Shown: positions 1 to 64,000 of the stretch, piece by piece
How the letters are laid out: every line of letters starts with the position of its first letter
How positions within the stretch are numbered: the first letter of the stretch is position 1
Source: a virus
IMG/VR virus record: IMGVR_UViG_3300025276_000022
Length of the DNA: 64,000 bases
Reading direction: 5' to 3' (one strand)
Notes under the pieces: model-generated
What the model was told of the DNA's origin: nothing
The model's database searches: none
What the model saw: only the letters and a program-made list of their open reading frames with translations
Made by a program: the position numbers and the translations under genes

Positions 1-8
1 ACTGTTCA

Positions 9-305
9 ATGAATGGTATATCTTCTAATTTCAATGATGTTACTGTCGTTAACGTTGGTGGGCCATTCAGTCCGACCGAAGATCGCCCGGCAGTAATGTT
101 AGTTAAAGGTGCCTTCGAAGGTACTATCAAAGTTGTTCCTGCTGTCCATATGAGAGATGGTACGTACCAAGCAGATGGTCGTTGGTTAATGATGGGTGGT
201 ACTTATGTTGCTACTTCGGATGGACGATTCTCTGATAAGTGTAAAGAGATCACCGGACAACGTCACTACGGTGCGGTTGCTTTCCATGATCGGTATGAGG
301 GATAA
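9..305 (+). CDS. hypothetical phage protein
   Basis: 98-aa ORF, stop 2 nt before next ATG; no family recognised. Confidence 0.6.
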   Translation: MNGISSNFNDVTVVNVGGPFSPTEDRPAVMLVKGAFEGTIKVVPAVHMRDGTYQADGRWLMMGGTYVATSDGRFSDKCKEITGQRHYGAVAFHDRYEG

Positions 306-307
306 TA

Positions 308-628
308 ATGTTAACTCATAACGATTCTGCAACTGAACTGTTAACCATCTTGCAAGAAGAATGTGCCGAGGTTATCGTTGAGATTTCCAAGGTCAAACGA
401 TTCGGTCAAGAGAAGAAGAACATTGACCGTCTCGCCAAGGAAGTAGGCGACCTAGTCTGTATGATAGAGTTGCTTCAGAATTGGGAAGTAGTGTCTTACA
501 GTGCCGTTGAAGATGCACGGCAAGAAAAGTATAGTAAACTTCGTAGGTGGTCTAACCTATTTAACGATGGAAGTGATGAATTAAATTATTCGTACACATC
601 CTCACGAACAAGAATCTCGGAGAATTAA
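308..628 (+). CDS. MazG-like all-alpha NTP pyrophosphohydrolase domain protein
   Basis: EECAE...EVGD acidic metal-binding pattern (LQEECAEVIVEISKVKRFG...KEVGDL). Confidence 0.65.
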   Translation: MLTHNDSATELLTILQEECAEVIVEISKVKRFGQEKKNIDRLAKEVGDLVCMIELLQNWEVVSYSAVEDARQEKYSKLRRWSNLFNDGSDELNYSYTSSRTRISEN

Positions 629-629
629 A

Positions 630-767
630 GTGAAGAAGGTCAAGTCTATAGCGCGAGCCAATCCCGTAGCGAAGTACGCTCGGAAATTTAATCGTGCCGC
701 TACACATATAGACCGAAAGAAAGAAGTTAAAAAACGCGGTTACCCCGAAGAAACTAATTTACAATAG
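630..767 (+). CDS. small basic protein (45 aa), absent from the ORF track
   Basis: GTG at 630 after GGAG; MKKVKSIARANPVAKYARKFNRAATHIDRKKEVKKRGYPEETNLQ*; fills the gap between neighbouring genes. Confidence 0.65.
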   Translation: MKKVKSIARANPVAKYARKFNRAATHIDRKKEVKKRGYPEETNLQ

Positions 768-771
768 CCCC

Positions 772-801
772 TTGACAGGCGCCCCTACTATAAGGTATAA
801 T
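772..801 (+). promoter_or_regulatory. sigma70-type (early) promoter
   Basis: TTGACA (772-777), 18-nt spacer, TATAAT (796-801). Confidence 0.8.
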
Positions 802-1036
802 GATGATAGTTTCAAAAGAAGTACGTTATGCAATGATTCGTCGAGCAGCATTGAAGATTCAGAAGCATAGTAAGCACAGCACGATTATTAAGTCAAACAA
901 ACGTCTTGCTGATGAAGTAGTAAGTCTTGATCGCCAAGACTATAAAGCAAATGTACGATGGAAAGATGAAGAGCGATATATTGATACTCACTTTTCAGAC
1001 GTATATAATTCAATAATTAAAGGAGATTTAACATAA
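800..1036 (+). CDS. hypothetical protein (true start may be the downstream Met, as the -10 box overlaps ATG 800)
   Basis: 78-aa ORF, stop overlaps next start (TAATG). Confidence 0.55.
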   Translation: MMIVSKEVRYAMIRRAALKIQKHSKHSTIIKSNKRLADEVVSLDRQDYKANVRWKDEERYIDTHFSDVYNSIIKGDLT

Positions 1037-1326
1037 TGGCCGATATGCCAGAAAACTTAATTGACTTAGGTCAATATCCACGAAATGATGTAGAACGTAT
1101 TGCACGTGAATATATACGTTGCGTTTATCTAGACACTCTACAAACTTTCGCGAAAGAGTATGCTTCTTTAAGTGAAGAGGACGAGACACGTAAAAACGTT
1201 CTTAGTACACTTGAAGCATTCGAGCACACTATTGCAGTACTCGATGGTAACGAAGAGTTTTTAGAAGCAGTTCATGCTGAACCAGATGCAGCTGCAGACG
1301 AAGATTCTGAATTTGAACGTTTTTAA
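1036..1326 (+). CDS. hypothetical acidic protein
   Basis: AGGAG SD, 96-aa ORF. Confidence 0.7.
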   Translation: MADMPENLIDLGQYPRNDVERIAREYIRCVYLDTLQTFAKEYASLSEEDETRKNVLSTLEAFEHTIAVLDGNEEFLEAVHAEPDAAADEDSEFERF

Positions 1327-1335
1327 GGAGAACGT

Positions 1336-1596
1336 ATGTTTAATTATGATGAAATAGTAGGAAGACTCAGGGACGGTGTATTACAGGTAACATTTGATAA
1401 GGTTAATGGAGAGCAACGTATTATGCCTTGTACTCTACAAACCGAATACATGCCTGATATGTCAGAGTCTAAAGTAAACCAAGTGGACGAATTTTCTGTT
1501 AACAAATCTGTTATAAGAGCATTCGCGATTGACAAACAATCATGGCGGTCATTCCGTGTTGATAATGTCAAAGCGATTGAGATTATAAATGGATGA
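1336..1596 (+). CDS. DUF2693/WYL_2-type SH3-barrel protein (T4 gp30.3-like)
   Basis: VTFDKVNGEQRIMPCTL...WRSFRVDNV signature; AAGGAG SD. Confidence 0.7.
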   Translation: MFNYDEIVGRLRDGVLQVTFDKVNGEQRIMPCTLQTEYMPDMSESKVNQVDEFSVNKSVIRAFAIDKQSWRSFRVDNVKAIEIING

Positions 1597-1825
1597 GTCA
1601 ACTAAAGATAAGTTCTTAACCAAGAAATCATTCTCTGCTATGATCGAGAGTTTTGTTTTTACTAATAAGATGTCATACATGGATTCCATTGTACATCTCT
1701 GTGAAAAGAATGCTCTTGAACTGGAAGACATTAAGAAGTACCTGTCTCCCACTATAGTAGAACATCTAGAGAGTGAAGCACGCCAGTTGAATTTTCTACC
1801 AAAACAGAATCAACTAGACGTATAA
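1589..1825 (+). CDS. 33: late transcription co-activator gp33
   Basis: FS..IE.....MSYMDSIVHLCEKN.LE......LS..I.E.LE.EA..LNFLPK pattern; directly upstream of gp32. Confidence 0.9.
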   Translation: MDESTKDKFLTKKSFSAMIESFVFTNKMSYMDSIVHLCEKNALELEDIKKYLSPTIVEHLESEARQLNFLPKQNQLDV

Positions 1826-1901
1826 GTAGTACTGCCCTAGAGGCAATCTCATACATTGTTTATACATTGTTTATATTTAAGTTAATACTAAAGGAAATAT
1901 T

Positions 1902-2846
1902 ATGTCTTTCGCAAATCTAAAGTCAAAGTCTTCGGACATCTCAAAACTTGTCAGTGCCGCATCCGCAGCAACCGGACAAGCTTCAAACACAAACAAATAC
2001 CAAGACGACCGCAAGTGGAAACCTACCGTTGATGAAGCGGGCAATGGTTACGCTGTAATTCGATTCTTACCTGCTACCGAAGGTCAAGATCTTCCGTGGG
2101 TACGCTACTGGGATCACGCCTTCAAAGGCCCCACTGGACAGTGGTACATCGAACGTTCATTGACCACCCTAGGTCAGAACGATCCATTAGGTGAGCTGAA
2201 CTCTCGTCTATGGAACTCAGGTATCGAAGAAGACAAGGAAACTGCTCGTCGGCAGAAGCGTCGTCTACACTACGTTACTAACATTCAAGTTATTAACGAC
2301 CCTGCAAACCCTGCCAACAATGGTAAGGTAATGATCTACGAGTTCGGCAAGAAGATCTTTGATAAGATCATGGATCAGATGCAACCAGAATTTCCAGGCG
2401 AGACTCCGGTCAATCCTTTCGACTTCTGGACAGGTGCGGATTTCGAACTGAAGATTCGTAAGGTTGCTGGTTACAGAAACTATGATAAGTCAGACTTCAA
2501 GTCACCTTCTCCGTTCTTGGCATCCGATGAGACTCAGTTGGAATCAGTGTATAACTCACTGTATGACTTGAATGAGTTCATCATGCCCAACTACCCGAAC
2601 GCGTTTGACGCAAACTGGTTTAAGTCTTATGATGATCTAAAGAACAAGTTGGAGACAGTACTAGGTCTTGCGACTGGTGCCGGTTCAACTTTGAAGAACG
2701 AAGCACTATCACAGACTGCTGAAGCTGCTCCGATTCGATCAGCAATTGAACCAACTGTTGTCGCAGCTGCTCCTGCCGCGGTTGCTGCTGTTGCAGAGGA
2801 AGATGATACACTATCTTACTTCGCGCAGATGGCTGCTGAAGACTAG
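1902..2846 (+). CDS. 32: single-stranded DNA-binding protein gp32
   Basis: DDRKWKP...GNGYAVIRFLP, KIFDKI, NPFDFWTGADFELKIRKVAGYRNYDKS, acidic tail DDTLSYFAQMAAED. Confidence 0.97.
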   Translation: MSFANLKSKSSDISKLVSAASAATGQASNTNKYQDDRKWKPTVDEAGNGYAVIRFLPATEGQDLPWVRYWDHAFKGPTGQWYIERSLTTLGQNDPLGELNSRLWNSGIEEDKETARRQKRRLHYVTNIQVINDPANPANNGKVMIYEFGKKIFDKIMDQMQPEFPGETPVNPFDFWTGADFELKIRKVAGYRNYDKSDFKSPSPFLASDETQLESVYNSLYDLNEFIMPNYPNAFDANWFKSYDDLKNKLETVLGLATGAGSTLKNEALSQTAEAAPIRSAIEPTVVAAAPAAVAAVAEEDDTLSYFAQMAAED

Positions 2847-2867
2847 GTAGTAGATTAGGTAATTAAG

Positions 2868-2896
2868 AAGGGGACTCGAAAGAGTCCCTTTTTTTA
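2868..2896. terminator. intrinsic terminator between convergent genes
   Basis: GGGACTC-GAAA-GAGTCCC followed by a T run. Confidence 0.9.
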
Positions 2897-4549
2897 TGCT
2901 GTTCTTGTAGCGAAGTAAGGATCCATTCCATCAAAGGCAGATATAGGGCCTCCTAAGACAGTCGTACCACCGCCACCAGATGATGAGGTGTTTGTACTGT
3001 TATCCATGATAACGACAGGTGCGGCAGAACTAATCGCAGATTGTTCGGTGACCAACTTACCAACGTTTCCTGCTGAAGTAGATTTCTGTTGTTGCCCCGA
3101 AGAGTTGGATGATATCTGAGTTCCTGCGGATGCGATGTTATTCATCATCTGCACATCTTCGTTAGAGAAAGAGTTTATGCCCGGCGAGAAGTCAAGTTTC
3201 TTCTGACCATCAAACCAACCGTCACCAACAACATAAGGGTTCTCTCCGGTACCTTGACCTTTCATTGCGGCCAGCATAGGTATTGCATATGACATTGTCT
3301 TACCGAAATCCCCTATGGAATCATTAACTGCATCATAGTCTGTATCGATAAGTCTATCTAGAGAATCTGCAAGACCATCGATGACAGTAGATATATCTCC
3401 AAGTCCTTTAAGGTTGTCAGCATTCAATGTGGATAGTGGTTGTAGACCGTTGTATAGTTTAGTGAAGATATCCTCATCGTCACCACCAAACAATCCACCG
3501 ACAAAATCCATGACACTAGCGAGACCACTGCCACCCATTAGAGCAACCATACCGACACCTAGTACAGCCATTGCTGCACCGACCGCAATAAGGTTACCGC
3601 CATCTAGTTCACTGAGCGGTGCAAGACCAGTCGCAAGGTTTCCTAACATTGTAGCTAGACCTTCCCCGTCTATACCTGCCGCAGCTGCAATATCAAATGC
3701 ACCAAAGAATCCTGCTAGTCCTAGACCCAGTAGAGGAAGACCGACAGCAGCTGCACTACCGAATGCACTACCGAATGCAATAAGACCACCTAGTGCCACT
3801 AGTGAGGCACCACTAAATGCATTGAGTCCTTCACCTAGACTTACCATCATGTTCTTGAGTGCAGAACCGTCTGTATTCAGTAAGGACATCCCTTTGTCGC
3901 CTAATGCTAGACCACCAAAGAATGCACCGATACCAGCACCAAAGAGTCCCATATTAAGGGCACCTTTCATACTACCAAACTTTGCACCTACTGCTGCCAA
4001 TACGCCCATCGCAAGAAGACCCTCGGTAGGTGTCTCTGCGAATGCTTCACCAAGAGTGATCATGTTCTTCTTAGTGGCAGACATATCCGTGCCAATCATC
4101 GCTTGCGCTTTATCACCAAGAGCAAGACCAGTAAAGAATGCACCAATACCAAAACCTAACGCACCAAGAGTTGCGACCGCACCAAGTCCTTTCATAGCGA
4201 AACCTAGACCAGCACCAACACCTGCTCCGATACCTTTACCGGCAGACTCTTTAAAACTCCCCTTGCTAGTACCACCCTTGGTATTCTTTTGGATACCAGA
4301 TAGCACCTCGAACATTCTTTTATCAGCAAGCTTGCTGTCACGTTTTTCTTCTAGGTCGTCGCCACTTCCATTGTTAATCTGAAACGATTGTGCAACCTTC
4401 AATACGCTAGTATTAATGGTGTCTAGTTTTGTGTTAGATGCATCCACCTTAGATATTGCATTATCCAGATACCCATAGATGTCCAGAGCAATCTCCATTA
4501 CGAGGTCGTTCTGTTCTCCAAGTTTCTCTGATACTCGTTTAAGACTCAT
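2894..4549 (-). CDS. putative tape-measure / baseplate hub protein (gp29-like position)
   Basis: 551 aa, Gly/Ala-rich hydrophobic repeats (GIGAFFxGLALGDK twice), PVVIMDNSTNTS C-terminal motif, immediately downstream of gp51/gp26. Confidence 0.6.
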   Translation of the reverse strand: MSLKRVSEKLGEQNDLVMEIALDIYGYLDNAISKVDASNTKLDTINTSVLKVAQSFQINNGSGDDLEEKRDSKLADKRMFEVLSGIQKNTKGGTSKGSFKESAGKGIGAGVGAGLGFAMKGLGAVATLGALGFGIGAFFTGLALGDKAQAMIGTDMSATKKNMITLGEAFAETPTEGLLAMGVLAAVGAKFGSMKGALNMGLFGAGIGAFFGGLALGDKGMSLLNTDGSALKNMMVSLGEGLNAFSGASLVALGGLIAFGSAFGSAAAVGLPLLGLGLAGFFGAFDIAAAAGIDGEGLATMLGNLATGLAPLSELDGGNLIAVGAAMAVLGVGMVALMGGSGLASVMDFVGGLFGGDDEDIFTKLYNGLQPLSTLNADNLKGLGDISTVIDGLADSLDRLIDTDYDAVNDSIGDFGKTMSYAIPMLAAMKGQGTGENPYVVGDGWFDGQKKLDFSPGINSFSNEDVQMMNNIASAGTQISSNSSGQQQKSTSAGNVGKLVTEQSAISSAAPVVIMDNSTNTSSSGGGGTTVLGGPISAFDGMDPYFATRTA

Positions 4550-4552
4550 TGG

Positions 4553-4735
4553 TTATCCTTTCTGTTTAGCTCTCTGATTCTTCTCGTTGATATCGTCAAC
4601 TAACATCGTTAAGTAAATCTCTCTCTCCCAAGGTATCATTCCTTCTACTTCATCCAACGAGTAATTGAAATTATTCAGTAGTTGGAAGTTGACTTGGTAG
4701 TAATTGGCTAGGGTGTCATGAGAGAGATTTATCAA
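4553..4735 (-). CDS. 51: baseplate hub assembly protein (gp51-like)
   Basis: LANYYQVNFQL...YSLDEVEGMIPWEREIY motif; follows gp26. Confidence 0.8.
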   Translation of the reverse strand: MINLSHDTLANYYQVNFQLLNNFNYSLDEVEGMIPWEREIYLTMLVDDINEKNQRAKQKG

Positions 4736-5439
4736 AAAAAATCGTCAAGTCCTTTCAGTGTTTTCTTATTAGTATGGTCGCATGATTCACATACGAATTC
4801 TAAGTCTTGGGTCAATGCCGGTATCGAAGCAGCAAAGGCAGAAACCTTTCCGAACTGTTCGGAAGTCATAGACTCCAAGAATTCTACAATTTCTTCTTGT
4901 GGTTCATCTTTAATAGAGAACCTTTCTTCTTCGGTCAACACCGAATCTAAACAAGTGACGATGAGTTGAAGTAACGCCTCGGTCGTACTCTTGCTGTCCA
5001 GAAGAGTTTGGTTAGATAAGAATTCCTCGTAGGTCGGGAACTTCATCTTAACAGTAATCTCTTCGGTGATTGGTATCAACATCTCCGGTAAATCTCCGAT
5101 GACCTCTACCTTATCAAGCTCGACAGTGACCTCGTTATTTACCTCACACTCTTCACAAGGTACAAGTATGTTAGCGGTCTCGCCAACAGACTTAGAACGT
5201 ATCTTGGTGAACATGTAATCCACATCGAAGGTTGTTAGTGACCCACCGATAGGTTCTTCCACACATGCCTCGATTGTTCGTATAACTGCCCTAACTAGAT
5301 CTTGTCGGTTCTGTGCTTCAAATGCTATGAGAAGGTTCTTCTGTTCCTTTACAAGGAACGGTCGATAGACCACACTCTGACCCGTCGAGGGGATTTTCAT
5401 TTCATATGTTGGTGCTGAATTCAGTTTTGGTAAAGCCAT
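4732..5439 (-). CDS. 26: baseplate hub subunit gp26
   Basis: MALPKL..PTYE..IPSTG..V.YRPFLVKEQK, IRSKSVGE, two CxxC, GLDDFF end. Confidence 0.92.
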   Translation of the reverse strand: MALPKLNSAPTYEMKIPSTGQSVVYRPFLVKEQKNLLIAFEAQNRQDLVRAVIRTIEACVEEPIGGSLTTFDVDYMFTKIRSKSVGETANILVPCEECEVNNEVTVELDKVEVIGDLPEMLIPITEEITVKMKFPTYEEFLSNQTLLDSKSTTEALLQLIVTCLDSVLTEEERFSIKDEPQEEIVEFLESMTSEQFGKVSAFAASIPALTQDLEFVCESCDHTNKKTLKGLDDFF

Positions 5440-5460
5440 GATGTATCCTATATTATATAA

Positions 5461-6171
5461 TTAAATTAATCCACCTAAGTTAAAGTTGAAATTACCATCA
5501 ACTAAACTTCGTTTATCTTCTATCACTTTCCAGTTGGTGTACGAGAATTGCATTGTACACTCAACCAGTTGTCCGTCGTTACTTAGTTGTATTGAACTGA
5601 GCGATGTAGGGAATGCTTCTAGTAGTTCTATACTGTATATAGATGCGCCCCCGATATCAAAATTAAAGTCCAAAGGCCCAAGGTCGAAACCAAATCGGGC
5701 GATAGGTTTACGCAACTGTCGTATAGTAATGTTTTTCGAATAGTTGTTCTTGTAACCTACCTCTCCCATCTTTAGAGTATTCGTAAATTCTGCTTCTGCG
5801 GCTTTGGCAGCTGCCTTGTCTTCTGGAGATGCGTCTTCTCCTGTGGCGGTGGGTTTTGCCTTATGGTTCATACCCACTATAGTGTTTGCCCACGTATCAA
5901 AATACTTCTTAACACCGTAGTCGTTCAACACATAGAATGTTATTGAAACGTCTTCTACTGCAAACCCATTGGCAACCTTCTCGTTGAATATACCGACAGT
6001 TCTATCTAGACTCATTATCTGTCTACCCGGCAAAGTAACGTCCTTACATATAACGTTTAGTTCTCGTGCACCTAACTCTCCCATAGAGGGAAGTGAAACC
6101 GAAAACTGATTGGCCATCGCCATACCATTCTTAGAGGTAAGTTTGCCTTTTAGTTCTTCTATGCCTGACAT
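5461..6171 (-). CDS. tail-tube-fold protein (gp54/gp19 family, tube initiator-like)
   Basis: C..V.LPGRQI, FDTW...I, EAFPTSLS.IQLS, F.YT.W tail-tube motifs. Confidence 0.75.
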   Translation of the reverse strand: MSGIEELKGKLTSKNGMAMANQFSVSLPSMGELGARELNVICKDVTLPGRQIMSLDRTVGIFNEKVANGFAVEDVSITFYVLNDYGVKKYFDTWANTIVGMNHKAKPTATGEDASPEDKAAAKAAEAEFTNTLKMGEVGYKNNYSKNITIRQLRKPIARFGFDLGPLDFNFDIGGASIYSIELLEAFPTSLSSIQLSNDGQLVECTMQFSYTNWKVIEDKRSLVDGNFNFNLGGLI

Positions 6172-6174
6172 CTA

Positions 6175-6765
6175 TTAACCACCTATCTTTTTCTTGGAGT
6201 CGGAGTATACCTTCTTGGAGTTCGCCTTCTTGAAACTTGCGGTCGGTAGGAATGTAGCGATCTCCCACTCAGGTGCAGGCACCAATGCGAACTTGCTCCG
6301 TACATGTTCATTCAAGTAATGTTTGAAGCACGGTTGGAAGTACTTCAACTTACTACTCTTAACCAACAACTCATACGACATTTTGAATCGAGTAGAGTCA
6401 TTGAATTTATTGTTACTGGTAATATCCATTAACGCATCCAACATCTTCGCACGTAGGATAGGAGGTAGATAGTGTAGGTTCAATCCATAGAACCCACCCT
6501 CGGCAGGCCCCACAACTACAACCAACGGAAACGTATCGTAGTACGGTAGTGTATCCTTATGCTTAGGATCATAGAAGAACATGTACATACCACCGACGAT
6601 CTCTTGACCCGTCTGTTTTATAGGATCTTCTTTCATCAACTCTTCACGTTTGATGCTCCGAAGATTCTTAATCTTTTGTCGAAACCAATTACGTGATTCT
6701 TTTGTGCGTGGTGTAATACCAGCACGGAACGCTTGTAGTTCTAATCGTTGAAATATGTTAGACAT
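6175..6765 (-). CDS. 2: DNA end protector gp2
   Basis: FFYDPKHKDTLPYYDTFPL, GLNLHYLPP, CFKHYL, FLPTA.F. Confidence 0.93.
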   Translation of the reverse strand: MSNIFQRLELQAFRAGITPRTKESRNWFRQKIKNLRSIKREELMKEDPIKQTGQEIVGGMYMFFYDPKHKDTLPYYDTFPLVVVVGPAEGGFYGLNLHYLPPILRAKMLDALMDITSNNKFNDSTRFKMSYELLVKSSKLKYFQPCFKHYLNEHVRSKFALVPAPEWEIATFLPTASFKKANSKKVYSDSKKKIGG

Positions 6766-6792
6766 GAATGATTCCGTTAAAATTCCTACTTC

Positions 6793-6800
6793 TATTTATA
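6793..6800 (-). promoter_or_regulatory. T4-type late promoter
   Basis: TATTTATA on + = TATAAATA on -, ~30 nt upstream of gp2. Confidence 0.8.
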
Positions 6801-7374
6801 CAGAATGTAACCAGTTATCTATATTGAGAGTGTAGTCTTTGGCCACAAAGTTCACCATCTTGGATACATTGTCATAGTCAACGTCTAAAATAAGGAACCG
6901 TTCTGCTCTAACATCATCACCATAGAACCAGTTTATGACTGTCGCATGGTGTTGGGATCTATAGGTGATCCAATTCCATACTACCTCTTGAGTGGTAAGG
7001 GGTTTGCCTGGCACCATTATCTCTTTACACTTCTCAAGTATGGGGGTGTTCATTCTGTTCTCTACAAAAATCGCTTCGGTTACACAGTTCAATATGAAGT
7101 ATGCATCCGGATACGCCTCGTACAGTTGTCGGTAGTATTGGTTACCTTCGATGTAGTCTTCGTTTTCAAAATAAGTCATGTTGATATAAACATTACTGTC
7201 ACTGATTGTATGCAGTGGATCGTTACCTGCTACGAGGTTACGTTTGATAGTCTTCGCAAGGTTTCTTCTACCCGAACTTATACTTGCGACAGAGCAACCG
7301 CTGTCTAGCATAAGATCGATTAATGGTTGGTCGGACGAATTGTCCATACCAAGGAAGAATACCTTTGGGCTCAT
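6796..7374 (-). CDS. sulfotransferase-fold protein with degenerate PAPS loop
   Basis: KVFFLGM..S, LYEAYPDAYFILN, HH..V..WF, RFLILDV: the motif order of bacterial/phage Sulfotransfer_4-type proteins. Confidence 0.55.
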   Translation of the reverse strand: MSPKVFFLGMDNSSDQPLIDLMLDSGCSVASISSGRRNLAKTIKRNLVAGNDPLHTISDSNVYINMTYFENEDYIEGNQYYRQLYEAYPDAYFILNCVTEAIFVENRMNTPILEKCKEIMVPGKPLTTQEVVWNWITYRSQHHATVINWFYGDDVRAERFLILDVDYDNVSKMVNFVAKDYTLNIDNWLHSV

Positions 7375-7883
7375 TTCTTTTTCTTTCGGAAGGGTGCTAG
7401 TTTTTTAATAGGTTTCTTGGTACGCATCTTCTGGGTAGACTTGGGCATGATACCCATGGCAGTCAGTTCTTTCTCAGTCCAGATCTCGAAATGGTATCCC
7501 CGATCATCTGCATACTTCTTAGCAGCTGTCCACTTAGATTGATTCTTAATGTATGTCATACCTTCGTTTAGTACGGTACGTCGAGACTTACCTTGTTTAC
7601 GTTCAGGTAACTTAGTCTCCTTGAATGGTTTGACTTCTACCAGTACAACACGACCAGACTTGTACTTGATAACGAAGTCCATGAAGTATCGATGAGGTTT
7701 CTTGTCGGTCTCGCAGATGTAAGGTAGCACGAGTTCTTCGGACATCCATTGTACCACGTCCAAACTATCGTCACACCACTTCATTACGTAGCGTTCCCAT
7801 CCCGAACGGTAGACGACGTTGTCTACATCGCCGGCGTACTTCTCTGGGTTCTTTGGTTTGTACCTACCTTTATAGGTCTTCAT
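7371..7883 (-). CDS. 4: head completion nuclease gp4 (start at MKTYKG)
   Basis: YKGRYKPKNPEKYAGD..N.VYRS.WE..MKWCD, HRYFMDF, VEVKP, NQSKW.AA. Confidence 0.93.
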   Translation of the reverse strand: MKTYKGRYKPKNPEKYAGDVDNVVYRSGWERYVMKWCDDSLDVVQWMSEELVLPYICETDKKPHRYFMDFVIKYKSGRVVLVEVKPFKETKLPERKQGKSRRTVLNEGMTYIKNQSKWTAAKKYADDRGYHFEIWTEKELTAMGIMPKSTQKMRTKKPIKKLAPFRKKKK

Positions 7884-8470
7884 ACTATTCTTTCTAATAA
7901 TACCATGTAGTTCTGCCAATCCGTTGCAGGGTATGTAAACTCTTGAACTTTCCTGTATGGGAAATCGTCCTTATTTAGATAGTGATGTATTAACTCCCTA
8001 GGACGTATCTCATCGTCTACGGTAGACATACATTGCACGTAATCATCAATTAGTATATAGGGAGTCTTAGCCGCATTACATAGATTCATATCACTTGACA
8101 TACCATCGGTTCTATGATCACCATCGATAAACACCATGTCGTAATGTTCTATTGTAGTCGGATCGATATCGAAGGAACTCGTCTTAGTAAATTCGAAACG
8201 CTCACCGAACTTATCTTTAAGGTGTGCGGCATTCACCAACGTGTGTTCGTATTGACAAATGTCTACCGAATGATATACTAGATCCTTGTTCACAGTCATA
8301 AAGGTATATGCACTGTGTCCGTAGTTGAACCCAATCTCTAATACGTTTTGACAACGAGTCAGTTTGCATATAACATGTATCATGCGACAAGTGTGCTCAC
8401 TCGGTATAATATGACCTTCTTCGTAGGGCCATCCGTCGGTGAGGAACTTACATTCTTTTACTAGATTCAT
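7880..8470 (-). CDS. class I SAM-dependent methyltransferase (Methyltransf_24-like)
   Basis: VLEIGFNYGHSA motif I, YDMVFIDGDH, ILIDDY. Confidence 0.88.
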   Translation of the reverse strand: MNLVKECKFLTDGWPYEEGHIIPSEHTCRMIHVICKLTRCQNVLEIGFNYGHSAYTFMTVNKDLVYHSVDICQYEHTLVNAAHLKDKFGERFEFTKTSSFDIDPTTIEHYDMVFIDGDHRTDGMSSDMNLCNAAKTPYILIDDYVQCMSTVDDEIRPRELIHHYLNKDDFPYRKVQEFTYPATDWQNYMVLLERIV

Positions 8471-8492
8471 TTTAAAGATGTCTCCGGATATG

Positions 8493-8517
8493 TATAAATA
8501 GTATGACAGTATTTATA
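8493..8517. promoter_or_regulatory. pair of opposed late promoters driving divergent operons
   Basis: TATAAATA on + (8493-8500) and on - (8510-8517). Confidence 0.85.
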
Positions 8518-8534
8518 AACATAGGTATACCCCC

Positions 8535-9665
8535 ATGATCAAAGAATTTCTTAACGTTCTTAGTGATTCACTTCTAGGCGATAAGTCAGAGGCAGAGAAA
8601 GGTTCGGCGACTCCTCTTCACACCGTTATGTCTAATCCTAACAAGTTGACATATCCGCTCAACGATCAAGAGAGATATGGTGCAAACATAACCTTCAAGA
8701 TATTTGAGATAGTCCCTCCTTCCCTGAAAGGTGCACCCGATGCTGTCAGTGAACTTTTAGGTGCCGGAGAAAATAGTGATTCCAGATATCGAGAGTTGAA
8801 TGAAGAAAGTAAGGATATTGAAAAAAGGTATGCCAGCGGCGAGTTATTGTATCGAGAATATAGAGATGCACAGGCTAGGGTCAGTAATGCTATGGACGTT
8901 AGATACGTTGAGAAACATGGCAAAGAAAGTCCTATGGAGTATTCCGATAGAAGCATAGAAGACACCGGAAACATGGTCAAGATATATCTACCTATCGCAT
9001 TCACCCAAGCGGATGGATTGAACTATGCATCTCCTGAACTAGGGCCCATGGGTGCAGCTGGCTTAGCCGGATTGAGTCAAGGTAAAGGTGTCCTCGAAGC
9101 TCTAAAAGAAGCTACCGAGAAAGGGTTCTCTAACCTGTCCGACATGGTACTTGGTAACCTACAAGGTGCTGCCGCAGGACTCGCATTACAACGAACTGCA
9201 GCTGCAGTTAATGGTACCGCCGGCAATGCTACTTCTCTTGCATTTGGTGTAACGGTGAACCCTAATACAAGAACTGTATTTAAGGGTGTCAATATTCGTG
9301 AGTTCTCATTCCAGTTCAAGTTCATTCCCAAGTCAGCGATGGAAGCGAAAGAAGTCGAAAAAATTATAAAACGATTTCGTAGTTACGCATACCCAGACCC
9401 AATACGAGTTGGTGGAATAAGTGCAGGATACAAGTACCCACACATGTTCGAGTTGGATCTATTCTACGAGAACGATGCTGGGATCAAAAAACGTATCGGT
9501 ACTAAGATGAAGAAATGTCATCTGAAAGCACTTTCTACTAGTTACAACTCAAGTAGTATGGTGTACCATGCTGACGGATACCCTGTCGAGATTGATCTAT
9601 CTCTTAACTTTGTAGAAGAGAGAACACTAAACCGCGAAGATATTATGGATGAGGATGGTTTCTAA
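8535..9665 (+). CDS. 48: baseplate tail-tube cap gp48
   Basis: IYLPI, VNPNT..FKGV..REFSFQFKFIPKS..EA..V..II..FR, G.PVEIDLSL.F.E. Confidence 0.88.
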   Translation: MIKEFLNVLSDSLLGDKSEAEKGSATPLHTVMSNPNKLTYPLNDQERYGANITFKIFEIVPPSLKGAPDAVSELLGAGENSDSRYRELNEESKDIEKRYASGELLYREYRDAQARVSNAMDVRYVEKHGKESPMEYSDRSIEDTGNMVKIYLPIAFTQADGLNYASPELGPMGAAGLAGLSQGKGVLEALKEATEKGFSNLSDMVLGNLQGAAAGLALQRTAAAVNGTAGNATSLAFGVTVNPNTRTVFKGVNIREFSFQFKFIPKSAMEAKEVEKIIKRFRSYAYPDPIRVGGISAGYKYPHMFELDLFYENDAGIKKRIGTKMKKCHLKALSTSYNSSSMVYHADGYPVEIDLSLNFVEERTLNREDIMDEDGF

Positions 9666-10387
9666 TGTCATACTTTAACGATTTCCCATTACAGTTCTAT
9701 TCCTTCGGTGACGGAGAAGAAACTGCACTGGTACAAAACCTTGCCGTCTATGTAGATATTCTGGACGACATCAAAATGAACTCTGCTTTTTATCAAGACT
9801 ATAATATACAGGGTGGCGAGAGACCAGACCAGACTGCATTTATGTTGTACAAGAACCCACACATGCATTGGACGTTCTACTTTATGAACGATAAGATACG
9901 TGAACAAGGTTGGCCAGTAGCATACAATGATGTCGTCAAACGAGTTAAATCCGATTACCCTGATTATGTACTTACCACACAAGACTCCATACACAGTATC
10001 CTCTCGATAGGGGACACTATAACTGGTGCCATGAGTCAAGCGGTAGGTATCATTAAGTACAAGAACCTAGACCTAGGACAGATCTACGTAGAGGTTCAGG
10101 GCAATGTGAAGTTTCAACAAAGTGAGATGGTAGTGTCTAACACGGACATTGATGAACACGTCGACCTCATCGCAGCGACTCAGGGTTACCTTGCAACACA
10201 TCACTATGAAGTGAATGGCGAACATGTAGACTTGGATCTAACGGACATGAGTGTACCCACGAATGCGGTACCCGTAACCAACCTAGACTCCTACCTAAAT
10301 GATAACGACAAGTTGAAACAAATACGTGTTATCACTCCAAGAGAAATCAATACAGTACAACAATTGTTTAAAGAAGCCTTGAGGTAA
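9665..10387 (+). CDS. 53: baseplate wedge gp53
   Basis: MSYF..FP...Y, Y.IQGGERPDQ.A..LY....HW, ND....I.VI. Confidence 0.88.
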   Translation: MSYFNDFPLQFYSFGDGEETALVQNLAVYVDILDDIKMNSAFYQDYNIQGGERPDQTAFMLYKNPHMHWTFYFMNDKIREQGWPVAYNDVVKRVKSDYPDYVLTTQDSIHSILSIGDTITGAMSQAVGIIKYKNLDLGQIYVEVQGNVKFQQSEMVVSNTDIDEHVDLIAATQGYLATHHYEVNGEHVDLDLTDMSVPTNAVPVTNLDSYLNDNDKLKQIRVITPREINTVQQLFKEALR

Positions 10388-10389
10388 TA

Positions 10390-11694
10390 ATGTCCAACGA
10401 TGCTAATAATCTAGTTAATATCGAATCTGTTATAATTGAACAGAAAGAATCTAAGTTATCTACTGAGATAGCGAATGGGGTTTCTGATATTGATATATTC
10501 GAGCATTTAGATAAACCTTACCTAACTGCTGTATTGGGTTATACCGACAGGGACAGTGTCGTCTCTCTTATGAATATCTCTGGCGGAGAAAAGATACATA
10601 TCAAACTAAAGAGTAACCGCCCTCAAACTGTAAGTGTTTCCAAAACATTCTTCATCGATAAAATAATCCTATCCGATAAGAGTACAGAGTTATCAGAACT
10701 CTATGTGTTCCATTTGATAGAAGACATTGGGTACATGTCTAACCTAAAAAATGTGAACCAACCTTACAGTGGTAAACCTAATGAGATAATCGAATTGATC
10801 GCCAAGGACTTTCTCGATACCACGGTCGTACACACAGGCCAAGTCCATCAATCGATGAAGGTCATTATACCTAACCTAACTCCGATCGATGCTATGTGCT
10901 GGATAAAGAACCGAGCCTCTACTGGGGATGGGTATCCATACTACCTATATTCCACACTAGTCGACAAAGAACTACAGATGAGAGATTTGCACTCTCTTAT
11001 GACACCAGTCTCAATGAATCCCAAGACCCCTTATTCTTTCACTGGAGCCTCTCTTGCTGAATCGAGTTCAGATCGTACAACATCTGATCGTACCATTGTT
11101 AGGTATCAATCAAAGAATACAGAGAACCTGTTCAAACTGATACAGGAAGGTCTCATTGGTTCGGAGTACAGCTACATAAACGTGACTAAGAATAAGGTAG
11201 ACACGTTCTCATTTAATGTAGATACTGAGGTGATTACACGACTGAAGACTGATAATATCATTAACAAGGGTACACCGTTGTTTGACAATAGTAAGTACAA
11301 AGATATCACAGCTGATATGAAGAGTAGAAGTATAAGTCAGATAGGTAGTTCATCTGCGTACGATGACGGCAACAAGTCTTACTCAGAGAGTGAAGAGGTA
11401 GCACAGTACAAGTTTAACATCATTAACCGAGCAATGACTCATATGTTAACTAAGAGTAAGATAGACTTTGTGCTTGAAGGTACAGAGTTCTTGGACGGTA
11501 ATGCTAACAAAACGCTGGGTAGAAAGATATCTCTCAGGTTTCTACGTAACAAACTAGAGGAAAGTTCTGCTAACATATATGACCGTAAGAAGTCCGGTGA
11601 CTTTCTCATCTTTGCATGTAAACATTCTATATCACGGAATTCATACTATGTGACAATGTCTGGTGTGAAACTATCTAATGGAGAGGTACAATGA
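10390..11694 (+). CDS. baseplate hub protein (gp27/late-control-D-like)
   Basis: IDIFEHLDKPYLTA, IIPNLTP, D...SG.FLI...KH; lies between gp53 and gp5. Confidence 0.65.
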   Translation: MSNDANNLVNIESVIIEQKESKLSTEIANGVSDIDIFEHLDKPYLTAVLGYTDRDSVVSLMNISGGEKIHIKLKSNRPQTVSVSKTFFIDKIILSDKSTELSELYVFHLIEDIGYMSNLKNVNQPYSGKPNEIIELIAKDFLDTTVVHTGQVHQSMKVIIPNLTPIDAMCWIKNRASTGDGYPYYLYSTLVDKELQMRDLHSLMTPVSMNPKTPYSFTGASLAESSSDRTTSDRTIVRYQSKNTENLFKLIQEGLIGSEYSYINVTKNKVDTFSFNVDTEVITRLKTDNIINKGTPLFDNSKYKDITADMKSRSISQIGSSSAYDDGNKSYSESEEVAQYKFNIINRAMTHMLTKSKIDFVLEGTEFLDGNANKTLGRKISLRFLRNKLEESSANIYDRKKSGDFLIFACKHSISRNSYYVTMSGVKLSNGEVQ

Positions 11695-12320
11695 TCCCCA
11701 GTGACTTTATTGAATACTATGGAGACCAGACTCGTTGGTTCCTTGGTGAGGTTGTCAATGTAAAGAACGACCCATTGAAATTAGGCCGCGTACGTGTGAG
11801 GGTAGTTGGGGTACATGATGACAAAAAACTCATCAAAGATGCTGACCTACCTTGGGCACAGATCGTTGTACCTGTTACACAAGGTGTACATGAAGGTAAG
11901 GGACAGTACCTAGGTATCCTAGTGGGTACACAAGTGTTCGGTATCTTCTTGGACGGACAGAACTCTCAGTTACCTATGGTGATTGGTACTGTACCTAAAG
12001 AAGGTGATGCGAACCCTAAGGCGGATGCCAACTATCCTACCAACAAAGTGTACGAGACAGAGACCGGACACTATAAAGAGTATGATGATACGGCTGGTGC
12101 TGAACGTATTAAAGAAGCACACAAGTCTGGTACTTACTATGAGATGCAAGCGGACGGTTCTATTGTTACGTTCATCACTAAAGACAACTACTCAATAGTA
12201 CTTGGAGACGAGTCGGTAACAATCGCTGGTAAGGTAACTATTAATGTCGGTGGTGATGTTGATCTAACTGCGGGCGGTACAGTCTCTATCAATGCTAAAA
12301 ACCTTAAACTGAACTCGTAA
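11691..12320 (+). CDS. 5: baseplate central spike gp5 (OB fold + short beta-helix, no lysozyme domain)
   Basis: WFLGEVV...DPLKLGRVRVRV.G.H, LPWA, VFG.FLDG...Q.PMVIG, YP.NKVYETE.GH..EYDDT.GAERI...H.SGT. Confidence 0.9.
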   Translation: MIPSDFIEYYGDQTRWFLGEVVNVKNDPLKLGRVRVRVVGVHDDKKLIKDADLPWAQIVVPVTQGVHEGKGQYLGILVGTQVFGIFLDGQNSQLPMVIGTVPKEGDANPKADANYPTNKVYETETGHYKEYDDTAGAERIKEAHKSGTYYEMQADGSIVTFITKDNYSIVLGDESVTIAGKVTINVGGDVDLTAGGTVSINAKNLKLNS

Positions 12321-13516
12321 TGGCATATCAGTTACCGTGCGATGGATCAACTCTACCTACCAAGGCTGCGTTCGTTCAGATATACAATGATATCTGTATG
12401 GTACCTAGTAAGTTGAAGGCGTACTCGGTAGAGAACCCCGACCTAGACGCAGAGGCAAAGAAGAAGATAGAGGATGTCACCAAACAGGTCGAAGACTTCG
12501 TTGAGGCACAGTCTCTAATACTATCTCCGTACTGGCAGAAAGGACAGATACGTAACTGGCAGAAAGAAGCTAACGATGCATGGTCGGAACTGATCGACGA
12601 GTTTCACATGTACATCCCAGTTAAGATGCTTGATGTGATATCGAGTGTAGTCCCCGTGGACTTCGAAGTGACCGTTATGGGTATAGAGGTTGACTTACTC
12701 AAGATACTGGATAAAAAAGAACAAGAGAGTATCAAGAAACAAATCACCGATGAGGTAGATAAGTACTATGCTCTGGTACCCGAAGGATATCAGTACTATA
12801 AAGGTGAGTTCGGTGTTGAGTGTGATGAGTGGAAGGGTAAACTTACTTGGGCATATTTTAAAAACAAGTTGGTCAATTTATGCACTAACCTATTACATTC
12901 TACCTTCGGGGCATTGATTGATGCATTCAAAGAGATCTGGGATACCTTGGGTCTACCTAGTATACCTGTTATATCAGAGTTTGATGTAGAGACCTTTATA
13001 CGTGAGCAGATAGACGCATTCAAAGAACAAGCGAAAGGTGAACTGGCCAGAATCAAAGCACAGTTAGAAAAACTCGAAGAAGATGCAAAGACATCAACGG
13101 GTGATATTAAGAAACAGATAGATGACCAGATTGTTAAAATAAAAGATGATATCGCAAACTTCACGGTCAATGGGTTCATCGTCGATCAACTCAAAGGGGT
13201 GTCCTTGTTCGGTATGTCTCTTCTGGATATCATTGGGGGTGAGATCGATACCAATGTGGTAGTACCGGAAGACCAGATAAACGAAATGGTACGTGCGGCT
13301 AGAGATTGGTTCATACAATGGCAGAAAGAACTGATCAACCTATGGATCAAGAAGATCAAGTCGTTCCTAGACGCAATCGGATTAGGTTCACTACTTGACT
13401 TCCTAACACTAACATTCTGTGATGTATTGGAGCTGATCGGAGTTCCTTTGTCAATAGATTTAACACTACCTGAATTACCTGAAATTGGAGAGGTCATACC
13501 TAATGGCATACAGTGA
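12320..13516 (+). CDS. hypothetical protein downstream of gp5 (probably baseplate-associated)
   Basis: 398-aa ORF translationally coupled to gp5; no family recognised. Confidence 0.65.
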   Translation: MAYQLPCDGSTLPTKAAFVQIYNDICMVPSKLKAYSVENPDLDAEAKKKIEDVTKQVEDFVEAQSLILSPYWQKGQIRNWQKEANDAWSELIDEFHMYIPVKMLDVISSVVPVDFEVTVMGIEVDLLKILDKKEQESIKKQITDEVDKYYALVPEGYQYYKGEFGVECDEWKGKLTWAYFKNKLVNLCTNLLHSTFGALIDAFKEIWDTLGLPSIPVISEFDVETFIREQIDAFKEQAKGELARIKAQLEKLEEDAKTSTGDIKKQIDDQIVKIKDDIANFTVNGFIVDQLKGVSLFGMSLLDIIGGEIDTNVVVPEDQINEMVRAARDWFIQWQKELINLWIKKIKSFLDAIGLGSLLDFLTLTFCDVLELIGVPLSIDLTLPELPEIGEVIPNGIQ

Positions 13517-13907
13517 GAAGCTACTAGATCATTACGAGAACCCTAGGAACGTCGGAGTGATGGACGAGAAGTCTGTTAACGTCGGAACAGGTATGGTGGG
13601 TGCACCAGCATGCGGTGATGTTATGCGACTACAGATACTAGTGAACGATGACGGTATCATAGAAGACGCGAAGTTCAAGACCTATGGTTGCGGATCAGCA
13701 ATTGCATCTAGTTCGTTACTGACCGAATGGGTCAAGGGTAAACACTTAGATGATGCAATGCTAATAAAGAATACCGATCTAGCATTGGAGTTAGCATTAC
13801 CTCCAGTAAAAATACATTGTTCGGTACTGGCAGAAGATGCTATTAAGACTGCCATTAGAGATATTAAAAGTAAAAGGAAGGTATTCAGTTAAGATTACCT
13901 GAAATTG
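13474..13907 (+). repeat. 14-bp direct repeat ATTACCTGAAATTG flanking iscU
   Basis: identical copies at 13474-13487 and 13894-13907. Confidence 0.9.
13503..13892 (+). CDS. iscU: Fe-S cluster scaffold IscU (auxiliary metabolic gene)
   Basis: MAYSEK..DHYENPRNVG, GAPACGDVM, FKTYGCGSAIASSS, LPPVKIHC: three Cys, the Asp, the His and the HscA-binding LPPVK motif all present; GGAGAGG SD. Confidence 0.97.
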   Translation: MAYSEKLLDHYENPRNVGVMDEKSVNVGTGMVGAPACGDVMRLQILVNDDGIIEDAKFKTYGCGSAIASSSLLTEWVKGKHLDDAMLIKNTDLALELALPPVKIHCSVLAEDAIKTAIRDIKSKRKVFS

Positions 13908-13922
13908 ATGTTGCAGTTTATG

Positions 13923-13930
13923 TATAAATA
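13923..13930 (+). promoter_or_regulatory. T4-type late promoter
   Basis: TATAAATA upstream of gp25. Confidence 0.85.
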
Positions 13931-13952
13931 GTATGAAAAGAGTTAAACCATT

Positions 13953-14396
13953 ATGGCAAAAGCATTCTCGATAGAAGACGGTAACCTACAGAACAAACCG
14001 ATCACAACCTCGATCGATCGTATCAATAAAGATATCGACTGTTCTTTCATACCGAATCCTACTACAGGCGACATCTACAAGAAGACAGATGCTAACGCAG
14101 TCCGTCAATCTGTAAAGAACCTCTTAATGACAGAGAAGGGGTCTATGCCATTTCGTCCGTATTATGGTGCAGGGTTGGACGGTATACTATTCTCCCTATC
14201 TACCGACTTGGACGAGGAAGACATAGTGTCACGAGTACGTTCTACCATAGCCAACTATGAACCTAGAGCGGAACTACAAGATGTAAAGGTTACTATTAGA
14301 CCAGATTATAATTCGGCAGACCTAACGATAATATTTGGTGTGGTTAATACCACCAAAGTTGTCACACTAGGTCTAACTATTGCAAGGGCAAGATAA
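13953..14396 (+). CDS. 25: baseplate wedge gp25
   Basis: AVRQSVKNLLMT..G..PF.P..G, I.NYEPR. Confidence 0.92.
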   Translation: MAKAFSIEDGNLQNKPITTSIDRINKDIDCSFIPNPTTGDIYKKTDANAVRQSVKNLLMTEKGSMPFRPYYGAGLDGILFSLSTDLDEEDIVSRVRSTIANYEPRAELQDVKVTIRPDYNSADLTIIFGVVNTTKVVTLGLTIARAR

Positions 14397-16247
14397 ATGA
14401 CTATTAATACTTCTGACTTAGATTTTTATGATATCAAGTCCAAACTAAAGACATACTTCCGAAATAGTGGGGAGTTTGAGGACTATGATTTTGATGCGAG
14501 TGGTCTGTCTAACATTCTAGATGTACTAGCATACAATACCCATATCAATGGTCTTATCGCTAACATGTCTATCAACGAGTCGTTTCTAAGTACCTCTCAG
14601 TTACGTTCGTCTGTTATATCCCATGCAGAGAGTCTAGGGTACTTCCCTAAGTCCGTTACTGCTGCTCGTGCTAAGGTTGATGTGACCATCACGATACCAA
14701 CACCCCCTTCAACCTTTACCCTACCTAGGGGTACAAGTTTCTTTGCTTCTATTGATGAGACCAACTATGAGTTCTTCACTATAGAGAATTATAGTGCGGT
14801 CAAGGCCGTGGATAGTAATACATTCACCTTCACTGGAGTAACTCTAGTAGAAGGTAAGAATAAATCCAAAACCTTCCTTGCTGATAAAAACATCGATGTA
14901 CCTTACGTAATACCGGAAAGCACTATAGACACTTCTACCATGTTGGTCAACGTGTTCCCTAATGGTACAACTAACCTGTCTAACATATACCTAAACATTA
15001 AAGAGGTTGCTACTATTGACGACAACTCTCGTGTGTACATGGTACGTGAGTCACATAATGGTAACTACGAGATTGTATTTGGAGACGGGAACGTATTAGG
15101 AACTAGACCAGAAACGGGTAACGTTATTAAGGTAGACTATATTGCGACTCACGGAGCAGCTGCAAACGGTGCAAAACTGTTCTCCCTAAATGAGTATACT
15201 GGTACAGACTACGTAGTGAATGTAACTACAGTTTCTAATTCTGCTGGTGGTTCAGGTATCGAGTCTATACAGTCGATCAAGTTGAATGCTCCTCTTGCAT
15301 ACTCTGCGCAGAACCGATTGGTTACCGCAGAAGATTACTCAGGTATGATTCAAAGTAAGTATGGTGCATATGTTAAGGACGTGGCGACATGGGGTGGTAA
15401 CGACAACGTTCCCCCACAGTACGGTAAAGTATTCGTCAGTCTAAACTTCCTAGATGGTGTGGACGACTCTTCTAAGATAATGGTCGAAGGAATGATTAAA
15501 GATCAATTGACTTCTAATCTATCTATCATGTCTATTGATACGGTGTTCGTTAAACCTCAGATCACTAACCTAGAATTAAGGACATCCTTCAACATAGATC
15601 CTATTAAAAATACGACAACCGAAGAAGTCCTAGAGACACAGGTCAATGAACTTATCCAAAGTTACATGAGCGTTAATCTGAACCAATTCAATTCAGTGTT
15701 CCGACGTTCGAATATATTAACATCGATAGACAATCTCTCTAGTGCTATTCTAAACTCTAGGATGGATGTTAAGGTACAGCAAACAATCAATATTACTGAA
15801 CTGGTTGCAGATCTTGAAGCAGCTCAGGTAGCAGCAGGTATCGCGTTCGACACATACATCGAACAGGACTATACACTTAATTTCCCAGTCATTTTAGCTG
15901 CAGCAGATAAAGACGAACATATAATAACGACGACCATATTCAAGTCGAAGGGTCAGAACGTATTGATAAATAATGTAATTGGTTCAACCCGACTACAAGT
16001 AGTAGATCTAGAGGGTGTTGTAAAGATACCTAATATAGGTTCATATGATCCTGCCAAGGGTAAGGTTGTCATAAATGCATTACGCGTGGACAAGTCTGGG
16101 TACTTAGGTGATGGTATAAAGGTAAGCGCAACCCCTGCAAACCAGAGCACAATTAATCCACTGAGAAACTATATCTTCAGTTTGGATAGCGAAACATCTA
16201 CCACCGACGGTAAAGTCGATTCCGGAGTCACTAAGGTTATATTGTAA
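14397..16247 (+). CDS. 6: baseplate wedge gp6
   Basis: LDF..IK..LK.Y, F.DYDF..SGLS.ILDVLAYNTH, FGDG.LG, AQNRLVTAEDY, WGG.DN.PPQYGKVF. Confidence 0.95.
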   Translation: MTINTSDLDFYDIKSKLKTYFRNSGEFEDYDFDASGLSNILDVLAYNTHINGLIANMSINESFLSTSQLRSSVISHAESLGYFPKSVTAARAKVDVTITIPTPPSTFTLPRGTSFFASIDETNYEFFTIENYSAVKAVDSNTFTFTGVTLVEGKNKSKTFLADKNIDVPYVIPESTIDTSTMLVNVFPNGTTNLSNIYLNIKEVATIDDNSRVYMVRESHNGNYEIVFGDGNVLGTRPETGNVIKVDYIATHGAAANGAKLFSLNEYTGTDYVVNVTTVSNSAGGSGIESIQSIKLNAPLAYSAQNRLVTAEDYSGMIQSKYGAYVKDVATWGGNDNVPPQYGKVFVSLNFLDGVDDSSKIMVEGMIKDQLTSNLSIMSIDTVFVKPQITNLELRTSFNIDPIKNTTTEEVLETQVNELIQSYMSVNLNQFNSVFRRSNILTSIDNLSSAILNSRMDVKVQQTINITELVADLEAAQVAAGIAFDTYIEQDYTLNFPVILAAADKDEHIITTTIFKSKGQNVLINNVIGSTRLQVVDLEGVVKIPNIGSYDPAKGKVVINALRVDKSGYLGDGIKVSATPANQSTINPLRNYIFSLDSETSTTDGKVDSGVTKVIL

Positions 16248-17185
16248 TGTCACAGTTTCTCGCCAATCAGTACAGAACGAATACTAAGTTCCACCAGAAT
16301 AATGTAACTCAGATTCTTCCGGAATTCTATCAAGAAGAATACCCTGATCTTATTAGATTCATAGAGGCGTATTACGACTATACTGGAGAAGATGGTTCTG
16401 CTTCATTCAACGATCAAATTCAAAACTTATTCGATTTAAGAAACATATCATCAACTGATATAAAACATCTAGATCTTTTAATAGGAGAGATAAGTAGTGG
16501 TTTAGAATCGTCTTCATTCTATCAGAATCCTCGGTTGATGACTCGGCTTCTTTCGGATCTATATCGTGCTAAAGGTACACAGATATCCGCAGAGCATTTC
16601 TTTAAAGCATTCTTCAACGAAGATATTGAAGTAACTTACCCAAAGAAAGATATCTTCATATTGAATGATAAATTGGGTGGTTCTTTAGTAGGGCCGGGAT
16701 CATTACATTATATTCAAGACGATAAGAGGTATCAGATATTTTCAGTTCTTTTGAAAACAGGTATATCCTTTAGTGATTACGAAGATCTCTACAAGAAGTT
16801 GGTTCACCCAGCTGGATTCCATTTAGCAGCAGACGTAGTAATCCAAAGCTTGGGAGTAATTAATGTTCGTGCTGGATTGACGACAGATCCACTTGCACCA
16901 TCTGAAGCTCCACTATACCTTGTCAGTCACGCTTCCCCTCTTGCTGATACACAATATGCATTGTTGACTATGAATGAGACGGATGCGACAGACGCGGAGT
17001 TTATTCTCAGTTCTGCGAAGATACTAGACCAGTATCAATATTTGACTCTAGAAAGAATGGAAGAAATTTACGGAACTATTGCAGAATGGGCATCCCCAAC
17101 TTCCGTATCTATGGCGAATCAAAATATATACATGTCGGATAATGCATTTTCCACTGATGCTGACGAAGCAGAAACAACCTTATAA
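16247..17185 (+). CDS. baseplate wedge subunit (short gp7-like)
   Basis: LP.F....YP....F..AYY, LYRAKGT..S...FF, IQD...YQ.FS, KLVHPAGF. Confidence 0.75.
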   Translation: MSQFLANQYRTNTKFHQNNVTQILPEFYQEEYPDLIRFIEAYYDYTGEDGSASFNDQIQNLFDLRNISSTDIKHLDLLIGEISSGLESSSFYQNPRLMTRLLSDLYRAKGTQISAEHFFKAFFNEDIEVTYPKKDIFILNDKLGGSLVGPGSLHYIQDDKRYQIFSVLLKTGISFSDYEDLYKKLVHPAGFHLAADVVIQSLGVINVRAGLTTDPLAPSEAPLYLVSHASPLADTQYALLTMNETDATDAEFILSSAKILDQYQYLTLERMEEIYGTIAEWASPTSVSMANQNIYMSDNAFSTDADEAETTL

Positions 17186-17274
17186 GAGTAGTAGTTGCAT
17201 AAACAATACGGATATACTAATTCTGGTATCTTAATATGTACCATATAAAAACAAATAAAATTTAGGAAAATGTA

Positions 17275-20200
17275 ATGACTAGACAAATCATAGGATTGGG
17301 TGCAGCTGCAAACAGTAATAGTGGTGATACACTTAGAGTTGCCGGTGATAAGATCAATGACAATTTTAGTGAGCTATATACTCTACTTCAGTTAACTGAT
17401 TCTGGTGGAATTTCTCTCGAAGATCTTATCAATCTAATCAATTCTTCTGTGAGCGATCAGATAGGAAGCGGAGGTGGCGGTGGCGGAGTAGATTCCGCTA
17501 CTTTAGCAAACATCACAACTTTGATAGAACGATTAGATGTTATTGATACAATCATTGACAGTGATGTAGACGCAAGTGCGACAGCAAGATCTGTCCTGCA
17601 AACATACATCGATGTTAATGGAGTTGACATCACGGTACTTTCTCAAGACATCGTAGATCTTAGAGTAACCTTAGAGAACAGTATTGCATCTGCAAACAGT
17701 ACTCTAACTGCACGTATCGACCAAACCGATTCTTCTCTTACTGTACTTGCATCTGATGTAACTACCTTGCAAGTACAAACGTCAACTGACATTGGTGATG
17801 CAGTAGCAACTGCAACAAGTTCATTGACCGCAATGATTGTCGCAACCGATTCTTCGTTAACCTCTTTAGCATCCGATGTTGTAGAATTAGAAGTACAAAC
17901 CTCAACTGACATTGGTACCGCAGTTGCAGCTGCAACAAGTTCATTAACTGCAATGATTGTTGCTACCGATTCCTCTCTTACTGCCTTAGCATCTGATGTA
18001 ACTACCTTAGAAGTACAAACATCAACGGACATTGGTGATGCAGTATCTACTGCAACAAGTTCATTGACTACACGTATAGATGCAACTGATTCTTCGTTAA
18101 CTGCATTGGCATCCGATGTTACCGCATTGCAAGTACAAACATCAACGGACATTGGTGATGCAGTATCCACTGCAACGTCTGGTCTAACCACTCGTATAGA
18201 CGCTACCGACTCTTCTTTAACCTCCTTAGCATCCGATGTTACCACATTACAGGTACAGGTTGCTACTGACATAGGTTCAGCAGTGTCGACAGCGACAACT
18301 GATTTGACCACTCTTATTAATGCAACAGACTCATCTCTTACCTCACTAGCGTCCGATGTTACTGCGTTAGAGGTACAGGTTGCTACTGACATAGGTTCAG
18401 CAGTGTCGACAGCGACAGACGAACTTACCGTACGTGTCGATGCAACAGACTCATCTCTTACCTCATTAGCATCCGATGTAACAACGTTGGATAATAGAGT
18501 AGACACTGATATCGCATCTGCGGTCGCTACTGCACGGGACGAACTAACCACACTCATCGAAGCTACCGATAGTTCTGTATCTGCATTATCTACCTCCGTA
18601 ACTTCTTTAAGTGCATCTATTGGTGACCTTGATAGTGACCTTCTCGCTGGTATCTTAGATAATGCAAATATAACTGCTGCGAATAGTATTGCTTTACAAT
18701 CACTCACTTCTCGTGTAGATGCGGACAGTAATGGCCTCTCGATCTTATCTCAAGATGTCACTACACTAGAAGCTGAACTAACTTCGGACATAGCGAATGC
18801 AGTAGCAACCGCAACGTCTGGTCTAACCACTCGTATAGATGCAACTGACTCATCTCTTACCTCATTGGCATCCGATGTGACCGCATTGGAAGTCCAAACG
18901 GCAACAGATATCGGTACCGCAGTAGCAGCCGCAACAAGTTCATTAACCACTCTTATCAATGCAACTGACTCATCTGTAAGTGTATTAAGTGAATCCATAA
19001 CATCATTGAACGCATCTCTCGGTGGCATTGATAGTGACTTATTATCAGACATCTTCGACAACGCTGGTGCAGTTGCGGCAAACTCTGGGGCGATCTCAAC
19101 ACTGACCACTCGTGTAGATGCAGATAGTGCCGGTCTCTCGATCTTATCTCAAGACGTAACCAACCTATCCGCTGAACTAGACGTGATTGACTCAGATCTA
19201 CGTTCACAACTATCTGCTGGTGCGATTGCACGTGAGGCATTAACTACTAGAATTAATGCGACAGATAGTGATCTATTAATTGAGGCTGGTAAAGTAACAA
19301 ACTTAGGTGTTACTTTAGGACAAATCGATTCGGATCTAGGTATTAGAATTGATGCGGAAACAACAGCACGTCAAGAACTAGTTACTCGTATTACCCAAGA
19401 CAGTGCCGCACTCTCAATCTTATCTCAAGACGTTACAGACTTAGGAGTCAATCTAAATCAAATAGATTCTGACTTAGGTGTCCGTATTGATGCAGAAGGT
19501 ACTGCTCGACAATCACTAGAGACTAGAATTGACCAAGACAGTGCATCACTTTCTATTGTATCTCAAGACGTTACAGACTTAGGTGCAACATTAGATCAAA
19601 TAGATTCTGATTTAGGTGTACGTATTGATGCAGAAGCTACTGCTCGAAGTGAACTAGTTTCACGTATAGATCAAGACAGTGATACCTTGACGTTACTTTC
19701 GGCCGATGTTACACGATTAGAAGTAGATCTAAACTCTATCAATGATAGTGCCCTTGCTGCAGGGATTCTCGCCAACGGACTTGCTTTAGACAGCATGTCG
19801 ACACAGATCCTCCAAACTGACAGCGACTTACAAATAATCTCTTCACGTGTAGTAGAACTAGATGCCGCACTACAAGAAGGTATTGATTCTGACTTGGTAG
19901 TGTCAATCCTATCTAACACAACCAGCGACCTCTATGCACTGGTAGGTAAGAACTCCGATGAATTGTTTGCTCTTGCAGGCGATGTATCAACATTAACTCA
20001 ATCAGTATCCAACAAGATTGACTCTGCAACTTTGATCACTGCGACAAGTGCAGTGGAAGACGCATTACGATCTGAGATCCGAAGTGATTCAGATATAACA
20101 TCAATTGTTGACTCTAAGATTACTACGTTCGATCAATCATTGGATCGTGTCGATAGTGATGGTCTCCTTTCAGCCGTCAATGGTGTGAGAGATGAACTAC

Positions 20201-21207
20201 GTGGCGAGATGTTAGATTCCGCTGGTGCTCTTTCGATTACAAATTCACGACTGACGGGATTTAGAACTGAGATCGGTCTAGGTGAAGGAAGTGACATCAC
20301 GACCCTTTTGAATGAGGCCGAAGACGGTATTAGATCAGACATTAAATCAGACTCCGATATATTGTCTATTACTAATACAAGACTAACTGGATTTAGGACT
20401 GAACTTGGTCTTGGTAGTGACTCAAGTGTAAGTAGTTTAATCAATGATGTTAAAGACGATGTCTCTGCTTTAGTTATTCTTGATAGCGCTGAGTCATTAT
20501 TGATCACCAACTCACGATTAACAAGTTTCAGAACTGAACTTGGTCTAGGTGAAGGCAGTGACATCACGACCCTTTTGAATGATGTAGAAGAAGGTATACG
20601 ATCAGACATTAAATCAGATTCGGATATACTGTCTATTACTAATTCGAGACTAACTGGATTTAGGACTGAACTTGGTCTTGGTAGTGACTCAAGTGTAAGT
20701 AGTTTAATCAATGATGTTCAAGGTGGGATCGAGGCTTTAATTATTCTTGATAGCGCAGGCATTGCAACCATTGCAAACCAAGCAGTTACTACATTCAAGA
20801 CAGGTTTATTCGGTGATGAATACGATTCAGAGGGTGAATTCGCAATCGCTCAACAAGGTCTTATACAACAGTCAACGGCAAATAGTGATGGTCTGGCCTC
20901 AGTTAATCAGAAACATTTTGTTTCACTGGACAACAACAATCACTTCGCAGGATTCGAACTGAACAATAATGGGGTCACCTCAAGTTTCATATTAACAGCA
21001 GACAAGTTCAAAGTTGTAAATGGATCTAGTAACGTCTCACCATTCGAAGTTGATAATGGTGTTGTGAAACTATCAAATGCGACAGTTACCGGACAACTAG
21101 ATATACTTAATGCTGATGCCGGTGGTGCTATGTCTATTACCAATCAGACGATTACTATTACCGATGCCGGTAACAATCCGCGTGTCAGATTTGGTAAGTT
21201 ATCATAA
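17275..21207 (+). CDS. long coiled-coil fibre: gp9/gp10-type N-terminal anchor, 40-aa repeats, lambda-J/DUF1983-like C-terminus
   Basis: MTRQ.I.LG.AAN..SGDTLR.AG.KIN.NF.ELY N-terminus; 120-nt tandem repeats; F.LTADKFKVV...PFEV.NG.V.L..A...RVRFGKL end. Confidence 0.75.
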   Translation: MTRQIIGLGAAANSNSGDTLRVAGDKINDNFSELYTLLQLTDSGGISLEDLINLINSSVSDQIGSGGGGGGVDSATLANITTLIERLDVIDTIIDSDVDASATARSVLQTYIDVNGVDITVLSQDIVDLRVTLENSIASANSTLTARIDQTDSSLTVLASDVTTLQVQTSTDIGDAVATATSSLTAMIVATDSSLTSLASDVVELEVQTSTDIGTAVAAATSSLTAMIVATDSSLTALASDVTTLEVQTSTDIGDAVSTATSSLTTRIDATDSSLTALASDVTALQVQTSTDIGDAVSTATSGLTTRIDATDSSLTSLASDVTTLQVQVATDIGSAVSTATTDLTTLINATDSSLTSLASDVTALEVQVATDIGSAVSTATDELTVRVDATDSSLTSLASDVTTLDNRVDTDIASAVATARDELTTLIEATDSSVSALSTSVTSLSASIGDLDSDLLAGILDNANITAANSIALQSLTSRVDADSNGLSILSQDVTTLEAELTSDIANAVATATSGLTTRIDATDSSLTSLASDVTALEVQTATDIGTAVAAATSSLTTLINATDSSVSVLSESITSLNASLGGIDSDLLSDIFDNAGAVAANSGAISTLTTRVDADSAGLSILSQDVTNLSAELDVIDSDLRSQLSAGAIAREALTTRINATDSDLLIEAGKVTNLGVTLGQIDSDLGIRIDAETTARQELVTRITQDSAALSILSQDVTDLGVNLNQIDSDLGVRIDAEGTARQSLETRIDQDSASLSIVSQDVTDLGATLDQIDSDLGVRIDAEATARSELVSRIDQDSDTLTLLSADVTRLEVDLNSINDSALAAGILANGLALDSMSTQILQTDSDLQIISSRVVELDAALQEGIDSDLVVSILSNTTSDLYALVGKNSDELFALAGDVSTLTQSVSNKIDSATLITATSAVEDALRSEIRSDSDITSIVDSKITTFDQSLDRVDSDGLLSAVNGVRDELRGEMLDSAGALSITNSRLTGFRTEIGLGEGSDITTLLNEAEDGIRSDIKSDSDILSITNTRLTGFRTELGLGSDSSVSSLINDVKDDVSALVILDSAESLLITNSRLTSFRTELGLGEGSDITTLLNDVEEGIRSDIKSDSDILSITNSRLTGFRTELGLGSDSSVSSLINDVQGGIEALIILDSAGIATIANQAVTTFKTGLFGDEYDSEGEFAIAQQGLIQQSTANSDGLASVNQKHFVSLDNNNHFAGFELNNNGVTSSFILTADKFKVVNGSSNVSPFEVDNGVVKLSNATVTGQLDILNADAGGAMSITNQTITITDAGNNPRVRFGKLS
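17700..18600 (+). repeat. 120-nt (40-aa) tandem coding repeats
   Basis: TDSSLTxLASDVTxLxVQxxTDIGxAVxxATxxLTxxIxA about 7 times, with further degenerate copies to ~19750. Confidence 0.9.
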
Positions 21208-21224
21208 TCTAAGGAGATTAGATC

Positions 21225-21539
21225 ATGTCTTATTATGGAATGGAAATTATTAGTCCAGACAGTGACGGCAATGGTAATTCGATTGCGTCATCGATAGTCT
21301 TCTCGGATTCTATAAGAACCTCCAACATACAGGTTTATACAACATTAAACATAGCTAGGAATGCGAGTGAATTCATCACTTGTCTGAACGCAAATGATAC
21401 TTCAAAAATATTGATAACCTTTGAGACTGCTCGAGGGTTCTACGTTAGCAATAAGACATCTACGGGATTCACGGTAACTAATGGAAATCAGATGTTGCCC
21501 AGCACTACTGGCACAGTAATAGCATTGAGGGTTGGATAA
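21225..21539 (+). CDS. small fibre-associated protein (MSYYG type)
   Basis: AAGGAG SD; positional paralogue of 33927-34208. Confidence 0.65.
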   Translation: MSYYGMEIISPDSDGNGNSIASSIVFSDSIRTSNIQVYTTLNIARNASEFITCLNANDTSKILITFETARGFYVSNKTSTGFTVTNGNQMLPSTTGTVIALRVG

Positions 21540-24500
21540 TGTCCTACGGACTACAGATTACAGGAAACGATGCCGGAGGAAATTTCACGGTTGCGGATAC
21601 TGATTTAAGTATGGTCAACCTGATAGTTACCAACTCCGGTAGAGGTTCGTCTTTTACATTAGAGGGTGGTATCCAGCCCGGAGATTACATATTTGTAAAA
21701 AGACCTACCGCTCCAAATGAAGCCTACTTCACACCAGTAACGGTTGAGGTAGATGCAAGTTTTGGAATATCCCTTACGACTAGCGTGACCTTCGATAGAC
21801 CTATGGTGTATAGTATTGAATATGGTCTAGGTGGAGAGGTATCTTTTATTGGTTCTGCATGGAAGTGGATTACTGGTAACAGTATCTATGGTCAACGACA
21901 GTTCTACCAGTACTCTGGATTCGAAGTCGAGATGGATTATTTCGTGGTACGAAAAGCATCTACTATTGAGAGTCAGGGACTCAGTACATCTGACGGTTAT
22001 GGGTTTCAACTATTAACAGAGGCCGGTGAAATAGCATTGGACTCCAGAAATTTTACGTCGAACCAAACGTTCTACATCGAAAACTACTTGCCTCCAGCAG
22101 ATAACTTTCGTGTTCTTGACGGTGCATCCTCATCATTGGCCTATAGTTCCGGTAGTTATGTCAATCTAGAATGGTCTAGAAAACAAGCTTCCGTTGGATC
22201 TCCGAGTATGATGGATGCGAATTCGATATCCGGCATATACATTACGGACACATATGCATACACTATAGACGGAGATGCTACTGGTATAGGGTCGGGTGGT
22301 GAACCTACGCTCCAGATATACTCAAGTCATAATGCTATCTTTGCAGCTAAACTAGGAGTAGGTAGTGCACCCCCAACGGATGGAGGTGACGGTGATGATG
22401 TAGACGGGCCGCCTACTGAACCAGATGCTATCACGGGTACTCTAAACTACCAGTCAGGTAGTAGTCTAACAGAAGGCGACACAATATCATTTGACGTAAC
22501 AACTTCTGAAGTAGGTAGCTACCACACACGTGTGTTTAGGTTGTCAGGTTCGGACGGTGGTTCTGGAAAAGACTTTGTCTCTGTTACACATCCATTCACG
22601 TCTACCTCAGAAACAGTCACGTTGAATACGTATGATACGAACTCTGCATCACAAACATTCGATAAGACCTTCAGTCAAGCATACACAGGTACATACACGA
22701 GAGATCGTACCTCATCATATGCTAGAGGCGTAGACTCTTCGTATACTCGCGACTTCGTAGGTGACTTCATTGGGAACTATTCTAGGCCTCACGTTTTTAC
22801 AGGCGACTTCGTAGGTGACTACATTGGCCAGGTCGACTATACTAGAGACTTCACTAGAGGTTCTACATTCACCAGAAACTATTTGCGCACTAGTACTCGT
22901 ACGTCTTCAAGAACAGACCTTTACACCAGGCCTTCGAGTTACCTTGGGAATTATGAAAGAACTGCTACCCCAACCTCTACACGCACAATCACTACAGGTG
23001 GTAGCTTTTCTAGAGACTTCACTAGAGTTTCCACGTATAGTAGAACCTCTACGACAAGTATGGTTTTGGGTGTCGAGAATGGCCAAGTAATCACTATACC
23101 AACCCCGTTTGTTTCATATTACACTAGGACACGAAACTCTTCCTTCGCAGGAAACTACACTAGAAGTAGTGCCGGTTCATTATCATATCTCGGCGAGTAC
23201 GCCAGAACAAGTACCAGAACAAGGTATTCAACATACTCAGATACGTACAGTAGAGCTAGATACAGTATATACACTAGAGATAGAGTCGTTAATAGTACTC
23301 GTATTTTAGAATTTGCTGGAAATTACACTCGAGGCTTTGTAGGGGACTATGCCAGAACCATAACTTCAACGCGTACCGTAGGGATAAGTTACGAAGGTAA
23401 CTATGCTGGTGCCGGGGCAGCTTTCTATATTATGTCTAACGGAGAAGCTAGGGTATCTTCCCACTTGTACACTCGTGTCAGTACCGCAAGTTATCTAGGT
23501 AACTATACACGTGACTATGTATCGGGTGCGGTTAGGACAGAGAACTATACTAGAACCTCTACACGCACTTTATCCTATAGCCGAACGAGAACAACGGACT
23601 ATGTCGGTAACTATGCTAACACCTACGCTCGTACCCGAACCGCAAGTTATACAGGTAACTATACTCGTACTGGATATTATGCTAATGCATACACTCGTAG
23701 TTACACTGCAAATACTCCATATGCCCGAGCCTTTACTAGAACTACGTCGGGATCCTTTAGTGGAACCTCTTACAATAGATCCTTCTACTATGCAAGAACC
23801 TTTGTAGGTAACTACTCACGTGCTTTAGCGTATACTAGAACCACGAGTGCTTTTACTTATTCCGGTTCACCAAACCAACATTATTGGTTAGAATCACCAG
23901 ACTCAGAACCGGGCGGAGGAGGTGAATCTTATGGACTTATACTTACTGAGGTTGATGTATTTACTGGCGGCGCATTAGTCGCTTCAACGGTGTCTACCCA
24001 GTATACCAATGTTAGTTACATACAAAATATAAACGGAACTTACTGGCACAAAGGGCCATTGCAGAATACTATTGGATCTAACAAATACTATTCTCTCGCA
24101 TTAAGTTCTTCTGCAATTGCCCCATCAAATACAACAACGAGCTATACCAGAACCGCAGTCTATACACGAAATCGGGCAGTTGGGTACGCTAGGATAGTTG
24201 GTTACTCGTTAGTTCGTACCGTAAGTTACACAGGTAACTATACACGTAACTACGTATCGGGTACAGTTAGGACAGAGAGCTATAGTAGAAACTTTACTAG
24301 AACCCTCGACTATACTAGAGCTAGTGCTGCAAGTTACACGGGTAACTATACACGTAACTACGCTGGTAATTATGTAGGCAACTTCGCTGGTAACTATACT
24401 AGAGACGGATTTTATACTGGGGATTATACTCGTTCGTATACAGATACTACCACAACCTTTACTGGAAATTACACTCGAAACCGAGCAGCAAGTTACACAG

Positions 24501-25759
24501 GTAACTATACTCGTACTTTTGTTGGTGTTTATGTAGGAAACTTCGTTGGTAACTTTACTAGACCTAGCACTTACTCTAGAACTAGAATTTCTACCTATAC
24601 AAGAGAATCGACCAGAGTCAGTACGTATTCCTCAAGTTACATAGGTAACTATACTCGTCTATTCCCAGGCAATTATGTTGGAGACTATGCTCGTGGATTA
24701 GGTAGCGAATATATTGGAAACTATACAAGAACTCGTATAGCAGGCACTTCTTATACCGGAGACTTTTCGGGTACACGTAATTTAGACTATACTGTTACCT
24801 CTACTAGAATTGCGTATCATACGTTCACTAGTGATTATACAAGAACTATAACCCGAGCCAGTGCATACAGTGGAACAAGAGACGCAGAGGCCTCTTATAT
24901 TGGCAACTATGTCGGAAACTATACCAGAGACAGAGCAAGTACTTTATCTTACAGTAGACCTCTCACCTTTGCAGGCGACTTCGTAGGCGACTATAGTCGT
25001 ACAAGCACTAATAATGCTCTTATTAGAACGTCAACGTACTCACGGGATGTTACATTCACTCGAACTCGTATCGAAGACTTCACAAGGCCTATTATATCAA
25101 CTCGAACCTCTACCGGAACACGCACCAGTTCGTACACAAGAACTGATGGTTCTGAGTATACAAGAGACTTCACTGCTAACTATGTAGGAGATTACATAGG
25201 TAACTACACAAGTTCGTCGACTCGTACACCATCCAATACATCGGAGACAGGTTGGCAGGGAGAGAGGTTTGTTATTGAATTGCGAAGAGGTTCTGATACA
25301 GCATCTATAGCTGCCGCCAGAGGAAGTCTTGCAGTACTAGACTCAAAAGAATTCACTCTTTATGATGATGATCATGGGTTGTTCGTATCTACATCTCCAC
25401 AGGTAATTCATCATACGTCAACAACACATGACGTTACCTTTGATTTCTATACAGAAGGAACTTCATTAGTACCGGCAAGAATCTACCGAGGAAGTTCTAT
25501 AATAGTATCGGACTTCAACCTGTCATCTAATCAGAGAACGACGAAGACTGTGAATGAAGTTCCTCCGGCTGGTTCAAGTTATACCTACAGTCTAAGAGTA
25601 TGGAATGGTAATGCGTGGATAGTGTCGTCATACTACGTAGTGAGTAGAATATCCAATACGGACTATGTACCGCCAACTACGCCAACATATACACCATCAT
25701 ACACTTCTGCTCCAGTATATTACACAAACACTGGCGGCCCTAATAACAACATAAATTAA
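21539..25759 (+). CDS. fibre tip protein: YG(L/F)Q N-domain, split Calx-beta/Ig-like domain, mirror-complementary tetrapeptide hairpin with apical domain
   Basis: MSYGLQI...DGYGFQL..EAGEIALDSR N-domain; EGD...DF...F and E.F.IEL...YDDD halves flank ~860 aa of YxRx/FxGx repeats. Confidence 0.75.
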   Translation: MSYGLQITGNDAGGNFTVADTDLSMVNLIVTNSGRGSSFTLEGGIQPGDYIFVKRPTAPNEAYFTPVTVEVDASFGISLTTSVTFDRPMVYSIEYGLGGEVSFIGSAWKWITGNSIYGQRQFYQYSGFEVEMDYFVVRKASTIESQGLSTSDGYGFQLLTEAGEIALDSRNFTSNQTFYIENYLPPADNFRVLDGASSSLAYSSGSYVNLEWSRKQASVGSPSMMDANSISGIYITDTYAYTIDGDATGIGSGGEPTLQIYSSHNAIFAAKLGVGSAPPTDGGDGDDVDGPPTEPDAITGTLNYQSGSSLTEGDTISFDVTTSEVGSYHTRVFRLSGSDGGSGKDFVSVTHPFTSTSETVTLNTYDTNSASQTFDKTFSQAYTGTYTRDRTSSYARGVDSSYTRDFVGDFIGNYSRPHVFTGDFVGDYIGQVDYTRDFTRGSTFTRNYLRTSTRTSSRTDLYTRPSSYLGNYERTATPTSTRTITTGGSFSRDFTRVSTYSRTSTTSMVLGVENGQVITIPTPFVSYYTRTRNSSFAGNYTRSSAGSLSYLGEYARTSTRTRYSTYSDTYSRARYSIYTRDRVVNSTRILEFAGNYTRGFVGDYARTITSTRTVGISYEGNYAGAGAAFYIMSNGEARVSSHLYTRVSTASYLGNYTRDYVSGAVRTENYTRTSTRTLSYSRTRTTDYVGNYANTYARTRTASYTGNYTRTGYYANAYTRSYTANTPYARAFTRTTSGSFSGTSYNRSFYYARTFVGNYSRALAYTRTTSAFTYSGSPNQHYWLESPDSEPGGGGESYGLILTEVDVFTGGALVASTVSTQYTNVSYIQNINGTYWHKGPLQNTIGSNKYYSLALSSSAIAPSNTTTSYTRTAVYTRNRAVGYARIVGYSLVRTVSYTGNYTRNYVSGTVRTESYSRNFTRTLDYTRASAASYTGNYTRNYAGNYVGNFAGNYTRDGFYTGDYTRSYTDTTTTFTGNYTRNRAASYTGNYTRTFVGVYVGNFVGNFTRPSTYSRTRISTYTRESTRVSTYSSSYIGNYTRLFPGNYVGDYARGLGSEYIGNYTRTRIAGTSYTGDFSGTRNLDYTVTSTRIAYHTFTSDYTRTITRASAYSGTRDAEASYIGNYVGNYTRDRASTLSYSRPLTFAGDFVGDYSRTSTNNALIRTSTYSRDVTFTRTRIEDFTRPIISTRTSTGTRTSSYTRTDGSEYTRDFTANYVGDYIGNYTSSSTRTPSNTSETGWQGERFVIELRRGSDTASIAAARGSLAVLDSKEFTLYDDDHGLFVSTSPQVIHHTSTTHDVTFDFYTEGTSLVPARIYRGSSIIVSDFNLSSNQRTTKTVNEVPPAGSSYTYSLRVWNGNAWIVSSYYVVSRISNTDYVPPTTPTYTPSYTSAPVYYTNTGGPNNNIN

Positions 25760-25784
25760 TTTTAAAACATCTTGATAGAATCGT

Positions 25785-25792
25785 TATAAATA
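25785..25792 (+). promoter_or_regulatory. T4-type late promoter
   Basis: TATAAATA in intergenic gap. Confidence 0.85.
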
Positions 25793-25822
25793 GTATAATA
25801 GAACGGTAAGGTAACCCCTATA

Positions 25823-26302
25823 ATGAACTTGAAATTCGTAGTATACGTAAAAATTGAGACTGGTAGAATATCTAGAATATCAATACCACATCACAACATC
25901 GATAAGGCAGGCATCTCTCAAGATGCTACTATGCGTATTATCCATATCTTTGAAGGCGATATTCCGGAAGGGTGTCATGATACAAGATACTTCATGGACT
26001 ATCACTGGTACAATAGTGAGACAGAGTCTTTTGATTTTATAGGATTATCACCTAACAGACACTCCGTATGGAGTTCTACAGATGGATGGTCTTGGGACGC
26101 AGAGGCATTGTTAAAAGACATCGTACTGGAAAGAAACAGATTTTTGTTTTCTTCTGATTGGACTCAGTCATTGGATGCTCCTTTGACCGAAGCAAAACTT
26201 CAAGAATGGAGAGATTATCGACAGGCATTAAGAGACTTGCCGTCAACCATTGGAAATGTAGCATCCGTGTCAGAGGTCATCTGGCCTACTGCACCGAAAT
26301 AG
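25823..26302 (+). CDS. tail fibre assembly chaperone (Tfa/Phage_tail_APC-like)
   Basis: RN..L..SDWTQ..DAPL......W..YRQALRDLP.......V.WP..P. Confidence 0.85.
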   Translation: MNLKFVVYVKIETGRISRISIPHHNIDKAGISQDATMRIIHIFEGDIPEGCHDTRYFMDYHWYNSETESFDFIGLSPNRHSVWSSTDGWSWDAEALLKDIVLERNRFLFSSDWTQSLDAPLTEAKLQEWRDYRQALRDLPSTIGNVASVSEVIWPTAPK

Positions 26303-26318
26303 AGGATAGGAATATACA

Positions 26319-27647
26319 ATGTTAGCCATAGTAAGACAAACCATGCGGTCTCGTTTAGCAAAGGAATTGTTACAACATTCCCAAAACATATTAGCAAGTC
26401 AATACTTTATTGGTATTGGTAAGTCAGATAGTTTTGCAAACAACGACGTAGCAGTTGCTGCTGTAGACACACCTTTCGAAGAGAAAGAGTTTCGACTCAA
26501 TCTACAATCTATAAAGAAGATTGAAGCATCGTCTCTCGTTATACCTAGAGTTAACTGGTCTAGTGGTTCTCTTTATTCCCCTTGGTCAGATCAAGTAACT
26601 GCACACCCATTCTATGTAATGAATGAACAGAAAGAAGTTTATATATGTTTGTCTCAGGGCGGTACGCAAGTTGCCCCTAGTTTATCTATCATAGAACCTA
26701 ACTATGGTCTAGTAGGCCCAGATGCTTATCTAACACCTTTCACGACAGGTGATGGGTATGAGTGGAAGTATATGTTCTCCTTGTCACCAGTAAGAGTAGT
26801 TAACTTCTTATCATCAAATCACATTCCTGTATTGGTTTCTGAATCAACCGAAGCACTGTCAGGGCCTTTCGAAGATCTATTACTGCACGTTCAAGAAGCA
26901 GCCATCTCTAGAGAATTGGTGTCTGTACACATCGTTGGAGCTGGTAGTGGTTATGTTGACGGAGACGTTCCTATCAGTGTCAATGGTTCTGGAACAGGCG
27001 CTGCCGGTACTGCCACTATAGTAGGTGGGCAAGTGGTTAAAGTAGTTATGTCCAATCGTGGACAAGATTATACTTATGCCGATGTTAGTATTGGTGGTAT
27101 AGGAACTGGATGTGTATTGAGAGCAGTATTGTCTGATGCAAATGGTCTGGGTAAAGATCAAGCAAATGATTTCAAAACAAGTTCAGTCATGTTCACAATC
27201 AAACCAGATGGTGTCGAAGGAGATACCTTCATTGTAGAAAACACATTTCGTCAGATGGGATTGTTAAAAGATGTCACTGATGCTGCCGGAGTTGCTTTTT
27301 CGGGAACTAGGCTCAAAGTATTACCTTATGTACGATTGACCGCAGCTTCTGGATTTACTTCGGGTAACCAAATTATAGGTACTAATTCTGGTGCAGTAGG
27401 ATACATCGACGAGTCAGTAAACAATAATGTTTATTACCACCAAAATGAAAGTACTGGATTCATTCCTTTTGAAGATAATGAAACCGTTACTGAGATCGGT
27501 GGTTCTGCTAGTGGAAATATCTCCACAGTACACTCTGACAATGGCGTTGATCGGTTCTCTGGCGAAGTCCTATATATTGAGAACAGACACAGAATACGTC
27601 GAGATGCACAACAACAAGAAGACATTAAGTTAGTCATAACCGTTTAG
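26319..27647 (+). CDS. 8: baseplate wedge gp8
   Basis: YFIGIGKS, IPRVNWSSG..Y, FYVMN....VYICL, DGYEWKYMF, SGEVLYIENR..I.R...QQEDIKLVI. Confidence 0.9.
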   Translation: MLAIVRQTMRSRLAKELLQHSQNILASQYFIGIGKSDSFANNDVAVAAVDTPFEEKEFRLNLQSIKKIEASSLVIPRVNWSSGSLYSPWSDQVTAHPFYVMNEQKEVYICLSQGGTQVAPSLSIIEPNYGLVGPDAYLTPFTTGDGYEWKYMFSLSPVRVVNFLSSNHIPVLVSESTEALSGPFEDLLLHVQEAAISRELVSVHIVGAGSGYVDGDVPISVNGSGTGAAGTATIVGGQVVKVVMSNRGQDYTYADVSIGGIGTGCVLRAVLSDANGLGKDQANDFKTSSVMFTIKPDGVEGDTFIVENTFRQMGLLKDVTDAAGVAFSGTRLKVLPYVRLTAASGFTSGNQIIGTNSGAVGYIDESVNNNVYYHQNESTGFIPFEDNETVTEIGGSASGNISTVHSDNGVDRFSGEVLYIENRHRIRRDAQQQEDIKLVITV

Positions 27648-27655
27648 GATTAATC

Positions 27656-30600
27656 ATGGTAGATTTTACAAACAAGACGTTCGAAGAAACATATAGAGAT
27701 TTCTATAAAGCGGAAGATAGCTATCACCGTGTATTGTTCAAGTCTGGTAAGGCCTTGCAGGCACGTGAATTGATAGAATCACAAACAATCATCCAAGAAG
27801 AGATTGCTCGGTTCGGACGTAATATATTTAAAGAAGGTGCTCTGGTAAATCCAGGCGGCGCAACTGTAGATAACAAACTAGAGTACATTCGTCTGGATCC
27901 TGTTAGCACCCTCTCTACAGATCTACTAGGAAAAACCCTAACTAACGGAACTCTTCTTGATAAGGGTATTGAAGTAAAGGTATTGGAAGTAATAGATGCT
28001 ACAGTAACCGATCCAGTAACTCTTTATGTTCGATATATGGACACCTCCGTAGTAACTGATCATACAGTTGCTCCTCGAATTTCTGCATTAGATACTCTAA
28101 TTGCACTAGACGGGACAGTGTCCTCTAGCATCACCGTTGCCGCAGACAGTGCAATTCCTGCTGCTGGTCGTGGAACTAAAGCATACTTTGCTGCCGGTGA
28201 TTTCTTTGTTCAAGGCCACTTCGTCTATATGGAAGGTGGTAGTGCGTTCATCGACAAATACAGTGCACTCCCTACGACAGACATTGGGTTTTTGATCAAA
28301 CAGAACATCATCACTGAGAGCGAAGATATAAATCTTTTCGACAATCAAGGTGAAGTTCCTGATCAAACCGCCCCAGGCGCACATCGATATCAGATCAAAT
28401 TAATACCTACGACACGTGGACAATTAATCGAAGACGACAACTTTGTCTTTATCGCACGTGTTGTGGATGGAGTTATCACTCGTGAAGTAAGCACGTATGA
28501 TTCATATAACAGAATCAACGATCTTCTCGCACAGAGAACTAAAGAAGAGTCTGGTGACTACGTAGTTGATCCATTCAAAGCAATCTTTGAAGAGAAAGAT
28601 GCGACTAACCTAAACCTAGACGTGACCGAAGGTATTGCATATGTTGATGGGTATCGATTAGAAATCGGTACTACAGATATTACAGTACCAAAGGCAAGAG
28701 ACACTCTTGCTAAAACTAACGAGAGCGTTGAGGCTAGATTCGGTAACTACGTATACATCGATCCAGACACTTGTCAAGGTATGAGTAATTTAAGTTCGTT
28801 TAGTTACGTAAGTATAAAAAACTCAGCAAATGCTGTAATTGGTTATGCTAACATTCGAATGATCGAACAGGATCCTACAGGATACCGTGCGTACTTATTC
28901 AATATTATAATGGACGGTATATTCGCGACAGGCGGTGTACGGATAGGTACCGAAAACTTCTCGGATGCTGCAACTTTAAACGAAACTGAGAGTGGTGACG
29001 TATTACCTTTGGTTAGTAGTGTCCTTTATGCTACTGCTGACAATACTTTGCTCTTCCCTTTACCTAATAAAAGTCCTACCAAAGATGCGATTACCGCCAC
29101 CTATACCGCACAGGTATATCATGAAGTAACCGCAAGCGGTTCCGGAGAAATCTCTATAGCAGGTACCGAATATACTAATTGGGTGATCGCTGAAGATGCA
29201 GGCCCGATTCTCACAAATACTGCTATTAGTGGGACGTACTCTGGACTAACTCCTAGCGGCAACTACAAAGTTCTATCTTTTGAAGAAGTGACTTCCGCAC
29301 CACGTAAGAAGACGATCACTGCAGCGACAGTGATACAGCCAATACCTGCTGAAGACAATCAGAAACGTCCTATCAGTCTAAACGTCGCAGACGCCATAGC
29401 AATACAATCGGTGGAACATAGACTGACCGCCAATGATCCTTGGGTTGATATAACATATCAGTTCACATTAGATGGTGGACAGAGAGACAATTTCTATGAC
29501 CTTGCACAAGCACTTGTCAAGCCAGGATATCTCATTCCACATGGTGCAGATTCCGAAGTTAAAGTCGAGTTTACATACTACGTACATGAGTCCATCGGCC
29601 AATACTTTGCTGCAAGTTCATATGACTTAGATGACTATGATGAGATTCCTAGTCACACCACCGCTACAGGTGAAGTAATTTCTCTACGTGATGTATTAGA
29701 TTTCCGTCCCGTGAGACAATCTGATCAGGAATTTAAGATTTTCCCATTACCGCAGAATTCTTCGTCAATTACTATTTCTGCAATATCGTACTACTTACCA
29801 CGTATCGATATACTTGTTGCTAATGCTACAGACAGTCGAGGTAATATTGGGTTCGGTGAGTTGCAGATTATTCAAGGGGAATCTTCGGAGAGTCCACGTG
29901 AACCAGAAGTTCCTACAGGTTCTCTCGCACTGTACAAATTCAAATTGAATGCATACACCTTTGGAACTACTGATCTATCAAGCACTTATGTTCCTAACAA
30001 ACGTTTCACGATGAAAGATATCGGTAAACTATCAGAAAGAGTTGAAGATCTATATGAACTAACGACTCTGAGTCTCTTAGAGAGTAACACCAACTCATTA
30101 AATGTATTGGATGCTAATGGTCTTTCTAGAACCAAGGCAGGATTTATTGCAGACAACTTTACAGACTTCACTTTCTCAGATATTAACAACTCGGAATATC
30201 GAGCTTCTATCGATCCCAATGGTCGGTTGAAACCTTCTTTCCGTGAGAACTCAGTACGAATGGTTTATAGTTCAGACAACACAACTTCTGTTACTAAGAA
30301 GGGTGATCTAGTAACTCTACCGTACACTGATGTTTCGTTGGTATCACAGTTGTTAGCGACTAGTCCAATGAATGTTAACCCATTCTCGGTCATTACTCAG
30401 ACAGGACACATGAACCTATCACCATCATCGGATGAATGGGTAGAGACTCGTGACCTTCCTGCTATCATGCAAACTACAATTCGTAGATTTGATGAAACTC
30501 GCATGGAAGACTTTGAGACACGTCCGGGCTTGCGTATAGGAAGAAATACTAATAATTTCGGTAACAGTGGACTATTCACTACTATACCTAGAGATGTTTC

Positions 30601-32617
30601 TTTTAGAACAGCCTCACGAAGTATTCAAGACTTCATCGGCGAGAGAGTTGCAGATGTAGAAATAATTCCATTCATGCGTTCTCGTAGAATTAACTTTACT
30701 GTTAAAGGACTACGACCTAATACTAAGATGTTCGCATTCTTTGGTGGGGTCGAGGTCAGTGCATGGGTACGTCAAGAAGTAACCGCAACCAATTTCTCTG
30801 ATGATACTCAAGAGTTTGGTAGTCAGTATGCAAACACGCCTGGATACCCTGCAGCTCTTGGTGGAGCAACTCCGTTAGAAACGGATGCTCAGGGTGGAAT
30901 AATCGGTACGTTCTTCCTACCGAACACTCCAGCTATAAACTTCCGTACCGGCACACAGGAATTCAAACTATTAGATGTAATTGTTGATGACGAATCTGAA
31001 GCACTTTGTACTACCCGTGCAACATACACCTCTACAGGTACAATTGAAAGCGTACAGAGAAGTGTACGTAGTACTCGTTTGGTAGGTAGACGTGCGGATA
31101 GAAGAGATCCTCTTGCACAGACTTTCTTTGTAGATCAAATAGAACACCCTAACGGTATGTTCTTGACTAAGACACGAATCTTCGTAGAAACTGCCGATCA
31201 GAATATCCCACTACAGGTACAGATCCGTTCTGTAGAGAACGGTGTTCCTACAAACATTATCTTACCGGGCGCTGTTAAGTTTATTGATCCTGCTGATATT
31301 ACGGTATCACCTTCTTCTGATGTAGAACTAGATGGGTATGGAATATCTTACTTATCAGGTAGACCAACAGAAATAGAATTCGATGAGCCAATTTACTTGA
31401 CAAGTGGCGAAGAGTATGCGATAATACTCCTTGCTGAGTCGGTAGAGTACAATGTATATGTTGCCGAGACTTACAAGAACGTAATCGGTTCACGTAGTGA
31501 TAGAGTTAATAAACAACCTACTCTAGGTTCGTTATTCTTATCACAGAATGGATTTACTTGGACACCCGATCAAACTAAAGACCTCATGTTCGAATTAGAT
31601 CGTGCAGAGTTTAGTGCTACGGGTACACTTCTTCTTGATAATGCCCCTTTACCGAAGGTTACTCTAGGAACAGATCCTTTTGAAACTACGTCAGGTTCTT
31701 CTCTAGTTTCTGTTAAACACGAAGGCCATGGTTTCACTTCTGGGGACACTGTCTCTATATCTGACGTAACCAATGGTACAGGTGGTTTAGTTGAATCTGA
31801 CCTAGAAGGTTCATTCCTCGTTATAACCCCAACGTGGGAAGGTTATACTATAGACGTAACGACAACAGCATCTGCTAGTGCCGTAGGTGGTGGTAATGAC
31901 GTGACTGCATCTCAACAAGTAATGTTTGATCAGTTCGTTCCATTAATACAGACAATCACTCCTAATACAACCTCAGTTACGGCCCTTGGCAGTACTGCGG
32001 AAGGTTCATCGTATGGTAGCGGTCGTTCTTCTACAACGCCAACCAACCTGTATAATACTACAGGAAACCAATTGGTCTTCTTGAATGATATCAATCTCAA
32101 CACCACACCGAAGGTTGTGTCTACACAAGATAATGCAGGAACATCTCCTAACATGTCTTTTACTATTAGTTTGTCTACTCAGGACTCTAAGGTTTCTCCG
32201 GTAATTGATCTACAACGAGTCTCGGTTCTTACTCTTGAGAATGTTATTGGTAATGATGATGCTGCACAACATATCACAATACCTACAGTTATCGATGAAC
32301 CATCGGTTGGTCTGAAGATTATATTCGCAGCAAACCGACCTTCAACCTCAGAGTTTGAGGTGTATATCAAAACTGCAACTGATGAAGATAGTTTAGGCCA
32401 AGTTGACGTTGAAGGTGATTCCATAATCGATTGGGTATTAGCACCTATCGATAAGACAATCCCTTCTGATGAGGATTCTGAAGTATTCCGTGACTATGAA
32501 TATTCAGTCGATATCGACTTATTCTCAGTATTCCAAGTGAAGATTGTGATGAAGTCTACCAACTCAAGTAAGTCCCCTATTATAAGAGACCTTCGTGCGA
32601 TTGCTTTGGTAGTATAA
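27656..32617 (+). CDS. large baseplate-associated virion protein (DUF4815/VrlC-like)
   Basis: YHRVLFK.G.ALQAREL.E.Q, APGAHR, RT.EESGDY.V.PF, G.AYV.GY, DPLAQTF, P.I.DLRAIAL end. Confidence 0.85.
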   Translation: MVDFTNKTFEETYRDFYKAEDSYHRVLFKSGKALQARELIESQTIIQEEIARFGRNIFKEGALVNPGGATVDNKLEYIRLDPVSTLSTDLLGKTLTNGTLLDKGIEVKVLEVIDATVTDPVTLYVRYMDTSVVTDHTVAPRISALDTLIALDGTVSSSITVAADSAIPAAGRGTKAYFAAGDFFVQGHFVYMEGGSAFIDKYSALPTTDIGFLIKQNIITESEDINLFDNQGEVPDQTAPGAHRYQIKLIPTTRGQLIEDDNFVFIARVVDGVITREVSTYDSYNRINDLLAQRTKEESGDYVVDPFKAIFEEKDATNLNLDVTEGIAYVDGYRLEIGTTDITVPKARDTLAKTNESVEARFGNYVYIDPDTCQGMSNLSSFSYVSIKNSANAVIGYANIRMIEQDPTGYRAYLFNIIMDGIFATGGVRIGTENFSDAATLNETESGDVLPLVSSVLYATADNTLLFPLPNKSPTKDAITATYTAQVYHEVTASGSGEISIAGTEYTNWVIAEDAGPILTNTAISGTYSGLTPSGNYKVLSFEEVTSAPRKKTITAATVIQPIPAEDNQKRPISLNVADAIAIQSVEHRLTANDPWVDITYQFTLDGGQRDNFYDLAQALVKPGYLIPHGADSEVKVEFTYYVHESIGQYFAASSYDLDDYDEIPSHTTATGEVISLRDVLDFRPVRQSDQEFKIFPLPQNSSSITISAISYYLPRIDILVANATDSRGNIGFGELQIIQGESSESPREPEVPTGSLALYKFKLNAYTFGTTDLSSTYVPNKRFTMKDIGKLSERVEDLYELTTLSLLESNTNSLNVLDANGLSRTKAGFIADNFTDFTFSDINNSEYRASIDPNGRLKPSFRENSVRMVYSSDNTTSVTKKGDLVTLPYTDVSLVSQLLATSPMNVNPFSVITQTGHMNLSPSSDEWVETRDLPAIMQTTIRRFDETRMEDFETRPGLRIGRNTNNFGNSGLFTTIPRDVSFRTASRSIQDFIGERVADVEIIPFMRSRRINFTVKGLRPNTKMFAFFGGVEVSAWVRQEVTATNFSDDTQEFGSQYANTPGYPAALGGATPLETDAQGGIIGTFFLPNTPAINFRTGTQEFKLLDVIVDDESEALCTTRATYTSTGTIESVQRSVRSTRLVGRRADRRDPLAQTFFVDQIEHPNGMFLTKTRIFVETADQNIPLQVQIRSVENGVPTNIILPGAVKFIDPADITVSPSSDVELDGYGISYLSGRPTEIEFDEPIYLTSGEEYAIILLAESVEYNVYVAETYKNVIGSRSDRVNKQPTLGSLFLSQNGFTWTPDQTKDLMFELDRAEFSATGTLLLDNAPLPKVTLGTDPFETTSGSSLVSVKHEGHGFTSGDTVSISDVTNGTGGLVESDLEGSFLVITPTWEGYTIDVTTTASASAVGGGNDVTASQQVMFDQFVPLIQTITPNTTSVTALGSTAEGSSYGSGRSSTTPTNLYNTTGNQLVFLNDINLNTTPKVVSTQDNAGTSPNMSFTISLSTQDSKVSPVIDLQRVSVLTLENVIGNDDAAQHITIPTVIDEPSVGLKIIFAANRPSTSEFEVYIKTATDEDSLGQVDVEGDSIIDWVLAPIDKTIPSDEDSEVFRDYEYSVDIDLFSVFQVKIVMKSTNSSKSPIIRDLRAIALVV

Positions 32618-32850
32618 TGAAAAGTTATCAGCGAGTCAAGGGGCATAGTAACTTAGTAAGGGATACACGAACTGGCGTTATACTAAATACAAACAAGACA
32701 GAAATAGAAACGTCAAAAAAACTAAAACTAGTACAACAAGAAAAAGACCAACGAATTACACGTCTTACCGACGAAGTGGACACTCTTAGAAATGATGTCC
32801 AACAAATAAAAGAATTGCTTTTTCGTTTAGTAGAGGATAAACATGAGTAA
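32617..32850 (+). CDS. small conserved T4-like protein following DUF4815 gene
   Basis: VKGH.NLVRD..TG.I.N plus C-terminal coiled coil. Confidence 0.75.
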   Translation: MKSYQRVKGHSNLVRDTRTGVILNTNKTEIETSKKLKLVQQEKDQRITRLTDEVDTLRNDVQQIKELLFRLVEDKHE

Positions 32851-33919
32851 CACTATACAATCAGTCCATCTCGCAGACAACATCAACGCGGCCTTTGATA
32901 AGATCAATGAGAACTTTGAACTCGTCGCAACGGGTGTGTTTGGTGGGACGGTGGACTTTACAGATGTTGATGCTGGGATCGCAGCAAATGCTTCTGCATT
33001 ATCTTCCCTTACCACTAGTATCACTAACATTGATGGCACTTTAACTATACTGGCATCGGATGTCACATCTCTATCGACATCACTGACCGACACTCAAGCA
33101 GGCATTACCGCAAATTCTACTGCGATGGCATCGCTTACTAGTAGTATCACACAGACAGAAAATTCACTCGTTATACTTGCGCAAGACATAGTAGACTTAG
33201 AAACTAATTTTACTGGCAACATAACCATAGACTCAGATTTGGTAGTTTCTGTACTTGCAAATAGCACCGCATTCTCTGGATTGGAGTCTTCGATTACGGT
33301 CGTCGATGGTAGAGTTACTGCTCAATCTTCGGACATTACTGAGTTGTCTAATGAGATTTCCATTGTAGATTCCGACAATAAAGTTTTGATCGCAGCGGAA
33401 GGTAACGCACGTTCAGCACTAACCTCTTTAGTGTCCACTAATGGAAATAATATATCCACGATTCAGGGAAGTATTACTGCCCTCACAGGTAAAATAGACA
33501 CAGTAGACTCAGATGGTAACCCCACCACTTTCGTTGCACTAGCAACAGAGTCACTACAGGCGGAAGTCTCGCGAGTAGAAGGATTGATAACAACAAATTC
33601 TACTTGGGGTATAGACCTAGTTGCTGGTACCGAAGCCAATCCACATATTGCTGGTATCAAGTTCGGTAATGACGGTGCAACCGCAGATTTCGCATTGACC
33701 GCAGACACATTCAAGATTATCAATGCTTCTAATAACGAAATTCAACCATTCACTATTTCTGGTAATGAAATACAATTGTCAAATGCGACAGTTACAGGGA
33801 ATCTAAATATAGGTTCAAACTTGAGTGGTGCGCGTACCGTAATTACAGACGATGTCACTAAGGTATTTGACGCGAATAATCAACTACGTGTTGCACTAGG
33901 TAATCTAACCGGAATATAG
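32843..33919 (+). CDS. short coiled-coil fibre with lambda-J/DUF1983-like C-terminus (paralogue of 17275-21207)
   Basis: KINENF anchor motif; IAGIKFGNDG...FALTADTFKI...PFTI.G..I.LSNATVTG.L.I...LRVALGNL. Confidence 0.75.
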   Translation: MSNTIQSVHLADNINAAFDKINENFELVATGVFGGTVDFTDVDAGIAANASALSSLTTSITNIDGTLTILASDVTSLSTSLTDTQAGITANSTAMASLTSSITQTENSLVILAQDIVDLETNFTGNITIDSDLVVSVLANSTAFSGLESSITVVDGRVTAQSSDITELSNEISIVDSDNKVLIAAEGNARSALTSLVSTNGNNISTIQGSITALTGKIDTVDSDGNPTTFVALATESLQAEVSRVEGLITTNSTWGIDLVAGTEANPHIAGIKFGNDGATADFALTADTFKIINASNNEIQPFTISGNEIQLSNATVTGNLNIGSNLSGARTVITDDVTKVFDANNQLRVALGNLTGI

Positions 33920-33926
33920 GTGTGTT

Positions 33927-34208
33927 ATGAGTTACGGACTATACATTTCTGATGGTGTTAATGGAGCAGTTATTACAAACTCCAATAATATTTTTAATGA
34001 GGAAATATACCAGTCTCAGGCTGGAACTGTTACAGGTAATAGCACCCTTGATTTGAATATAGAAGATGTTGGTAATCCGGCATTAATATCTATAGAATTA
34101 ACAACAAACAATAGTGTAGAATTCTCGACTTCCGGAAATACATTATCGTTACAGAACCCTCTATCTGGGGACTACGCATTCAATTTAAAAGTTTTTAGGT
34201 TCCAATAA
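33927..34208 (+). CDS. small fibre-associated protein (MSYG type)
   Basis: MSYGLYISDG; same position as 21225-21539 in the paralogous module. Confidence 0.65.
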   Translation: MSYGLYISDGVNGAVITNSNNIFNEEIYQSQAGTVTGNSTLDLNIEDVGNPALISIELTTNNSVEFSTSGNTLSLQNPLSGDYAFNLKVFRFQ

Positions 34209-34981
34209 TGTCAGATGATTATGGGTTGGTTGTAAAAAACAATAATGGCGGTGTCATGTTTGATTCTCGTAAGGGAATGAGCAGTTACGTCGTAAGAGAA
34301 ATCGGGACAGGAGTTGAAACTTCATTCACCTTAAACGACGGTGATATGGTATTTGCTAAACGACCATCAAGCACTTCTAATAATTGGTGGACGGATAAGA
34401 TAATATTTGGAAGTAGTACCCTCGGCCCACTGGGCCCACCGGAAAACCCTAGGTCATATGGATTCTATGCATTCACAGATTTATCGTCAGGCGTATCGGC
34501 AGAAGTCAACCCAGTCGTAATGGATTACTTTGTTGTGACACATGCAAAGAACATAGATGTTAGTTCCGAAGACTATGGTTTGATAGTAAAAAATAGTGAT
34601 GGTACTCTTCAATTTGACAGTCGTTCGATAAAGAACGGTCAGCACTTTTTGATCACAGACTACTATCCACCTAGAACTTTTGACGGTGACCCATATAGTG
34701 CACCAGTAGGTGGACTAGGAGATATGGATGGTTACTGGTCGATGAATTGGACGACGGGACTTGATATTGCAAATGATGTTGCAGCAATATCAGTACGTGG
34801 ACTGAAATGGATAGGTGTAAGTTCCAGTGCAGGAGCAACAGGGCCCGTGATCGAAGCATTCTTTGATGTTGGTGGTGAAGAAGGTGGATTTGATGGTGGA
34901 GAGGGTGGTGGCTCAACAGTTTCTACAAGAACGTACGAAAACCGAATAAACGGTATGATTCTGGGTGCAGAACTAATTTAA
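34208..34981 (+). CDS. fibre-tip-associated protein, paralogue of N-domain of 21539-25759
   Basis: YGL.VKN..G...FDSR twice; shares GD..F.KRP, MDYFVV and F.I..Y.PP with 21539 protein. Confidence 0.7.
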   Translation: MSDDYGLVVKNNNGGVMFDSRKGMSSYVVREIGTGVETSFTLNDGDMVFAKRPSSTSNNWWTDKIIFGSSTLGPLGPPENPRSYGFYAFTDLSSGVSAEVNPVVMDYFVVTHAKNIDVSSEDYGLIVKNSDGTLQFDSRSIKNGQHFLITDYYPPRTFDGDPYSAPVGGLGDMDGYWSMNWTTGLDIANDVAAISVRGLKWIGVSSSAGATGPVIEAFFDVGGEEGGFDGGEGGGSTVSTRTYENRINGMILGAELI

Positions 34982-34990
34982 GAGGAACAC

Positions 34991-35431
34991 ATGATTTATT
35001 ATATTGCGACCATTAAAAACGGTCAGATACAAACATTGAAATTAGCAAGCGGAGATAACGCAGCTGAAGGAGTCCAAGAAAATGGGACAACTTTAGTACA
35101 CATTGATTTTCCCATTGACAATCGAATAGAATTTATCGAGACTAATTACTGGGACGGTAAGTGGTTACAAAGAGAACGTCCACCAAATGAACACTCTTCG
35201 TGGAATGGGTCATCGTGGGAATGGGATCTAGAATCCTTAATGCCCCAAGTAAGATCTGTCCGTAATGCTATGTTAGTGAGAAGTGACTGGACTCAAATGC
35301 CAGACTCTCCATTATCAGAAGATGACAAGTTAGACTGGCAAATATATCGTGAGGAACTAAGAAGTCTATCTTTTGTCCAAGATAATATATCTAATGTAAA
35401 AGATGTGGACTGGCCAGCAGAACCAAAATAA
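34991..35431 (+). CDS. tail fibre assembly chaperone (Tfa/Phage_tail_APC-like)
   Basis: RN.ML..SDWTQMPDSPL......W..YR..LR.L......V.WP..PK. Confidence 0.85.
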   Translation: MIYYIATIKNGQIQTLKLASGDNAAEGVQENGTTLVHIDFPIDNRIEFIETNYWDGKWLQRERPPNEHSSWNGSSWEWDLESLMPQVRSVRNAMLVRSDWTQMPDSPLSEDDKLDWQIYREELRSLSFVQDNISNVKDVDWPAEPK

Positions 35432-35435
35432 TTAC

Positions 35436-35490
35436 TTGCTATTTTCCAGATGATAGTGTATAATGATGTATGTTGCATACACTATAAATA
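35436..35490 (+). promoter_or_regulatory. sigma70-like promoter followed by late promoter
   Basis: TTGCTA (35436-41), 17-nt spacer, TATAAT (35459-64); TATAAATA (35483-90). Confidence 0.65.
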
Positions 35491-35512
35491 CATTTGAAGA
35501 AGCGGCTTAAAT

Positions 35513-35546
35513 ATGTGCATGAACTTCGGTTATGCACATTTTTTTT
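35513..35546 (+). terminator. intrinsic terminator
   Basis: ATGTGCAT-GAAC-TTCG-GTT-ATGCACAT then T run; cUUCGg loop. Confidence 0.85.
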
Positions 35547-35548
35547 AT

Positions 35549-35556
35549 TATAAATA
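35549..35556 (+). promoter_or_regulatory. T4-type late promoter
   Basis: TATAAATA immediately after terminator, upstream of 35607 gene. Confidence 0.85.
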
Positions 35557-35606
35557 AACAGGTCATTAACAAATAAACTTTAACTTTAGCTAAAGAGAAA
35601 GCAAAC

Positions 35607-38600
35607 ATGTCAGCATCTAGTATACCTCTAAAAATTAAGAATAGCGATGGTGACCTACAGGAACTTACCCCAGCAGAAGAGATGTATCTCGCTGTAAAGG
35701 TAGGTGAAGCACTTGCAGAGGCCTCTGCTGGTGATATAGGCGATATCAGTCTCACCAATGGTGATAACATAGGTTCATTCGTAGATTCATTCTATAATGA
35801 AGCATCGGGCACACACCCTATGTCTAACATCACTGGTACTACAGTAACCACTACCTTGAAACAGGTTGGTGGCTCTGCGAGTGAATCTGGTAGCAATTTT
35901 GCCCGTCCTGTCGGTTATTATGCAGATAATGCAAATCCTGGCTTCTACGAAATGGTAGATGCAGATTTGGATAATCTAACAAATCGCGCACTTGTGAATC
36001 TTGAAACCTTAGAACTTCAAGGTGCATTCACACTTTCGTCCACATCGCCTGGCGGTGATTGGGCAAAACATATTGACACAGTATTCTCAGATACTCGTGG
36101 AGACGGAACTTCGATAGACTTCCATATTTGGAAGAAAACCGCACTTGCATCACCCCCAGCTGGTATTGTAACCACTCGGCCAGTTGCAACCGATTATGAT
36201 GGATCCTCAGCATTTAGCGGTCTAAAAGAAATGTCTGACGCAGAGATCAAGTACACTCTCGGTCAACGTGCTAAGTCACTTAGGTCGACAGCAGGAGCCA
36301 TTGGTTCTTATCAACTTCGTTCATCTGTACAAGGCGCTCCAACCTCAGCCGGAACTTGGGTTCCTCGTGGTACTGCCGCGAATACTCAACGTACTATTGT
36401 TGATGGAACTTATTCTCGCACTCGTGCTTCTGCATATGCTCGTACAAGAGTTTCTGCATACAGTCGTAATCGTGTATCAACTTATACTCGCAACAGCGTA
36501 GATACATTTGCACGTACGTTTGCTGGTGAATATACTGGTACATATTCTCGTGAATTTGCCGGTGAATATACACGTGGCTATGCAGGGGATTACACTAGAA
36601 CTCGTCCCTCAACATATACCCGAAATCGATTAACTGCGTTCACTGGTTACTTTGCTGGTACTTACAACCGTGCAAGAGTTTCAGTATACACACGCAATCG
36701 TGTAACACCATTTACCGGAACCTTCTCACGTACTCGTGCATCAGCATACACACGTGGTCGTGTTTCAACTTACGCAGGGACTTACGCAAGAACTCGTACT
36801 TCTGTTTACACAGCGGATTATACTCGTGCCCGTGTATCAACGTACACCGGAACTTACGCAGGAGTTTATTCTCGTAACCGTGTATCTGCATATGCTGGAA
36901 CTTACTCACGTACACGTTCTTCTGCTTATAGTCAACCATATACTCGTACACGTACTTCTGCATACTCTGCGGATTATACTCGTACACGTATAACTAACTA
37001 CACACGTGATCGTGTAACCAACTTTGCTGGCGTTTTCTCTCGTGCTCGTGTTTCTACATATACTCGTAATCGCGTTACAAACTTTGCTGGAAACTTCGTT
37101 GGTAACTATGCTCGTGGATTCGTAGGTAACTATTCTCGTGGATTCGTAGGTAACTACGCTCGTGGATATGCTGGCGACTTCGTCGGTAACTACGCTCGTG
37201 TTTCTACTCGTACATCTACTCGTACTCGTTACTCTGCATACGCTCGTACATCTACTCGTACTCGTTACTCTGCATATGCTCGTGACCGTGTCACTAACTT
37301 TGCTGGTGACTTCGTAGGTAACTACGCAACAACCTTTACTGGCAACTTTGCGGGCAACTATTCAAGAGACCGTGTAACAACCTTTACTGGTGACTTCGTA
37401 GGTAACTACGCAACAACCTTTACTGGCAACTTTGCGGGCAACTATTCAAGAGACCGTGTCACTAACTTTGCTGGCGATTTCGTAGGTAACTATGCAACAA
37501 CCTTTACTGGCAACTTCGCAGGTGATTACGCAAGAACTTCTACTAGAACTTCTACGCGTACACTAGACTATACTCGTTATTTGTACTATACTGGCAACTT
37601 TGCGGGCAACTATTCAAGAGACCGTGCATTCTCATATGTTGGAGATTACTCTAGAGCTCGTGCACAAGGAACTTCGTACACTGGTAACTATGGTCGTACT
37701 AGAACAGGTAGCTACACTGGTAACTATGCACGTACTCGTACTGCTTCTTACCTCGGTAACTATACTGGTAACTTCGCTGGTAACTATATCGGTAACTATA
37801 CACGAAACCTGATCTCAACTCGGACAAGTATTACCCTCGGAGGAACATCATATTATGCTCGATTCGTGTATAATCCATACATGGGAGAACTGGTTCCGGT
37901 TTTCTATACCCGTACTGCAGCGACCGCATATTACGCTGGTAACTTTGTTACTACCATGGCGTATACGACAGACTCCACACGTGCCTACCCGATGGCCTTT
38001 ACTAGGAATCGTGCCGCGAGCTATGTAGGCGACTATGCTCGTGTCCGTGCATTCTCTTATGTTGGAGACTACTCAAGAGCTCGTGCCCACACTCTTTACT
38101 ACACTGGTAACTATGGTCGTACTAGAACAGGTAGCTACACTGGTAACTATGCACGTACAAGTACTCGATCTAGCAATGTTCTCGCATATTACGGTAGAAC
38201 TGGATATTATGCTGGTGACTTTGTTGGTAACTATGGTCGTACTCGCGTAACTAACTATGTTGGTGATTTCACTAGAACTCGTGTAACTAACTATGCTGGA
38301 AATTTCGTTGGTAACTATGGTCGTACTCGTGTAACTAACTATGTTGGCGACTTTGCTAGAACTCGCGTAACTAACTATGCTGGTAACTTTGTCGGTAACT
38401 ATGGTCGTACTCGTGTAACTAACTATGTTGGTGACTTTAGTCGCAACCGTGTAACTAACTTCGCTGGTAACTTCGTCGGTAACTATGCTCGTGCATATGC
38501 TGGTGATTATGTTGGTAACTATGCTCGCGCATATGCTGGCGACTTCGCTGGTAACTATACTGGTGATTACGCTCGTACTTCTACAAGAACTCGTTACTCT

Positions 38601-39422
38601 GCGTATATCCGTACTCGTACGTCGGCATATGTCCGTAACCGTTCTTCTGCGTACGCAAGAGATCGTATAACTAACTTCGCTGGTGACTTTACTGGTAACT
38701 ATGCAAGAACCTTCACTGGTAACTATGCACGTAACTATGCAGGCAACTTCATTGGTGATTTTGTTGGTGATTTCGCTGGTAACTATGTTGGTAACTACAC
38801 TAGACAGTTCGGTGGTAACTATGTCGGTAACTATGCACGTAACTACGTAGGCGAATATGCCGGTACATATAGCCGTGGATTCGCTGGTGAGTACACAGGA
38901 ACTTACACTGGTGTCTACTCGAACACGTTCGGTGGTAACTATGTTGGTAACTATGCACGTAACTTCGCAGGCGAATACACTGGAACTTACTCGAATACTT
39001 TCACTGGTAACTACTCACGTGGTTTCTCTGGTCAGTACACTCGCGACTTCGCTGGTGACTTCGTAGGTAACTATGCAAGAACATTTGCTGGTGAGTACAC
39101 TGGAACGTATGCAAGTGACTTTGTAGGTGACTTCGTAGGTAACTATTCACGTGACTTCGTAGGTAACTACGGTCGAGTTCGTGTATCGGCTTACTCAAGA
39201 CTACGTAACTCAACATACACTGGAATTTACTCTCGTGACCGTGTATCAACCTATGTTGGTGACTTCACAGGTAATTACTCACGTGGATTCACAGGTGATT
39301 ACGCTCGTGACTTCGTAGGTAACTATGCTAGAGCTTTCGTAGGTAACTACACTGGCGCAACAATCAGTGATACATTGGTTAACACACCAGAAAATTATAC
39401 CTTATACGTACGGGTTGCTTAA
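35607..39422 (+). CDS. putative virion protein with ~980-aa mirror-complementary tetrapeptide repeat (predicted giant beta-hairpin)
   Basis: globular N-domain aa 1-268, tetrad repeats aa 269-1251 with central NPYMG turn, short C-terminal strand YTLYVRVA; own late promoter. Confidence 0.8.
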   Translation: MSASSIPLKIKNSDGDLQELTPAEEMYLAVKVGEALAEASAGDIGDISLTNGDNIGSFVDSFYNEASGTHPMSNITGTTVTTTLKQVGGSASESGSNFARPVGYYADNANPGFYEMVDADLDNLTNRALVNLETLELQGAFTLSSTSPGGDWAKHIDTVFSDTRGDGTSIDFHIWKKTALASPPAGIVTTRPVATDYDGSSAFSGLKEMSDAEIKYTLGQRAKSLRSTAGAIGSYQLRSSVQGAPTSAGTWVPRGTAANTQRTIVDGTYSRTRASAYARTRVSAYSRNRVSTYTRNSVDTFARTFAGEYTGTYSREFAGEYTRGYAGDYTRTRPSTYTRNRLTAFTGYFAGTYNRARVSVYTRNRVTPFTGTFSRTRASAYTRGRVSTYAGTYARTRTSVYTADYTRARVSTYTGTYAGVYSRNRVSAYAGTYSRTRSSAYSQPYTRTRTSAYSADYTRTRITNYTRDRVTNFAGVFSRARVSTYTRNRVTNFAGNFVGNYARGFVGNYSRGFVGNYARGYAGDFVGNYARVSTRTSTRTRYSAYARTSTRTRYSAYARDRVTNFAGDFVGNYATTFTGNFAGNYSRDRVTTFTGDFVGNYATTFTGNFAGNYSRDRVTNFAGDFVGNYATTFTGNFAGDYARTSTRTSTRTLDYTRYLYYTGNFAGNYSRDRAFSYVGDYSRARAQGTSYTGNYGRTRTGSYTGNYARTRTASYLGNYTGNFAGNYIGNYTRNLISTRTSITLGGTSYYARFVYNPYMGELVPVFYTRTAATAYYAGNFVTTMAYTTDSTRAYPMAFTRNRAASYVGDYARVRAFSYVGDYSRARAHTLYYTGNYGRTRTGSYTGNYARTSTRSSNVLAYYGRTGYYAGDFVGNYGRTRVTNYVGDFTRTRVTNYAGNFVGNYGRTRVTNYVGDFARTRVTNYAGNFVGNYGRTRVTNYVGDFSRNRVTNFAGNFVGNYARAYAGDYVGNYARAYAGDFAGNYTGDYARTSTRTRYSAYIRTRTSAYVRNRSSAYARDRITNFAGDFTGNYARTFTGNYARNYAGNFIGDFVGDFAGNYVGNYTRQFGGNYVGNYARNYVGEYAGTYSRGFAGEYTGTYTGVYSNTFGGNYVGNYARNFAGEYTGTYSNTFTGNYSRGFSGQYTRDFAGDFVGNYARTFAGEYTGTYASDFVGDFVGNYSRDFVGNYGRVRVSAYSRLRNSTYTGIYSRDRVSTYVGDFTGNYSRGFTGDYARDFVGNYARAFVGNYTGATISDTLVNTPENYTLYVRVA

Positions 39423-39443
39423 TCGCTCGTACTGTGGTATAAT
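39415..39443 (+). promoter_or_regulatory. sigma70-type promoter with extended -10
   Basis: TTGCTT (39415-20), 17-nt spacer, TGgTATAAT (TATAAT 39438-43). Confidence 0.7.
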
Positions 39444-39456
39444 ATGAGATAGAACG

Positions 39457-39478
39457 GTGGGTCATTCATTTGACCCAC
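39457..39478 (+). other. stem-loop in leader of the GT/oxygenase operon
   Basis: GTGGGTCA-TTCATT-TGACCCAC; weak U-tract. Confidence 0.6.
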
Positions 39479-39533
39479 TTATCTCAGCACTATATAACAT
39501 TATAATTTGAATTGAAACCTTTGGAGATAATTA

Positions 39534-39995
39534 ATGAGTCGTAAGCAATGGATGGATAATGCCTTCTGGGAAACAGAGGACAAGAAAGAAGTCAACTGTA
39601 TTCTAGAACTTGAAGATGATGTGGGTCGTGTAACACGTCAACAAATGATGCTAAACCGTGCTAATAAAGATGGTAGTGATAATGAATTGTTTAATGAATT
39701 AATTGACGCTCTAGGTGAAGAGGCTATTGATAAGGAAACTATCGACAGAGTCACTCGCAAGAAGGCAGAGAAAGAAGAAGAGAAAATGCGTGATGAAGAA
39801 CATCTAAAGGCACGCAAACTAGAAAAACTCTTTAACTATAAAATGGAAGCGTTCGAAGTCGAAGAGATTAAACTCTCTAAAAACCGTAAGTTAAAGGCAA
39901 AATTGCGTCGTGCAAAATCAAGAATTGAAGTAGATCTTTATTCAATCATGATTCTACAAGACCAACTTGAGGCCGCTGCTGATGGAAAAGAGTAA
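39534..39995 (+). CDS. hypothetical protein, charged helical C-terminus
   Basis: GGAG SD; 153 aa; overlaps the GT gene start. Confidence 0.75.
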   Translation: MSRKQWMDNAFWETEDKKEVNCILELEDDVGRVTRQQMMLNRANKDGSDNELFNELIDALGEEAIDKETIDRVTRKKAEKEEEKMRDEEHLKARKLEKLFNYKMEAFEVEEIKLSKNRKLKAKLRRAKSRIEVDLYSIMILQDQLEAAADGKE

Positions 39996-40719
39996 AGGTT
40001 TTATTATAGTTGCGTCTAAGAAACGCAACTTTTATTCGTACGCAATCAACCTTGCTGAATCTCTTAGGGATTATTATGAACCTGAAGAAGAATGTAAGAT
40101 TTGTTTGGTAACCGAAGAACAATTTATTGATGATCGTGGTCGTGATGTTGCGGATGACATTATAATCTGTGATGACCATTATCGCGCTAAGTTATGGGGG
40201 ATGGCAAAATCTCCGTATGATATAACAATGTACATTGATGCTGACATGGAATGTGAGCACGAAGATATTATTAAAGTTTGGGATGAAATGAAAGATCACG
40301 ACGTGGTCTTCTCAGCATTGACTGATGACCGTGATTACATTTATGCGGAACGTGATTTCTCCACACCAGAAGGTATGGCTAAATTTACTCTTTGTGGTGG
40401 TGTGTGTCTATATGATATGTCTAAACCAATAGTTCGTGAGTTTATGGATGATTGGTGGGACTTAACATACAGACAAATGAATGATACTTGGTGGCCAGAA
40501 GGTTATGTTGATTCTCTAAAGTCTTGGGATCAATTCTCTCTTTGGTGGTTAACTGAGAAAGAACCAAAATATAAGGATCTTAAAGTCGGCATCTTTGATG
40601 ATGACTTGAGATGGAATTACTATAATGCTCTTAATTGGGCACAAACGAAACCCGAAAATGGGCCGGTGATATTACGTCACTTCTCTGCTGGGTTAAATAA
40701 GGATACTCCAATCGTATGA
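39982..40719 (+). CDS. GT-A fold glycosyltransferase / nucleotide-diphospho-sugar transferase
   Basis: A..LAESLR, KL......SPYD.TMYIDAD (DxD), GGV.LY, WDQFSLW, RWN, ILRHF. Confidence 0.8.
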   Translation: MEKSKGFIIVASKKRNFYSYAINLAESLRDYYEPEEECKICLVTEEQFIDDRGRDVADDIIICDDHYRAKLWGMAKSPYDITMYIDADMECEHEDIIKVWDEMKDHDVVFSALTDDRDYIYAERDFSTPEGMAKFTLCGGVCLYDMSKPIVREFMDDWWDLTYRQMNDTWWPEGYVDSLKSWDQFSLWWLTEKEPKYKDLKVGIFDDDLRWNYYNALNWAQTKPENGPVILRHFSAGLNKDTPIV

Positions 40720-41423
40720 CACAGGTAAACGACCAATATCTCAGACACGTCGAGGTTAATAACCCTGAACTGCTAGAGATTCTAAACGAATACTCCAAGT
40801 TGCATACCATGCAAGGTTTCGAAGAAAACTGTCACTTGTCCTCAAAACAAGCCATCCGTCAGCGCGACTTCTATGTGGGCCCTAAGCACATGGATGAGAT
40901 TGTCGGACAAGGTACAGGACACGAAGGTTTTCCAGACGAACTTGTTGGTTATAACTTTAAACTTTCTGACAAAGCACACATGATGTTTGAGCAGGGCGCA
41001 GACCCTCTCTTTAAAAGAGACATGACTCTACATCTCCGTGACTTAAACGATAAGATGATGAACTTCTTATCGGTCAAGCATAATGCTCTTGCAGCAGTAT
41101 ATCCGCCAGGTGGATTCATCTCATGGCACAACAATGCAAATGCTCCGGGCTATAACCTAATCTTTTCTTACTCAGAAGACGGTTCAGGTTACTTCGAATA
41201 TATTCATCCTGAAACCAAGGAAGTTATTCGTAGTCAAGACCAAGCAGGTACATGGACATGTAAAGCAGCATACTTCGGTCATTACGGACAAGATGATCAG
41301 ATATTGTATCATGCCGCTTCTACTGATGATTGGCGTTGTACTGTATCTTATGTATTTGATCACTCAGACGAATCTATCGCTTTGCGTGAAATGGTATTAA
41401 CAGATATCGAATCTGTAGAATAA
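40716..41423 (+). CDS. cupin / 2OG-Fe(II) oxygenase-like protein
   Basis: YPPGGFISWHNN...distal YHAA....R.TVSY double-stranded beta-helix pattern; Asn in place of the HxD acid. Confidence 0.6.
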   Translation: MTQVNDQYLRHVEVNNPELLEILNEYSKLHTMQGFEENCHLSSKQAIRQRDFYVGPKHMDEIVGQGTGHEGFPDELVGYNFKLSDKAHMMFEQGADPLFKRDMTLHLRDLNDKMMNFLSVKHNALAAVYPPGGFISWHNNANAPGYNLIFSYSEDGSGYFEYIHPETKEVIRSQDQAGTWTCKAAYFGHYGQDDQILYHAASTDDWRCTVSYVFDHSDESIALREMVLTDIESVE

Positions 41424-41450
41424 AATCTATATCTTCAAGCCTTAAGCTCT

Positions 41451-41458
41451 TATAAATA
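41451..41458 (+). promoter_or_regulatory. T4-type late promoter
   Basis: TATAAATA in intergenic gap. Confidence 0.85.
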
Positions 41459-41498
41459 GAGGTAGACGTTTTATAAACAGTTTAAGGTTTTGAAGAAT

Positions 41499-41855
41499 AT
41501 GGCAACTTACGAAGATTTCACAATAGATCAAGGTTCTGATTTAGCTCTACAATTAGAGTTAGTAAATCCTGATGGTTCAACAAAGAACCTCAATGGATAT
41601 ACAGTTAGTGCTAAGATGAAGAAAACCTTTCGAAGCACAGCTGAAGATACCGTTGATTTCTTATCAATTGTAGCAGATCCTGCCGAGAGCGGTGTTGCTA
41701 CAATCTCCCTCACAAATATCCAAACCGATGCCCTATCTGCTCGTGGTAGATATGTCTATGATGTCGAACTGAGTTACTTAGACTCTGCCGGTAATTCCAT
41801 CGTAGAAAGAGTACTAGAAGGCAAAATTAAAGTCAACCCTTCGGTCACAAGGTAA
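41499..41855 (+). CDS. conserved virion beta-sandwich protein (BppU/LtfC-like fibre attachment)
   Basis: IDQGSD, LNGYTV.AKMKK, GRYVYDVE, RVLEG.I.V.PSVTR. Confidence 0.75.
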   Translation: MATYEDFTIDQGSDLALQLELVNPDGSTKNLNGYTVSAKMKKTFRSTAEDTVDFLSIVADPAESGVATISLTNIQTDALSARGRYVYDVELSYLDSAGNSIVERVLEGKIKVNPSVTR

Positions 41856-41862
41856 TACCCTT

Positions 41863-42726
41863 ATGCCTATAAGGAAGGTCTCAACCAGCCCAACAAACGA
41901 CACCCTAGTCAAAAGAATTAGTGGTGTTGGTAGTGGTGGCACTAAAGTAAGAAAGGTTACTGTCGGTCGTCCTGTCAGTGCTGTGACTCAACATATCGGT
42001 GCAAACATCAAATCATTTGATGGTCTGGGTGATATCCCTAGTATCGAAGAGTTAAAGCTTGGTGAGTTCGGGATTAATACTCAAGACGGTAAGGTCTATA
42101 TAAAGAGAGAGTATGACGGGGGTATTCAGACAATCGTAGAGATTGGAACTGGAACCGACAATCTTTCTGCTACAACAACATTCAACTCCTACATATACAC
42201 CTCAGACGGAACCCTACAAACAATTGGTGGAGTCGATGATTCTGGTAACGTACTAGATTATGACCCCAACCCAAATTACGCCTCGAAAGTTCAGGTATAT
42301 CTAAACGGTGTCTTACTCAACCAAGGGATTGACTACGTTGCAGATACAGGGGATACTATTATCCTAACACACCTAGTAGATGCTGAGATGGTAATACAGA
42401 TAGCAGCCTACAACTCGACAGGTGTTTCTCTTGGTAACGACCTTATCGTAGATGATCACTTTGCATTTACAGTAGGTACAGACGAAGAAACCAGATTCTA
42501 TCACAATAGCGTAGATACCATATTAAAACATATGGGATTCAATGGTGCTAAATTCAAGATACAATATCTTAATGATGATAGGTTTATACTGGACGATTCA
42601 GGTGTTCAACTTCTTGGTTCCTACACACTAAATGGTGAAGCAGTTACCACCCAAACTAAAATAGATGAACTAGAGGCAAGACTTGCGTCATTAGACAGTG
42701 ACCTTGCAGCGCTACAAAATTCATAA
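41863..42726 (+). CDS. virion/fibre protein
   Basis: P....L..GE.GINT.DGK.Y fibre N-terminal-type motif and VYLNGVLL..G.DY domain. Confidence 0.65.
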   Translation: MPIRKVSTSPTNDTLVKRISGVGSGGTKVRKVTVGRPVSAVTQHIGANIKSFDGLGDIPSIEELKLGEFGINTQDGKVYIKREYDGGIQTIVEIGTGTDNLSATTTFNSYIYTSDGTLQTIGGVDDSGNVLDYDPNPNYASKVQVYLNGVLLNQGIDYVADTGDTIILTHLVDAEMVIQIAAYNSTGVSLGNDLIVDDHFAFTVGTDEETRFYHNSVDTILKHMGFNGAKFKIQYLNDDRFILDDSGVQLLGSYTLNGEAVTTQTKIDELEARLASLDSDLAALQNS

Positions 42727-42856
42727 CAATTACATAGTCCCCTATAATAAACTACATAGTTTTCTATAGTATAGCATACACTTGCCTATACACTATTGGA
42801 TTGTGCTATAATGAGTATTTTTATTAAGTTAGTTACCGTACAAAGATTTAATTTAG

Positions 42857-42864
42857 TATAAATA
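42857..42864 (+). promoter_or_regulatory. T4-type late promoter (extended -10 TGcTATAAT also at 42804-42812)
   Basis: TATAAATA. Confidence 0.8.
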
Positions 42865-42900
42865 CATTGGTATTCAAACTATCACATAGTAATACATCTT

Positions 42901-43266
42901 ATGATTAATATCAATAATAAATCTATAAACCGTATACTCGCCGAAAGTCTTTTCAACTTAGCTAAGTCCAAGGAAGTACAAGTTACAGCTGAGCCTGGGC
43001 AAGAAACTCAATTATTCGAGTTAATAGAAGGTACGTCATCATCAACCAGTGGTCGCACAGTTATACCAGAAGCACAATCTATAACTGCCTTAGGCGACAC
43101 TGCACTATTCACCCTGAATGGAACCCCGACTCGTGACGATTTGATCGACGTTTGGGTCAATGACGTTCTTCAACACCCCGAAGAAATCTATGAGACTATC
43201 GAAGACACTATACAGTTTTTTGAGATCCCTCCAGTAGGAACGGATATCTATATTAAATTTCGTTAA
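42901..43266 (+). CDS. small virion protein with VxVNxVLQxP beta-domain
   Basis: IDVWVNDVLQHP...Y.....I.F...PP.G motif, related to the domain near the C-terminus of the 43331 protein. Confidence 0.65.
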   Translation: MININNKSINRILAESLFNLAKSKEVQVTAEPGQETQLFELIEGTSSSTSGRTVIPEAQSITALGDTALFTLNGTPTRDDLIDVWVNDVLQHPEEIYETIEDTIQFFEIPPVGTDIYIKFR

Positions 43267-43330
43267 TATATTATTAAATATTTTAATTATAATACAATCA
43301 ACCACTCAACTATAATCTAGGAGATACCTA

Positions 43331-46300
43331 ATGGCTTTTAGGCAGATTAAATCCGCAGCACTAGCGGATAAAGCAGTACTAAATACCAAGCTAGATGAAA
43401 GTGCAGTACAGGGACAAACCACCCTTACAGGCATGATCGATCCAGCACAATGTTTTACCCTTCTTTATGATGTCGGTACTGACTCATTAAAGAAGATTGG
43501 TGCAGACGCATTTTTTGCATCATTCTCAACAACTGATTTATCAGAAGGAACTAACCTATATTTCACTGACGCACGTGCTTCTACTGCGGTTGCAAGCGAT
43601 ATCGCTGCATCTGTACTAGTAGAAACTAACCGTGCTTCAGCTGCTGAGACTTTACTACAATCTAACATCGACGCAGAAGCATCTACTCGTGCTCAAGCGG
43701 ACGTTACCTTACAATCTAACATTACTGCTGAAGCAACTCGTGCAACACTACGTGAAGATTCAATTGAAGCAGCGTCTGTATCTGCTGATGCTGGTCTTTC
43801 TACACGTATTGATAACATCTTAAGCAACACTGACCAAAGTGCAATTGATTCGTTTGTTGAAGTAATTCAAGCATTCGAAGATGCTGATGACGTATTATCA
43901 GGTTCTATCATTGCTAATGCTTCTGCAATCACTGCGGAAACTGCACGTGCAACTGGTAAAGAGACTGAAAATGCAACTGCAATTGCAGTAGAAACTGCTC
44001 GTGCTACTGCGGCAGAAGTTGCAAACACTTCTCTACTAAGTGCAGAAGAAAGTGCTCGTATCGCTGCTGATACTGCATTGTCTGCTCGTGTTACTGTAGA
44101 AGAACAAGCCACTGTATCTCTTCAAGCTCAAGTTACTGCTGAAGTTGCTCGTGCTGGAGCTGCAGAAGCAGTTATCGCACAAGACCTCGCAGATGAAGTT
44201 ACTCGTGCTACTGGCGCAGAAGCTGCAAACGCATCTAACCTAACAGACGAAATTAATGCTCGTGCTGTCGCTGATACTCAGGTTCGTACTGATATCGCTG
44301 CCGACATCGTTACTGCACAGAATGCTGCTCAGGCACACGCCGAAGCACAAGACGTATTACATATCGGTGATGCTACTGTAGACGGATCTGCAAACAATAC
44401 TCTAACGGATCGAATTGCATCTTCTAAGACTGGTGCAGAAAGCGTTGCCGCTGCTGATGCATCTGCTAAAGTACTTGTCGAGAAGACACGTGCAGAAGCT
44501 GCTGAGTCTGGTTTACAGGCACAGATCACTTCTAACGATACTGAACTTGCTTCTTTAGTAAGTGCTGATTCAACTGAAACTGCTGATCGAATCGCTGGCG
44601 ATTCTGCTCTACAGACACAGATTGATTTTATCACTACTAATACTGATCCTGCTGCTCTAGATTCATTAACAGAAATCGTTAGTGCGTTCCAAGATGCTGA
44701 CTCGGACATGTCTGCTCTAGTTGCTTCTAACACTACTGCAATCTCTAATGAGAACACTCGTGCTACAGGTGCTGAATCTGTTCTGCAAACTAACATCACT
44801 GCTGAAGCGTCAACTCGTGGAACTGCTGATACTGGTTTACAAACTGCAATCACTGCTGAAGAAACTGCCCGTATCGCTGCTGATGCCGCGACTCTTGTAT
44901 CGGCAAAAGCATACACTGATCAAGAAGCAGACTCACATCAAGCAGCTGCTGAAGCACACGCTGATGCACAAGACGCTTCACTTATCGGTGACGCATCTGT
45001 AAACGGTACTGTTGGTAATACTGTTACTGCTCGTATCGCAACTGCAAAATCAGAAGCAACTGCATTCACTACTGCACAGGTTTCTGCTGAAGCAGCAACT
45101 CGTTTAGCTGCGGATGACGCATTATCTCTACGTACTACTGTACTAGAAGGTGAAATGACGACAGTTGAAGCTCTTGCTGCTCAGAATGAAATCGATCTAC
45201 GTGCAGAAGAAGTTACTCGTGCATCTGGTGATTCAAGTCTACAAGGTCAAATCGACGCTGAAGAAGCTGCTCGAATTCTTGCTGATACTGGTCTTCAAAC
45301 TCAAGTCACTGCTGAAGTTACTCGTGCACAAGGTGTTGAAGCAACTAATGCTGCCGCAGTCGTCACAGAACGTCAACGTGCAGAAGGTGTTGAAGCTGGA
45401 CTACGTACTGATGTAAACACTAATACTGTAAACATTACTGCAAATGCTGGTACTATTACTGGTGAGAACACTCGTGCTCTAGCTGCAGAATCTGCTCTAG
45501 GAACACGTATCGATAGTGCAGAAACTCTACAAGCTTCAGATCATGCTGATAACCAGACACAAATTACTGCTGAAGTAACTCGTGCATCTGGTGTTGAAGC
45601 TGGTCTACAGACTTCGGTCGATTCTCTACAAGGACAAATCACTTCTAACGATTCTGATATTTCTGCTCTTGCAACTCTACAGTCAAGTGACCACGATGAT
45701 AACCAAGCACAAATTACTGCTGAAGTTACACGTGCAACTGCTGCGGAAGTAGTCAATGCAGCTGCGGTTGTTGCTGAAACTACTCGTGCATCTGGAATCG
45801 AAGCTGGTCTACGTACTGATGTCGATTCTAACCAGACTCAGATCACTGCAAACGACGCAGACATTCTTGCTCTAGAAACTCTACAAAGTTCAGACCACGA
45901 TGATAACCAAGCACAGATTACTGCTGAAGTTGCTCGCGCTACTGCCGCAGAAGTTGTTAACGCTGCCGCTACTGCTACTGAGAAATCACGTGCAGAAGGG
46001 ATCGAAGCTGGTCTACGTACTGATGTTGATTCTAACCAAACGCAAATCACTGCAAATGATGCAGACATTCTTGCATTAACAAATCTACAAGCTGCTGACC
46101 ATGCAGACAACCAGACACAAATTACTGCTGAAGTAAATCGTGCATCTGGAATCGAAGCTGGTCTACGTACTGATGTTACAACTCTAGAAAGTCGTGTTGA
46201 CTTTATCGTTTCTAACGATGATGGTGCTGCTCTAGATTCTCTAACAGAAATCGTTGCTGCGTTCGAAGGTGCTGATTCTGATCTAACAGGTGTTATTACT

Positions 46301-49237
46301 GCTAACTCTGGTCGTCTAACTTCTGTCGAAAGTCGTGCAACTTCTCTAGAGACTCGTACTACTGATGTTGAAGCTCGCGCTACTGCTGTTGAGTCACGTG
46401 CAACTGCTCTAGAAACTGAACAAGGTACTCAGAACGGTCGTCTTACAGTCAACGAAAGTGACATTGACGATCTAGAAACTAAGCAAGGTGCTGCTACTCT
46501 AGCAACTGTCGCAACTGACTTATCTGCTGCAATCAATGAGATTCACTCAGAACTAGATACTGAAGCTTCTAACGTCGATACTCTACAAACAGAGATGGAC
46601 GCAGTCGAAGTACGTGCAACTGCTCTAGAAACTGAACAGGGTCTACAAGGCGGTCGTCTAACTTCTGTCGAAGGACGTGCAACTGGTGTTGAGTCACGTG
46701 CAACTGCGCTTGAAACTAAGCAAGGTTCTGCTACTCTAGACACTGTCGCAACTGATCTATCTGCTGCAATCAACGAATTGCACTCAGAAATGGGCACTTC
46801 TATTACTGATTTTGATTCTCTAGTAGCTCGTGTAACTACAGAAGAAGCAAATGTCGATACTCTACAGTCAGAAATGGACTTAGTAGAAGGTCGTGCAACT
46901 TCATTAGAAACTCGTGTAACTACCGAAGAAGGTAATGTTGATACTCTACAGACTCAAATGGGTTCTACAGTACTTGCTACTGTCGCAACTGATGTTACTG
47001 GTGCAGTCAACGAGATCCACTCTGAACTAGACGCAGAAGCGGTTAAGGTTGCTACTCTAGAAAGTGAAATGAATGCTGTCGAAGGACGTGCAACTGCTGT
47101 TGAGTCACGTGCAACTGCTCTAGAAACTGAACAGGGACTACAAGGTGGTCGTCTAACAGTTAACGAGAGTGACATCGATGACTTAGAAACTAAGTTAGGT
47201 ACTGGTGTTTTCGATACTACTTCACAAATCATTACTGGTGCAGTCAATGAACTTCATGGTGAAGTTGATACTAATACTGCTGGACTTGTCGCTGCTGTTT
47301 CTCGTGCCGATGCCGATAGTGATGCACTTGCATCTGAAATCGTATCACGCACCGCTGCTGACACACTGATCCGTACTGATCTTGCTGCACTTAGAACTAC
47401 TGATCAAGCAGACTACATTGCTCGTGACGCGGCTGTTCTTGCATCTGCACAGTCTTACGCAGAAAGCGAAGCAGACGATGGCGAAGCCGCTGCTAAGATT
47501 TACGCAGACGGAATCGTTGCTAGTGAAGCAACTCTACGTGACAATGCTGATATCGTACTTGCTGGTCAAATTACTACTGAAGCAACTGCACGTCAAGTCG
47601 CAGATAATGGTCTAGATACACGACTAGGTGTTGTTGAAGGCGAAATGTCTGCAACTCAACTTGCTGCTGGCGTAAATGCTGATGGAACATACGATACTCC
47701 AACAACTACTACTCACCTTAATGCATCTACTTCTCTAGCAGACGCTGATAAGAAGTTAGATACTGCACTCACAACCGAAAGTGCTTCACGTGTTTCTGGT
47801 GATGCAAGCTTGCAATCACAGATCACTGCTGAAATTGCTCGTGCTGGATCTGCGGAAGGTGTTGTATCTACTGGACTAGCTGCTGAGATCGTACGTGCTA
47901 CAGCTGCAGAAGTTGCAAACGGTGCATTAATCACCACTAACGCTGCTTCAATTGCATCTGAGTCATCTCGTGCACAAGGCGTAGAATCTTCACTACAGAC
48001 TCAAGTAGACTTCATCACTTCTAATACTGATGCTGCTGCTCTTGACTCCCTAACTGAGATAGTTGCTGCGTTCCAAGGTGCTGATTCAACCCTAACAGGT
48101 TTAGTCTCTGCTAACCAAACTAGTATCTCAACTAACGCTTCAGGTCTTGCACAAGAGATCACTGATCGAATTGCTGGTGATACAGCAGTACGTAGTGAAT
48201 TCGCAACTGCTGACTCAGGTCTACAGACTCAAATTGACGGACTAGTATCTAAGTCTGGCGATGCGATGACTGGTGTCCTAGCAATGGGTAGTAACAAGAT
48301 TACTGGTCTTGCTGATGGTGTTGCTAATGGCGATGCTGCAAACAAGGGACAATTAGTTTCTGGTCTTGCTGCTCAACATATCTCTCAGTTCTCAACTTCG
48401 GATCTACCAGAAGGTAGTAACGAATACTTCACAGCTGCGAAAGTACATGCTGCAGTAAGTGTAGTTGATGTTTCTGGAGAAGGTAAGGTATCTGAGACAG
48501 ATGGTGTATTCTCTATAGACACTGCTAAATCATTCCTCGAAATATCTGATGTAGCTGATACATCATATGTTGGTAAGAATGGTTGGGTTGCTCGTGTTAA
48601 GACAGACCTTTCAGGTCTTGAACTTATAGATCCTACAGAACTAGCATTCAATGACGCAAAACGTCAGGTGATTTCTGGTGACGGAGCACAGAGCACATTC
48701 GCTCTAAACTTCTACACTGTAGAAGCTAACGCAATGGTATTTGTTGGTGGTGTTATTCAGGATCCATCGGTTCACTACACGATTGATGCTGCTAATCAAC
48801 AAATTACTTTCATGGCTGCTATCCCAGTTGGAACTCAAGCGGTAGTTATCGCTCAGTCTACTAACTCGGTTGGTGTACTAGATCCTAAGTCGGTCGGTCT
48901 TGAAACTCTTGCTGATAACATCAAAGTCTTCGAACAGGGTAACGATGTTGTTGTTGGAACTTCTGCTACAGTAGTTTCTACATTCAACAAAGTGACTACA
49001 CGTTCTGCTAAGTACGTAGTCACCGTAGAAAATAACGGTGAATTCGAAACTCGCGAATGTCTAGTTATCCATGACGGAACAGACGCATATATAACTGAGT
49101 ACGGTATTCTATTCACAGGTGCTAATGTACTTGGTGATACCGACATTCAGGTAAACGGTTCAAGTATTGAGTTGACATATACAGCTGCTATTGCTGGTGC
49201 AGTAGTATCAGTATCCGCTTCGTATATCGACGCATAA
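43331..49237 (+). CDS. very long coiled-coil fibre protein (1968 aa)
   Basis: Ala/Thr/Glu-rich ExxRAxxAE coiled-coil repeats, recurrent LDSLTEIVxAF and LSAAINE motifs, TxDLxEGxNxYFT at both ends, globular C-terminus. Confidence 0.8.
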   Translation: MAFRQIKSAALADKAVLNTKLDESAVQGQTTLTGMIDPAQCFTLLYDVGTDSLKKIGADAFFASFSTTDLSEGTNLYFTDARASTAVASDIAASVLVETNRASAAETLLQSNIDAEASTRAQADVTLQSNITAEATRATLREDSIEAASVSADAGLSTRIDNILSNTDQSAIDSFVEVIQAFEDADDVLSGSIIANASAITAETARATGKETENATAIAVETARATAAEVANTSLLSAEESARIAADTALSARVTVEEQATVSLQAQVTAEVARAGAAEAVIAQDLADEVTRATGAEAANASNLTDEINARAVADTQVRTDIAADIVTAQNAAQAHAEAQDVLHIGDATVDGSANNTLTDRIASSKTGAESVAAADASAKVLVEKTRAEAAESGLQAQITSNDTELASLVSADSTETADRIAGDSALQTQIDFITTNTDPAALDSLTEIVSAFQDADSDMSALVASNTTAISNENTRATGAESVLQTNITAEASTRGTADTGLQTAITAEETARIAADAATLVSAKAYTDQEADSHQAAAEAHADAQDASLIGDASVNGTVGNTVTARIATAKSEATAFTTAQVSAEAATRLAADDALSLRTTVLEGEMTTVEALAAQNEIDLRAEEVTRASGDSSLQGQIDAEEAARILADTGLQTQVTAEVTRAQGVEATNAAAVVTERQRAEGVEAGLRTDVNTNTVNITANAGTITGENTRALAAESALGTRIDSAETLQASDHADNQTQITAEVTRASGVEAGLQTSVDSLQGQITSNDSDISALATLQSSDHDDNQAQITAEVTRATAAEVVNAAAVVAETTRASGIEAGLRTDVDSNQTQITANDADILALETLQSSDHDDNQAQITAEVARATAAEVVNAAATATEKSRAEGIEAGLRTDVDSNQTQITANDADILALTNLQAADHADNQTQITAEVNRASGIEAGLRTDVTTLESRVDFIVSNDDGAALDSLTEIVAAFEGADSDLTGVITANSGRLTSVESRATSLETRTTDVEARATAVESRATALETEQGTQNGRLTVNESDIDDLETKQGAATLATVATDLSAAINEIHSELDTEASNVDTLQTEMDAVEVRATALETEQGLQGGRLTSVEGRATGVESRATALETKQGSATLDTVATDLSAAINELHSEMGTSITDFDSLVARVTTEEANVDTLQSEMDLVEGRATSLETRVTTEEGNVDTLQTQMGSTVLATVATDVTGAVNEIHSELDAEAVKVATLESEMNAVEGRATAVESRATALETEQGLQGGRLTVNESDIDDLETKLGTGVFDTTSQIITGAVNELHGEVDTNTAGLVAAVSRADADSDALASEIVSRTAADTLIRTDLAALRTTDQADYIARDAAVLASAQSYAESEADDGEAAAKIYADGIVASEATLRDNADIVLAGQITTEATARQVADNGLDTRLGVVEGEMSATQLAAGVNADGTYDTPTTTTHLNASTSLADADKKLDTALTTESASRVSGDASLQSQITAEIARAGSAEGVVSTGLAAEIVRATAAEVANGALITTNAASIASESSRAQGVESSLQTQVDFITSNTDAAALDSLTEIVAAFQGADSTLTGLVSANQTSISTNASGLAQEITDRIAGDTAVRSEFATADSGLQTQIDGLVSKSGDAMTGVLAMGSNKITGLADGVANGDAANKGQLVSGLAAQHISQFSTSDLPEGSNEYFTAAKVHAAVSVVDVSGEGKVSETDGVFSIDTAKSFLEISDVADTSYVGKNGWVARVKTDLSGLELIDPTELAFNDAKRQVISGDGAQSTFALNFYTVEANAMVFVGGVIQDPSVHYTIDAANQQITFMAAIPVGTQAVVIAQSTNSVGVLDPKSVGLETLADNIKVFEQGNDVVVGTSATVVSTFNKVTTRSAKYVVTVENNGEFETRECLVIHDGTDAYITEYGILFTGANVLGDTDIQVNGSSIELTYTAAIAGAVVSVSASYIDA

Positions 49238-49304
49238 TTTAATAATTCGGGGGTGGCTTCACGTCACCCCCACCCCCTCACACATTTTAAAAAGGTATTA
49301 AAAA

Positions 49305-52300
49305 ATGAGTTCTAACAAGAAATTTAGAATACAAAATGGCGCTGCGATTACTGGTGAAGTAACCGTAAACGACCAAGTTGTAATAACCGAAGCTGGTATA
49401 GTTACCGTTCCTGCTATCTCCGCAGCAGTTGCAACTATTGTCGCATCCGACATTGCAACACTACAGAGTCAAGTAGACGCGATCCTAGGTACTTCTCCAG
49501 AAAGCCTGAATACACTACAAGAAATTGTTTCTCTTTTCCAAAGCGAAGATGGTGACATTCAAACTTTAATTACGAACAACTCAACTGCAATTACTGCAAT
49601 GCAGGCTACTTTATCAAGTGGCGTTGCCGGTGCTGCAGATTTTGCCGCATTAGATCTATTGGTCTCAGGCCTGTCAGGTCGTGGATCTGAACTTGTAGAT
49701 GGTATTGACCATACTAAGTGGGACTACATACATGGTACGATCAATACTAACTCGAACAATGTCCAATTCACCAGAAATGTTGATGGTATGGTTGCCAGAA
49801 TGACTCTAACAGGGTTCGAAGTTGGTAAAACTTATCAAATAAGAACTTCGGGCGATCAGGAGAGTGCCTTTGTTACGCTGAGTCCTCAAGCGTATAACAA
49901 TTATGGTGATTTCAACTCTTCATCTTTCAAGACAGCTTTCCATAATCATTCCCCAGGCACTGGAGATGTCCTGACAGAGTCGGGTACGTTCTTTGTTGCT
50001 GATGCTACAACATTATATATGCAAATAGTAGGGCCTACTCAGAATCCGTTTCAACTGTATGACATCTCTATCACAGAATACAACGTTCCTGTTGCTCTAG
50101 AAACTAGCTCAGGCTCGGTAGTAGAGTCTATCAACGAACTACATACAGAGATTGGTGCTGAGACTGCTGCTAGAACTGCTGCTATCGCCGCAATTCCTGC
50201 AACTGACTTAACTCCTTACTCAACTACTGTACAGACGACTGCTGCAATTGCTACTGCTAAAACAGAAGCTCAGTCTTATGCAGATCAAGTTGTTGCTGCA
50301 ACCGTAGATGCTGCTCCTGCCGCACTAGACACTCTTAACGAGTTGGCTGCTGCTCTAGGTGACGATGCAAACTTTGCATCAACAGTAACTTCATCTATCG
50401 CTACTAAAGCGGACGATGTTGCAACTACTACTGCTCTTGCTACTAAGGCTGATGACGCTGCAACTACTGCTGCTCTTGCTACTAAGGCGGACGTTTCAAG
50501 TATTAGTTCTATCGAAGGGTTCTTGAATGGTACTCCAAGTGTACCGGCAATAAGTCCTTTGGCCGATCTGTTCACTCCTGAACCAAGCGATTATACCTCG
50601 TGGAACCCCAATGGAGGGGATGACGACGAAGGAAAGTTTGGTAGTCAACTTGGTTCAAGTGAAGATTTCTTATTCGTTTCCGCGAATGGCCATGACGGTG
50701 GCATAGGTATGATGTGGATATATCCTAAATCGGATATGTCAAATCCTGTTGAACTGACCTACCCTCAGACACACTCAGTCGGTAATGCTGGTTTCGGTTA
50801 TAGTTATGCATTCTCAGAAACTACCAAGACTCTTATGGTAGCTACCCGATATGCCCATGACACTGTCGGTGTCGGTACCGAAGGAGCGTTGCATTGGTTT
50901 AATTTAACTGACGTAAATAACATAACTCTTATACAGTCAGTTTATGGTGCAGGGGGCGAGGAAATAGGCCAGAGTGCGGCTTATGATTCTGGAAAATTCT
51001 TTAGTTCTCGTACTGGCGATGGTGGTGGACAAGTTAGTAAAGTCTATGTCTATGATGAGACTAATTTAAGTGCTGCACCAACCGTGATACTAGATCCAGA
51101 AACCGAAGCATCATCGCATGAATACTTTGGATACAGGGTAGTCGCTGGTCAAGGATATCTATATATCTTGGATCTGTTTGCTTATGCCGACGGTTCGAAT
51201 AGTCAGCGTCTCGGGCGATGGTACATATACGACTCATCAACTCTAGCGTATACCGGAGTATCCTTTAACGGTGTAGCTAACATGGCGCATTTCGGAGCCA
51301 TGATCGACGGTTATTTCGTACATGGCATAGATGGCGGCTATAATAGTGTTGGCTCTTTCGAAAGAGTGATTATAGGAACTGATACTGTTGCAACTTCTCA
51401 TAGCTTCGGAGTCGGGTCTGGCGGTATAACGTTTATAGACGACACTCACTTATGGTGGGGTACCTTCGGTAAAATCAGTTCTGGTTATTTAGGAAATGTG
51501 AAGGCATATCCTTGGGCCGGTGATTTTACTACTTCCGACGTTACTATTAATACTGATTATGATAGTGGTAAATTATATAAAGACGGAGATGTCGTTTATA
51601 TTACTGCAAGGAATCAGAGTTCAGCAAGTTGGAATAACTATGCTGCAAAATATGCGAAGGTTAGTCGTTATAGTTGGTCTAGTGGATTCTCATTACAGTC
51701 GAATCTAGAATCATTAGTTTCTGCTGAGACAACTGCTAGAACTGCCGCTATCGCTGCAATTCCTGCAACTGACTTGACTCCATACTCAACTACTACTGAG
51801 ATGAACTCATCTATTGCAACTGCTAAGTCAGAAGCTCAGACTTATGCGGATCAAGTTGTTGCTTCGACCATTGATGCTGCTCCTGCTTCTTTAGATACTC
51901 TTAACGAGTTGGCGGCCGCATTAGGTGACGATGCAAACTTTGCATCAACTATCACTGCATCTATCGCAACTAAAGCAACTGCTGCTGATCTTACTGCATT
52001 AGAAGCACAGATCACTGGTGGCGTTGCAACTCTCGCACAGGGTGCTCTTGCTGATACTGCGTTACAACCAGCAGACCTTGTTGCAAATACTACTGCTATT
52101 GCAACTAATGCTTCTAATCTTACTGCATTAGAGACTTCACACTCAGCAGACCTTGTTAACTTAACAGCTAGGACGTATGGTGTTACATATGATCCGAACG
52201 CTGCTAATGTTGAGGTAGATTCTACATTAGATATGCAGACTAACGCAATCATAAATGTAGCTGCTCCTTCTGCAGCTGATGATGCCGCAACTAAAGCATA

Positions 52301-52517
52301 TGTTGATGCTGGTCAAGTTGCAGCAATCTCTGCTTCTGCAGCTGCTTTGTCTGGTGGTCTATGTATCACTTATGATCCAGCAACAGGTGAGATCAAAATA
52401 GACACAGTAGAAACTGCTTCATCGTTACTCGTTGCAGACTCTAACAATTTAGGTAGTCAATCACCTTCGCACTACCGTATCGATGTTTATAATGTAAACG
52501 GTACTATTGTTAACTAA
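49305..52517 (+). CDS. fibre/adhesin with inserted beta-sandwich and FG-GAP-like beta-propeller
   Basis: APxxLDTLNELAAALGDDANFA motifs; blades FGSQL/FGYSY/IGQSA/FGYRV. Confidence 0.75.
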   Translation: MSSNKKFRIQNGAAITGEVTVNDQVVITEAGIVTVPAISAAVATIVASDIATLQSQVDAILGTSPESLNTLQEIVSLFQSEDGDIQTLITNNSTAITAMQATLSSGVAGAADFAALDLLVSGLSGRGSELVDGIDHTKWDYIHGTINTNSNNVQFTRNVDGMVARMTLTGFEVGKTYQIRTSGDQESAFVTLSPQAYNNYGDFNSSSFKTAFHNHSPGTGDVLTESGTFFVADATTLYMQIVGPTQNPFQLYDISITEYNVPVALETSSGSVVESINELHTEIGAETAARTAAIAAIPATDLTPYSTTVQTTAAIATAKTEAQSYADQVVAATVDAAPAALDTLNELAAALGDDANFASTVTSSIATKADDVATTTALATKADDAATTAALATKADVSSISSIEGFLNGTPSVPAISPLADLFTPEPSDYTSWNPNGGDDDEGKFGSQLGSSEDFLFVSANGHDGGIGMMWIYPKSDMSNPVELTYPQTHSVGNAGFGYSYAFSETTKTLMVATRYAHDTVGVGTEGALHWFNLTDVNNITLIQSVYGAGGEEIGQSAAYDSGKFFSSRTGDGGGQVSKVYVYDETNLSAAPTVILDPETEASSHEYFGYRVVAGQGYLYILDLFAYADGSNSQRLGRWYIYDSSTLAYTGVSFNGVANMAHFGAMIDGYFVHGIDGGYNSVGSFERVIIGTDTVATSHSFGVGSGGITFIDDTHLWWGTFGKISSGYLGNVKAYPWAGDFTTSDVTINTDYDSGKLYKDGDVVYITARNQSSASWNNYAAKYAKVSRYSWSSGFSLQSNLESLVSAETTARTAAIAAIPATDLTPYSTTTEMNSSIATAKSEAQTYADQVVASTIDAAPASLDTLNELAAALGDDANFASTITASIATKATAADLTALEAQITGGVATLAQGALADTALQPADLVANTTAIATNASNLTALETSHSADLVNLTARTYGVTYDPNAANVEVDSTLDMQTNAIINVAAPSAADDAATKAYVDAGQVAAISASAAALSGGLCITYDPATGEIKIDTVETASSLLVADSNNLGSQSPSHYRIDVYNVNGTIVN

Positions 52518-52540
52518 TCTTAAAGTAAAACTAAGATATA

Positions 52541-52570
52541 AAGGGGAGACTTCGGTTTCCCCTTTTTTTT
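52541..52570 (+). terminator. intrinsic terminator
   Basis: AAGGGGAGAC-TTCG-GTTTCCCC-T8. Confidence 0.92.
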
Positions 52571-52584
52571 ACATTTCTTTTTCA

Positions 52585-52604
52585 TATAAATAAACGTATA
52601 AATA
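52585..52604 (+). promoter_or_regulatory. tandem late promoters
   Basis: TATAAATA at 52585-92 and 52597-604. Confidence 0.85.
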
Positions 52605-52631
52605 GTATGTAACTAATATTGGATTATATTC

Positions 52632-53402
52632 ATGTATTCAACAAGCAAAGAAGAATTGATAGATTACTGCCTACGTGCCTTAGGACATCCGGTAGTCGAA
52701 GTCAACATAGACGAAGAACAACTAGACGATCGTATTGACGAGGCGTTACAGTGGTTTCGTGAAAATCATCCGGACGGTTCTAAACGATACTATCTAAAAC
52801 ACCAATTGACACAGTCTGACATTGATAATCAGGCTGTAGATTTGAGTGATGACTTAGATCTTACCGCAGTTGTCCGTATGATACCGATGAGTTTTAGTAA
52901 TGCACACTCAGGTTGGTTCAGTGATGCATGGCAGTTTATGTCCCATACTATTAGCGACTTTGCTAATGGTGGTGGTCTACTAGGGGATCTTGCACATTAC
53001 GAACAGATGCAACAATCACTATCTCTACTCGACATGAAACTGGGTGGTCATCCACAAATAACATTTGATCGTCAATATAATCGTATAAACCTACATGTTT
53101 CTAAAACTAATCTGAAACTAGATGATTTTATAATATTCGAAGTTTATGCCATACGTAACCCAGATAGTAGTATAAACGAATACAATTCCCTCTGGAATCA
53201 CAAGTTCTTAAAAGAATATGCTACTGCACTGATTAAACGTCAGTGGGGTACTAATCTAATTAAGTTTGATGGTATGACACTGCCCGGCGGTGTTACGGTC
53301 AACGCACGTTTGATCTATGAAGATTCCCTTGCGGATATTGATAGGCTCATGGAAAAATTTCGTAACGAAGAAGATGAAGGGCCTATGTTCTTCATGGGGT
53401 AA
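52632..53402 (+). CDS. 13: neck protein gp13
   Basis: LIDYCLR.LG.PV.EVN.DEEQ..DRIDEALQ, K.QWG.NL.KF.G..LPGGV..N. Confidence 0.95.
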   Translation: MYSTSKEELIDYCLRALGHPVVEVNIDEEQLDDRIDEALQWFRENHPDGSKRYYLKHQLTQSDIDNQAVDLSDDLDLTAVVRMIPMSFSNAHSGWFSDAWQFMSHTISDFANGGGLLGDLAHYEQMQQSLSLLDMKLGGHPQITFDRQYNRINLHVSKTNLKLDDFIIFEVYAIRNPDSSINEYNSLWNHKFLKEYATALIKRQWGTNLIKFDGMTLPGGVTVNARLIYEDSLADIDRLMEKFRNEEDEGPMFFMG

Positions 53403-53405
53403 TTG

Positions 53406-54284
53406 ATGGCAACTAATCCATATATAAGTCAAAAATACAGACCGGAACAGAATCTCTACGAAGATATTCTTATTGAAGCGATCCAGTTCTACGGACAGGA
53501 CGTTTATTATCTCCCACGGGAAGTCGTGGAAAGAGAAGACATCTTCCTTGACAGCATCCAGTCACAGTTCTCGGACGCCTATAAAGTAGAAGTGTATATT
53601 GAAAACACTGAAGCATTTGATGGGGAAGGAGATCTATTCACTAAGTTTGGTATCGAACTCCGAGACCAGTCTACCTTTGTCATTGCACGTCGTCGGTGGA
53701 GAGAGTTGGTAGGCGATCGTCTTGCCGATAATCAATTCCGTCCTAGAGAAGGTGATGTTATCTATCTCCCGTTATCCGAATCTTTATTCGAGGTAAAAAA
53801 GGTCGAGACAGAAACTCCGTTCTATCAGTTATCTCAACTACCACTATTCCGTATGCAATGTGAGTTGTTCGAGTACTCTGATGAGGACTTCGACACAGGT
53901 ATCGAAGGTATTGATAGAGTTGAATCGGAGGCTGCATTCCAATACGAACTTGTTATGGAAACATCTGAAAGTGAATTCTATTATGAGCCAGGCGAAAATG
54001 TAACTCAGACGTTTGGCGATTATGTGATTGAAGGCGAAGTTACATCTTTTAATTCGGAGACTCGTCTGTTAAGAATTGCACACACTGGTGCTGACGATGG
54101 TAACTACCATGTTTGGGCGACAGATCGTCCAATAGTGGGAAGTAACGCATCTCTCACTCCAGTATCTTTCGATGAAGGAATAAATGAGATTCAACCACTT
54201 TCACAGAATAAAGTGTTTGATGATTTTGCTAATGATTTTGTGGACTTCTCTGAGTCCAATCCGTTTGGAGATTTATCGTCATGA
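53406..54284 (+). CDS. 14: neck protein gp14
   Basis: EQNL.ED...EAIQ.YG.DVYYLPR, KFG.E.RD, RPREGD.IY.P, DFSE.NPFG. Confidence 0.95.
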   Translation: MATNPYISQKYRPEQNLYEDILIEAIQFYGQDVYYLPREVVEREDIFLDSIQSQFSDAYKVEVYIENTEAFDGEGDLFTKFGIELRDQSTFVIARRRWRELVGDRLADNQFRPREGDVIYLPLSESLFEVKKVETETPFYQLSQLPLFRMQCELFEYSDEDFDTGIEGIDRVESEAAFQYELVMETSESEFYYEPGENVTQTFGDYVIEGEVTSFNSETRLLRIAHTGADDGNYHVWATDRPIVGSNASLTPVSFDEGINEIQPLSQNKVFDDFANDFVDFSESNPFGDLSS

Positions 54285-55057
54285 TGGGAGGACACTTTTA
54301 CCATAAACGCGTTCGTACTTGCGTTGCTGTATTTGGGTCAATGTTTAATGACCTACACGTTTTGAGAACAGACTCAAACGGCAAGGTGTTATCTCAAGTA
54401 AAGGTACCTTTATCTTATGCACCTAAAAGGTCGTTCATCGAACGTCTAGAAGAGATGAGTAACGGAGAACAAGCAGAGCGTAGAGTTGCTATCAAGCTTC
54501 CTCGTATGTCGTTCGAGATAACCTCTATCGCATATGACGCAGCACGTCAACTACCTAAAGTAAATGGGTTCGGTGGTATCGTATCTTCTGGGAACGAAAC
54601 GCAACGTAAGGTATATGTCGGTGTTCCGTATAATGTTTCTTTCTCGTTATCAGTGTATGCTAAATCTCAAGATGATGCATTACAAGTTGTTGAACAGATT
54701 ATACCATACTTCGCACCTCAATACACACTGACCGTAAAACCTTTTGCGGATCAACCAGATATCAAAGAAGATGTTCCTATAGTACTCACTGGTCTAGATT
54801 TCCAAGACGATTTCGAGGGGCCAATAGAGCAAAGGCGTACAATAATATACACTCTTAACTTTGAAATGAGAGTTAATTTCTATGGGCCGGAGATTACGTC
54901 ACCAATAATCCGTGAAGTAAATACCAATCTAAATCTGATAAATATAGATGACGAAGAAAGTTTACTGGAAACTATAAATACTACACCGACACCGATAGAC
55001 GTAAGTCCGGATAGTGATTACGGTTTCAGTACAGATATAATCTTCCCTAATAATTAG
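54281..55057 (+). CDS. 15: tail sheath stabiliser/completion gp15
   Basis: FYH...R..V..FG..FN, VP.SY.PK, LPRMSFE, EQI.PYF.P. Confidence 0.95.
   Translation: MMGGHFYHKRVRTCVAVFGSMFNDLHVLRTDSNGKVLSQVKVPLSYAPKRSFIERLEEMSNGEQAERRVAIKLPRMSFEITSIAYDAARQLPKVNGFGGIVSSGNETQRKVYVGVPYNVSFSLSVYAKSQDDALQVVEQIIPYFAPQYTLTVKPFADQPDIKEDVPIVLTGLDFQDDFEGPIEQRRTIIYTLNFEMRVNFYGPEITSPIIREVNTNLNLINIDDEESLLETINTTPTPIDVSPDSDYGFSTDIIFPNN
54973..54980 (+). promoter_or_regulatory. late promoter inside gp15, upstream of terminase genes
   Basis: TATAAATA ~90 nt before the gp16 start. Confidence 0.55.
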
Positions 55058-55067
55058 GCCATATATA

Positions 55068-55460
55068 ATGAGTGATTCGAGTAATATCCCTGCCGTGGTT
55101 AAAGACGAGCAGAATAAAAATATAGCTACAGATTATGAATATTCAAGAGAGACTTACTACGACCTAATCGAAAAAGGTCGGGAGTCTTTAGAGTTAATGA
55201 TTGAAGTTGCACGAGAGTCGGAACACCCTCGTGCGTTCGAAGTTCTTTCTGGTATGATCAAAGGTATCTCTGACGTTAACGATAAGTTAATGGATCTGAA
55301 CAAGAAACAAAAAGAAATTACCAAAGAAGACACCCCCTCATCCGAAGGTGGTGCAACAACTAATAATAATCTATTTGTAGGGTCTACTACTGAACTTCAA
55401 CGTATGCTTCTGGGTGATCCTTTGGCTGATGAAAAAGTAATTGATCAAGAAGAAGATTGA
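55068..55460 (+). CDS. 16: terminase small subunit gp16
   Basis: DYEYSR..Y..LIEKG, ESEHPRAFEV, NNNLFVGSTTEL. Confidence 0.95.
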   Translation: MSDSSNIPAVVKDEQNKNIATDYEYSRETYYDLIEKGRESLELMIEVARESEHPRAFEVLSGMIKGISDVNDKLMDLNKKQKEITKEDTPSSEGGATTNNNLFVGSTTELQRMLLGDPLADEKVIDQEED

Positions 55461-57067
55461 TGGCATCCTTCACTAAGAATTCTTATCTGGGAAATCCCCA
55501 AGTTAAACGTGATGGTGTGTCTGAGGAGTGGGATAAGAAGCAACTCCGCGAATACCAGAAGTGTATGAATAACCCTGCTTACTTTTGTAAAAAGTATGTT
55601 AAGGTCGTGCACCTAGATAGAGGTCTAGTACCTTTTAAGTTATATGATTATCAAGAGGAGATGTTTAACCACTTCAATGATAATCGATTCTCCATCGTTC
55701 TTGCTTGTCGACAGTCCGGTAAATCTATATCGTCTGTAGGTTACATCCTATGGTACTCTCTATTCCACCCAGAGAAGACTGTCGCTATCCTTGCTAACAA
55801 AGGTGCGACTGCACGTGAGATGTTATCCCGTGTGACATTGATGTTAGAGAATCTTCCATTCTTCCTCCAGCCTGGATGTAAGGCACTCAACAAAGGGTCT
55901 ATAGAATTCTCTAACAACTCACGAATCATTGCTGCAGCAACGTCTGGGTCTTCTATTCGTGGTATGTCGGTCAACCTATTGTTCCTAGATGAGTTTGCAT
56001 TCGTAGAGAATGCAGCAGAGTTCTACACTTCTACATACCCAGTAATCTCATCTGGTGTTGACACAAAGGTTATCATAACAAGTACCGCAAACGGTATCGG
56101 TAATACTTACCAGAAGATATGGGAAGGTGCAGTACAGAAGGTCAATGAATATAAACCATTCCGTGTGGATTGGTGGGATGTGCCTGGCAGAGATGAGAAG
56201 TGGAAAGCACAAACTATCGCAAACACTTCGCAGTTACAGTTTGACCAAGAGTTTGGTAATACATTCTTTGGTACTGGTAATACTCTTATTGAGGGTCAAG
56301 TACTTCTTGACTTACGTGCTAGAGAACCTATTAGAAGATTAGAAGGTGGTGACCTATTAGTCTATGAAGACACAATCGAAGATCACCAGTATATCATGAC
56401 CGTAGATGTTTGTCAAGGGCGTGGTCAGGATTATTCTACATTTAATATCTTCGATGTTTCGGTACAGCCATTTAAACAAGTCTGCGTTTATCGCAACAAT
56501 AGAATATCCCCGATACTATATCCTAATATCATTTACAAATATGCCACTGCATATAATGAAGCATATGCTGTTATTGAAAATAACGATCAAGGAATGGTGG
56601 TGTGTGTTGGGTTGTATCAAGATTTAGAATATGAGAACATCCACTTAGAGTCAGCAATCAAGGCAGACTCCATTGGTATTCGTATGGACAGAAAGGTTAA
56701 ACGAATCGGGTGTTCGTCTATTAAGGATATCATAGAAAACCATAAACTAGATCTCGTTGATGAGAATACTATTATGGAGGTGTCGACTTTCATATCTAAA
56801 GGAACATCTTTCGAAGCTTCGACTGGTAACCACGATGACTTAATGATGAATCTAGTGATGTTTGGTTATTTTGTTAGCACACAGTCTTTCGGTGATATGA
56901 CCGATGTGAACATAAAACAAATGTTATTTGATCAACGTATGAAAGAGATTGATGACGATGTATTGCCATTTGGGATTTACGACAACGGATTAGATAATAT
57001 TTCTCCCGTCGAGAAAAGCGACCCATATAGCATGGATTGGGCGACATATGACCCCGAAGCTTGGTAA
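55460..57067 (+). CDS. 17: terminase large subunit gp17
   Basis: YLGNP, RQSGKS Walker A, LFLDEFAF Walker B, STANG, HDDL.M nuclease motif. Confidence 0.97.
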   Translation: MASFTKNSYLGNPQVKRDGVSEEWDKKQLREYQKCMNNPAYFCKKYVKVVHLDRGLVPFKLYDYQEEMFNHFNDNRFSIVLACRQSGKSISSVGYILWYSLFHPEKTVAILANKGATAREMLSRVTLMLENLPFFLQPGCKALNKGSIEFSNNSRIIAAATSGSSIRGMSVNLLFLDEFAFVENAAEFYTSTYPVISSGVDTKVIITSTANGIGNTYQKIWEGAVQKVNEYKPFRVDWWDVPGRDEKWKAQTIANTSQLQFDQEFGNTFFGTGNTLIEGQVLLDLRAREPIRRLEGGDLLVYEDTIEDHQYIMTVDVCQGRGQDYSTFNIFDVSVQPFKQVCVYRNNRISPILYPNIIYKYATAYNEAYAVIENNDQGMVVCVGLYQDLEYENIHLESAIKADSIGIRMDRKVKRIGCSSIKDIIENHKLDLVDENTIMEVSTFISKGTSFEASTGNHDDLMMNLVMFGYFVSTQSFGDMTDVNIKQMLFDQRMKEIDDDVLPFGIYDNGLDNISPVEKSDPYSMDWATYDPEAW

Positions 57068-57079
57068 ATTTACAATAAG

Positions 57080-57087
57080 TATAAATA
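57080..57087 (+). promoter_or_regulatory. T4-type late promoter
   Basis: TATAAATA upstream of gp18. Confidence 0.85.
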
Positions 57088-57154
57088 GAACTATTGAGAA
57101 AGAATTCCGTATTATGACTAACTTATTATACCTTAACTAAAGAAGGACACTATC

Positions 57155-58714
57155 ATGACTCTATTATCTTCAGAGTCTCCAGCAGTAACAGTAAGAGAGA
57201 TCGATCTAACAGGCAATGTGCCTGCGGTCACTTCTACTACTGGTGCTATTGTAGGCGAATTTAATTGGGGCCCAGTGAACACACCAGTCTTGATCGGTAA
57301 CGAATCAGAATTGGCGTCTACTTTTGGATCCCCACTATCAGGAGATGCATATGCAGGAGATTTTCTTTCTGCTTCATACTTCCTGAAATACTCTTCAAGC
57401 GCATTTGTAGTTCGCGCAGATCGACCAGACATCCCAGAAGTTCCAGCAGTTCTAGATTCTGACGGAACTGAAGTAACTCCTCTAGTCCCAGCATACCAAG
57501 GTTACAGAAAATCTTCGGCAGGTGTTTTCGAAGCAAAATACTTCGGCAAGCTTGGCGATACAATCAAAATAGATACAGCAGACGCTTCGGCATTCAGTGC
57601 TTGGGCCTATGAAGGTTACTTCACAGCAGCACCACAAGCTAATGAAGTTCACGTTATCGTAATTCAAAACGAAGTCGTTGTTGAAACATACGAATTTGTA
57701 TCCACTATTGCTGGATCTAGAAATCCTAATGGAACTACTAATTTCGTCACAGACGTTATTAATGCAGGATCTTCTTGGATCACTGTTTCCGGAGTTCCAA
57801 CAGCAGGATCATCTACCTTGAGTGGTGGTGACGATGGTGTAGAAGCTGCAGTGACCGAATATGCAGCTGCATTTGATGTATTCCTAAACAAGGAAGCTAT
57901 TCAGATAGATTTCTTAATCTCGCCAGCTGGTGGTCAAGACAAAGCGCAACAAGTACATTTAAAACTTGTTGAGATTGCTACCTCTCGTAAGGATTGTGTT
58001 GCGGTAATTTCCCCAACTATAGGTGATGTTGATGCTATGATATCATACGTTAGCACACTTAATTCACCTTCATCTTACTTGATCGTTGATGGAAACTGGT
58101 TTAAGGTTTACAACAAGTATCAGGATAAGTACGAGTTCATTCCAGCGGCATCTTCTACAGCAGGTGTTATGGCAGCTGCAGACGCAGTCTCTGCTCCTTG
58201 GTTCTCACCAGCAGGTTCACGTCGTGGACAATATCTAGGTGTTACCGAACTGAAGGTTAATCCTAGCAAAACAGAGCGTGATAAATTATACAAGAAGGGT
58301 ATTAATCCAATTGTTAGCATTCCTGGCCAAGGTGTCATGTTATTTGGTGACAAGACTCACCAAACACGTCCATCTGCATTTGATCGCATCAACGTTCGTA
58401 GACTATTCTTAGTTATCGAAAGAGCGATCAGCAAAGCTGGCGAAAACGTAATGTTCGAATTCAACGATGAGTTTACTCGTGCAGAATTCGTAAACATCGT
58501 AGAACCATTCCTACGGGAAATTCAGGGTCGTCGTGGTATCACTGACTTCCGTGTTGTTTGTGATGACACAAATAATACAGCAGAAGTTGTTGACCGCAAC
58601 GAATTCATCGCAACTTGCTTCATTAAACCAGCACGTTCAATCAACTACGTAACCTTAAACTTCGTAGCTGTTAGATCTGGTGTTGAGTTTGAAGAAGTCG
58701 TCGGCACAGTATAA
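57155..58714 (+). CDS. 18: tail sheath protein gp18
   Basis: SP.V.VREIDLT, F.WGP, PWFSPAG..RG, FDRINVRRLF, IKPARSIN...LNFVA. Confidence 0.97.
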   Translation: MTLLSSESPAVTVREIDLTGNVPAVTSTTGAIVGEFNWGPVNTPVLIGNESELASTFGSPLSGDAYAGDFLSASYFLKYSSSAFVVRADRPDIPEVPAVLDSDGTEVTPLVPAYQGYRKSSAGVFEAKYFGKLGDTIKIDTADASAFSAWAYEGYFTAAPQANEVHVIVIQNEVVVETYEFVSTIAGSRNPNGTTNFVTDVINAGSSWITVSGVPTAGSSTLSGGDDGVEAAVTEYAAAFDVFLNKEAIQIDFLISPAGGQDKAQQVHLKLVEIATSRKDCVAVISPTIGDVDAMISYVSTLNSPSSYLIVDGNWFKVYNKYQDKYEFIPAASSTAGVMAAADAVSAPWFSPAGSRRGQYLGVTELKVNPSKTERDKLYKKGINPIVSIPGQGVMLFGDKTHQTRPSAFDRINVRRLFLVIERAISKAGENVMFEFNDEFTRAEFVNIVEPFLREIQGRRGITDFRVVCDDTNNTAEVVDRNEFIATCFIKPARSINYVTLNFVAVRSGVEFEEVVGTV

Positions 58715-58725
58715 GGGGTATAATC

Positions 58726-59250
58726 ATGTCATTAAGAGTAGACGATTTTAAAGCAAAATTAAAAGGTGGTGGTGCACGTCCAAATTTATTCCGTGCAACA
58801 GTTAACTTCCCAGCATACGCTGGCGGTGATGCTGAACTAACTTCTTTCATGTGTAAGGGAGCTCAATTACCAGCTTCTCTTATAAACGTTATCGAAGTTC
58901 CTTTCCGTGGTCGACAGTTGAAGATTGCGGGCGACCGTACATTCGAACCGTGGACAGTTACAGTAATCAACGATACCGATTTCACTACACGTAACGCCAT
59001 GGAAAAGTGGATGAACGGTATGAATGGTCACAGCGCCAATACGGGTATCACTAATCCTGTCGCTTACCAAGCAGACCTAATTGTTGATCAGTTAGATAAA
59101 GATGGTTCGGTATTAAAGACATATAACTTCCGTGGTTGTTTTCCGACAAATGTTTCGGCAATCGATCTAAGTTATGAAACCAATGATACAGTCGAAGAGT
59201 TCACAGTAGAGTTTCAAGTACAATACTGGGAGTCAGATACCACTAGTTAA
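58726..59250 (+). CDS. 19: tail tube protein gp19
   Basis: GGGARPNLF, FRGR.LKIAGDRTF..WTVTV.ND, EEF.V.F..QYW. Confidence 0.97.
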   Translation: MSLRVDDFKAKLKGGGARPNLFRATVNFPAYAGGDAELTSFMCKGAQLPASLINVIEVPFRGRQLKIAGDRTFEPWTVTVINDTDFTTRNAMEKWMNGMNGHSANTGITNPVAYQADLIVDQLDKDGSVLKTYNFRGCFPTNVSAIDLSYETNDTVEEFTVEFQVQYWESDTTS

Positions 59251-59313
59251 TAGTATTATAAGTATATGAAAGGGGGTGGTTCTCCACCCCCAATTTATTA
59301 TTAAGAGGATATT

Positions 59314-60816
59314 ATGGCAGACAACAATTTGTTTAAAGCGTTTGGATTTGAGATAAAGAGATCCAAAACCGCAAACAAGGAAGATGACAAAGCAACTTCT
59401 ATTGTCCCTAAAGTGGATGAGGACGGTGCTGGGTATGTCACTGCCTCTGGTTCTTACTTCGGTCAGTATGTCGACATGGAAGGCACTGGCGCAAAAGATA
59501 ACCAAGAGTTAATTAAAAAATATCGTATTATGGCAGAACACCCAGAGTGTGATGCTGCGATCGAAGATATCATCAACGAATCAATCGTTTCGTCCGAATT
59601 AGAAAGTTCAGTAACTATCAACCTAGATAAGGTTGAAGCTCCCGATAAAATTAAAAAGACTATATCTGAAGAGTTTGATGGTGTTGTATCCATGTTAAAC
59701 TTTGAAGAATATGGTCATGACATGTTCCGTTCATGGTATGTTGACGGAAGATTATATCATCATCTAATAGTTAACGAATCTAATCCTAAAGGGGGTATCT
59801 TAGAATGCCGGCCTGTCGACGCAACCAAGATTCGTAAAGTAAAAGAAGTGCAATACAAAAAGGACGCTAAGACAGGCGCGAAGGTCGTTGATGTAACAAA
59901 CGACTTTTACATCTATCAGGAGCGTGCCGGTGCGAACAACGGTATTAGATTGACACCGGATTCTGTTTCGTATGTCACTTCAGGTCTTCTAGACACCAGT
60001 AAGAAACGCGTACTGTCGTATCTACAGAAGGCAATGAAACCAGTAAACCAACTACGCATGATGGAAGACTCACTAGTCATCTATCGGATGGCCCGTGCAC
60101 CTGAACGTCGTATCTTCTATATTGACGTAGGTAATATGCCTAAAGGTAAAGCAGAGCAACATCTTAAAGACATTATGGCGAGATACCGAAACAAAATCGT
60201 GTATGACGCAAACAGTGGTGAGATCAAAGATGACCGCAAACATATGTCTATGCTCGAAGACTTCTGGTTACCTCGCCGAGAAGGCGGACGTGGCACAGAG
60301 ATAAGTACCTTGCCAGGCGGAGAAAACCTAGGACAGATTGACGATATCATTTATTTCCAAAAGAAGTTATATCGTTCATTGAACGTTCCGTTAAACCGTT
60401 TAGAGCAAGAGTCTCAATTCTCTCTAGGAAGAACCACCGAGATCAACCGTGACGAAGTCAAGTTCCAAAAGTTCATTGACCGTCTACGTAAAAAGTTTGC
60501 TCACTTGTTCCTTGGGATTTTAAAGAAACAACTTATTCTGAAAGCTATATGCACAGAACAAGACTGGGAAGAGTGGAAAAGTCAGATGCAAATCGACTAC
60601 TCCAGAGACAACCACTTTGTTGAGATGAAAGATGCAGAACTACTGCGTGAACGTCTACAGACTATGGATCAAGTATCTAGTTATGTCGGTGAATACTTCT
60701 CACGTGAGTGGGTAATGAAAAACGTAATGATGTTTAATGATGACGATATCGAAGAGATGTCCAACCAAGTTGAAGCCGAGAATGAAAACGGTTCAGACGA
60801 AGAAGAGGAAATGTGA
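59314..60816 (+). CDS. 20: portal protein gp20
   Basis: WYVDGR, NQLRMMEDSLVIYR.ARAPERRIFYIDVGN, EDFWLPRREGGRGTEI. Confidence 0.97.
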   Translation: MADNNLFKAFGFEIKRSKTANKEDDKATSIVPKVDEDGAGYVTASGSYFGQYVDMEGTGAKDNQELIKKYRIMAEHPECDAAIEDIINESIVSSELESSVTINLDKVEAPDKIKKTISEEFDGVVSMLNFEEYGHDMFRSWYVDGRLYHHLIVNESNPKGGILECRPVDATKIRKVKEVQYKKDAKTGAKVVDVTNDFYIYQERAGANNGIRLTPDSVSYVTSGLLDTSKKRVLSYLQKAMKPVNQLRMMEDSLVIYRMARAPERRIFYIDVGNMPKGKAEQHLKDIMARYRNKIVYDANSGEIKDDRKHMSMLEDFWLPRREGGRGTEISTLPGGENLGQIDDIIYFQKKLYRSLNVPLNRLEQESQFSLGRTTEINRDEVKFQKFIDRLRKKFAHLFLGILKKQLILKAICTEQDWEEWKSQMQIDYSRDNHFVEMKDAELLRERLQTMDQVSSYVGEYFSREWVMKNVMMFNDDDIEEMSNQVEAENENGSDEEEEM

Positions 60817-60818
60817 TA

Positions 60819-61076
60819 ATGAGTGAAGTAGAAACAACCCCAACATTAGATTTTGTAAACGCACTTCAAGGTGGAGATTATAATTCTGCACAAGAACTGT
60901 TCAATGGTATCTTAGGTGGTAAAATGCAAGACACCCTAGACGCCGAAAAGGTCGCGGTAGCAGACACTATCTTCAATGGTGTCGAACCAGTTGACATGGA
61001 GATGTCCGACGAAGAAGTGGACGATGTCCTAGGCTCTGAGGTCTCTGAGGAAGAGGATTCGTCAGAAATAGCCTAA
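60819..61076 (+). CDS. prohead core protein (gp67-like)
   Basis: acidic small ORF between gp20 and gp21. Confidence 0.65.
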   Translation: MSEVETTPTLDFVNALQGGDYNSAQELFNGILGGKMQDTLDAEKVAVADTIFNGVEPVDMEMSDEEVDDVLGSEVSEEEDSSEIA

Positions 61077-61095
61077 TTTGGCACGATAAGTTTGT

Positions 61096-61119
61096 TATAA
61101 ATACTTTTTTGTATAAATA
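61096..61119 (+). promoter_or_regulatory. tandem late promoters
   Basis: TATAAATA at 61096-103 and 61112-119. Confidence 0.85.
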
Positions 61120-61139
61120 CTCCTAAACGAGGACTAATT

Positions 61140-61337
61140 GTGAAAACATTTAAAGATTTACGGGAAGCGAAAGATACCGTCGTCTTCAAGAAGAAGATGT
61201 CAGGTTACCCTGTAGTTATCACAAAAACTGCCAAGGGATTTCACCTATCTATTGATGGGGATTCTGTTGACACGTTTAAGTCTCAGAAAGAAGCGGAATC
61301 AACCGCGAAACAAGTCCTCAAAGACTTAGGAAAATAA
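61140..61337 (+). CDS. small prohead core / capsid-targeted protein (gp68 position)
   Basis: MKTFKDLREA resembles the T4 capsid-targeting sequence with a gp21 cleavage-type LxE site; directly upstream of gp21. Confidence 0.65.
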   Translation: MKTFKDLREAKDTVVFKKKMSGYPVVITKTAKGFHLSIDGDSVDTFKSQKEAESTAKQVLKDLGK

Positions 61338-61338
61338 A

Positions 61339-61998
61339 ATGAAACTGATTAGCGAATACGTAGAACACGATGTACAATGCATTGTAGAAGCTAAAGATAA
61401 TGGTGAGAAGAATTACATTATTGAAGGTGTATTTGCACAAGCAGATAAAAAGAATCGTAACGGACGTGTTTACCCGAAAGCCATTATGGCTCGAGCGGTA
61501 ACCAAGTACGTTGATGAACAGGTTAGCAAGAAGAGGGCGGTAGGTGAGTTAAATCATCCTGAAGGCCCAACTGTTAACTTGGATAAAGTTTCGCATCTCA
61601 TCACTGATCTCCGTTTGGAAGGAATTGATGTGGTCGGAAAGGCACAAATATTAGATACCCCTATGGGTAAGATCGTAAAAGGTCTACTTGAGGGCGGTGT
61701 TCAATTAGGTGTGTCAACTCGTGGTATGGGAAGTCTTGAGCAAAAGAATGGCGTCATGTACGTCAAAGATGACTTTATTCTGAATACGGTAGACATTGTA
61801 CAAGATCCAAGCGCCCCTGAAGCTTTTGTTAATGGGATAATGGAAGGCGTAGACTGGGTCTGGAATAACGGCATCTTACAACCTCAAGTCATTGAAGAGA
61901 TAGAGACTGAAATCAAGCAAACTCCGATTGCGCATCTTCCAGAAGTGCAGATTCGGGAATTCAAGAATTTCCTCTCGTTAATCAAATCTAAACTATAA
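61339..61998 (+). CDS. 21: prohead protease gp21
   Basis: MKLISE, IEGVF.Q...KNRNGRVY, GEL.HP, GVS.RG.GS, D.V.DPSAP.AFV. Confidence 0.97.
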   Translation: MKLISEYVEHDVQCIVEAKDNGEKNYIIEGVFAQADKKNRNGRVYPKAIMARAVTKYVDEQVSKKRAVGELNHPEGPTVNLDKVSHLITDLRLEGIDVVGKAQILDTPMGKIVKGLLEGGVQLGVSTRGMGSLEQKNGVMYVKDDFILNTVDIVQDPSAPEAFVNGIMEGVDWVWNNGILQPQVIEEIETEIKQTPIAHLPEVQIREFKNFLSLIKSKL

Positions 61999-62008
61999 GG
62001 AGTCATCT

Positions 62009-63052
62009 ATGACTGATCTTAATAAACAAGTCGAAGCTGAACTTCACGAATCTGATATTAACGAAATCGTGGAGGAAACTCTCGAAGAAGCACAAGCTCC
62101 TGCATCTAAAGGTGTATCGACCGACGGCCAGGAAGTTTCTGAGCCAGAGTCAATCGCATCTGTAGATAAAGCAGCCGACGCAACTTCTAAGGCTTCATTA
62201 CCAAAAACTAAGGCAGGTATGATCAATGCGATGTACCAGTCCTTAAATAAAATGAAAAAGGGCGACCTCACGGCAGCCTATTCGAAGATGATGGAAGGTA
62301 TTGACCTAGAAGACGTTATTGCGGAAGAGGCTAACACTCAGTCTGAACTTGCAGCAATCGTTGACGGTGAAGCAACTCTGTCAGAAGAGTTCAAAGAAAA
62401 GACATCTTTAATTTTTGAAGCAGCTGTTAAAACTAAGCTGTCTGAAGAAGTTACTCGTCTTGAAGAGCAGTACACCGAAGAACTTGCAGAAGAAGTCAAT
62501 TCGATTAAAACTGACCTAGTCGGTAAAGTCGATTCTTACCTAAACTACGTTGTTGAATCTTGGATGGAAGATAACAAGTTAGCGATCCACTCCGGTCTTC
62601 GTACCGAAATCGCTGAAGGGTTTATGGAAAAAATGAAAGACGTGTTTACAGAGTCTTACATTGATGTTCCAGAGTCTAAGGTAGACCTAGTTGATGAATT
62701 AGCATTACAAGTAGAAGAGTTAGAAGAAAAACTAAACTCAACTACAGGTGACGCGATTCAACTTGCTGAAGAACTAGAATCTTACAAGCGTGATTCAATC
62801 ATTGCTGAAGCTTCTCGTGGACTAGCAGACACACAAGCGGAAAAGTTAAAAGGACTATTAGAAACAGTTGAATTTGAAAGTGAAGAAACATTCACCGCCA
62901 AAGTAACTACTGTTAAAGAGTCATACTTTTCAAAAGAAATCCCTGAGCAACTCGAAGAATCTGCAGCCTCTGATGACGCTGAAGAAGAAATCGAAGTATC
63001 TTCCTCTATGGAAGGGTACATCTCTGCTCTAAGAAAAACCTCTAAGAAATAA
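62009..63052 (+). CDS. 22: prohead core scaffold gp22
   Basis: LSEEFK.K...IFEAAV, VDSYL.YVVE.W, KESYF, M..Y. Confidence 0.93.
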   Translation: MTDLNKQVEAELHESDINEIVEETLEEAQAPASKGVSTDGQEVSEPESIASVDKAADATSKASLPKTKAGMINAMYQSLNKMKKGDLTAAYSKMMEGIDLEDVIAEEANTQSELAAIVDGEATLSEEFKEKTSLIFEAAVKTKLSEEVTRLEEQYTEELAEEVNSIKTDLVGKVDSYLNYVVESWMEDNKLAIHSGLRTEIAEGFMEKMKDVFTESYIDVPESKVDLVDELALQVEELEEKLNSTTGDAIQLAEELESYKRDSIIAEASRGLADTQAEKLKGLLETVEFESEETFTAKVTTVKESYFSKEIPEQLEESAASDDAEEEIEVSSSMEGYISALRKTSKK

Positions 63053-63063
63053 GGAATAATAAA

Positions 63064-64000
63064 ATGAACAAATCATTTGATCAATTGATCGAAAAATGGT
63101 CACCAGTTCTTAATGAAGAGTCTGCTGGCAAAATTACTGACTATCAGCGTAAAGCTGTAACAGCTCAAGTACTAGAAAACCAAGAACGTGCACTTATGGA
63201 AGAGCGTTCAGCTTCACAAGGTTTCTTAACTGAAACTGCAACAAACGCAACTGGTTCTGGCGTTAACAACTGGGATCCAGTTTTGATCTCTCTAGTCCGT
63301 CGTTCAATGCCTAACCTAATGGCATATGACGTATGTGGCGTTCAGCCAATGTCAGGCCCAACTGGTCTCATCTTCGCGATGAAGTCACGTTACACTGCAC
63401 AAGACGGTTCTGAAGCACTATTCAACGAAGCAGACTCTGCATTCTCTGGATCAGCTTCAAGCACACAATCTGGCGATTCGTCAGGTCTTTCTGGTTTTGA
63501 TGCAGCAGCACAAACTGGTCGTTCTGTAGATGCAGCCGGTCGCCCAATGGGTACTTCTGTTGCTGAATCTCTAGGAAATACTGGCCCAGCATTCGCAGAA
63601 ATGGGTTTCTCAATCGAGAAGCAATCTGTTGTTGCTAAGTCACGTGCTCTTAAAGCAGAATACTCTCTAGAACTAGCACAAGATCTTAAAGCAATCCACG
63701 GTCTTGACGCTGAAACTGAACTTGCTAACATTCTTTCTACTGAGATCCTTGCGGAAATCAATAGAGAAGTTATCCGTACAATTAACACTCAAGCAGTGTT
63801 AGGTGCACAACAAGCTTCAGTAGCACAAAATGGTGTATTCGACCTAACTACAGACGCAGACGGACGTTGGTCAGCAGAGAAGTTTAAAGGTCTAGTAATT
63901 CAATTAGATCGTGAAGCAAACCAGATCGCTAAGACAACTCGTCGTGGTAAGGGTAACATCGTTATCTGTTCTTCTGACGTTGCTACTGCTCTTGCTGCTT
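63064..64000 (+). CDS. 23: major capsid protein gp23 (3' end truncated by window)
   Basis: ATG 63064; KWSPVL, LENQ, DPVLISLVRRSMPNL.A..VCGVQPM.GPTGLIFAM, AKSRALKAEYSLELAQDLKAIHGLDAE. Confidence 0.97.
   Translation, partial: MNKSFDQLIEKWSPVLNEESAGKITDYQRKAVTAQVLENQERALMEERSASQGFLTETATNATGSGVNNWDPVLISLVRRSMPNLMAYDVCGVQPMSGPTGLIFAMKSRYTAQDGSEALFNEADSAFSGSASSTQSGDSSGLSGFDAAAQTGRSVDAAGRPMGTSVAESLGNTGPAFAEMGFSIEKQSVVAKSRALKAEYSLELAQDLKAIHGLDAETELANILSTEILAEINREVIRTINTQAVLGAQQASVAQNGVFDLTTDADGRWSAEKFKGLVIQLDREANQIAKTTRRGKGNIVICSSDVATALAA

What the first reader, a model, noticed from the sequence alone, without database searches (positions are those of the whole stretch)
22658..25230. Second protein uses the same pairing code, inserted into a split Ig-like domain and carrying an apical domain
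Seen in sequence: the repeat region of 21539-25759 is also mirror-complementary. Outward from the apex: YTRT:YTRT, LA:AV, YSRA:YTRN, FVGN:RAVG, YART:YARI, FY:VG ... TP:TV ... GY:LD (the same bulge pair as in the other protein), YTGN:SAAS, RTAS:YTGN, RTTD:FAGN, LS:GF, STRT:YTGD, YLGN:RAAS. Near the base: STRT:FVGD, SSRT:FAGD, DL:LT, YTRP:YSRP, YLGN:RAST, FVGD:RTSS, HV:II. The apex is a non-repetitive ~95-aa segment (~23850-24130, HYWLESP...YWHKGP...KYYSL). Two unpaired NG-turn loops (LGVENGQVI, YIMSNGEAR) bulge from the N arm. The flanks (LTEGDTISFDV...DF...F...TVTL and GERFVIELRRG...FTLYDDD) look like two halves of one Calx-beta/Ig-like domain, which would independently require the repeat to return to its origin. 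Inference: the hairpin is a portable stalk that projects a receptor-binding domain away from a fibre tip. The paralogue 34208-34981 has the N-domain but no stalk.
Basis: partly seen in the sequence, partly recalled or inferred. Interest (0 to 1): 0.88.

Follow-up and report, generated by a model that had tools for sequence, protein, structure and literature searches.

The report
Phage fibre protein with giant beta-hairpin stalk
A phage tail-fibre gene encodes a protein whose roughly 860-residue four-residue repeat most likely folds back on itself into one very long hairpin stalk, rooted in a split Ig-like domain and capped by a small fast-evolving domain; no library or paper search made here found this architecture described.

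Summary
Gene 21539-25759 (+) encodes 1406 aa with no Pfam or PHROG family. Residues 375-1235 are a period-4 Tyr/Arg/Gly/Thr repeat.

Evidence that the two halves pair antiparallel:
- An unguided self-antiparallel scan finds one hairpin from aa 372 to 1239. Its unpaired centre is exactly aa 769-868 (z 8.7 against shuffles; the parallel control sits at null).
- In 34 full-length homologues the arm lengths co-vary (r 0.92).
- Three independent homologue pairs carry matched indels of nearly equal length on both arms, one at exactly mirrored distance from the apex (52+52 aa at 244-295 and 243-294).
- AlphaFold2 models the apex as a confident small beta domain flanked by two 22-residue strands.

AlphaFold2 also brings the two flanks together as one Ig-like sandwich. 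Na/Ca-exchanger Calx-beta domains are among the tied best structural matches, but Calx-beta membership is not shown by sequence.

The apex is the most divergent folded part (29% mean identity). Related apical domains sit on stalks with a different base. The gene lies in a conserved tail-fibre module, just upstream of a tail-fibre assembly chaperone.

Receptor binding by the apex, the oligomeric state and the true 3D form of the stalk are inferred, not shown. AlphaFold2 could not model the arms. Earlier scan notes concern this same window only.

The parts
21539..25759 (+). Whole gene, 1406-aa fibre-module protein (P0001)
   Evidence: ORF list and translation. 34 full-length homologues at 32-95% identity. 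No Pfam or PHROG family.
21539..22408 (+). N-terminal domain, aa 1-290, shared with the stalkless paralogue
   Evidence: BLASTP against the 34208-34981 product: 28% identity over aa 3-195, E 3e-9. Mean pairwise identity among homologues 0.41.
22424..22654 (+). N half (about five to six strands) of the split Ig-like domain, aa 296-372
   Evidence: AlphaFold2 pLDDT 73-89. Structural matches span this part plus the C half. Alignment A3.
22661..23842 (+). N arm of the hairpin, aa 375-768, period-4 repeat
23051..23110 (+). First NG-turn segment in the N arm (aa ~505-524), probably a small side hairpin
   Evidence: Sequence. AlphaFold2 puts a turn at aa 514-515, at low confidence.
23387..23458 (+). 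Second NG-turn segment in the N arm (aa ~617-640), left unpaired by the mirror alignment
   Evidence: About 20 residues have no partner in the token alignment. AlphaFold2 puts a turn at aa 632-636, at low confidence.
23843..24142 (+). Apical non-repetitive beta domain, aa 769-868
   Evidence: It is the unpaired centre of the unguided hairpin scan. AlphaFold2 pLDDT 83-95, six strands. Conserved anchors Y774, G811, G839, P862. Lowest identity of the folded parts, 0.29.
24143..25243 (+). C arm of the hairpin, aa 869-1235
25244..25378 (+). C half (two strands) of the split Ig-like domain, aa 1236-1280, ending in a conserved acidic D-N/D-D-x-G motif
   Evidence: Most conserved part, identity 0.61. 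Invariant E1236, G1241, E1242, D1276, D1278, G1280. Structural matches span it together with the N half. Weak support for association with the N half.
25379..25654 (+). C-terminal Ig-like domain, aa 1281-1372, followed by a Pro/Thr/Tyr-rich tail
   Evidence: AlphaFold2 pLDDT 74-86. Structural matches on model residues 991-1087 at Z 6.5-7.0, to GbpA, the SSV19 tail and HAP2.
21225..21539 (+). Small 104-aa protein conserved directly upstream
   Evidence: The same position holds a 99-108-aa gene in loci L002, L004 and L005. No family hit.
25823..26302 (+). Tail-fibre assembly chaperone directly downstream
   Evidence: Pfam Phage_tail_APC, E 7e-17. PHROG tail fiber assembly, E 5e-14. Same position in relatives.
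17275..21207 (+). Upstream 1310-aa fibre shaft protein of the same module
   Evidence: Pfam Phage_Tail_Tip at aa 1198-1272. PHROG tail protein and tail fiber protein.
34208..34981 (+). Stalkless paralogue of the N-domain (module B)
   Evidence: It is followed by a second Phage_tail_APC gene at 34991-35431.
35607..39422 (+). The other hairpin protein (1271 aa), using the same complementarity
   Evidence: Unguided scan: hairpin aa 273-1244, centre 744-775, z 13.5. On a rigid anti-diagonal, Arg never faces Arg (0 of 380 pairs) at two adjacent registers, against 19-20 four residues away.

Best explanation
The protein is a component of a tail-fibre module of a T4-like myovirus.

ARCHITECTURE. The order is: N-terminal domain, N half of an Ig-like beta-sandwich, N arm of about 394 aa, apical beta domain of about 100 aa, C arm of about 367 aa, C half of the same sandwich, a second Ig-like domain.

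STALK. The two arms are extended beta-strands built of four-residue units. Position 1 is aromatic, position 3 is Gly or Arg, and positions 2 and 4 are small or polar. The arms pair antiparallel along their whole length, so the chain runs out to the apex and back. On the aromatic face, Tyr lies opposite Tyr or Arg, Gly opposite Arg, and Arg avoids Arg. The other face is all small residues.

BASE AND APEX. The split sandwich clasps the base of the stalk. The apical domain sits at the far end, up to about 120 nm away if the ribbon is fully extended.

SHOWN. Antiparallel pairing of the arms, the position of the apex, the fibre-module context, and modular reuse of the stalk and apex.

INFERRED. The extended ribbon geometry and its length. 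Trimerisation, by analogy with fibres that need a Tfa-type chaperone. Host recognition by the apex. Attachment to the upstream fibre through the N-domain.
For: PAIRING.
- Mirror code: score 61.5 against 27.5 +/- 5.2, parallel control 29.5.
- Unguided scan: centre exactly 769-868, outermost pair 372/1239, abutting the flanks.
- Homologues: z 3-10 in most.
- Arm lengths: 317-474 and 301-484 aa, r 0.92.
- Matched indels: P0013/P0012 lose 52 aa at 244-295 residues from the apex on the N arm and 52 aa at 243-294 on the C arm. P0031/P0032 lose 38 and 38. P0009/P0011 gain 56 and 54.
- Strand character: long-range even spacing of aromatics.
- AlphaFold2, apex plus arm stubs: mean pLDDT 75, apex 83-95, strands 748-769 and 865-886.

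SPLIT DOMAIN.
- In the model of aa 290-1376, matches of 87-103 aligned residues span residues 7-990: complement C4 MG domain Z 8.8, rmsd 2.6; NCX3 CBD2 Z 7.5, 18% identity; NCX1 CBD1 Z 7.4.
- The halves folded as two chains gave 'weak support': score 0.53, best of 3 controls 0.01. That mark was reached by 58 of 80 solved complexes and 2 of 110 mismatched pairs. At 0.60 or under it was reached by only 7 of those 80 and by both mismatches that passed. The runs agree in at least 74% of contacts and the partner's pLDDT is at least 65.

CONTEXT. A Phage_tail_APC chaperone lies downstream, a Phage_Tail_Tip fibre upstream, and a gp8-like wedge follows. The order is the same in relatives.

APEX. Lowest identity of the folded parts, 0.29 against 0.41-0.61. 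In P0038/P0039 the flanks are found at E 1e-23 to 1e-25, while the apex scores only 13-14 bits.

MODULARITY. The apex profile hits the apical segments of P0045 (28 bits) and P0052 (20 and 19 bits), which have the other base type. Shuffled controls reach at most 5.8 bits.
Against: - AlphaFold2 did not model the arms (pLDDT 22-45). Where it drew strands it folded them locally rather than as one hairpin.
- A test on tetrad phase alone was not significant.
- Six of 34 homologues show no mirror signal with this scoring. Arm boundaries taken from the alignment may be at fault.
- P0001 against P0008 has unequal insertions, +53 on the N arm and +104 on the C arm.
- Co-variation of tetrad types between paired positions is only slightly above expectation.
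Shuffles control for composition but not for choosing the rule after the fact. The homologue indels are the independent evidence.
- No experiment, solved structure or significant fold match bears on the apex: best Z 3.7, and Foldseek against PDB found none.
- Nothing tested here shows binding to a host, trimerisation, or that the ribbon is straight.
Confidence: 0.7

Rival explanations
1. The hairpin stalk is real, but the apex is only a structural cap that nucleates or closes the turn. [quoted passage not shown]
For: Fibres served by Tfa-type chaperones usually bind receptors through their C-terminal part (established knowledge), and here the chaperone gene follows directly. Some homologues add further C-terminal domains: an extra Ig-like PF16403 domain and an apex-like copy at the C-terminus of P0029. 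The 35607-39422 protein has a stalk with only a 32-residue loop at the tip, so a stalk can exist without a tip domain.
Against: The apex is the most divergent folded part. It recurs at the tips of stalks with another base, once in tandem, as expected for an exchangeable functional module. [quoted passage not shown]
Confidence: 0.2
2. The arms pair antiparallel between two chains (a domain-swapped, open form) rather than within one chain. The N arm of one subunit would zip with the C arm of another.
For: Mirror complementarity, arm-length covariation and matched indels are all equally satisfied by intermolecular antiparallel pairing.
Against: AlphaFold2 places the two strands that leave the apex side by side. 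It also assembles the two flank halves of one chain into one domain. The outermost pair abuts both flanks, as expected for a closed hairpin.
Confidence: 0.07
3. The repeat is not a hairpin. It would be either a parallel trimeric fibre shaft that runs one way, or a disordered Tyr/Arg/Gly/Ser-rich low-complexity tether, with the mirror pattern a by-product of duplications.
For: AlphaFold2 gives pLDDT 22-45 on the arms. The composition (T 18%, S 13%, Y 12%, R 11%, G 9%) resembles sticky low-complexity regions. Direct DNA repeats show the region grows by duplication.
Against: Neither form explains matched indels of nearly equal length on both arms, one at exactly mirrored distance, or a hairpin centre falling exactly on the apex. 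Strict period 4 and long-range parity argue against disorder. The parallel control is at null level. There are no inverted DNA repeats, and DNA duplication cannot produce a mirrored protein pattern.
Confidence: 0.03

Closest known systems
Needle and head of the bacteriophage T4 long tail fibre tip (gp37, residues ~811-1026)
   Same: It is a fibre tip in which each chain runs out along an antiparallel beta needle to a receptor-binding head and returns. The needle is six-stranded, made of three chains (PMC9659904, citing Bartual et al. 2010). A dedicated chaperone gene lies next to the fibre gene.
   Different: From my own knowledge, the gp37 needle is tens of residues per strand and is held by His-x-His iron sites. 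Here each arm has 370-390 residues, His is rare (0.6%), and the repeat is a four-residue Tyr/Arg/Gly unit with mirror complementarity. No sequence or fold match to gp37 was seen. Trimer formation was not tested.
Calx-beta domains (CBD1/CBD2 of Na+/Ca2+ exchangers; Pfam PF03160)
   Same: In the model the two flanks together superpose on CBD2 (2lt9, Z 7.5, 96 residues, rmsd 3.5, 18% identity) and CBD1 (3gin, Z 7.4, 96 residues). The last strand ends in a conserved acidic D-N/D-D motif.
   Different: There is no Pfam or PDB sequence match for either half. Other Ig-like folds score as well or better, such as the complement C4 MG domain at Z 8.8. The domain is interrupted by an insertion of about 860 residues between its fifth/sixth and its last two strands.
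T-even gp38-type adhesins (Pfam PF05268)
   Same: The best rows for the apex model in two libraries of predicted structures are gp38-family models. BFVD: E 6e-3, TM 0.34. ESM Atlas cluster: 72 residues, rmsd 3.1, TM 0.36. Both would sit at a fibre tip.
   Different: The scores are weak. There is no match to solved structures and no Pfam hit in any of the 34 apex sequences. This is a lead, not a relationship.
The 35607-39422 protein of the same window and its metagenomic relatives
   Same: Same four-residue repeat, same complementarity (Arg never opposite Arg; Tyr opposite Tyr or Arg; Gly opposite Arg), and the same GY/LD bulge pair. Some relatives carry the same apical domain family.
   Different: The base is an N-domain of about 270 aa plus a C-terminal tail of about 20 aa, not a split Ig-like domain. 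The window's copy has a 32-residue loop at the tip instead of a domain.

Membership tests
Calx-beta domain (PF03160) | Match to the family profile by sequence | tested here: inconclusive
   No hit with E up to 10 for aa 290-375 or aa 1230-1290, and none for the whole protein. A split domain is hard for a profile to score. PDB profile searches with A3 and A4 found no Calx-beta chain.
Calx-beta domain (PF03160) | Seven-strand beta-sandwich of about 100 residues superposable on CBD1/CBD2 | tested here: inconclusive
   2lt9: Z 7.5, 96 aligned. 3gin: Z 7.4, 96 aligned, spanning both halves. These are tied with unrelated Ig-like folds, and Z under 8 is common by chance for this tool.
Calx-beta domain (PF03160) | Acidic Ca2+-binding residues at the distal loops | not tested
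   Invariant E1236, E1242, D1276 and D1278 are present. Their geometry could not be inspected.
Ig-like beta-sandwich formed by two separated segments (split domain) | The N and C segments pack into one sandwich | tested here: met
   In the model only. Single-domain matches of 87-103 residues span model residues 7-990, while the N flank has 79 residues. The halves as separate chains gave weak support, 0.53 against a best control of 0.01.
Fold-back fibre tip of the T4 gp37 type | The chain runs out to a tip domain and returns antiparallel | tested here: met
Fold-back fibre tip of the T4 gp37 type | His-x-His metal sites along the needle; sequence or fold similarity to gp37 | tested here: not met
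   His is 0.6% of the repeat. There are no gp37 family hits and no structural hit.
Fold-back fibre tip of the T4 gp37 type | Homotrimer giving a six-stranded needle | not testable with these tools
AlphaFold2 did not model the arms even as a monomer.
Tail-fibre protein served by a Tfa-type assembly chaperone | Chaperone gene directly downstream, inside a tail or baseplate gene block | tested here: met
   Phage_tail_APC at 25823-26302, E 7e-17. Fibre with Phage_Tail_Tip upstream. gp8-like wedge and DUF4815 downstream. Same order in L002, L004 and L005.
Disordered low-complexity Tyr/Arg-rich region | No fixed periodicity or positional constraint | tested here: not met
   Period 4 with long-range parity. 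Mirror-matched indels.

The most novel reading that the evidence does not exclude
The stalk is a new kind of fibrous protein fold. It would be a single chain zipped onto itself for about 370 residue pairs through a readable four-residue complementarity rule (Tyr/Arg ladder on one face, small residues on the other). Evolution lengthens or shortens it by matched insertions and deletions on both arms, and uses it as a portable mast for interchangeable tip domains on phage fibres. If so, it is a natural, sequence-programmable beta-ribbon of 100 nm scale.
Probability: 0.5. Interest if true: 0.9.

Novelty: new variant of a known kind. Interest (0 to 1): 0.78.

Why it matters
Phage fibres decide which bacteria a phage can reach, and most fibre architectures in environmental phages are uncharted. 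This family has no Pfam or PHROG model and no solved relative, yet it is common in metagenomes: 161 proteins at E 0.001 or better among the 8000 candidates scored.

If the reading is right, it is a fibre built on a different principle from the known trimeric shafts. It would be an intrachain beta-zipper whose register can be read from sequence. Its length would be tuned by paired indels, and it would carry exchangeable tip domains.

That would give structural virologists a clear target. It would give protein designers a natural rule set for very long two-stranded beta-ribbons. It would give annotators a way to recognise a large class of 'hypothetical' giant phage proteins, including a 3347-aa one in Phage C48C1.

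Tried and rejected
1. Alignment of the arms on tetrad phase only (aromatic register, no residue types) gave z of 1 or less against token shuffles at three gap penalties. Gaps let shuffled arms re-phase too cheaply, so this statistic cannot see the signal.
2. AlphaFold2 on aa 290-1376 did not give a usable model of the arms: mean pLDDT 41.8, arms 22-45. Only the globular parts were used.
3. Pfam on the flank halves, the apex, the N-domain and the C-terminal domain gave nothing meaningful. Pfam on all 34 apex sequences gave nothing. PDB profile searches with the two flank alignments gave chance-level rows only.
4. The apex fold search found no convincing relative: best Z 3.7 in the wide PDB search, and no row at E 0.001 or better in Foldseek against PDB. 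The language-model atlas scored 0.80 or less, which is chance level. The N-domain gave no usable hit.
5. The search for stalkless relatives using the C-terminal 177 aa among shorter proteins found only three fragments cut at contig ends. No natural unsplit form of the domain was found. This does not show that none exists.
6. The apex profile against 1.84 billion representatives found its own family. It also gave weak multi-stretch hits to tandem fn3/Ig-like proteins, E 3.5e-5 to 8e-4. This hints at an fn3-like C-terminal half and no more.
7. My first reading that P0038/P0039 lack an apical domain was wrong. The token scan mis-set the centre, and the sequences show a divergent domain of about 90 aa.
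8. Tetrad-type covariation between paired positions across homologues was only slightly above expectation: 6 against 3.1, 7 against 5.7, 5 against 4.7.
9. Pfam on large apical inserts of ten other stalk proteins gave nothing.
10. Literature searches for C48C1, tetrapeptide-repeat fibres and fold-back fibres found no description of this family. 'Tentaclins' (PMC10743442) are unrelated.

Full report
WHAT IS THERE

The finding lies inside one gene, 21539-25759 on the + strand, encoding 1406 aa. The gene sits in the tail region of a T4-like myovirus.
- Upstream is a 1310-aa fibre protein with a Phage_Tail_Tip end (17275-21207), then a 104-aa gene.
- Downstream is a tail-fibre assembly chaperone (Phage_tail_APC, E 7e-17, 25823-26302), then a gp8-like baseplate wedge, then a DUF4815 protein.
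- The nearest deposited genome is Phage C48C1, filed under Kyanoviridae. Its DUF4815 protein is 57.7% identical.
- The order 'small protein, this protein, chaperone' recurs in metagenomic relatives (loci L002, L004, L005).
- The protein has no Pfam or PHROG family. It has 34 full-length homologues at 32-95% identity in public metagenomes.

CHECKING THE OBSERVATION

Residues 375-1235 are rich in Thr, Ser, Tyr, Arg and Gly and have a period of four. The autocorrelation of aromatic residues is positive at every even lag and negative at odd lags out to lag 24. Spacings between successive aromatics are even in 52 of 65 and 54 of 60 cases in the two arms, against 16 of 35 in the N-domain. That is the signature of long beta-strands with one aromatic face.

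- The score is 61.5. Token shuffles give 27.5 +/- 5.2 (best of 500: 47.5), and the parallel orientation gives 29.5.
- A scan that is given no arms, only the region 370-1240, finds one nested antiparallel alignment from aa 372 to aa 1239. Its unpaired centre is aa 769-868, exactly the non-repetitive segment (z 8.7).
- The same scan on the 35607-39422 protein gives z 13.5.
- Most homologues give z 3-10, and six give none.

A test on tetrad phase alone failed. The signal therefore lies in which unit types face each other, not merely in the frame shifts.

INDEPENDENT EVIDENCE FROM HOMOLOGUES

This is the strongest part, because it does not depend on any scoring rule.
- Between conserved anchors, N-arm length (317-474) and C-arm length (301-484) correlate at r 0.92.
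- P0012 lacks 52 aa that P0013 has at 244-295 residues before the apex anchor, and 52 aa at 243-294 residues after it.
- P0032 lacks 38 and 38 aa relative to P0031.
- P0011 has +56 and +54 aa relative to P0009.

Matched losses and gains on both arms, exactly mirrored in the first pair, are what a hairpin requires. A one-way fibre or a disordered tether has no reason to show them. One pair, P0001 against P0008, is unequal at +53 and +104. It lies in the zone where the window's N arm carries unpaired segments.

STRUCTURE PREDICTION

AlphaFold2 on aa 290-1376 with the homologue alignment modelled the arms poorly (pLDDT 22-45) and the globular parts well.

A search of that model against 48,161 solved chains gave many single-domain matches of 87-103 aligned residues whose range runs from model residue 7 to 986-990. 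That range is the N flank plus the C flank. The N flank alone has 79 residues, so both halves are in one sandwich in the model. Matches include:
- complement C4 MG domain: Z 8.8, rmsd 2.6.
- NCX3 CBD2: Z 7.5, 18% identity.
- NCX1 CBD1: Z 7.4.

These Z values are in the range the tool calls common. The fold class (Ig-like sandwich) is supported, but the family (Calx-beta) is not.

Folding the two halves as separate chains gave 'weak support'. The score was 0.53 and the best of 3 controls was 0.01. The mark was reached by 58 of 80 solved complexes and 2 of 110 mismatched pairs. At 0.60 or under it was reached by only 7 of those 80 and by both mismatches that passed. The runs agree in at least 74% of contacts, and the partner's pLDDT is at least 65.

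A second AlphaFold2 model, of aa 740-900, is confident for the apex (pLDDT 83-95, six strands). It shows two 22-residue strands, 748-769 and 865-886, leaving the apex. Their ends sum to 1634, which puts Tyr opposite Tyr.

THE PAIRING RULE

In the other protein the arms can be laid against each other rigidly, with no alignment algorithm. At two adjacent registers, Arg faces Arg 0 times in 380 pairs, against 19-20 times four residues away. At those registers Tyr/Phe faces Tyr/Phe 53 times, Gly faces Arg 45 times, and Tyr faces Arg 36-64 times. The window's protein shows the same pattern at the corresponding registers.

So one face of the ribbon would be a ladder of aromatic rungs alternating with 'one Arg plus one small residue' rungs. 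The other face is Thr/Ser/Ala/Val/Asn. Which tetrad is said to face which depends on the register chosen, by about one tetrad. The two first-stage descriptions of the rule differ for that reason.

THE APEX

The apex is present in all 34 homologues, with conserved Tyr, Gly, Gly and Pro anchors.

It is the most divergent folded part. Mean pairwise identity is 0.29, against 0.41 for the N-domain, 0.47 and 0.61 for the flanks, and 0.43 for the C-terminal domain. In P0038/P0039 the flanks are recognised at E 1e-23 to 1e-25, but the apex scores only 13-14 bits.

No solved structure matches it. The best rows in two libraries of predicted structures are gp38-family adhesin models, weakly.

A profile search of 1.84 billion representatives finds the domain essentially only in this family. 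A targeted search finds it elsewhere, with shuffled controls reaching at most 5.8 bits:
- at the tips of stalk proteins with the other base type: P0045 at 28 bits, and P0052 in tandem at 20 and 19 bits;
- in a free-standing 208-aa protein, P0134.

PORTABILITY

Among the more distant hits, many proteins give strong mirror hairpins (z 7-18). Their bases differ, and their centres range from a few residues to globular inserts of about 300 aa.

WHAT IT MOST LIKELY IS AND DOES

It is most likely a fibre-module protein whose repeat forms a very long intrachain antiparallel beta-ribbon stalk. A split Ig-like domain clasps the stalk at its base, and an exchangeable, fast-evolving beta domain caps it.

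By position, divergence and modular reuse, the apex is the best candidate for host contact. The N-domain, shared with the stalkless paralogue at 34208-34981, is the best candidate for attachment to the upstream fibre.

Four things are inferred and untested: a length of about 120 nm (367 paired residues at about 3.3 A each), trimerisation, straightness, and receptor binding.

COMPARISON WITH KNOWN SYSTEMS

The nearest known design is the T4 gp37 tip. It is a six-stranded antiparallel needle of three chains that carries the receptor-binding head (PMC9659904, citing Bartual et al. 2010). The fold-back principle is shared. The length, the repeat, the absence of His-metal sites and the split-domain base are not.

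The literature searches made here found no description of this family.

VERDICT

The structural interpretation is well supported by independent comparative evidence. The Calx-beta label and the receptor-binding role remain open.

Earlier notes of this scan concern the same window only. I found none on other DNA.

Noticed in passing
window 23481-23579 and 24216-24314: A 99-nt direct repeat (80% identity) lies once on each arm. The two copies do not pair with each other in the hairpin alignment; each pairs with a different segment. A second cross-arm direct repeat of 39 nt (82%) lies at 22783-22821 and 24955-24993. There are no inverted DNA repeats. This suggests growth by duplication of stalk segments.
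   Followed up: partly
homologue P0007 against window 21539-22408: P0007 is 89-97% identical to the window's protein in the arms, the N flank and the C-terminal domain (0.82 in the C flank, 0.79 in the apex), but only 51% in the N-domain. This looks like a recombinational swap of the attachment domain at the domain boundary.
   Followed up: no
locus L001 3897-13940 (Phage C48C1, OQ984149): A 3347-aa 'hypothetical protein' has the same N-terminal domain and the same C-terminal ending as the window's 35607-39422 protein, plus a much longer repeat. My scan found only a partial hairpin in it, z 5.6. Its full topology is unresolved.
   Followed up: partly
homologues P0029, P0026 and P0035 (C-termini); fragments P0126-P0128: [quoted passage not shown] In P0029 it is a weak apex-like copy (aa 1392-1467, E 5.8e-5). 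In the fragments P0126-P0128 it is a PF16403 Ig-like domain.
   Followed up: no
protein P0134 (208 aa, metagenomic): A free-standing small protein appears to consist of two apex-like domains joined by an acidic linker (27.8 and 13.2 bits). Its genomic context was not examined.
   Followed up: no
window 17275-21207: The upstream 1310-aa fibre protein is built of many degenerate repeats of about 45 aa rich in Asp, Ser, Thr, Leu and Ala. Its weak hits to helical families suggest a very long coiled coil. Together with the stalk, the fibre could be unusually long.
   Followed up: no
window 32843-35431: A second, short copy of the four-gene fibre module is present: a 358-aa fibre with Phage_Tail_Tip, a 93-aa protein, the 257-aa N-domain paralogue, and a Phage_tail_APC chaperone. 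It lies directly before the other hairpin gene.
   Followed up: partly

Follow-up and report, generated by a model that had tools for sequence, protein, structure and literature searches.

The question raised by this locus is how a protein that is repetitive over 983 of its 1,271 residues could fold, and what such a protein might do for a virus. The protein, P0001, is encoded in the window, by which we mean the whole 64,000-nt stretch of DNA that was analyzed. Its repeat region (aa 269 to 1251) has periods of 4, 8, 12, and 28 residues and contains a single His (in RAHT) and no HxH motif. A sequence-only reading had proposed that the chain doubles back as one antiparallel hairpin whose arms are paired by a tetrapeptide code. 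The layout of the gene and its surroundings is given in Table 1.

Table 1. Features of the P0001 gene and its upstream region (positions in the window)
Feature	Position (nt)	Strand	Residues (aa)	Remarks
Two TATAAATA motifs	35483-35490, 35549-35556	+		Second lies 51 nt upstream of ATG
Terminator-like hairpin with T run	~35513-35547	+		Between the two TATAAATA motifs
Whole gene	35607-39422	+	1-1271	P0001
N-terminal globular domain	35607-36410	+	1-268	Family signature
N arm, outer part	36411-37562	+	269-652	96 tetrads, phase unbroken
N arm, inner part	37563-37853	+	653-749	Tetrads, four 2-residue bulges, one 5-residue bulge
Apex loop YARFVYNPYMGELVPVFYTRT	37854-37916	+	750-770	Axis at M759/G760
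C arm, inner part	37917-38207	+	771-867	Bulge pattern of the N arm in mirror order
C arm, outer part	38208-39359	+	868-1251	96 tetrads
Conserved C-terminal tail	39360-39419	+	1252-1271	Last residues are the family motif YTLYVRxA (C-terminal ends of homologs)
N-arm tandem array, period 36 nt	37207-37283	+	534-559	2.1 copies
N-arm tandem array, period 84 nt	37284-37516	+	560-637	2.8 copies, 92% matches
C-arm tandem array, period 84 nt	38208-38492	+	868-962	3.4 copies, 87% matches
C-arm tandem array, period 36 nt	38478-38565	+		2.4 copies
Direct repeat, copy 1 (N arm)	37598-37742	+		Unit self-complementary under the tetrad code
Direct repeat, copy 2 (C arm)	38021-38165	+		84% identical to copy 1

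A tetrad code with a single antiparallel register

We sorted tetrads into class A, (Y/F)xRx; class B, (F/Y)xGx; class C, (R/S)xxx; and others (o). Re-parsing both outer arms returned 96 tetrads against 96 without an indel, and the class counts were exactly those claimed before (A31 B30 C29 o6 in the N arm; B51 A28 C14 o3 in the C arm). With the outer arms set antiparallel at offset 0, all 43 R/S-initiated tetrads, 29 on the N arm and 14 on the C arm, stood opposite an (F/Y)xGx tetrad. At every other offset within ±60 tetrads, in antiparallel and parallel orientation alike, about 50% of pairs conformed, with 24/41 the next best result. Shuffled sequences (20,000 free and 20,000 word-preserving) conformed at a mean of 19.8 pairs, with maxima of 31 and 32, and an estimate assuming independence puts the outcome for the outer pairs at 9e-16.

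A parse-free test gave the same register. At i + j = 1519 (1-based), each of the 126 Arg residues in the repeat region faced Tyr (74), Gly (44), or Phe (8); over 1,381 offsets the mean was 32% (SD, 21%), and the next best, at 86%, came from a short overlap. The lone peak predicted near i + j = 1519 was recovered by the offset scan and by the Arg test. Facing pairs at this register (R:Y, 74; R:G, 44; F:T, 18; F:S, 17) match the proposal of Arg over Gly, Ser/Thr against Phe, and Tyr-Arg pairs. At even positions, small hydrophobic pairs (T:V, 24; A:A, 15; V:V, 9) alternate regularly with polar ones (N:T, 19; D:N, 14; N:N, 14).

Mirrored bulges and facing arrays

Toward the apex, the two arms share one bulge pattern (2, 4, 2, 4x7, 2, 4x11, 2, 4, 4, 5 residues), in which five bulges of equal length at mirrored positions hold the register constant over 481 residues per arm. 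These are the facing pairs LD:GY, LY:AY, TS:LY, LI:MA, and GGTSY:AATAY described earlier, all of which we found. Of 13 further pairs in the inner region, 12 are C:B; the sole exception is STRT:FVTT near the apex, which had been flagged as such. The turn YNPYMGE, named as the symmetry axis, lies within the apex loop. Facing positions of the tandem arrays, derived from i + j = 1519, set the two period-84 arrays against each other, as expected from the triple 28-residue repeats noted on the two arms, and their repeat units are unlike. The period-36 arrays also face each other, as do the two copies of the direct repeat in the inner register. In each detail checked, the original observation was borne out, and the pattern reaches further than first claimed. 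The gene holds no DNA-level inverted repeat that accounts for the mirror pattern.

Relatives keep a register of their own

The N-terminal domain was matched by 347 clusters at 50% identity (263 below 1e-10). Members of this family range from 404 to 4,046 aa and are almost entirely metagenomic and unannotated; among GenBank phages of the INPHARED set, the domain occurs in phage C48C1 only. Relatives of 436 to 1,290 aa, with arms of very different length, each have a single register of their own. In 27 homologs, the single best register of each protein has 9 or more conforming pairs and no more than 1 that violates the rule. In the clearest of them (724 to 1,214 aa), 14 to 25 RxSx units conform with 0 to 1 exceptions. 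Most of the 27 are anchored at the base, with the first repeat after the N-terminal domain facing the C-terminal end (sum minus length of 238 to 260); five exceptions are listed. When 772 facing pairs from 17 proteins were pooled, neither YxRx:RxSx nor RxSx:RxSx occurred, against approximately 125 and 30, respectively, estimated from class frequencies. A tandem pair of paralogs on a 146-kb phage contig gave 22/1 and 38/0 conforming/violating pairs, and there the Arg test returned 124/124 at i + j = 1387. In about two-thirds of complete members, which have inserted domains or few Arg residues, the single-offset Arg test misses the base-anchored register.

Chaining short conflict-free runs with free shifts was dropped as a method after parallel controls scored 582 against 773 for antiparallel chains (~75%), and the 3,347-aa homolog of C48C1 was re-tested segment by segment instead. 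In this protein, the code persists although large domains interrupt one of the arms, the C arm. Unique and perfect N-arm registers were obtained for three C-arm segments (21/21, 71/71, and 109/109 Arg), between which lie stretches of approximately 612 and 315 residues that only the C arm has. Three further short C-arm segments are ambiguous, owing to the 12-residue period of the N arm that they face.

In relatives, globular domains are found at the apex or inserted into the returning arm. Some apices are tight loops, and at the other extreme a single globular domain sits exactly on the axis. No orthologous alignment of the apex region was possible, as BLAST of aa 700 to 820 returned only repeat-level similarity at unrelated positions, and Pfam profiles matched none of the domains at the apices or in the insertions of four relatives. 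At the C-terminal end, Y429, L431, Y432, and R434 of the 436-aa member (P0182) are invariant in 111 sequences.

Could the mirror pattern lack structural meaning, as a product of low-complexity chance, an assembly artifact, or a by-product of inverted-repeat DNA? Conflict-free short runs of 4 to 11 pairs do appear at many wrong offsets, and the permissive chaining described above rewarded parallel controls. However, no shuffle among the 40,000 exceeded 32 where the observed count was 43/43, the Arg test was clean in P0001 (126/126), and independent proteins gave 38/38 and 124/124. As for DNA, complementarity on the axis is 30 to 35%, below the 39% reached at other offsets. With the offset and shuffle controls refuting it, we give this explanation a negligible probability. 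A single perfect register, equal and mirrored bulges, matched arrays, and relatives with registers of their own are jointly explained only by antiparallel pairing of the arms.

Structure prediction and the mode of arm pairing

We modeled the 436-aa member with AlphaFold2 using an alignment of 111 sequences. The N-terminal domain (pLDDT > 90) and the C-terminal tail (pLDDT 95 to 98) were predicted with confidence, and long strands at residues 260 to 294 and 398 to 434 leave the N-terminal domain at the base. Confidence drops inward from there, to a pLDDT below 50 in the inner hairpin. These two base strands presumably pair with one another. A single-sequence prediction for aa 561 to 958 of P0001 was uninformative (pLDDT 36.7, pTM 0.22), giving short strands and not one hairpin, and a trimer prediction, made with the alignment for three copies of residues 250 to 436 of the 436-aa member, received a score of 0.00, a value that carries no verdict either way.

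Mutual information between facing positions did not single out the exact residue register, since within the unit positions 1 and 3 are coupled. Around the register, the profile has its center of symmetry at an even position, which fits either lateral cross-strand pairing or face-to-face interdigitation. The arms might share no sheet and instead stack against each other by their faces, their Arg and aromatic side chains meshing in the manner of a steric zipper, within a larger cross-beta or sandwich-like assembly. The partner sets of Arg are clean at both i + j = 1519 and 1517 (1521 gives 52 R:R pairs), and the choice of Tyr or Phe correlates about equally with the odd positions on either side in the facing unit, the pattern that a side chain placed between two others should give. 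Yet direct and diagonal neighbors in a twisted two-stranded ribbon predict the same asymmetry, correlations within units confound the Tyr/Phe test, and in the monomer model AlphaFold2 predicts long, unbroken strands at the base. We consider this packing unlikely.

The pairing of the arms proposed from sequence held up in the register, the mirrored bulges, and the relatives; its assignment to one chain shares its signal with another arrangement. Two chains could pair head to tail, N arm against C arm, as a double-length symmetric rod with an N-terminal domain at each end or as an open-ended polymer, and such an antiparallel homodimer yields the identical constant i + j. Against this stand the high pLDDT of the conserved tail in a monomer model, fold-search alignments of the N-terminal domain that cover residues 43 to 436 and so include the tail, apices more in keeping with a turn than with a dimer midpoint, and the need of a fiber for one attachment end. 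Intermolecular pairing thus seems very unlikely to us.

Searches for known families offered little by way of precedent. Pfam-A profiles matched P0001 in no family, and phmmer found no match to it among all PDB chains at E values up to 1. In PHROGs v4, one marginal match (phrog_15773, unknown function; E = 7e-05) involved the repeats only, and the N-terminal domain matched nothing. Foldseek with the model of the 436-aa member returned nothing from the PDB at an E of ≤0.001, and matches in the ESM Atlas were confined to viral hypothetical clusters belonging to this family. VIA-align paired the N-terminal domain with beta-prism-like C-terminal domains of MABP/MACPF proteins at Z scores (7.4, 7.0, 6.0, and 5.4) common among unrelated models, over ~120 residues with an RMSD of 3.6 to 4.9. 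Full-text literature searches found no paper on this family or architecture and no relevant paper that mentions C48C1. We could not find the fold-back ribbon design described in the libraries or literature searched.

Genomic context

The motif TATAAATA, which we take to be a T4-type late promoter from what is known of T4, occurs 15 times in the window against 4.0 expected, mostly ahead of structural genes. Genes neighboring that of P0001 encode baseplate wedge subunits, tail fiber proteins, two proteins resembling fiber-assembly chaperones, terminase, and sheath, and this context is syntenic in C48C1 and in the 146-kb contig. Motifs and neighbors place the gene in a tail/baseplate module with presumed late expression.

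Proposed architecture

On these grounds, P0001 is probably a late-expressed fiber protein of a T4-like (Kyanoviridae-like) marine cyanophage, with arms that pair with each other as a fold-back stalk on the N-terminal domain. Most likely, the chain doubles back to form a single two-stranded beta ribbon of extreme length. The globular N-terminal domain would bear the stalk, which the chain would make by doubling back: the N arm (aa 269 to 749) would run antiparallel to the C arm (aa 771 to 1251) in the gap-free register i + j = 1519, joined by a 21-residue apex loop, and the conserved last 20 residues would go back to the N-terminal domain. With the tail returned there, both termini would lie at the base and the apex would form the distal tip. 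One face of the ribbon would carry the odd tetrad positions (Tyr/Phe, Arg, Gly, and Ser/Thr), and the other the variable small residues. The pairing rule is that every Arg stands across from Tyr, Phe, or Gly and Arg never meets Arg, so that RxSx can face FxGx only. Because the three unit types follow one another in irregular order, one register of the hundreds possible obeys the rule; the code would thereby keep a highly repetitive hairpin in register and block slippage. Length would evolve through duplications matched on both arms. Given the globular domains at the apex or within the returning arm of relatives, the stalk, as a putative part of the virion, probably holds a variable tip off the particle for host contact, perhaps as a receptor-binding element.

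The form of the functional unit is a separate matter. One reading, to which we give somewhat less than an even chance, is a monomeric ribbon about 160 nm long if fully extended (~320 nm in C48C1), with no hydrophobic core and with the Arg-Tyr/Phe/Gly ladder as a true pairing code, which would entail a unique register, domains looped out of one strand, and compensated duplications. We know of no precedent for a lone two-stranded ribbon of 160 nm, or of ~320 nm as in C48C1. It is also quite possible, if less likely than not, that the folded-back arms act as an oligomer, likeliest a trimer, in a multistranded beta tube or prism with one ribbon face buried, an elongated analog of the T4 gp37 needle. 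Nearly all characterized phage fibers are trimeric, the alternating small hydrophobic and polar pairs at even positions could line a narrow core, and chaperone-like genes flank the gene. A closed barrel, however, might yield a second complementary register, whereas other tetrad offsets stay near 50%, and the repeat region, with its lone His, offers no HxH metal sites.

Implications

If the fold-back ribbon is real, no other beta hairpin that we know of would come near it in length, and, to our knowledge, it would be the first natural protein with long-range register written as a residue pairing code, illustrating one way for a highly repetitive chain to avoid register slippage. In the monomeric form with a true pairing code, it would be a protein analog of the nucleic acid stem-loop and a natural, programmable, length-adjustable scaffold. 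The fold-back design would supply simple rules for programmable materials built from beta ribbons (Arg across from Tyr, Phe, or Gly, never Arg; RxSx opposite FxGx). It would also give a structural reading to a large unannotated marine family situated in the host-recognition module of T4-like cyanophages, where diversity of length and tip would probably bear on host reach or choice.

Comparison with known systems

The closest counterpart is the needle of T4 gp37 at the tip of the long tail fiber (PDB 2XGF). Its chain runs out to the distal tip and then back, with outgoing and returning strands antiparallel and the receptor-contacting tip internal to the sequence. Judging from its sequence, P0001 would share these antiparallel segments and the internal tip. 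The gp37 needle is trimeric, binds iron at HxH sites, and lacks both a tetrapeptide repeat and a pairing code; it is roughly ten times shorter than the P0001 hairpin would be, and P0001 has neither HxH nor a sequence match in the PDB. Triple-stranded beta-helices and triple beta-spirals, such as T4 gp5C and gp12 and the shafts of adenovirus and reovirus fibers, are likewise repetitive, Gly-containing, and beta-rich, and occur in tail modules. P0001 commonly has an 8-residue unit, YxRxRxSx, that recalls the octapeptide of gp5. In those shafts, however, parallel chains intertwine from N to C with direct periodicity (8 or ~15 residues) and no fold-back, whereas in P0001 the parallel offsets conform at ~50% and the antiparallel register at 100%, with mirrored bulges.

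Single-layer beta rods without a hydrophobic core are known from the central sheet of Borrelia OspA and from G5-E of Staphylococcus SasG, and designed Trp-zipper hairpins are similar in kind; these thin, elongated structures are stable as monomers through cross-strand side-chain pairs, the physical principle that an Arg-Tyr ladder would use. OspA and SasG have domains of tens of residues with three-stranded sheets, and Trp-zippers are peptides of 12 to 16 residues. None of these has arms of hundreds of residues or a code that sets the register. By analogy, P0001 and its relatives resemble a nucleic acid stem-loop: the arms are self-complementary, bulges are mirrored, changes in length are compensated, loops or domains cap the apex, and insertions loop out on one side. 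Unlike base pairing, the rule in P0001 would be steric and electrostatic, acting between side chains and allowing more than two types of pair.

Mirror pairing of repeats in P0001

The window protein under study, P0001, comprises a nonrepetitive N-terminal domain (aa 1 to 268), 983 residues of tetrapeptide repeats that include a 21-residue apex loop, and a 20-residue C-terminal tail. Residues 269 to 652 and 868 to 1251 were parsed into 96 tetrads per arm with no phase break. The N-arm tetrads consist of 31 [YF]xRx, 30 [YF]xGx, 29 [RS]xxx, and 6 others, while the C arm has 28, 51, 14, and 3, respectively. These counts are identical to those made by hand in the sequence-only reading, which proposed that the two arms pair antiparallel as the chain folds back on itself.

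With the C arm read in reverse, every [RS]xxx tetrad of the outer arms faced [YF]xGx (43/43), as that reading had claimed. We searched for a second comparable register at offsets of −60 to +60 units in both antiparallel and parallel orientations. At all other offsets about half of the tetrads conformed, and the next best register reached 24/41. In 20,000 shuffles of units and 20,000 shuffles of words that preserved YxRx-RxSx adjacency, a mean of 19.8 tetrads conformed, with maxima of 31 and 32 versus the 43 observed (independence estimate, 9e-16). A parse-free test gave the predicted value for the sum of facing residue positions, i + j = 1519 (1-based): all 126 arginines of the repeat region lay opposite an aromatic (74 Tyr, 8 Phe) or Gly (44), and the mean across 1,381 offsets was 32%. 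We also looked for a DNA-level inverted repeat in the P0001 gene and found none. DNA complementarity was 30 to 35% on the axis; across all offsets it averaged 25% and elsewhere rose to as much as 39%, and the signal therefore resides in the protein. The mirror pairing is confirmed as an observation. Sequence statistics and comparison among relatives support its interpretation as a fold-back, as does structure prediction in part.

The symmetry extends into the inner region, where both arms carry the same series of unit lengths (2, 4, 2, seven 4s, 2, eleven 4s, 2, 4, 4, 5). All of the mirrored bulges noted earlier were recovered by the parse, and the region contributes 12 further conforming pairs with a single exception, STRT:FVTT, the same one already listed. 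Because facing bulges are equal in length, the register is constant along 481 residues per arm. Three ORFs of 82 to 91 aa lie within the repeats, out of frame or antisense (see the table); they are probably by-products of repeat codon composition rather than genes.

Coordinates of features in the window and in other phages
Feature	Location	Strand	Remarks
P0123	window 21539-25759	+	1,406 aa
P0001 (proposed hairpin ORF)	window 35607-39422	+	1,271 aa
ORF within P0001 repeats	window 36712-36987	-	
ORF within P0001 repeats	window 36736-36993	+	
N-arm octad triplet	window 37095-37167		
ORF within P0001 repeats	window 39001-39249	-	
Genes after P0001	window 39534-41855	+	153, 250, 235, 121 aa
Phage_tail_APC chaperone	window		directly upstream of P0001 gene
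L-shaped-tail-fiber-assembly-like gene	window		downstream of P0001 gene
Baseplate wedge subunits	window		
DUF4815 giant protein	window		
Tail fiber proteins	window		
Neck-sized genes, terminase, sheath	window		
Tandem family members	L003 (146-kb phage contig) 7001-12926		818 and 1,144 aa
Genes of 150, 244, 235, 119 aa	L003 13018-15313		
C48C1 homologue	L001 (OQ984149) 9001-19044		3,347 aa; annotated "hypothetical protein"
S-RIM2 "structural protein"	L002 (KX349259) 1417-7155		1,912 aa; just upstream of neck genes

The pairing rule

To describe the facing pairs, we grouped tetrads as A (YxRx), B (FxGx), or C (RxSx); class o comprises units that start with an aromatic residue but have neither R nor G at position 3. 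The outer arms of P0001 contain 43 C:B, 20 A:A, 13 A:B, 11 B:B, 6 A:o, and 3 B:o pairs. Pooling 17 family members gave 772 facing pairs: 297 C:B, 251 A:A, 90 A:B, 43 A:o, 33 B:B, 30 B:o, 19 o:o, and 9 C:o. Neither A:C nor C:C occurred among the 772, against our estimate of about 125 and 30 from class frequencies. The rule can be stated compactly: Arg never faces Arg, and in each facing pair the number of Arg never exceeds the number of aromatics, which covers STRT:FVTT as well. The aromatic opposite Arg is mostly Tyr (560 Tyr, 130 Phe), and that opposite Ser/Thr is mostly Phe (183 Phe, 38 Tyr).

In P0001, Arg partners were clean at i + j = 1517 as well as at 1519, while a sum of 1521 produced 52 Arg:Arg pairs. 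Two clean sums would fit direct and diagonal neighbors in a twisted ribbon, or else interdigitation; since unit positions 1 and 3 are coupled, these data do not separate the two.

Repeat arrays of equal period occupy facing positions in P0001. The triple 28-residue repeats of different type described earlier on opposite arms correspond to two unlike 84-nt arrays (2.8 copies with 92% matches; 3.4 copies with 87%). A 36-nt array lies opposite another 36-nt array, and an N-arm octad triplet lies opposite three YxRxRxSx-type octads of the C arm. Each arm also carries one copy of a 145-nt direct repeat (84% identical), and because the encoded unit is self-complementary under the code, the two copies pair together.

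Relatives and structure prediction

A word-indexed search returned 171 homologues of 700 to 1,800 aa. With only the N-domain as query, an exhaustive search returned 347 clusters at 50% identity, of which 263 fell below 1e-10; the proteins span 404 to 4,046 aa. An automatic single-offset scan picked out 28 proteins, P0001 and 27 homologues, whose best register had nine or more conforming pairs and no more than one violation. Among them (conforming/violating) were P0007 (1,105 aa, 25/0), P0010 (1,214 aa, 24/1), P0013 (818 aa, 22/1), P0012 (876 aa, 20/0), P0016 (724 aa, 20/0), and P0014 (786 aa, 18/0, all of its C units). The best sum minus protein length was 238 to 260 in most of the 28, so that the first repeat past the N-domain faces the residues immediately preceding the conserved C-terminal tail. 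Homologue arms were collinear across 150 to 250 residues although overall lengths vary by hundreds, which means that length changes must have been matched on both arms. By the Arg test, this base-anchored register was the best single offset in only 42 of 140 complete members; the remainder carry domain insertions or are poor in Arg.

Family members share a conserved N-domain and C-terminal YTLYVRxA tail, and apices range widely, from tight loops to globular domains. The metagenomic homologue P0002 (1,798 aa) has precomputed Pfam matches to FG-GAP_2 (PF14312) and Laminin_G_3 (PF13385), and family members P0044 and P0094 likewise match PF13385 or PF14312. P0001 itself had no match among PDB sequences, no Pfam family, and only a marginal PHROGs match to a family of unknown function.

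Folded without an alignment, the inner hairpin of P0001 gave a useless AlphaFold2 model (pLDDT, 36.7). The minimal member P0182 (436 aa), folded with a 111-sequence alignment, reached a mean pLDDT of 78.5, with values above 90 in the N-domain and under 50 in the inner stalk. Confidence drops from 97 to about 50 along strand 260-294 (35 residues) and climbs from about 47 to 98 along strand 398-434 (37 residues). These strands coincide with the hairpin base expected from the code (i + j = 686) and would pair with each other. A search with the P0182 model yielded no convincing match to a solved fold.

Genomic context and a possible role

The window covers T4-like structural genes. Where 4 copies of TATAAATA, the T4 late-promoter consensus, would be expected, it holds 15; one of them is found 51 nt upstream of the P0001 ATG, just past a terminator-like hairpin. 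We propose that P0001 would be a virion fiber anchored by both termini, with a variable distal tip. This reading draws on the module context, the differing apices, and the conserved N-domain and YTLYVRxA tail, and it would place P0001 on the virion as a host-binding protein.

The four genes after P0001 resemble in size and order four genes of the related contig L003. The 121-aa product matches an L-shaped tail fiber assembly PHROG, the 250-aa product has only a subthreshold Glycos_transf_2 match (E = 0.004), and the 153- and 235-aa products have no match in Pfam or PHROGs. In the same context as P0001, L003 encodes a tandem pair of paralogues. The 818-aa copy scored 22/1 and the 1,144-aa copy 38/38 units, with 124/124 Arg conforming at i + j = 1387. 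One virion may therefore carry hairpin fibers of two lengths.

Another window protein, P0123, has Y/R/G/T repeats that are P0001-like but less regular, flanking a nonrepetitive central domain (about aa 770 to 880). In three nested 60-residue windows (i + j = 1602, 1618, and 1635), 88 to 94% of Arg obey the Arg rule, suggesting that P0123 is another candidate hairpin stalk, with small net indels.

Comparison with GenBank phages

Similarity between P0001 (aa 942 to 1170) and the 1,912-aa protein of Synechococcus phage S-RIM2 is confined to FxGx-type repeats (about 31 to 34% identity). Such a match occurs in 63 Synechococcus phage records, none of which has the N-domain.

In the collection searched, the sole GenBank phage with a P0001-type N-domain was C48C1 (Kyanoviridae), whose homologue gene is syntenic, following a tail assembly chaperone. 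Tested segment by segment, three C-arm stretches of this protein each matched the N arm perfectly at one register only: aa 3256 to 3327 (i + j = 3593, 21/21 Arg), aa 2128 to 2407 (2981, 71/71), and aa 1426 to 1807 (2666, 109/109). The sums fall by 612 and 315, so the returning arm has roughly that many residues (about 612 and 315) that the N arm lacks; in translation, these coincide with nonrepetitive, apparently globular stretches. Three short repeat segments between the registers are ambiguous owing to a 12-residue period in the facing N arm. About 75 residues of the protein are also duplicated exactly; the duplicated stretch runs from the last part of a globular insert into the beginning of a repeat segment (RKTRHRSYLYY...NFSGQY, two occurrences). 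Judged from its sequence, the C48C1 homologue would have about 975 residues per stalk arm, with one domain at the apex and several others bulging from a single strand as loops.

Follow-up and report, generated by a model that had tools for sequence, protein, structure and literature searches.

We have identified two fibre-type genes, here called gene A and gene B, whose long repeat regions appear to form stalks that fold back on themselves and whose two arms exchange sequence and, in gene A, change length in mirror image. Both lie in the window, by which we mean the whole 64,000-nt stretch of DNA that was analysed. The explanation that we consider likely overall is that these are fold-back fibres shaped by gene conversion, by mirrored tandem insertions and deletions (indels) and by exchange of the distal hairpin. 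In each gene, a region of four-residue repeats would run outward as an N arm and return antiparallel to it as a C arm, and a simple symmetric rule would set which types of four-residue unit may face each other. The direct repeats found on either side of the apex would be old paralogous copies of self-complementary modules facing each other across the stalk. In the window's phage, roughly 55-60 nt of the N-arm copy in gene A probably overwrote the C-arm copy recently, producing a 59-bp identity between them; this striking identity would reflect concerted evolution rather than growth. Conversion between arms would be tolerated, since a self-complementary unit that takes its partner's sequence can still pair. 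Length would change mainly by two routes. Each arm may gain or lose short tandem units of three, five or seven tetrads, the only survivors being combinations that match in size and mirror each other in position, and the whole distal hairpin may be swapped by recombination with breakpoints in the arrays of both arms.

The genome context of the window is a baseplate and tail-fibre module of a T4-like, cyanophage-type genome, with baseplate wedge, sheath and terminase genes present. The Kyanoviridae phage C48C1 is the nearest record and has a homologue of 3347 aa. Database homologues of gene A number 305, range from 700 to 1800 aa, and have in common the N-terminal domain and the last ~20 residues. 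Neither gene A nor gene B matched a Pfam family, and a PHROGs search was likewise uninformative. Searches against PDB sequences returned no match for gene A at E<=1 and, for gene B, a single spurious zinc-finger match (E 0.04). The gene A stalk repeats every four residues, each fourth position being aromatic, and it is rich in Gly, Thr, Asn and Arg. Coordinates of the features discussed below are given in Table 1.

Table 1. Positions of the fibre genes and of their stalk features in the window
Feature	Position	Strand	Basis or remark
Gene B, second fibre-type protein with predicted fold-back, 1406 aa	21539..25759	+	
Gene B outer N-arm module, small insert and block X, aa 620-693	23396..23617	+	Orthologue on the L017 C arm
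Gene B core hairpin, block Y, apex and block X', aa 702-940	23642..24358	+	Collinear in L017 and outgroups
Gene B outer C-arm module, block Y', aa 934-1005	24338..24553	+	Closest relative on the L017 N arm
Gene A, virion fibre-type protein, 1271 aa	35607..39422	+	Open reading frame; tail-fibre module; 305 homologues
Gene A N-terminal base domain	aa 1-268		
Gene A N arm of predicted stalk, aa 269-734	36411..37808	+	Register test; tetrad-level fold 471/468 aa, no gaps
N-arm tandem array, 3 x 84 nt, 7-tetrad unit	37275..37526	+	
U1, N-arm copy of self-complementary unit, probable conversion donor	37623..37735	+	Repeat comparison with orthologues
Gene A small apex domain, about aa 735-785	37809..37961	+	Matching type in L005, L052 and L006
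Gene A C arm of predicted stalk, aa 786-1251	37962..39359	+	Register test and tetrad-level fold
U2, C-arm copy, antiparallel to U1 across the stalk	38046..38158	+	Repeat comparison with orthologues
Gene-conversion tract, U1 over U2 (probable direction)	38100..38158	+	Diagnostic sites and window-specific states
C-arm tandem array, 3 x 84 nt, exactly facing the N-arm array	38208..38459	+	
Gene A conserved C-terminal tail, 20 aa			

The repeat region of gene A divides into four-residue units (tetrads). Residues 269-734 face residues 1251-786 without gaps, residue i lying opposite residue 1520-i, and this register holds up to about aa 734/786; aa 269-652 read forward and aa 1251-868 read backward set 96 units against 96. 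At i+j=1520, every one of the 43 tetrads that begin with R or S (43/43) lies opposite an aromatic-x-Gly-x tetrad. The corresponding share was at most 62% in 24 other registers, and 0 of 100,000 shuffles reached 100%. About 25 distinct complete orthologues and 69 more distant family members could also be folded as hairpins. In both groups the hairpin spans from about aa 265 to a point 19-20 aa short of the C-terminus, and under the tetrad-class fold it is gap-free or gap-matched. Arm lengths range from 222 to 986 aa across orthologues (examples are 402/402, 434/434, 584/584 and 986/985); the tetrad-class fold itself favours equal arms, and the independent evidence for equality comes from the fixed end points and the allele alignments. 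Residue-level fold scoring trained on gene A mostly tracked tetrad phase and performed poorly on gene B. It was replaced by tetrad-class scoring, which is unreliable for gene B and for the irregular P0056 subfamily. Direct identity between facing segments is 0.447 in the basal two thirds of gene A, against a background of 0.442, and rises toward the apex. No DNA inverted repeat links the arms, and the coupling between them therefore acts via the protein.

AF2 applied to gene A aa 613-907 as a single sequence gave a pLDDT of 32.7 and only a short hairpin at aa 741-768. For the family member P0099, for which a 28-sequence alignment was used, the base domain and apex were modelled, the stalk had a pLDDT of about 25, and strands were assigned at the stalk base. 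In the same model the conserved C-terminal strand packs with the N-terminal domain (pLDDT about 90), a placement that agrees with a chain leaving the base and returning to it. Structural neighbours of the P0099 model found by a VIA search reached a best Z of 7.0, which is in the noise range and has no bearing on the stalk. Judged from the sequence patterns, the stalk would fold back in three dimensions with its arms paired either within one chain or between the subunits of an oligomer. The evolutionary results stand for either arrangement.

A preliminary description of this DNA had reported a 113-bp direct repeat across the apex of gene A whose last 59 bp are identical, and had held that the repeated unit is palindromic, so that its copies pair antiparallel under a symmetric pairing code. 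These observations were borne out. The two copies, U1 on the N arm and U2 on the C arm, agree in 101 of 113 columns, and columns 55-113 (59/59 nt) are without mismatch. Eight of the 12 differences fall in four central codons (QGTS versus HTLY), and similarity spans 145 nt at 84% (37598-37742 versus 38021-38165; repeat family D10). The U1 core (aa 673-706) lies opposite its own copy (aa 814-847) at i+j=1520, making the unit both self-complementary and self-paired in the gene A register. The symmetry of the code is also seen in the arm-swapped modules of gene B described below.

Both copies are present in every recovered close orthologue, namely L005 (1207 aa, with the same apex domain as gene A), L052 (1163 aa), L002 (1466 aa, on the same contig as L061), L003 (1554 aa, on the same contig as L066) and two partial genes, and the pair is therefore old. 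It predates the split from L003. At the four central codons each arm has its own version, and all alleles share this position-specific difference. U1 and U2 of the other alleles are 0.68-0.82 identical, which is the upper edge of the background for windows of the same tetrad pattern, so close to it that an ancient duplication of U1/U2 is at most possible. A cross-apex copy could be the ultimate origin of this pair and of the old X/X' pair in gene B.

The 59-bp identity is recent, as judged from the allele comparison, and lies inside this old pair; it represents a conversion tract of about 55-60 nt, probably running from N arm to C arm and private to the window's lineage, with direction and lineage read by parsimony across four alleles, and it is not a fresh duplication. 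Fixed diagnostic sites give the tract a minimum extent of 38104-38126, derived states found only in the window's two copies stretch it to ~38151, and U2-type sites at 38099 and 38159 border it. Outside the tract, the window's U2 groups with the U2 copies of L052, L005 and L002 in its 5' half (41/42), its centre (9/12) and its downstream flank (16-18/24). Its 3' half is instead identical at 59/60 positions to its own U1, window-private states included, and at just 47-48/60 to the U2 copies of those three alleles, which are 57-59/60 identical among themselves in this half. Diagnostic sites are divided 8/0 within the tract, against 3/18 beyond its borders (Fisher p=3.8e-5).

Homogenisation between arms is not confined to the window. 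In L005, the 5' halves of both copies are identical at 40/42 positions and have a private Asp codon in common. In L063, a private variant of a facing unit occurs on both arms, the two being identical at 44/48 nt, including a rare AGG codon, and matching the positional homologue in L062 at only 27-29/48 nt. In the window, L005 and L063 alike, paralogues are closer than orthologues within a bounded tract while the flanks keep their positional affinity, which is the pattern of concerted evolution. In 28 genes there are 17 distinct cross-arm repeats of high identity, of which 10 lie <=16 aa from their own dyad; random placement on arms of 400-690 aa is estimated to put about a tenth of them there.

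Gene B has a related organisation. The order X-Y-apex-X'-Y' that had been described for it, with X paired to Y' and Y to X', is upheld by the motif-start positions, whose sums are equal (663+965 = 720+908 = 1628); X therefore faces Y' and Y faces X'. Blocks X (23481-23556) and X' (24216-24291) are identical in 65 of 76 columns. The constant-sum rule also holds in relatives, three inner pairs of L017 all totalling 1750. Near-identical alleles of gene B (L016, P0121 and P0122) keep the order insert-X-Y-apex-X'-Y'. The sister type L017/P0123, 162 aa longer, has an N arm with four Y modules and a C arm with four X modules; in more distant relatives a single Y precedes the apex and a single X follows it. 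A blastn comparison of gene B with L017 aligns both bases and the Y-apex-X' core in the same order (the core at 83% over 728 nt). The outer modules behave differently from this collinear core: gene B aa 620-693 matches the C arm of L017 (aa 1059-1133; 82.7% over 225 nt and also 87% over 120 nt), and aa 934-1005 matches its N arm (aa 614-685; 74% over 217 nt). Orthologous modules therefore sit on opposite arms, which confirms the symmetry of the rule and the ability of modules to move from one arm to the other. The swap takes at least two recombination events. With the flip polarised by three more distant proteins only, the ancestral tip was probably Y-apex-X. Duplication of a whole hairpin with such a core would therefore double the apex domain, and no such doubling is seen. 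Within a genome, X and X' are 0.70-0.72 identical, no closer than across genomes, and orthologues are 0.87-0.88 identical; the X/X' repeat is therefore old and without recent conversion. The X/Y modules of gene B are absent from its other viral-contig relatives.

Length differences among the alleles of gene A are matched on the two arms. The N-arm array listed in Table 1 has one copy in L005 and L052, two in L006 and L009, and about 2.6 in L002, and in every complete allele the copy number of the C-arm array equals it. L002 lacks 12 aa of the middle array unit on both arms, at facing positions, and has one palindromic 7-tetrad unit twice per arm. These are in-frame, head-to-tail units whose number varies between close alleles, that is, tandem copy-number variation. 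In global alignments, the lists of indels on the two arms mirror each other: N[56,-2] / C[-2,56] for A versus L052, N[56,-4,-20] / C[-18,-6,56] for A versus L005, N[-72,-30,2..] / C[..2,-30,-72] for L005 versus L062, and N[12,16,30,4..] / C[..4,30,16,12] for L054 versus L061. Matched indels lie ~2 kb apart with the entire distal hairpin between them, and mirrored changes in general are separated by about 1-2.5 kb within one gene. An anchor-based correlation of arm lengths (alignment A3) was uninformative, as close members are invariant and distant anchors unreliable.

The clearest single case is the pair L083 and L086, which are 97-98% identical and differ by one 60-aa block per arm (N[60] / C[60]). 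The block consists of five 12-aa units, and the unit sequence of the N arm differs from that of the C arm. Because the arms use different, arm-specific units, the pair of indels does not come from a cross-apex duplication. Divergence is uniform within and outside the indel pair (2.4%, 2.9% and 2.3%), and because it is equal inside and outside, no cassette swap is involved. The difference would thus need a separate event on each arm, of which the matched outcomes alone are seen. No unmatched intermediate was seen among the variants, and two sequential events followed by selection would be the presumed course.

A second kind of change is apparent in the distal part of the stalk. Between A and L005, divergence is 2.5-4.7% in the basal arms and 20-23% distal to the arrays on both arms. 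When A versus L052 is included, the values rise from 2.5-7% basally to 18-25% distal to the 56-aa indels, again on both arms; such a jump is what would be expected if recombination, breaking within the arrays, had replaced the distal hairpin as a whole. Among A, L005, L006 and L002, apex types and distal stems occur in mosaic combinations.

The preliminary description had proposed that a single duplication of a whole hairpin lengthens the stalk, so that length could evolve without paired compensating events. Its premises of a symmetric code, self-pairing units and transfer of sequence across the arms have stood; the duplication itself has given way to a conversion tract and arm-specific indels. 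As the main route of stalk growth and the source of the repeats, tandem duplication of a whole self-complementary hairpin is improbable. It would account for units that are self-complementary and lie opposite their own copies, for facing identity that climbs toward the apex as growth at the tip would require, for the recurrence of self-paired cross-arm repeats in several lineages, mostly near the apex, and for the palindromic 7-tetrad unit that L002 has twice on each arm. However, the 59-bp identity is a conversion tract within a pair older than the L003 split, U1/U2 identity outside the window lies only at the upper limit of the tetrad-pattern background, and the apex domain between the copies is never duplicated. 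Wherever a length difference between close alleles was mapped, it consists of tandem changes within each arm that form a mirror pair, in some cases built from non-homologous units, and the gene B outgroups have a Y-apex-X core. The claim that length evolves without paired events is not supported, since the relatives show exactly paired changes, both in L083/L086 and in the mirrored lists. It had been anticipated that length variants in relatives would have breakpoints in matched pairs or spanning the apex. The matched pairs were found, and no allele with an extra contiguous tip-spanning sub-hairpin was seen among ~25 gene A orthologues and five gene B relatives. Length variants arising only by unmatched single-arm events, named in advance as evidence against the proposal, are also absent from the ~25 gene A orthologues, in which variants are always matched. 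A single whole-hairpin duplication is not required by these data, and none was seen.

Matched change could also be achieved in one step, if recombination between co-infecting phages swapped a distal hairpin cassette through crossovers in both arrays. The divergence jump in A versus L005 and L052 and the mosaic apex types and distal stems speak for such exchange, but L083 and L086 have a matched 60-aa pair in a uniform background, and crossovers in arrays alone give no equal copy numbers, so that selection is still required; we regard this as a rather unlikely general account of the matched changes. An artefact of assembly or polishing, in which mis-mapped reads homogenised one copy and arrays collapsed equally on both arms, is very improbable. 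All relatives are metagenome assemblies from short reads, in which arrays of 36-84-nt units are error-prone and can be mis-counted. Against this, the 12 copy-specific differences within 60 nt of the tract would anchor reads, the mirrored indels include sub-unit deletions (12 aa each), and an equal collapse in each of ~25 independent assemblies with equal arms is implausible. The chance that low complexity and codon bias on a constrained peptide produced the identity, without shared ancestry or transfer, is close to nil, which settles a doubt raised in the preliminary description. Windows of the same tetrad pattern do average 60-65% nt identity, and of 194 pairs of identical 8-mers elsewhere in gene A, 34 are identical in their DNA as well. 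Nevertheless, 20 identical codons have P = 10^-6.35 given the same peptide and the codon usage of gene A, and U1 and U2 share the rare codons AGA and AGC; for these reasons low complexity is rejected, and it is not the cause of the U1/U2 identity. The tract also has sharp borders and carries window-specific U1 states. The reading we favour thus remains that of fold-back fibres with inter-arm conversion, mirrored tandem indels and distal hairpin exchange.

If the fold-back is right, these genes hold a rare natural record of a long two-armed protein rod altering its length with its register kept. The record consists of dozens of independent mirror-image indels, bounded inter-arm conversion tracts and orthologous modules on opposite arms, and it backs the claim that a symmetric residue-class pairing rule limits the repeat dynamics of a gene. 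Simple design rules for rods of chosen length would follow from the same premise. For phage biology, fibre length and tip identity would be rapidly exchangeable traits in marine T4-like phages.

In nucleic-acid stems, a change on one strand is matched on the other, and in repeat families short, sharply bounded conversion tracts keep the paralogous copies within a genome alike. We tentatively suggest that the stalks may be a protein version of the nucleic-acid stem, in which a symmetric pairing alphabet, mirror indels, copy-over and module exchange yield an in-register rod of tunable length. Were this so, the rod would be freely length-tunable, as arms of 222 to ~990 aa among orthologues would indicate. 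Unlike in nucleic-acid stems, complementarity in gene A exists at the protein level only, the DNA having no inverted repeat, and coupling must therefore act through the folded protein and selection.

The nearest structural analogue of the gene A stalk is gp37 of phage T4. The gp37 chain runs to the distal head and back, its strands side by side, and a small domain caps the tip. Both proteins have a small tip domain and a place in a T4-like tail-fibre module, and the gene A chain is predicted from sequence to run out and back in a comparable way. Neither gene A nor gene B showed a sequence relation to gp37 in Pfam and PDB sequence searches, and the arms of the gene A family, at 222-986 aa, are 5-20 times longer than those of gp37. 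To our knowledge, neither a four-residue class-pairing rule nor mirrored indels have been described for gp37. Whereas the gp37 needle has repeated His-x-His motifs, the gene A stalk has none and contains one His in aa 269-1251. Iron sites along the gp37 needle have been described (PMC6957217).

In topology, the gene A stalk comes closest to the antiparallel coiled-coil arms of SMC/Rad50 proteins, in which the chain ends meet in a base domain and a fold-back rod with arms of matched length leads to a distal cap (PMC4255302, PMC5344682). The SMC/Rad50 arms are built of alpha-helical heptads and the gene A stalk of beta-type tetrads, and the functions are unrelated. Arm length is strongly conserved in SMC proteins, whereas it varies more than four-fold among gene A orthologues. 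A heptad coiled coil of the SMC/Rad50 type was considered for gene A and ruled out by the four-residue period, the composition and the strands assigned by AF2. Our literature searches found no description of a fold-back tetrad architecture or of mirrored indels in a beta fibre.

Tandem repeats that vary in copy number are known from the surface fibre genes of phages and bacteria. As in those genes, close alleles of gene A gain and lose in-frame units of 36-84 nt, and their distal part, on the receptor side, is a mosaic. Gene A differs from them in that each change is mirrored by an equal change in the same gene.

The tetrad stalk of gene A, which encodes a 1271-aa fibre-type protein, is strongly asymmetric between its arms over the basal two thirds, with units beginning in R or S abundant on the N arm and Gly units abundant on the C arm. 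Facing segments of this region have a direct similarity of 0.447, against a background of 0.442, and self-paired repeats of the gene occur only in the distal third of the stalk. Apex-domain type and distal-stem type are mixed mosaically among the alleles compared (the window gene and its relatives L006 and L002), L006 combining the small apex type of the window with distal stems like those of L002. As judged from these sequence combinations, the mosaicism indicates frequent recombination within gene A.

One six-residue unit per arm shifts the tetrad frame of gene A by two residues, and the two units face each other. This landmark is kept in all alleles, with sequences specific to each arm. The first codon of the C-arm unit in the window is intermediate between the N-arm and C-arm types, possibly through another conversion, of very short extent, or through an independent change. 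In gene B, which encodes the second fold-back fibre-type protein, a non-tetrad insert of ~21 aa moves together with the X module. The insert is found twice in the sister-type relative L017, both times on the C arm rather than the N arm, and there it raises the otherwise constant X+Y position sum by 18, as would be expected of an unpaired lateral bulge.

Coordinates of stalk features in genes A and B and of selected gene A relatives
Feature	Location	Description
Gene A basal two thirds, N arm	window 36411-37270	faces 38460-39359
Gene A basal two thirds, C arm	window 38460-39359	faces 36411-37270
Six-residue unit, N arm	window 37671-37682	frame-breaking
Six-residue unit, C arm	window 38094-38105	frame-breaking
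Gene B non-tetrad insert	window 23453-23530 (aa 639-664)	N arm, one copy
L079 (IMGVR_UViG_3300032082_003074)	6501 onward	2282 aa; arms 986/985 aa; apex 29 aa
L001 (phage C48C1) homologue	8001-18044	3347 aa
L010 (ERZ1048068 NODE-92)	2-7978	2659 aa

The family member P0004, a 1323-aa fragment on a 71.7 kb ENA contig, carries five related globular domains of ~115-190 aa each. P0004 could be the branched product expected from duplication of a hairpin together with its apex. The domains are separated by runs of ~18 tetrads devoid of any R/S-initiated unit, in a fragment that lacks the N arm, and P0004 could alternatively be a stalk with lateral knobs.

Certain gene A orthologues, namely L079 and the phage C48C1 homologue, are extreme in size. 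Fully extended strands would take their arms beyond 300 nm, so the stalk might instead form a coil or a bundle. The L010 protein has the C-terminal tail of the gene A family, but its acidic, Gln-rich repeat recurs every 12 residues, and in this member the family may rely on another pairing alphabet.
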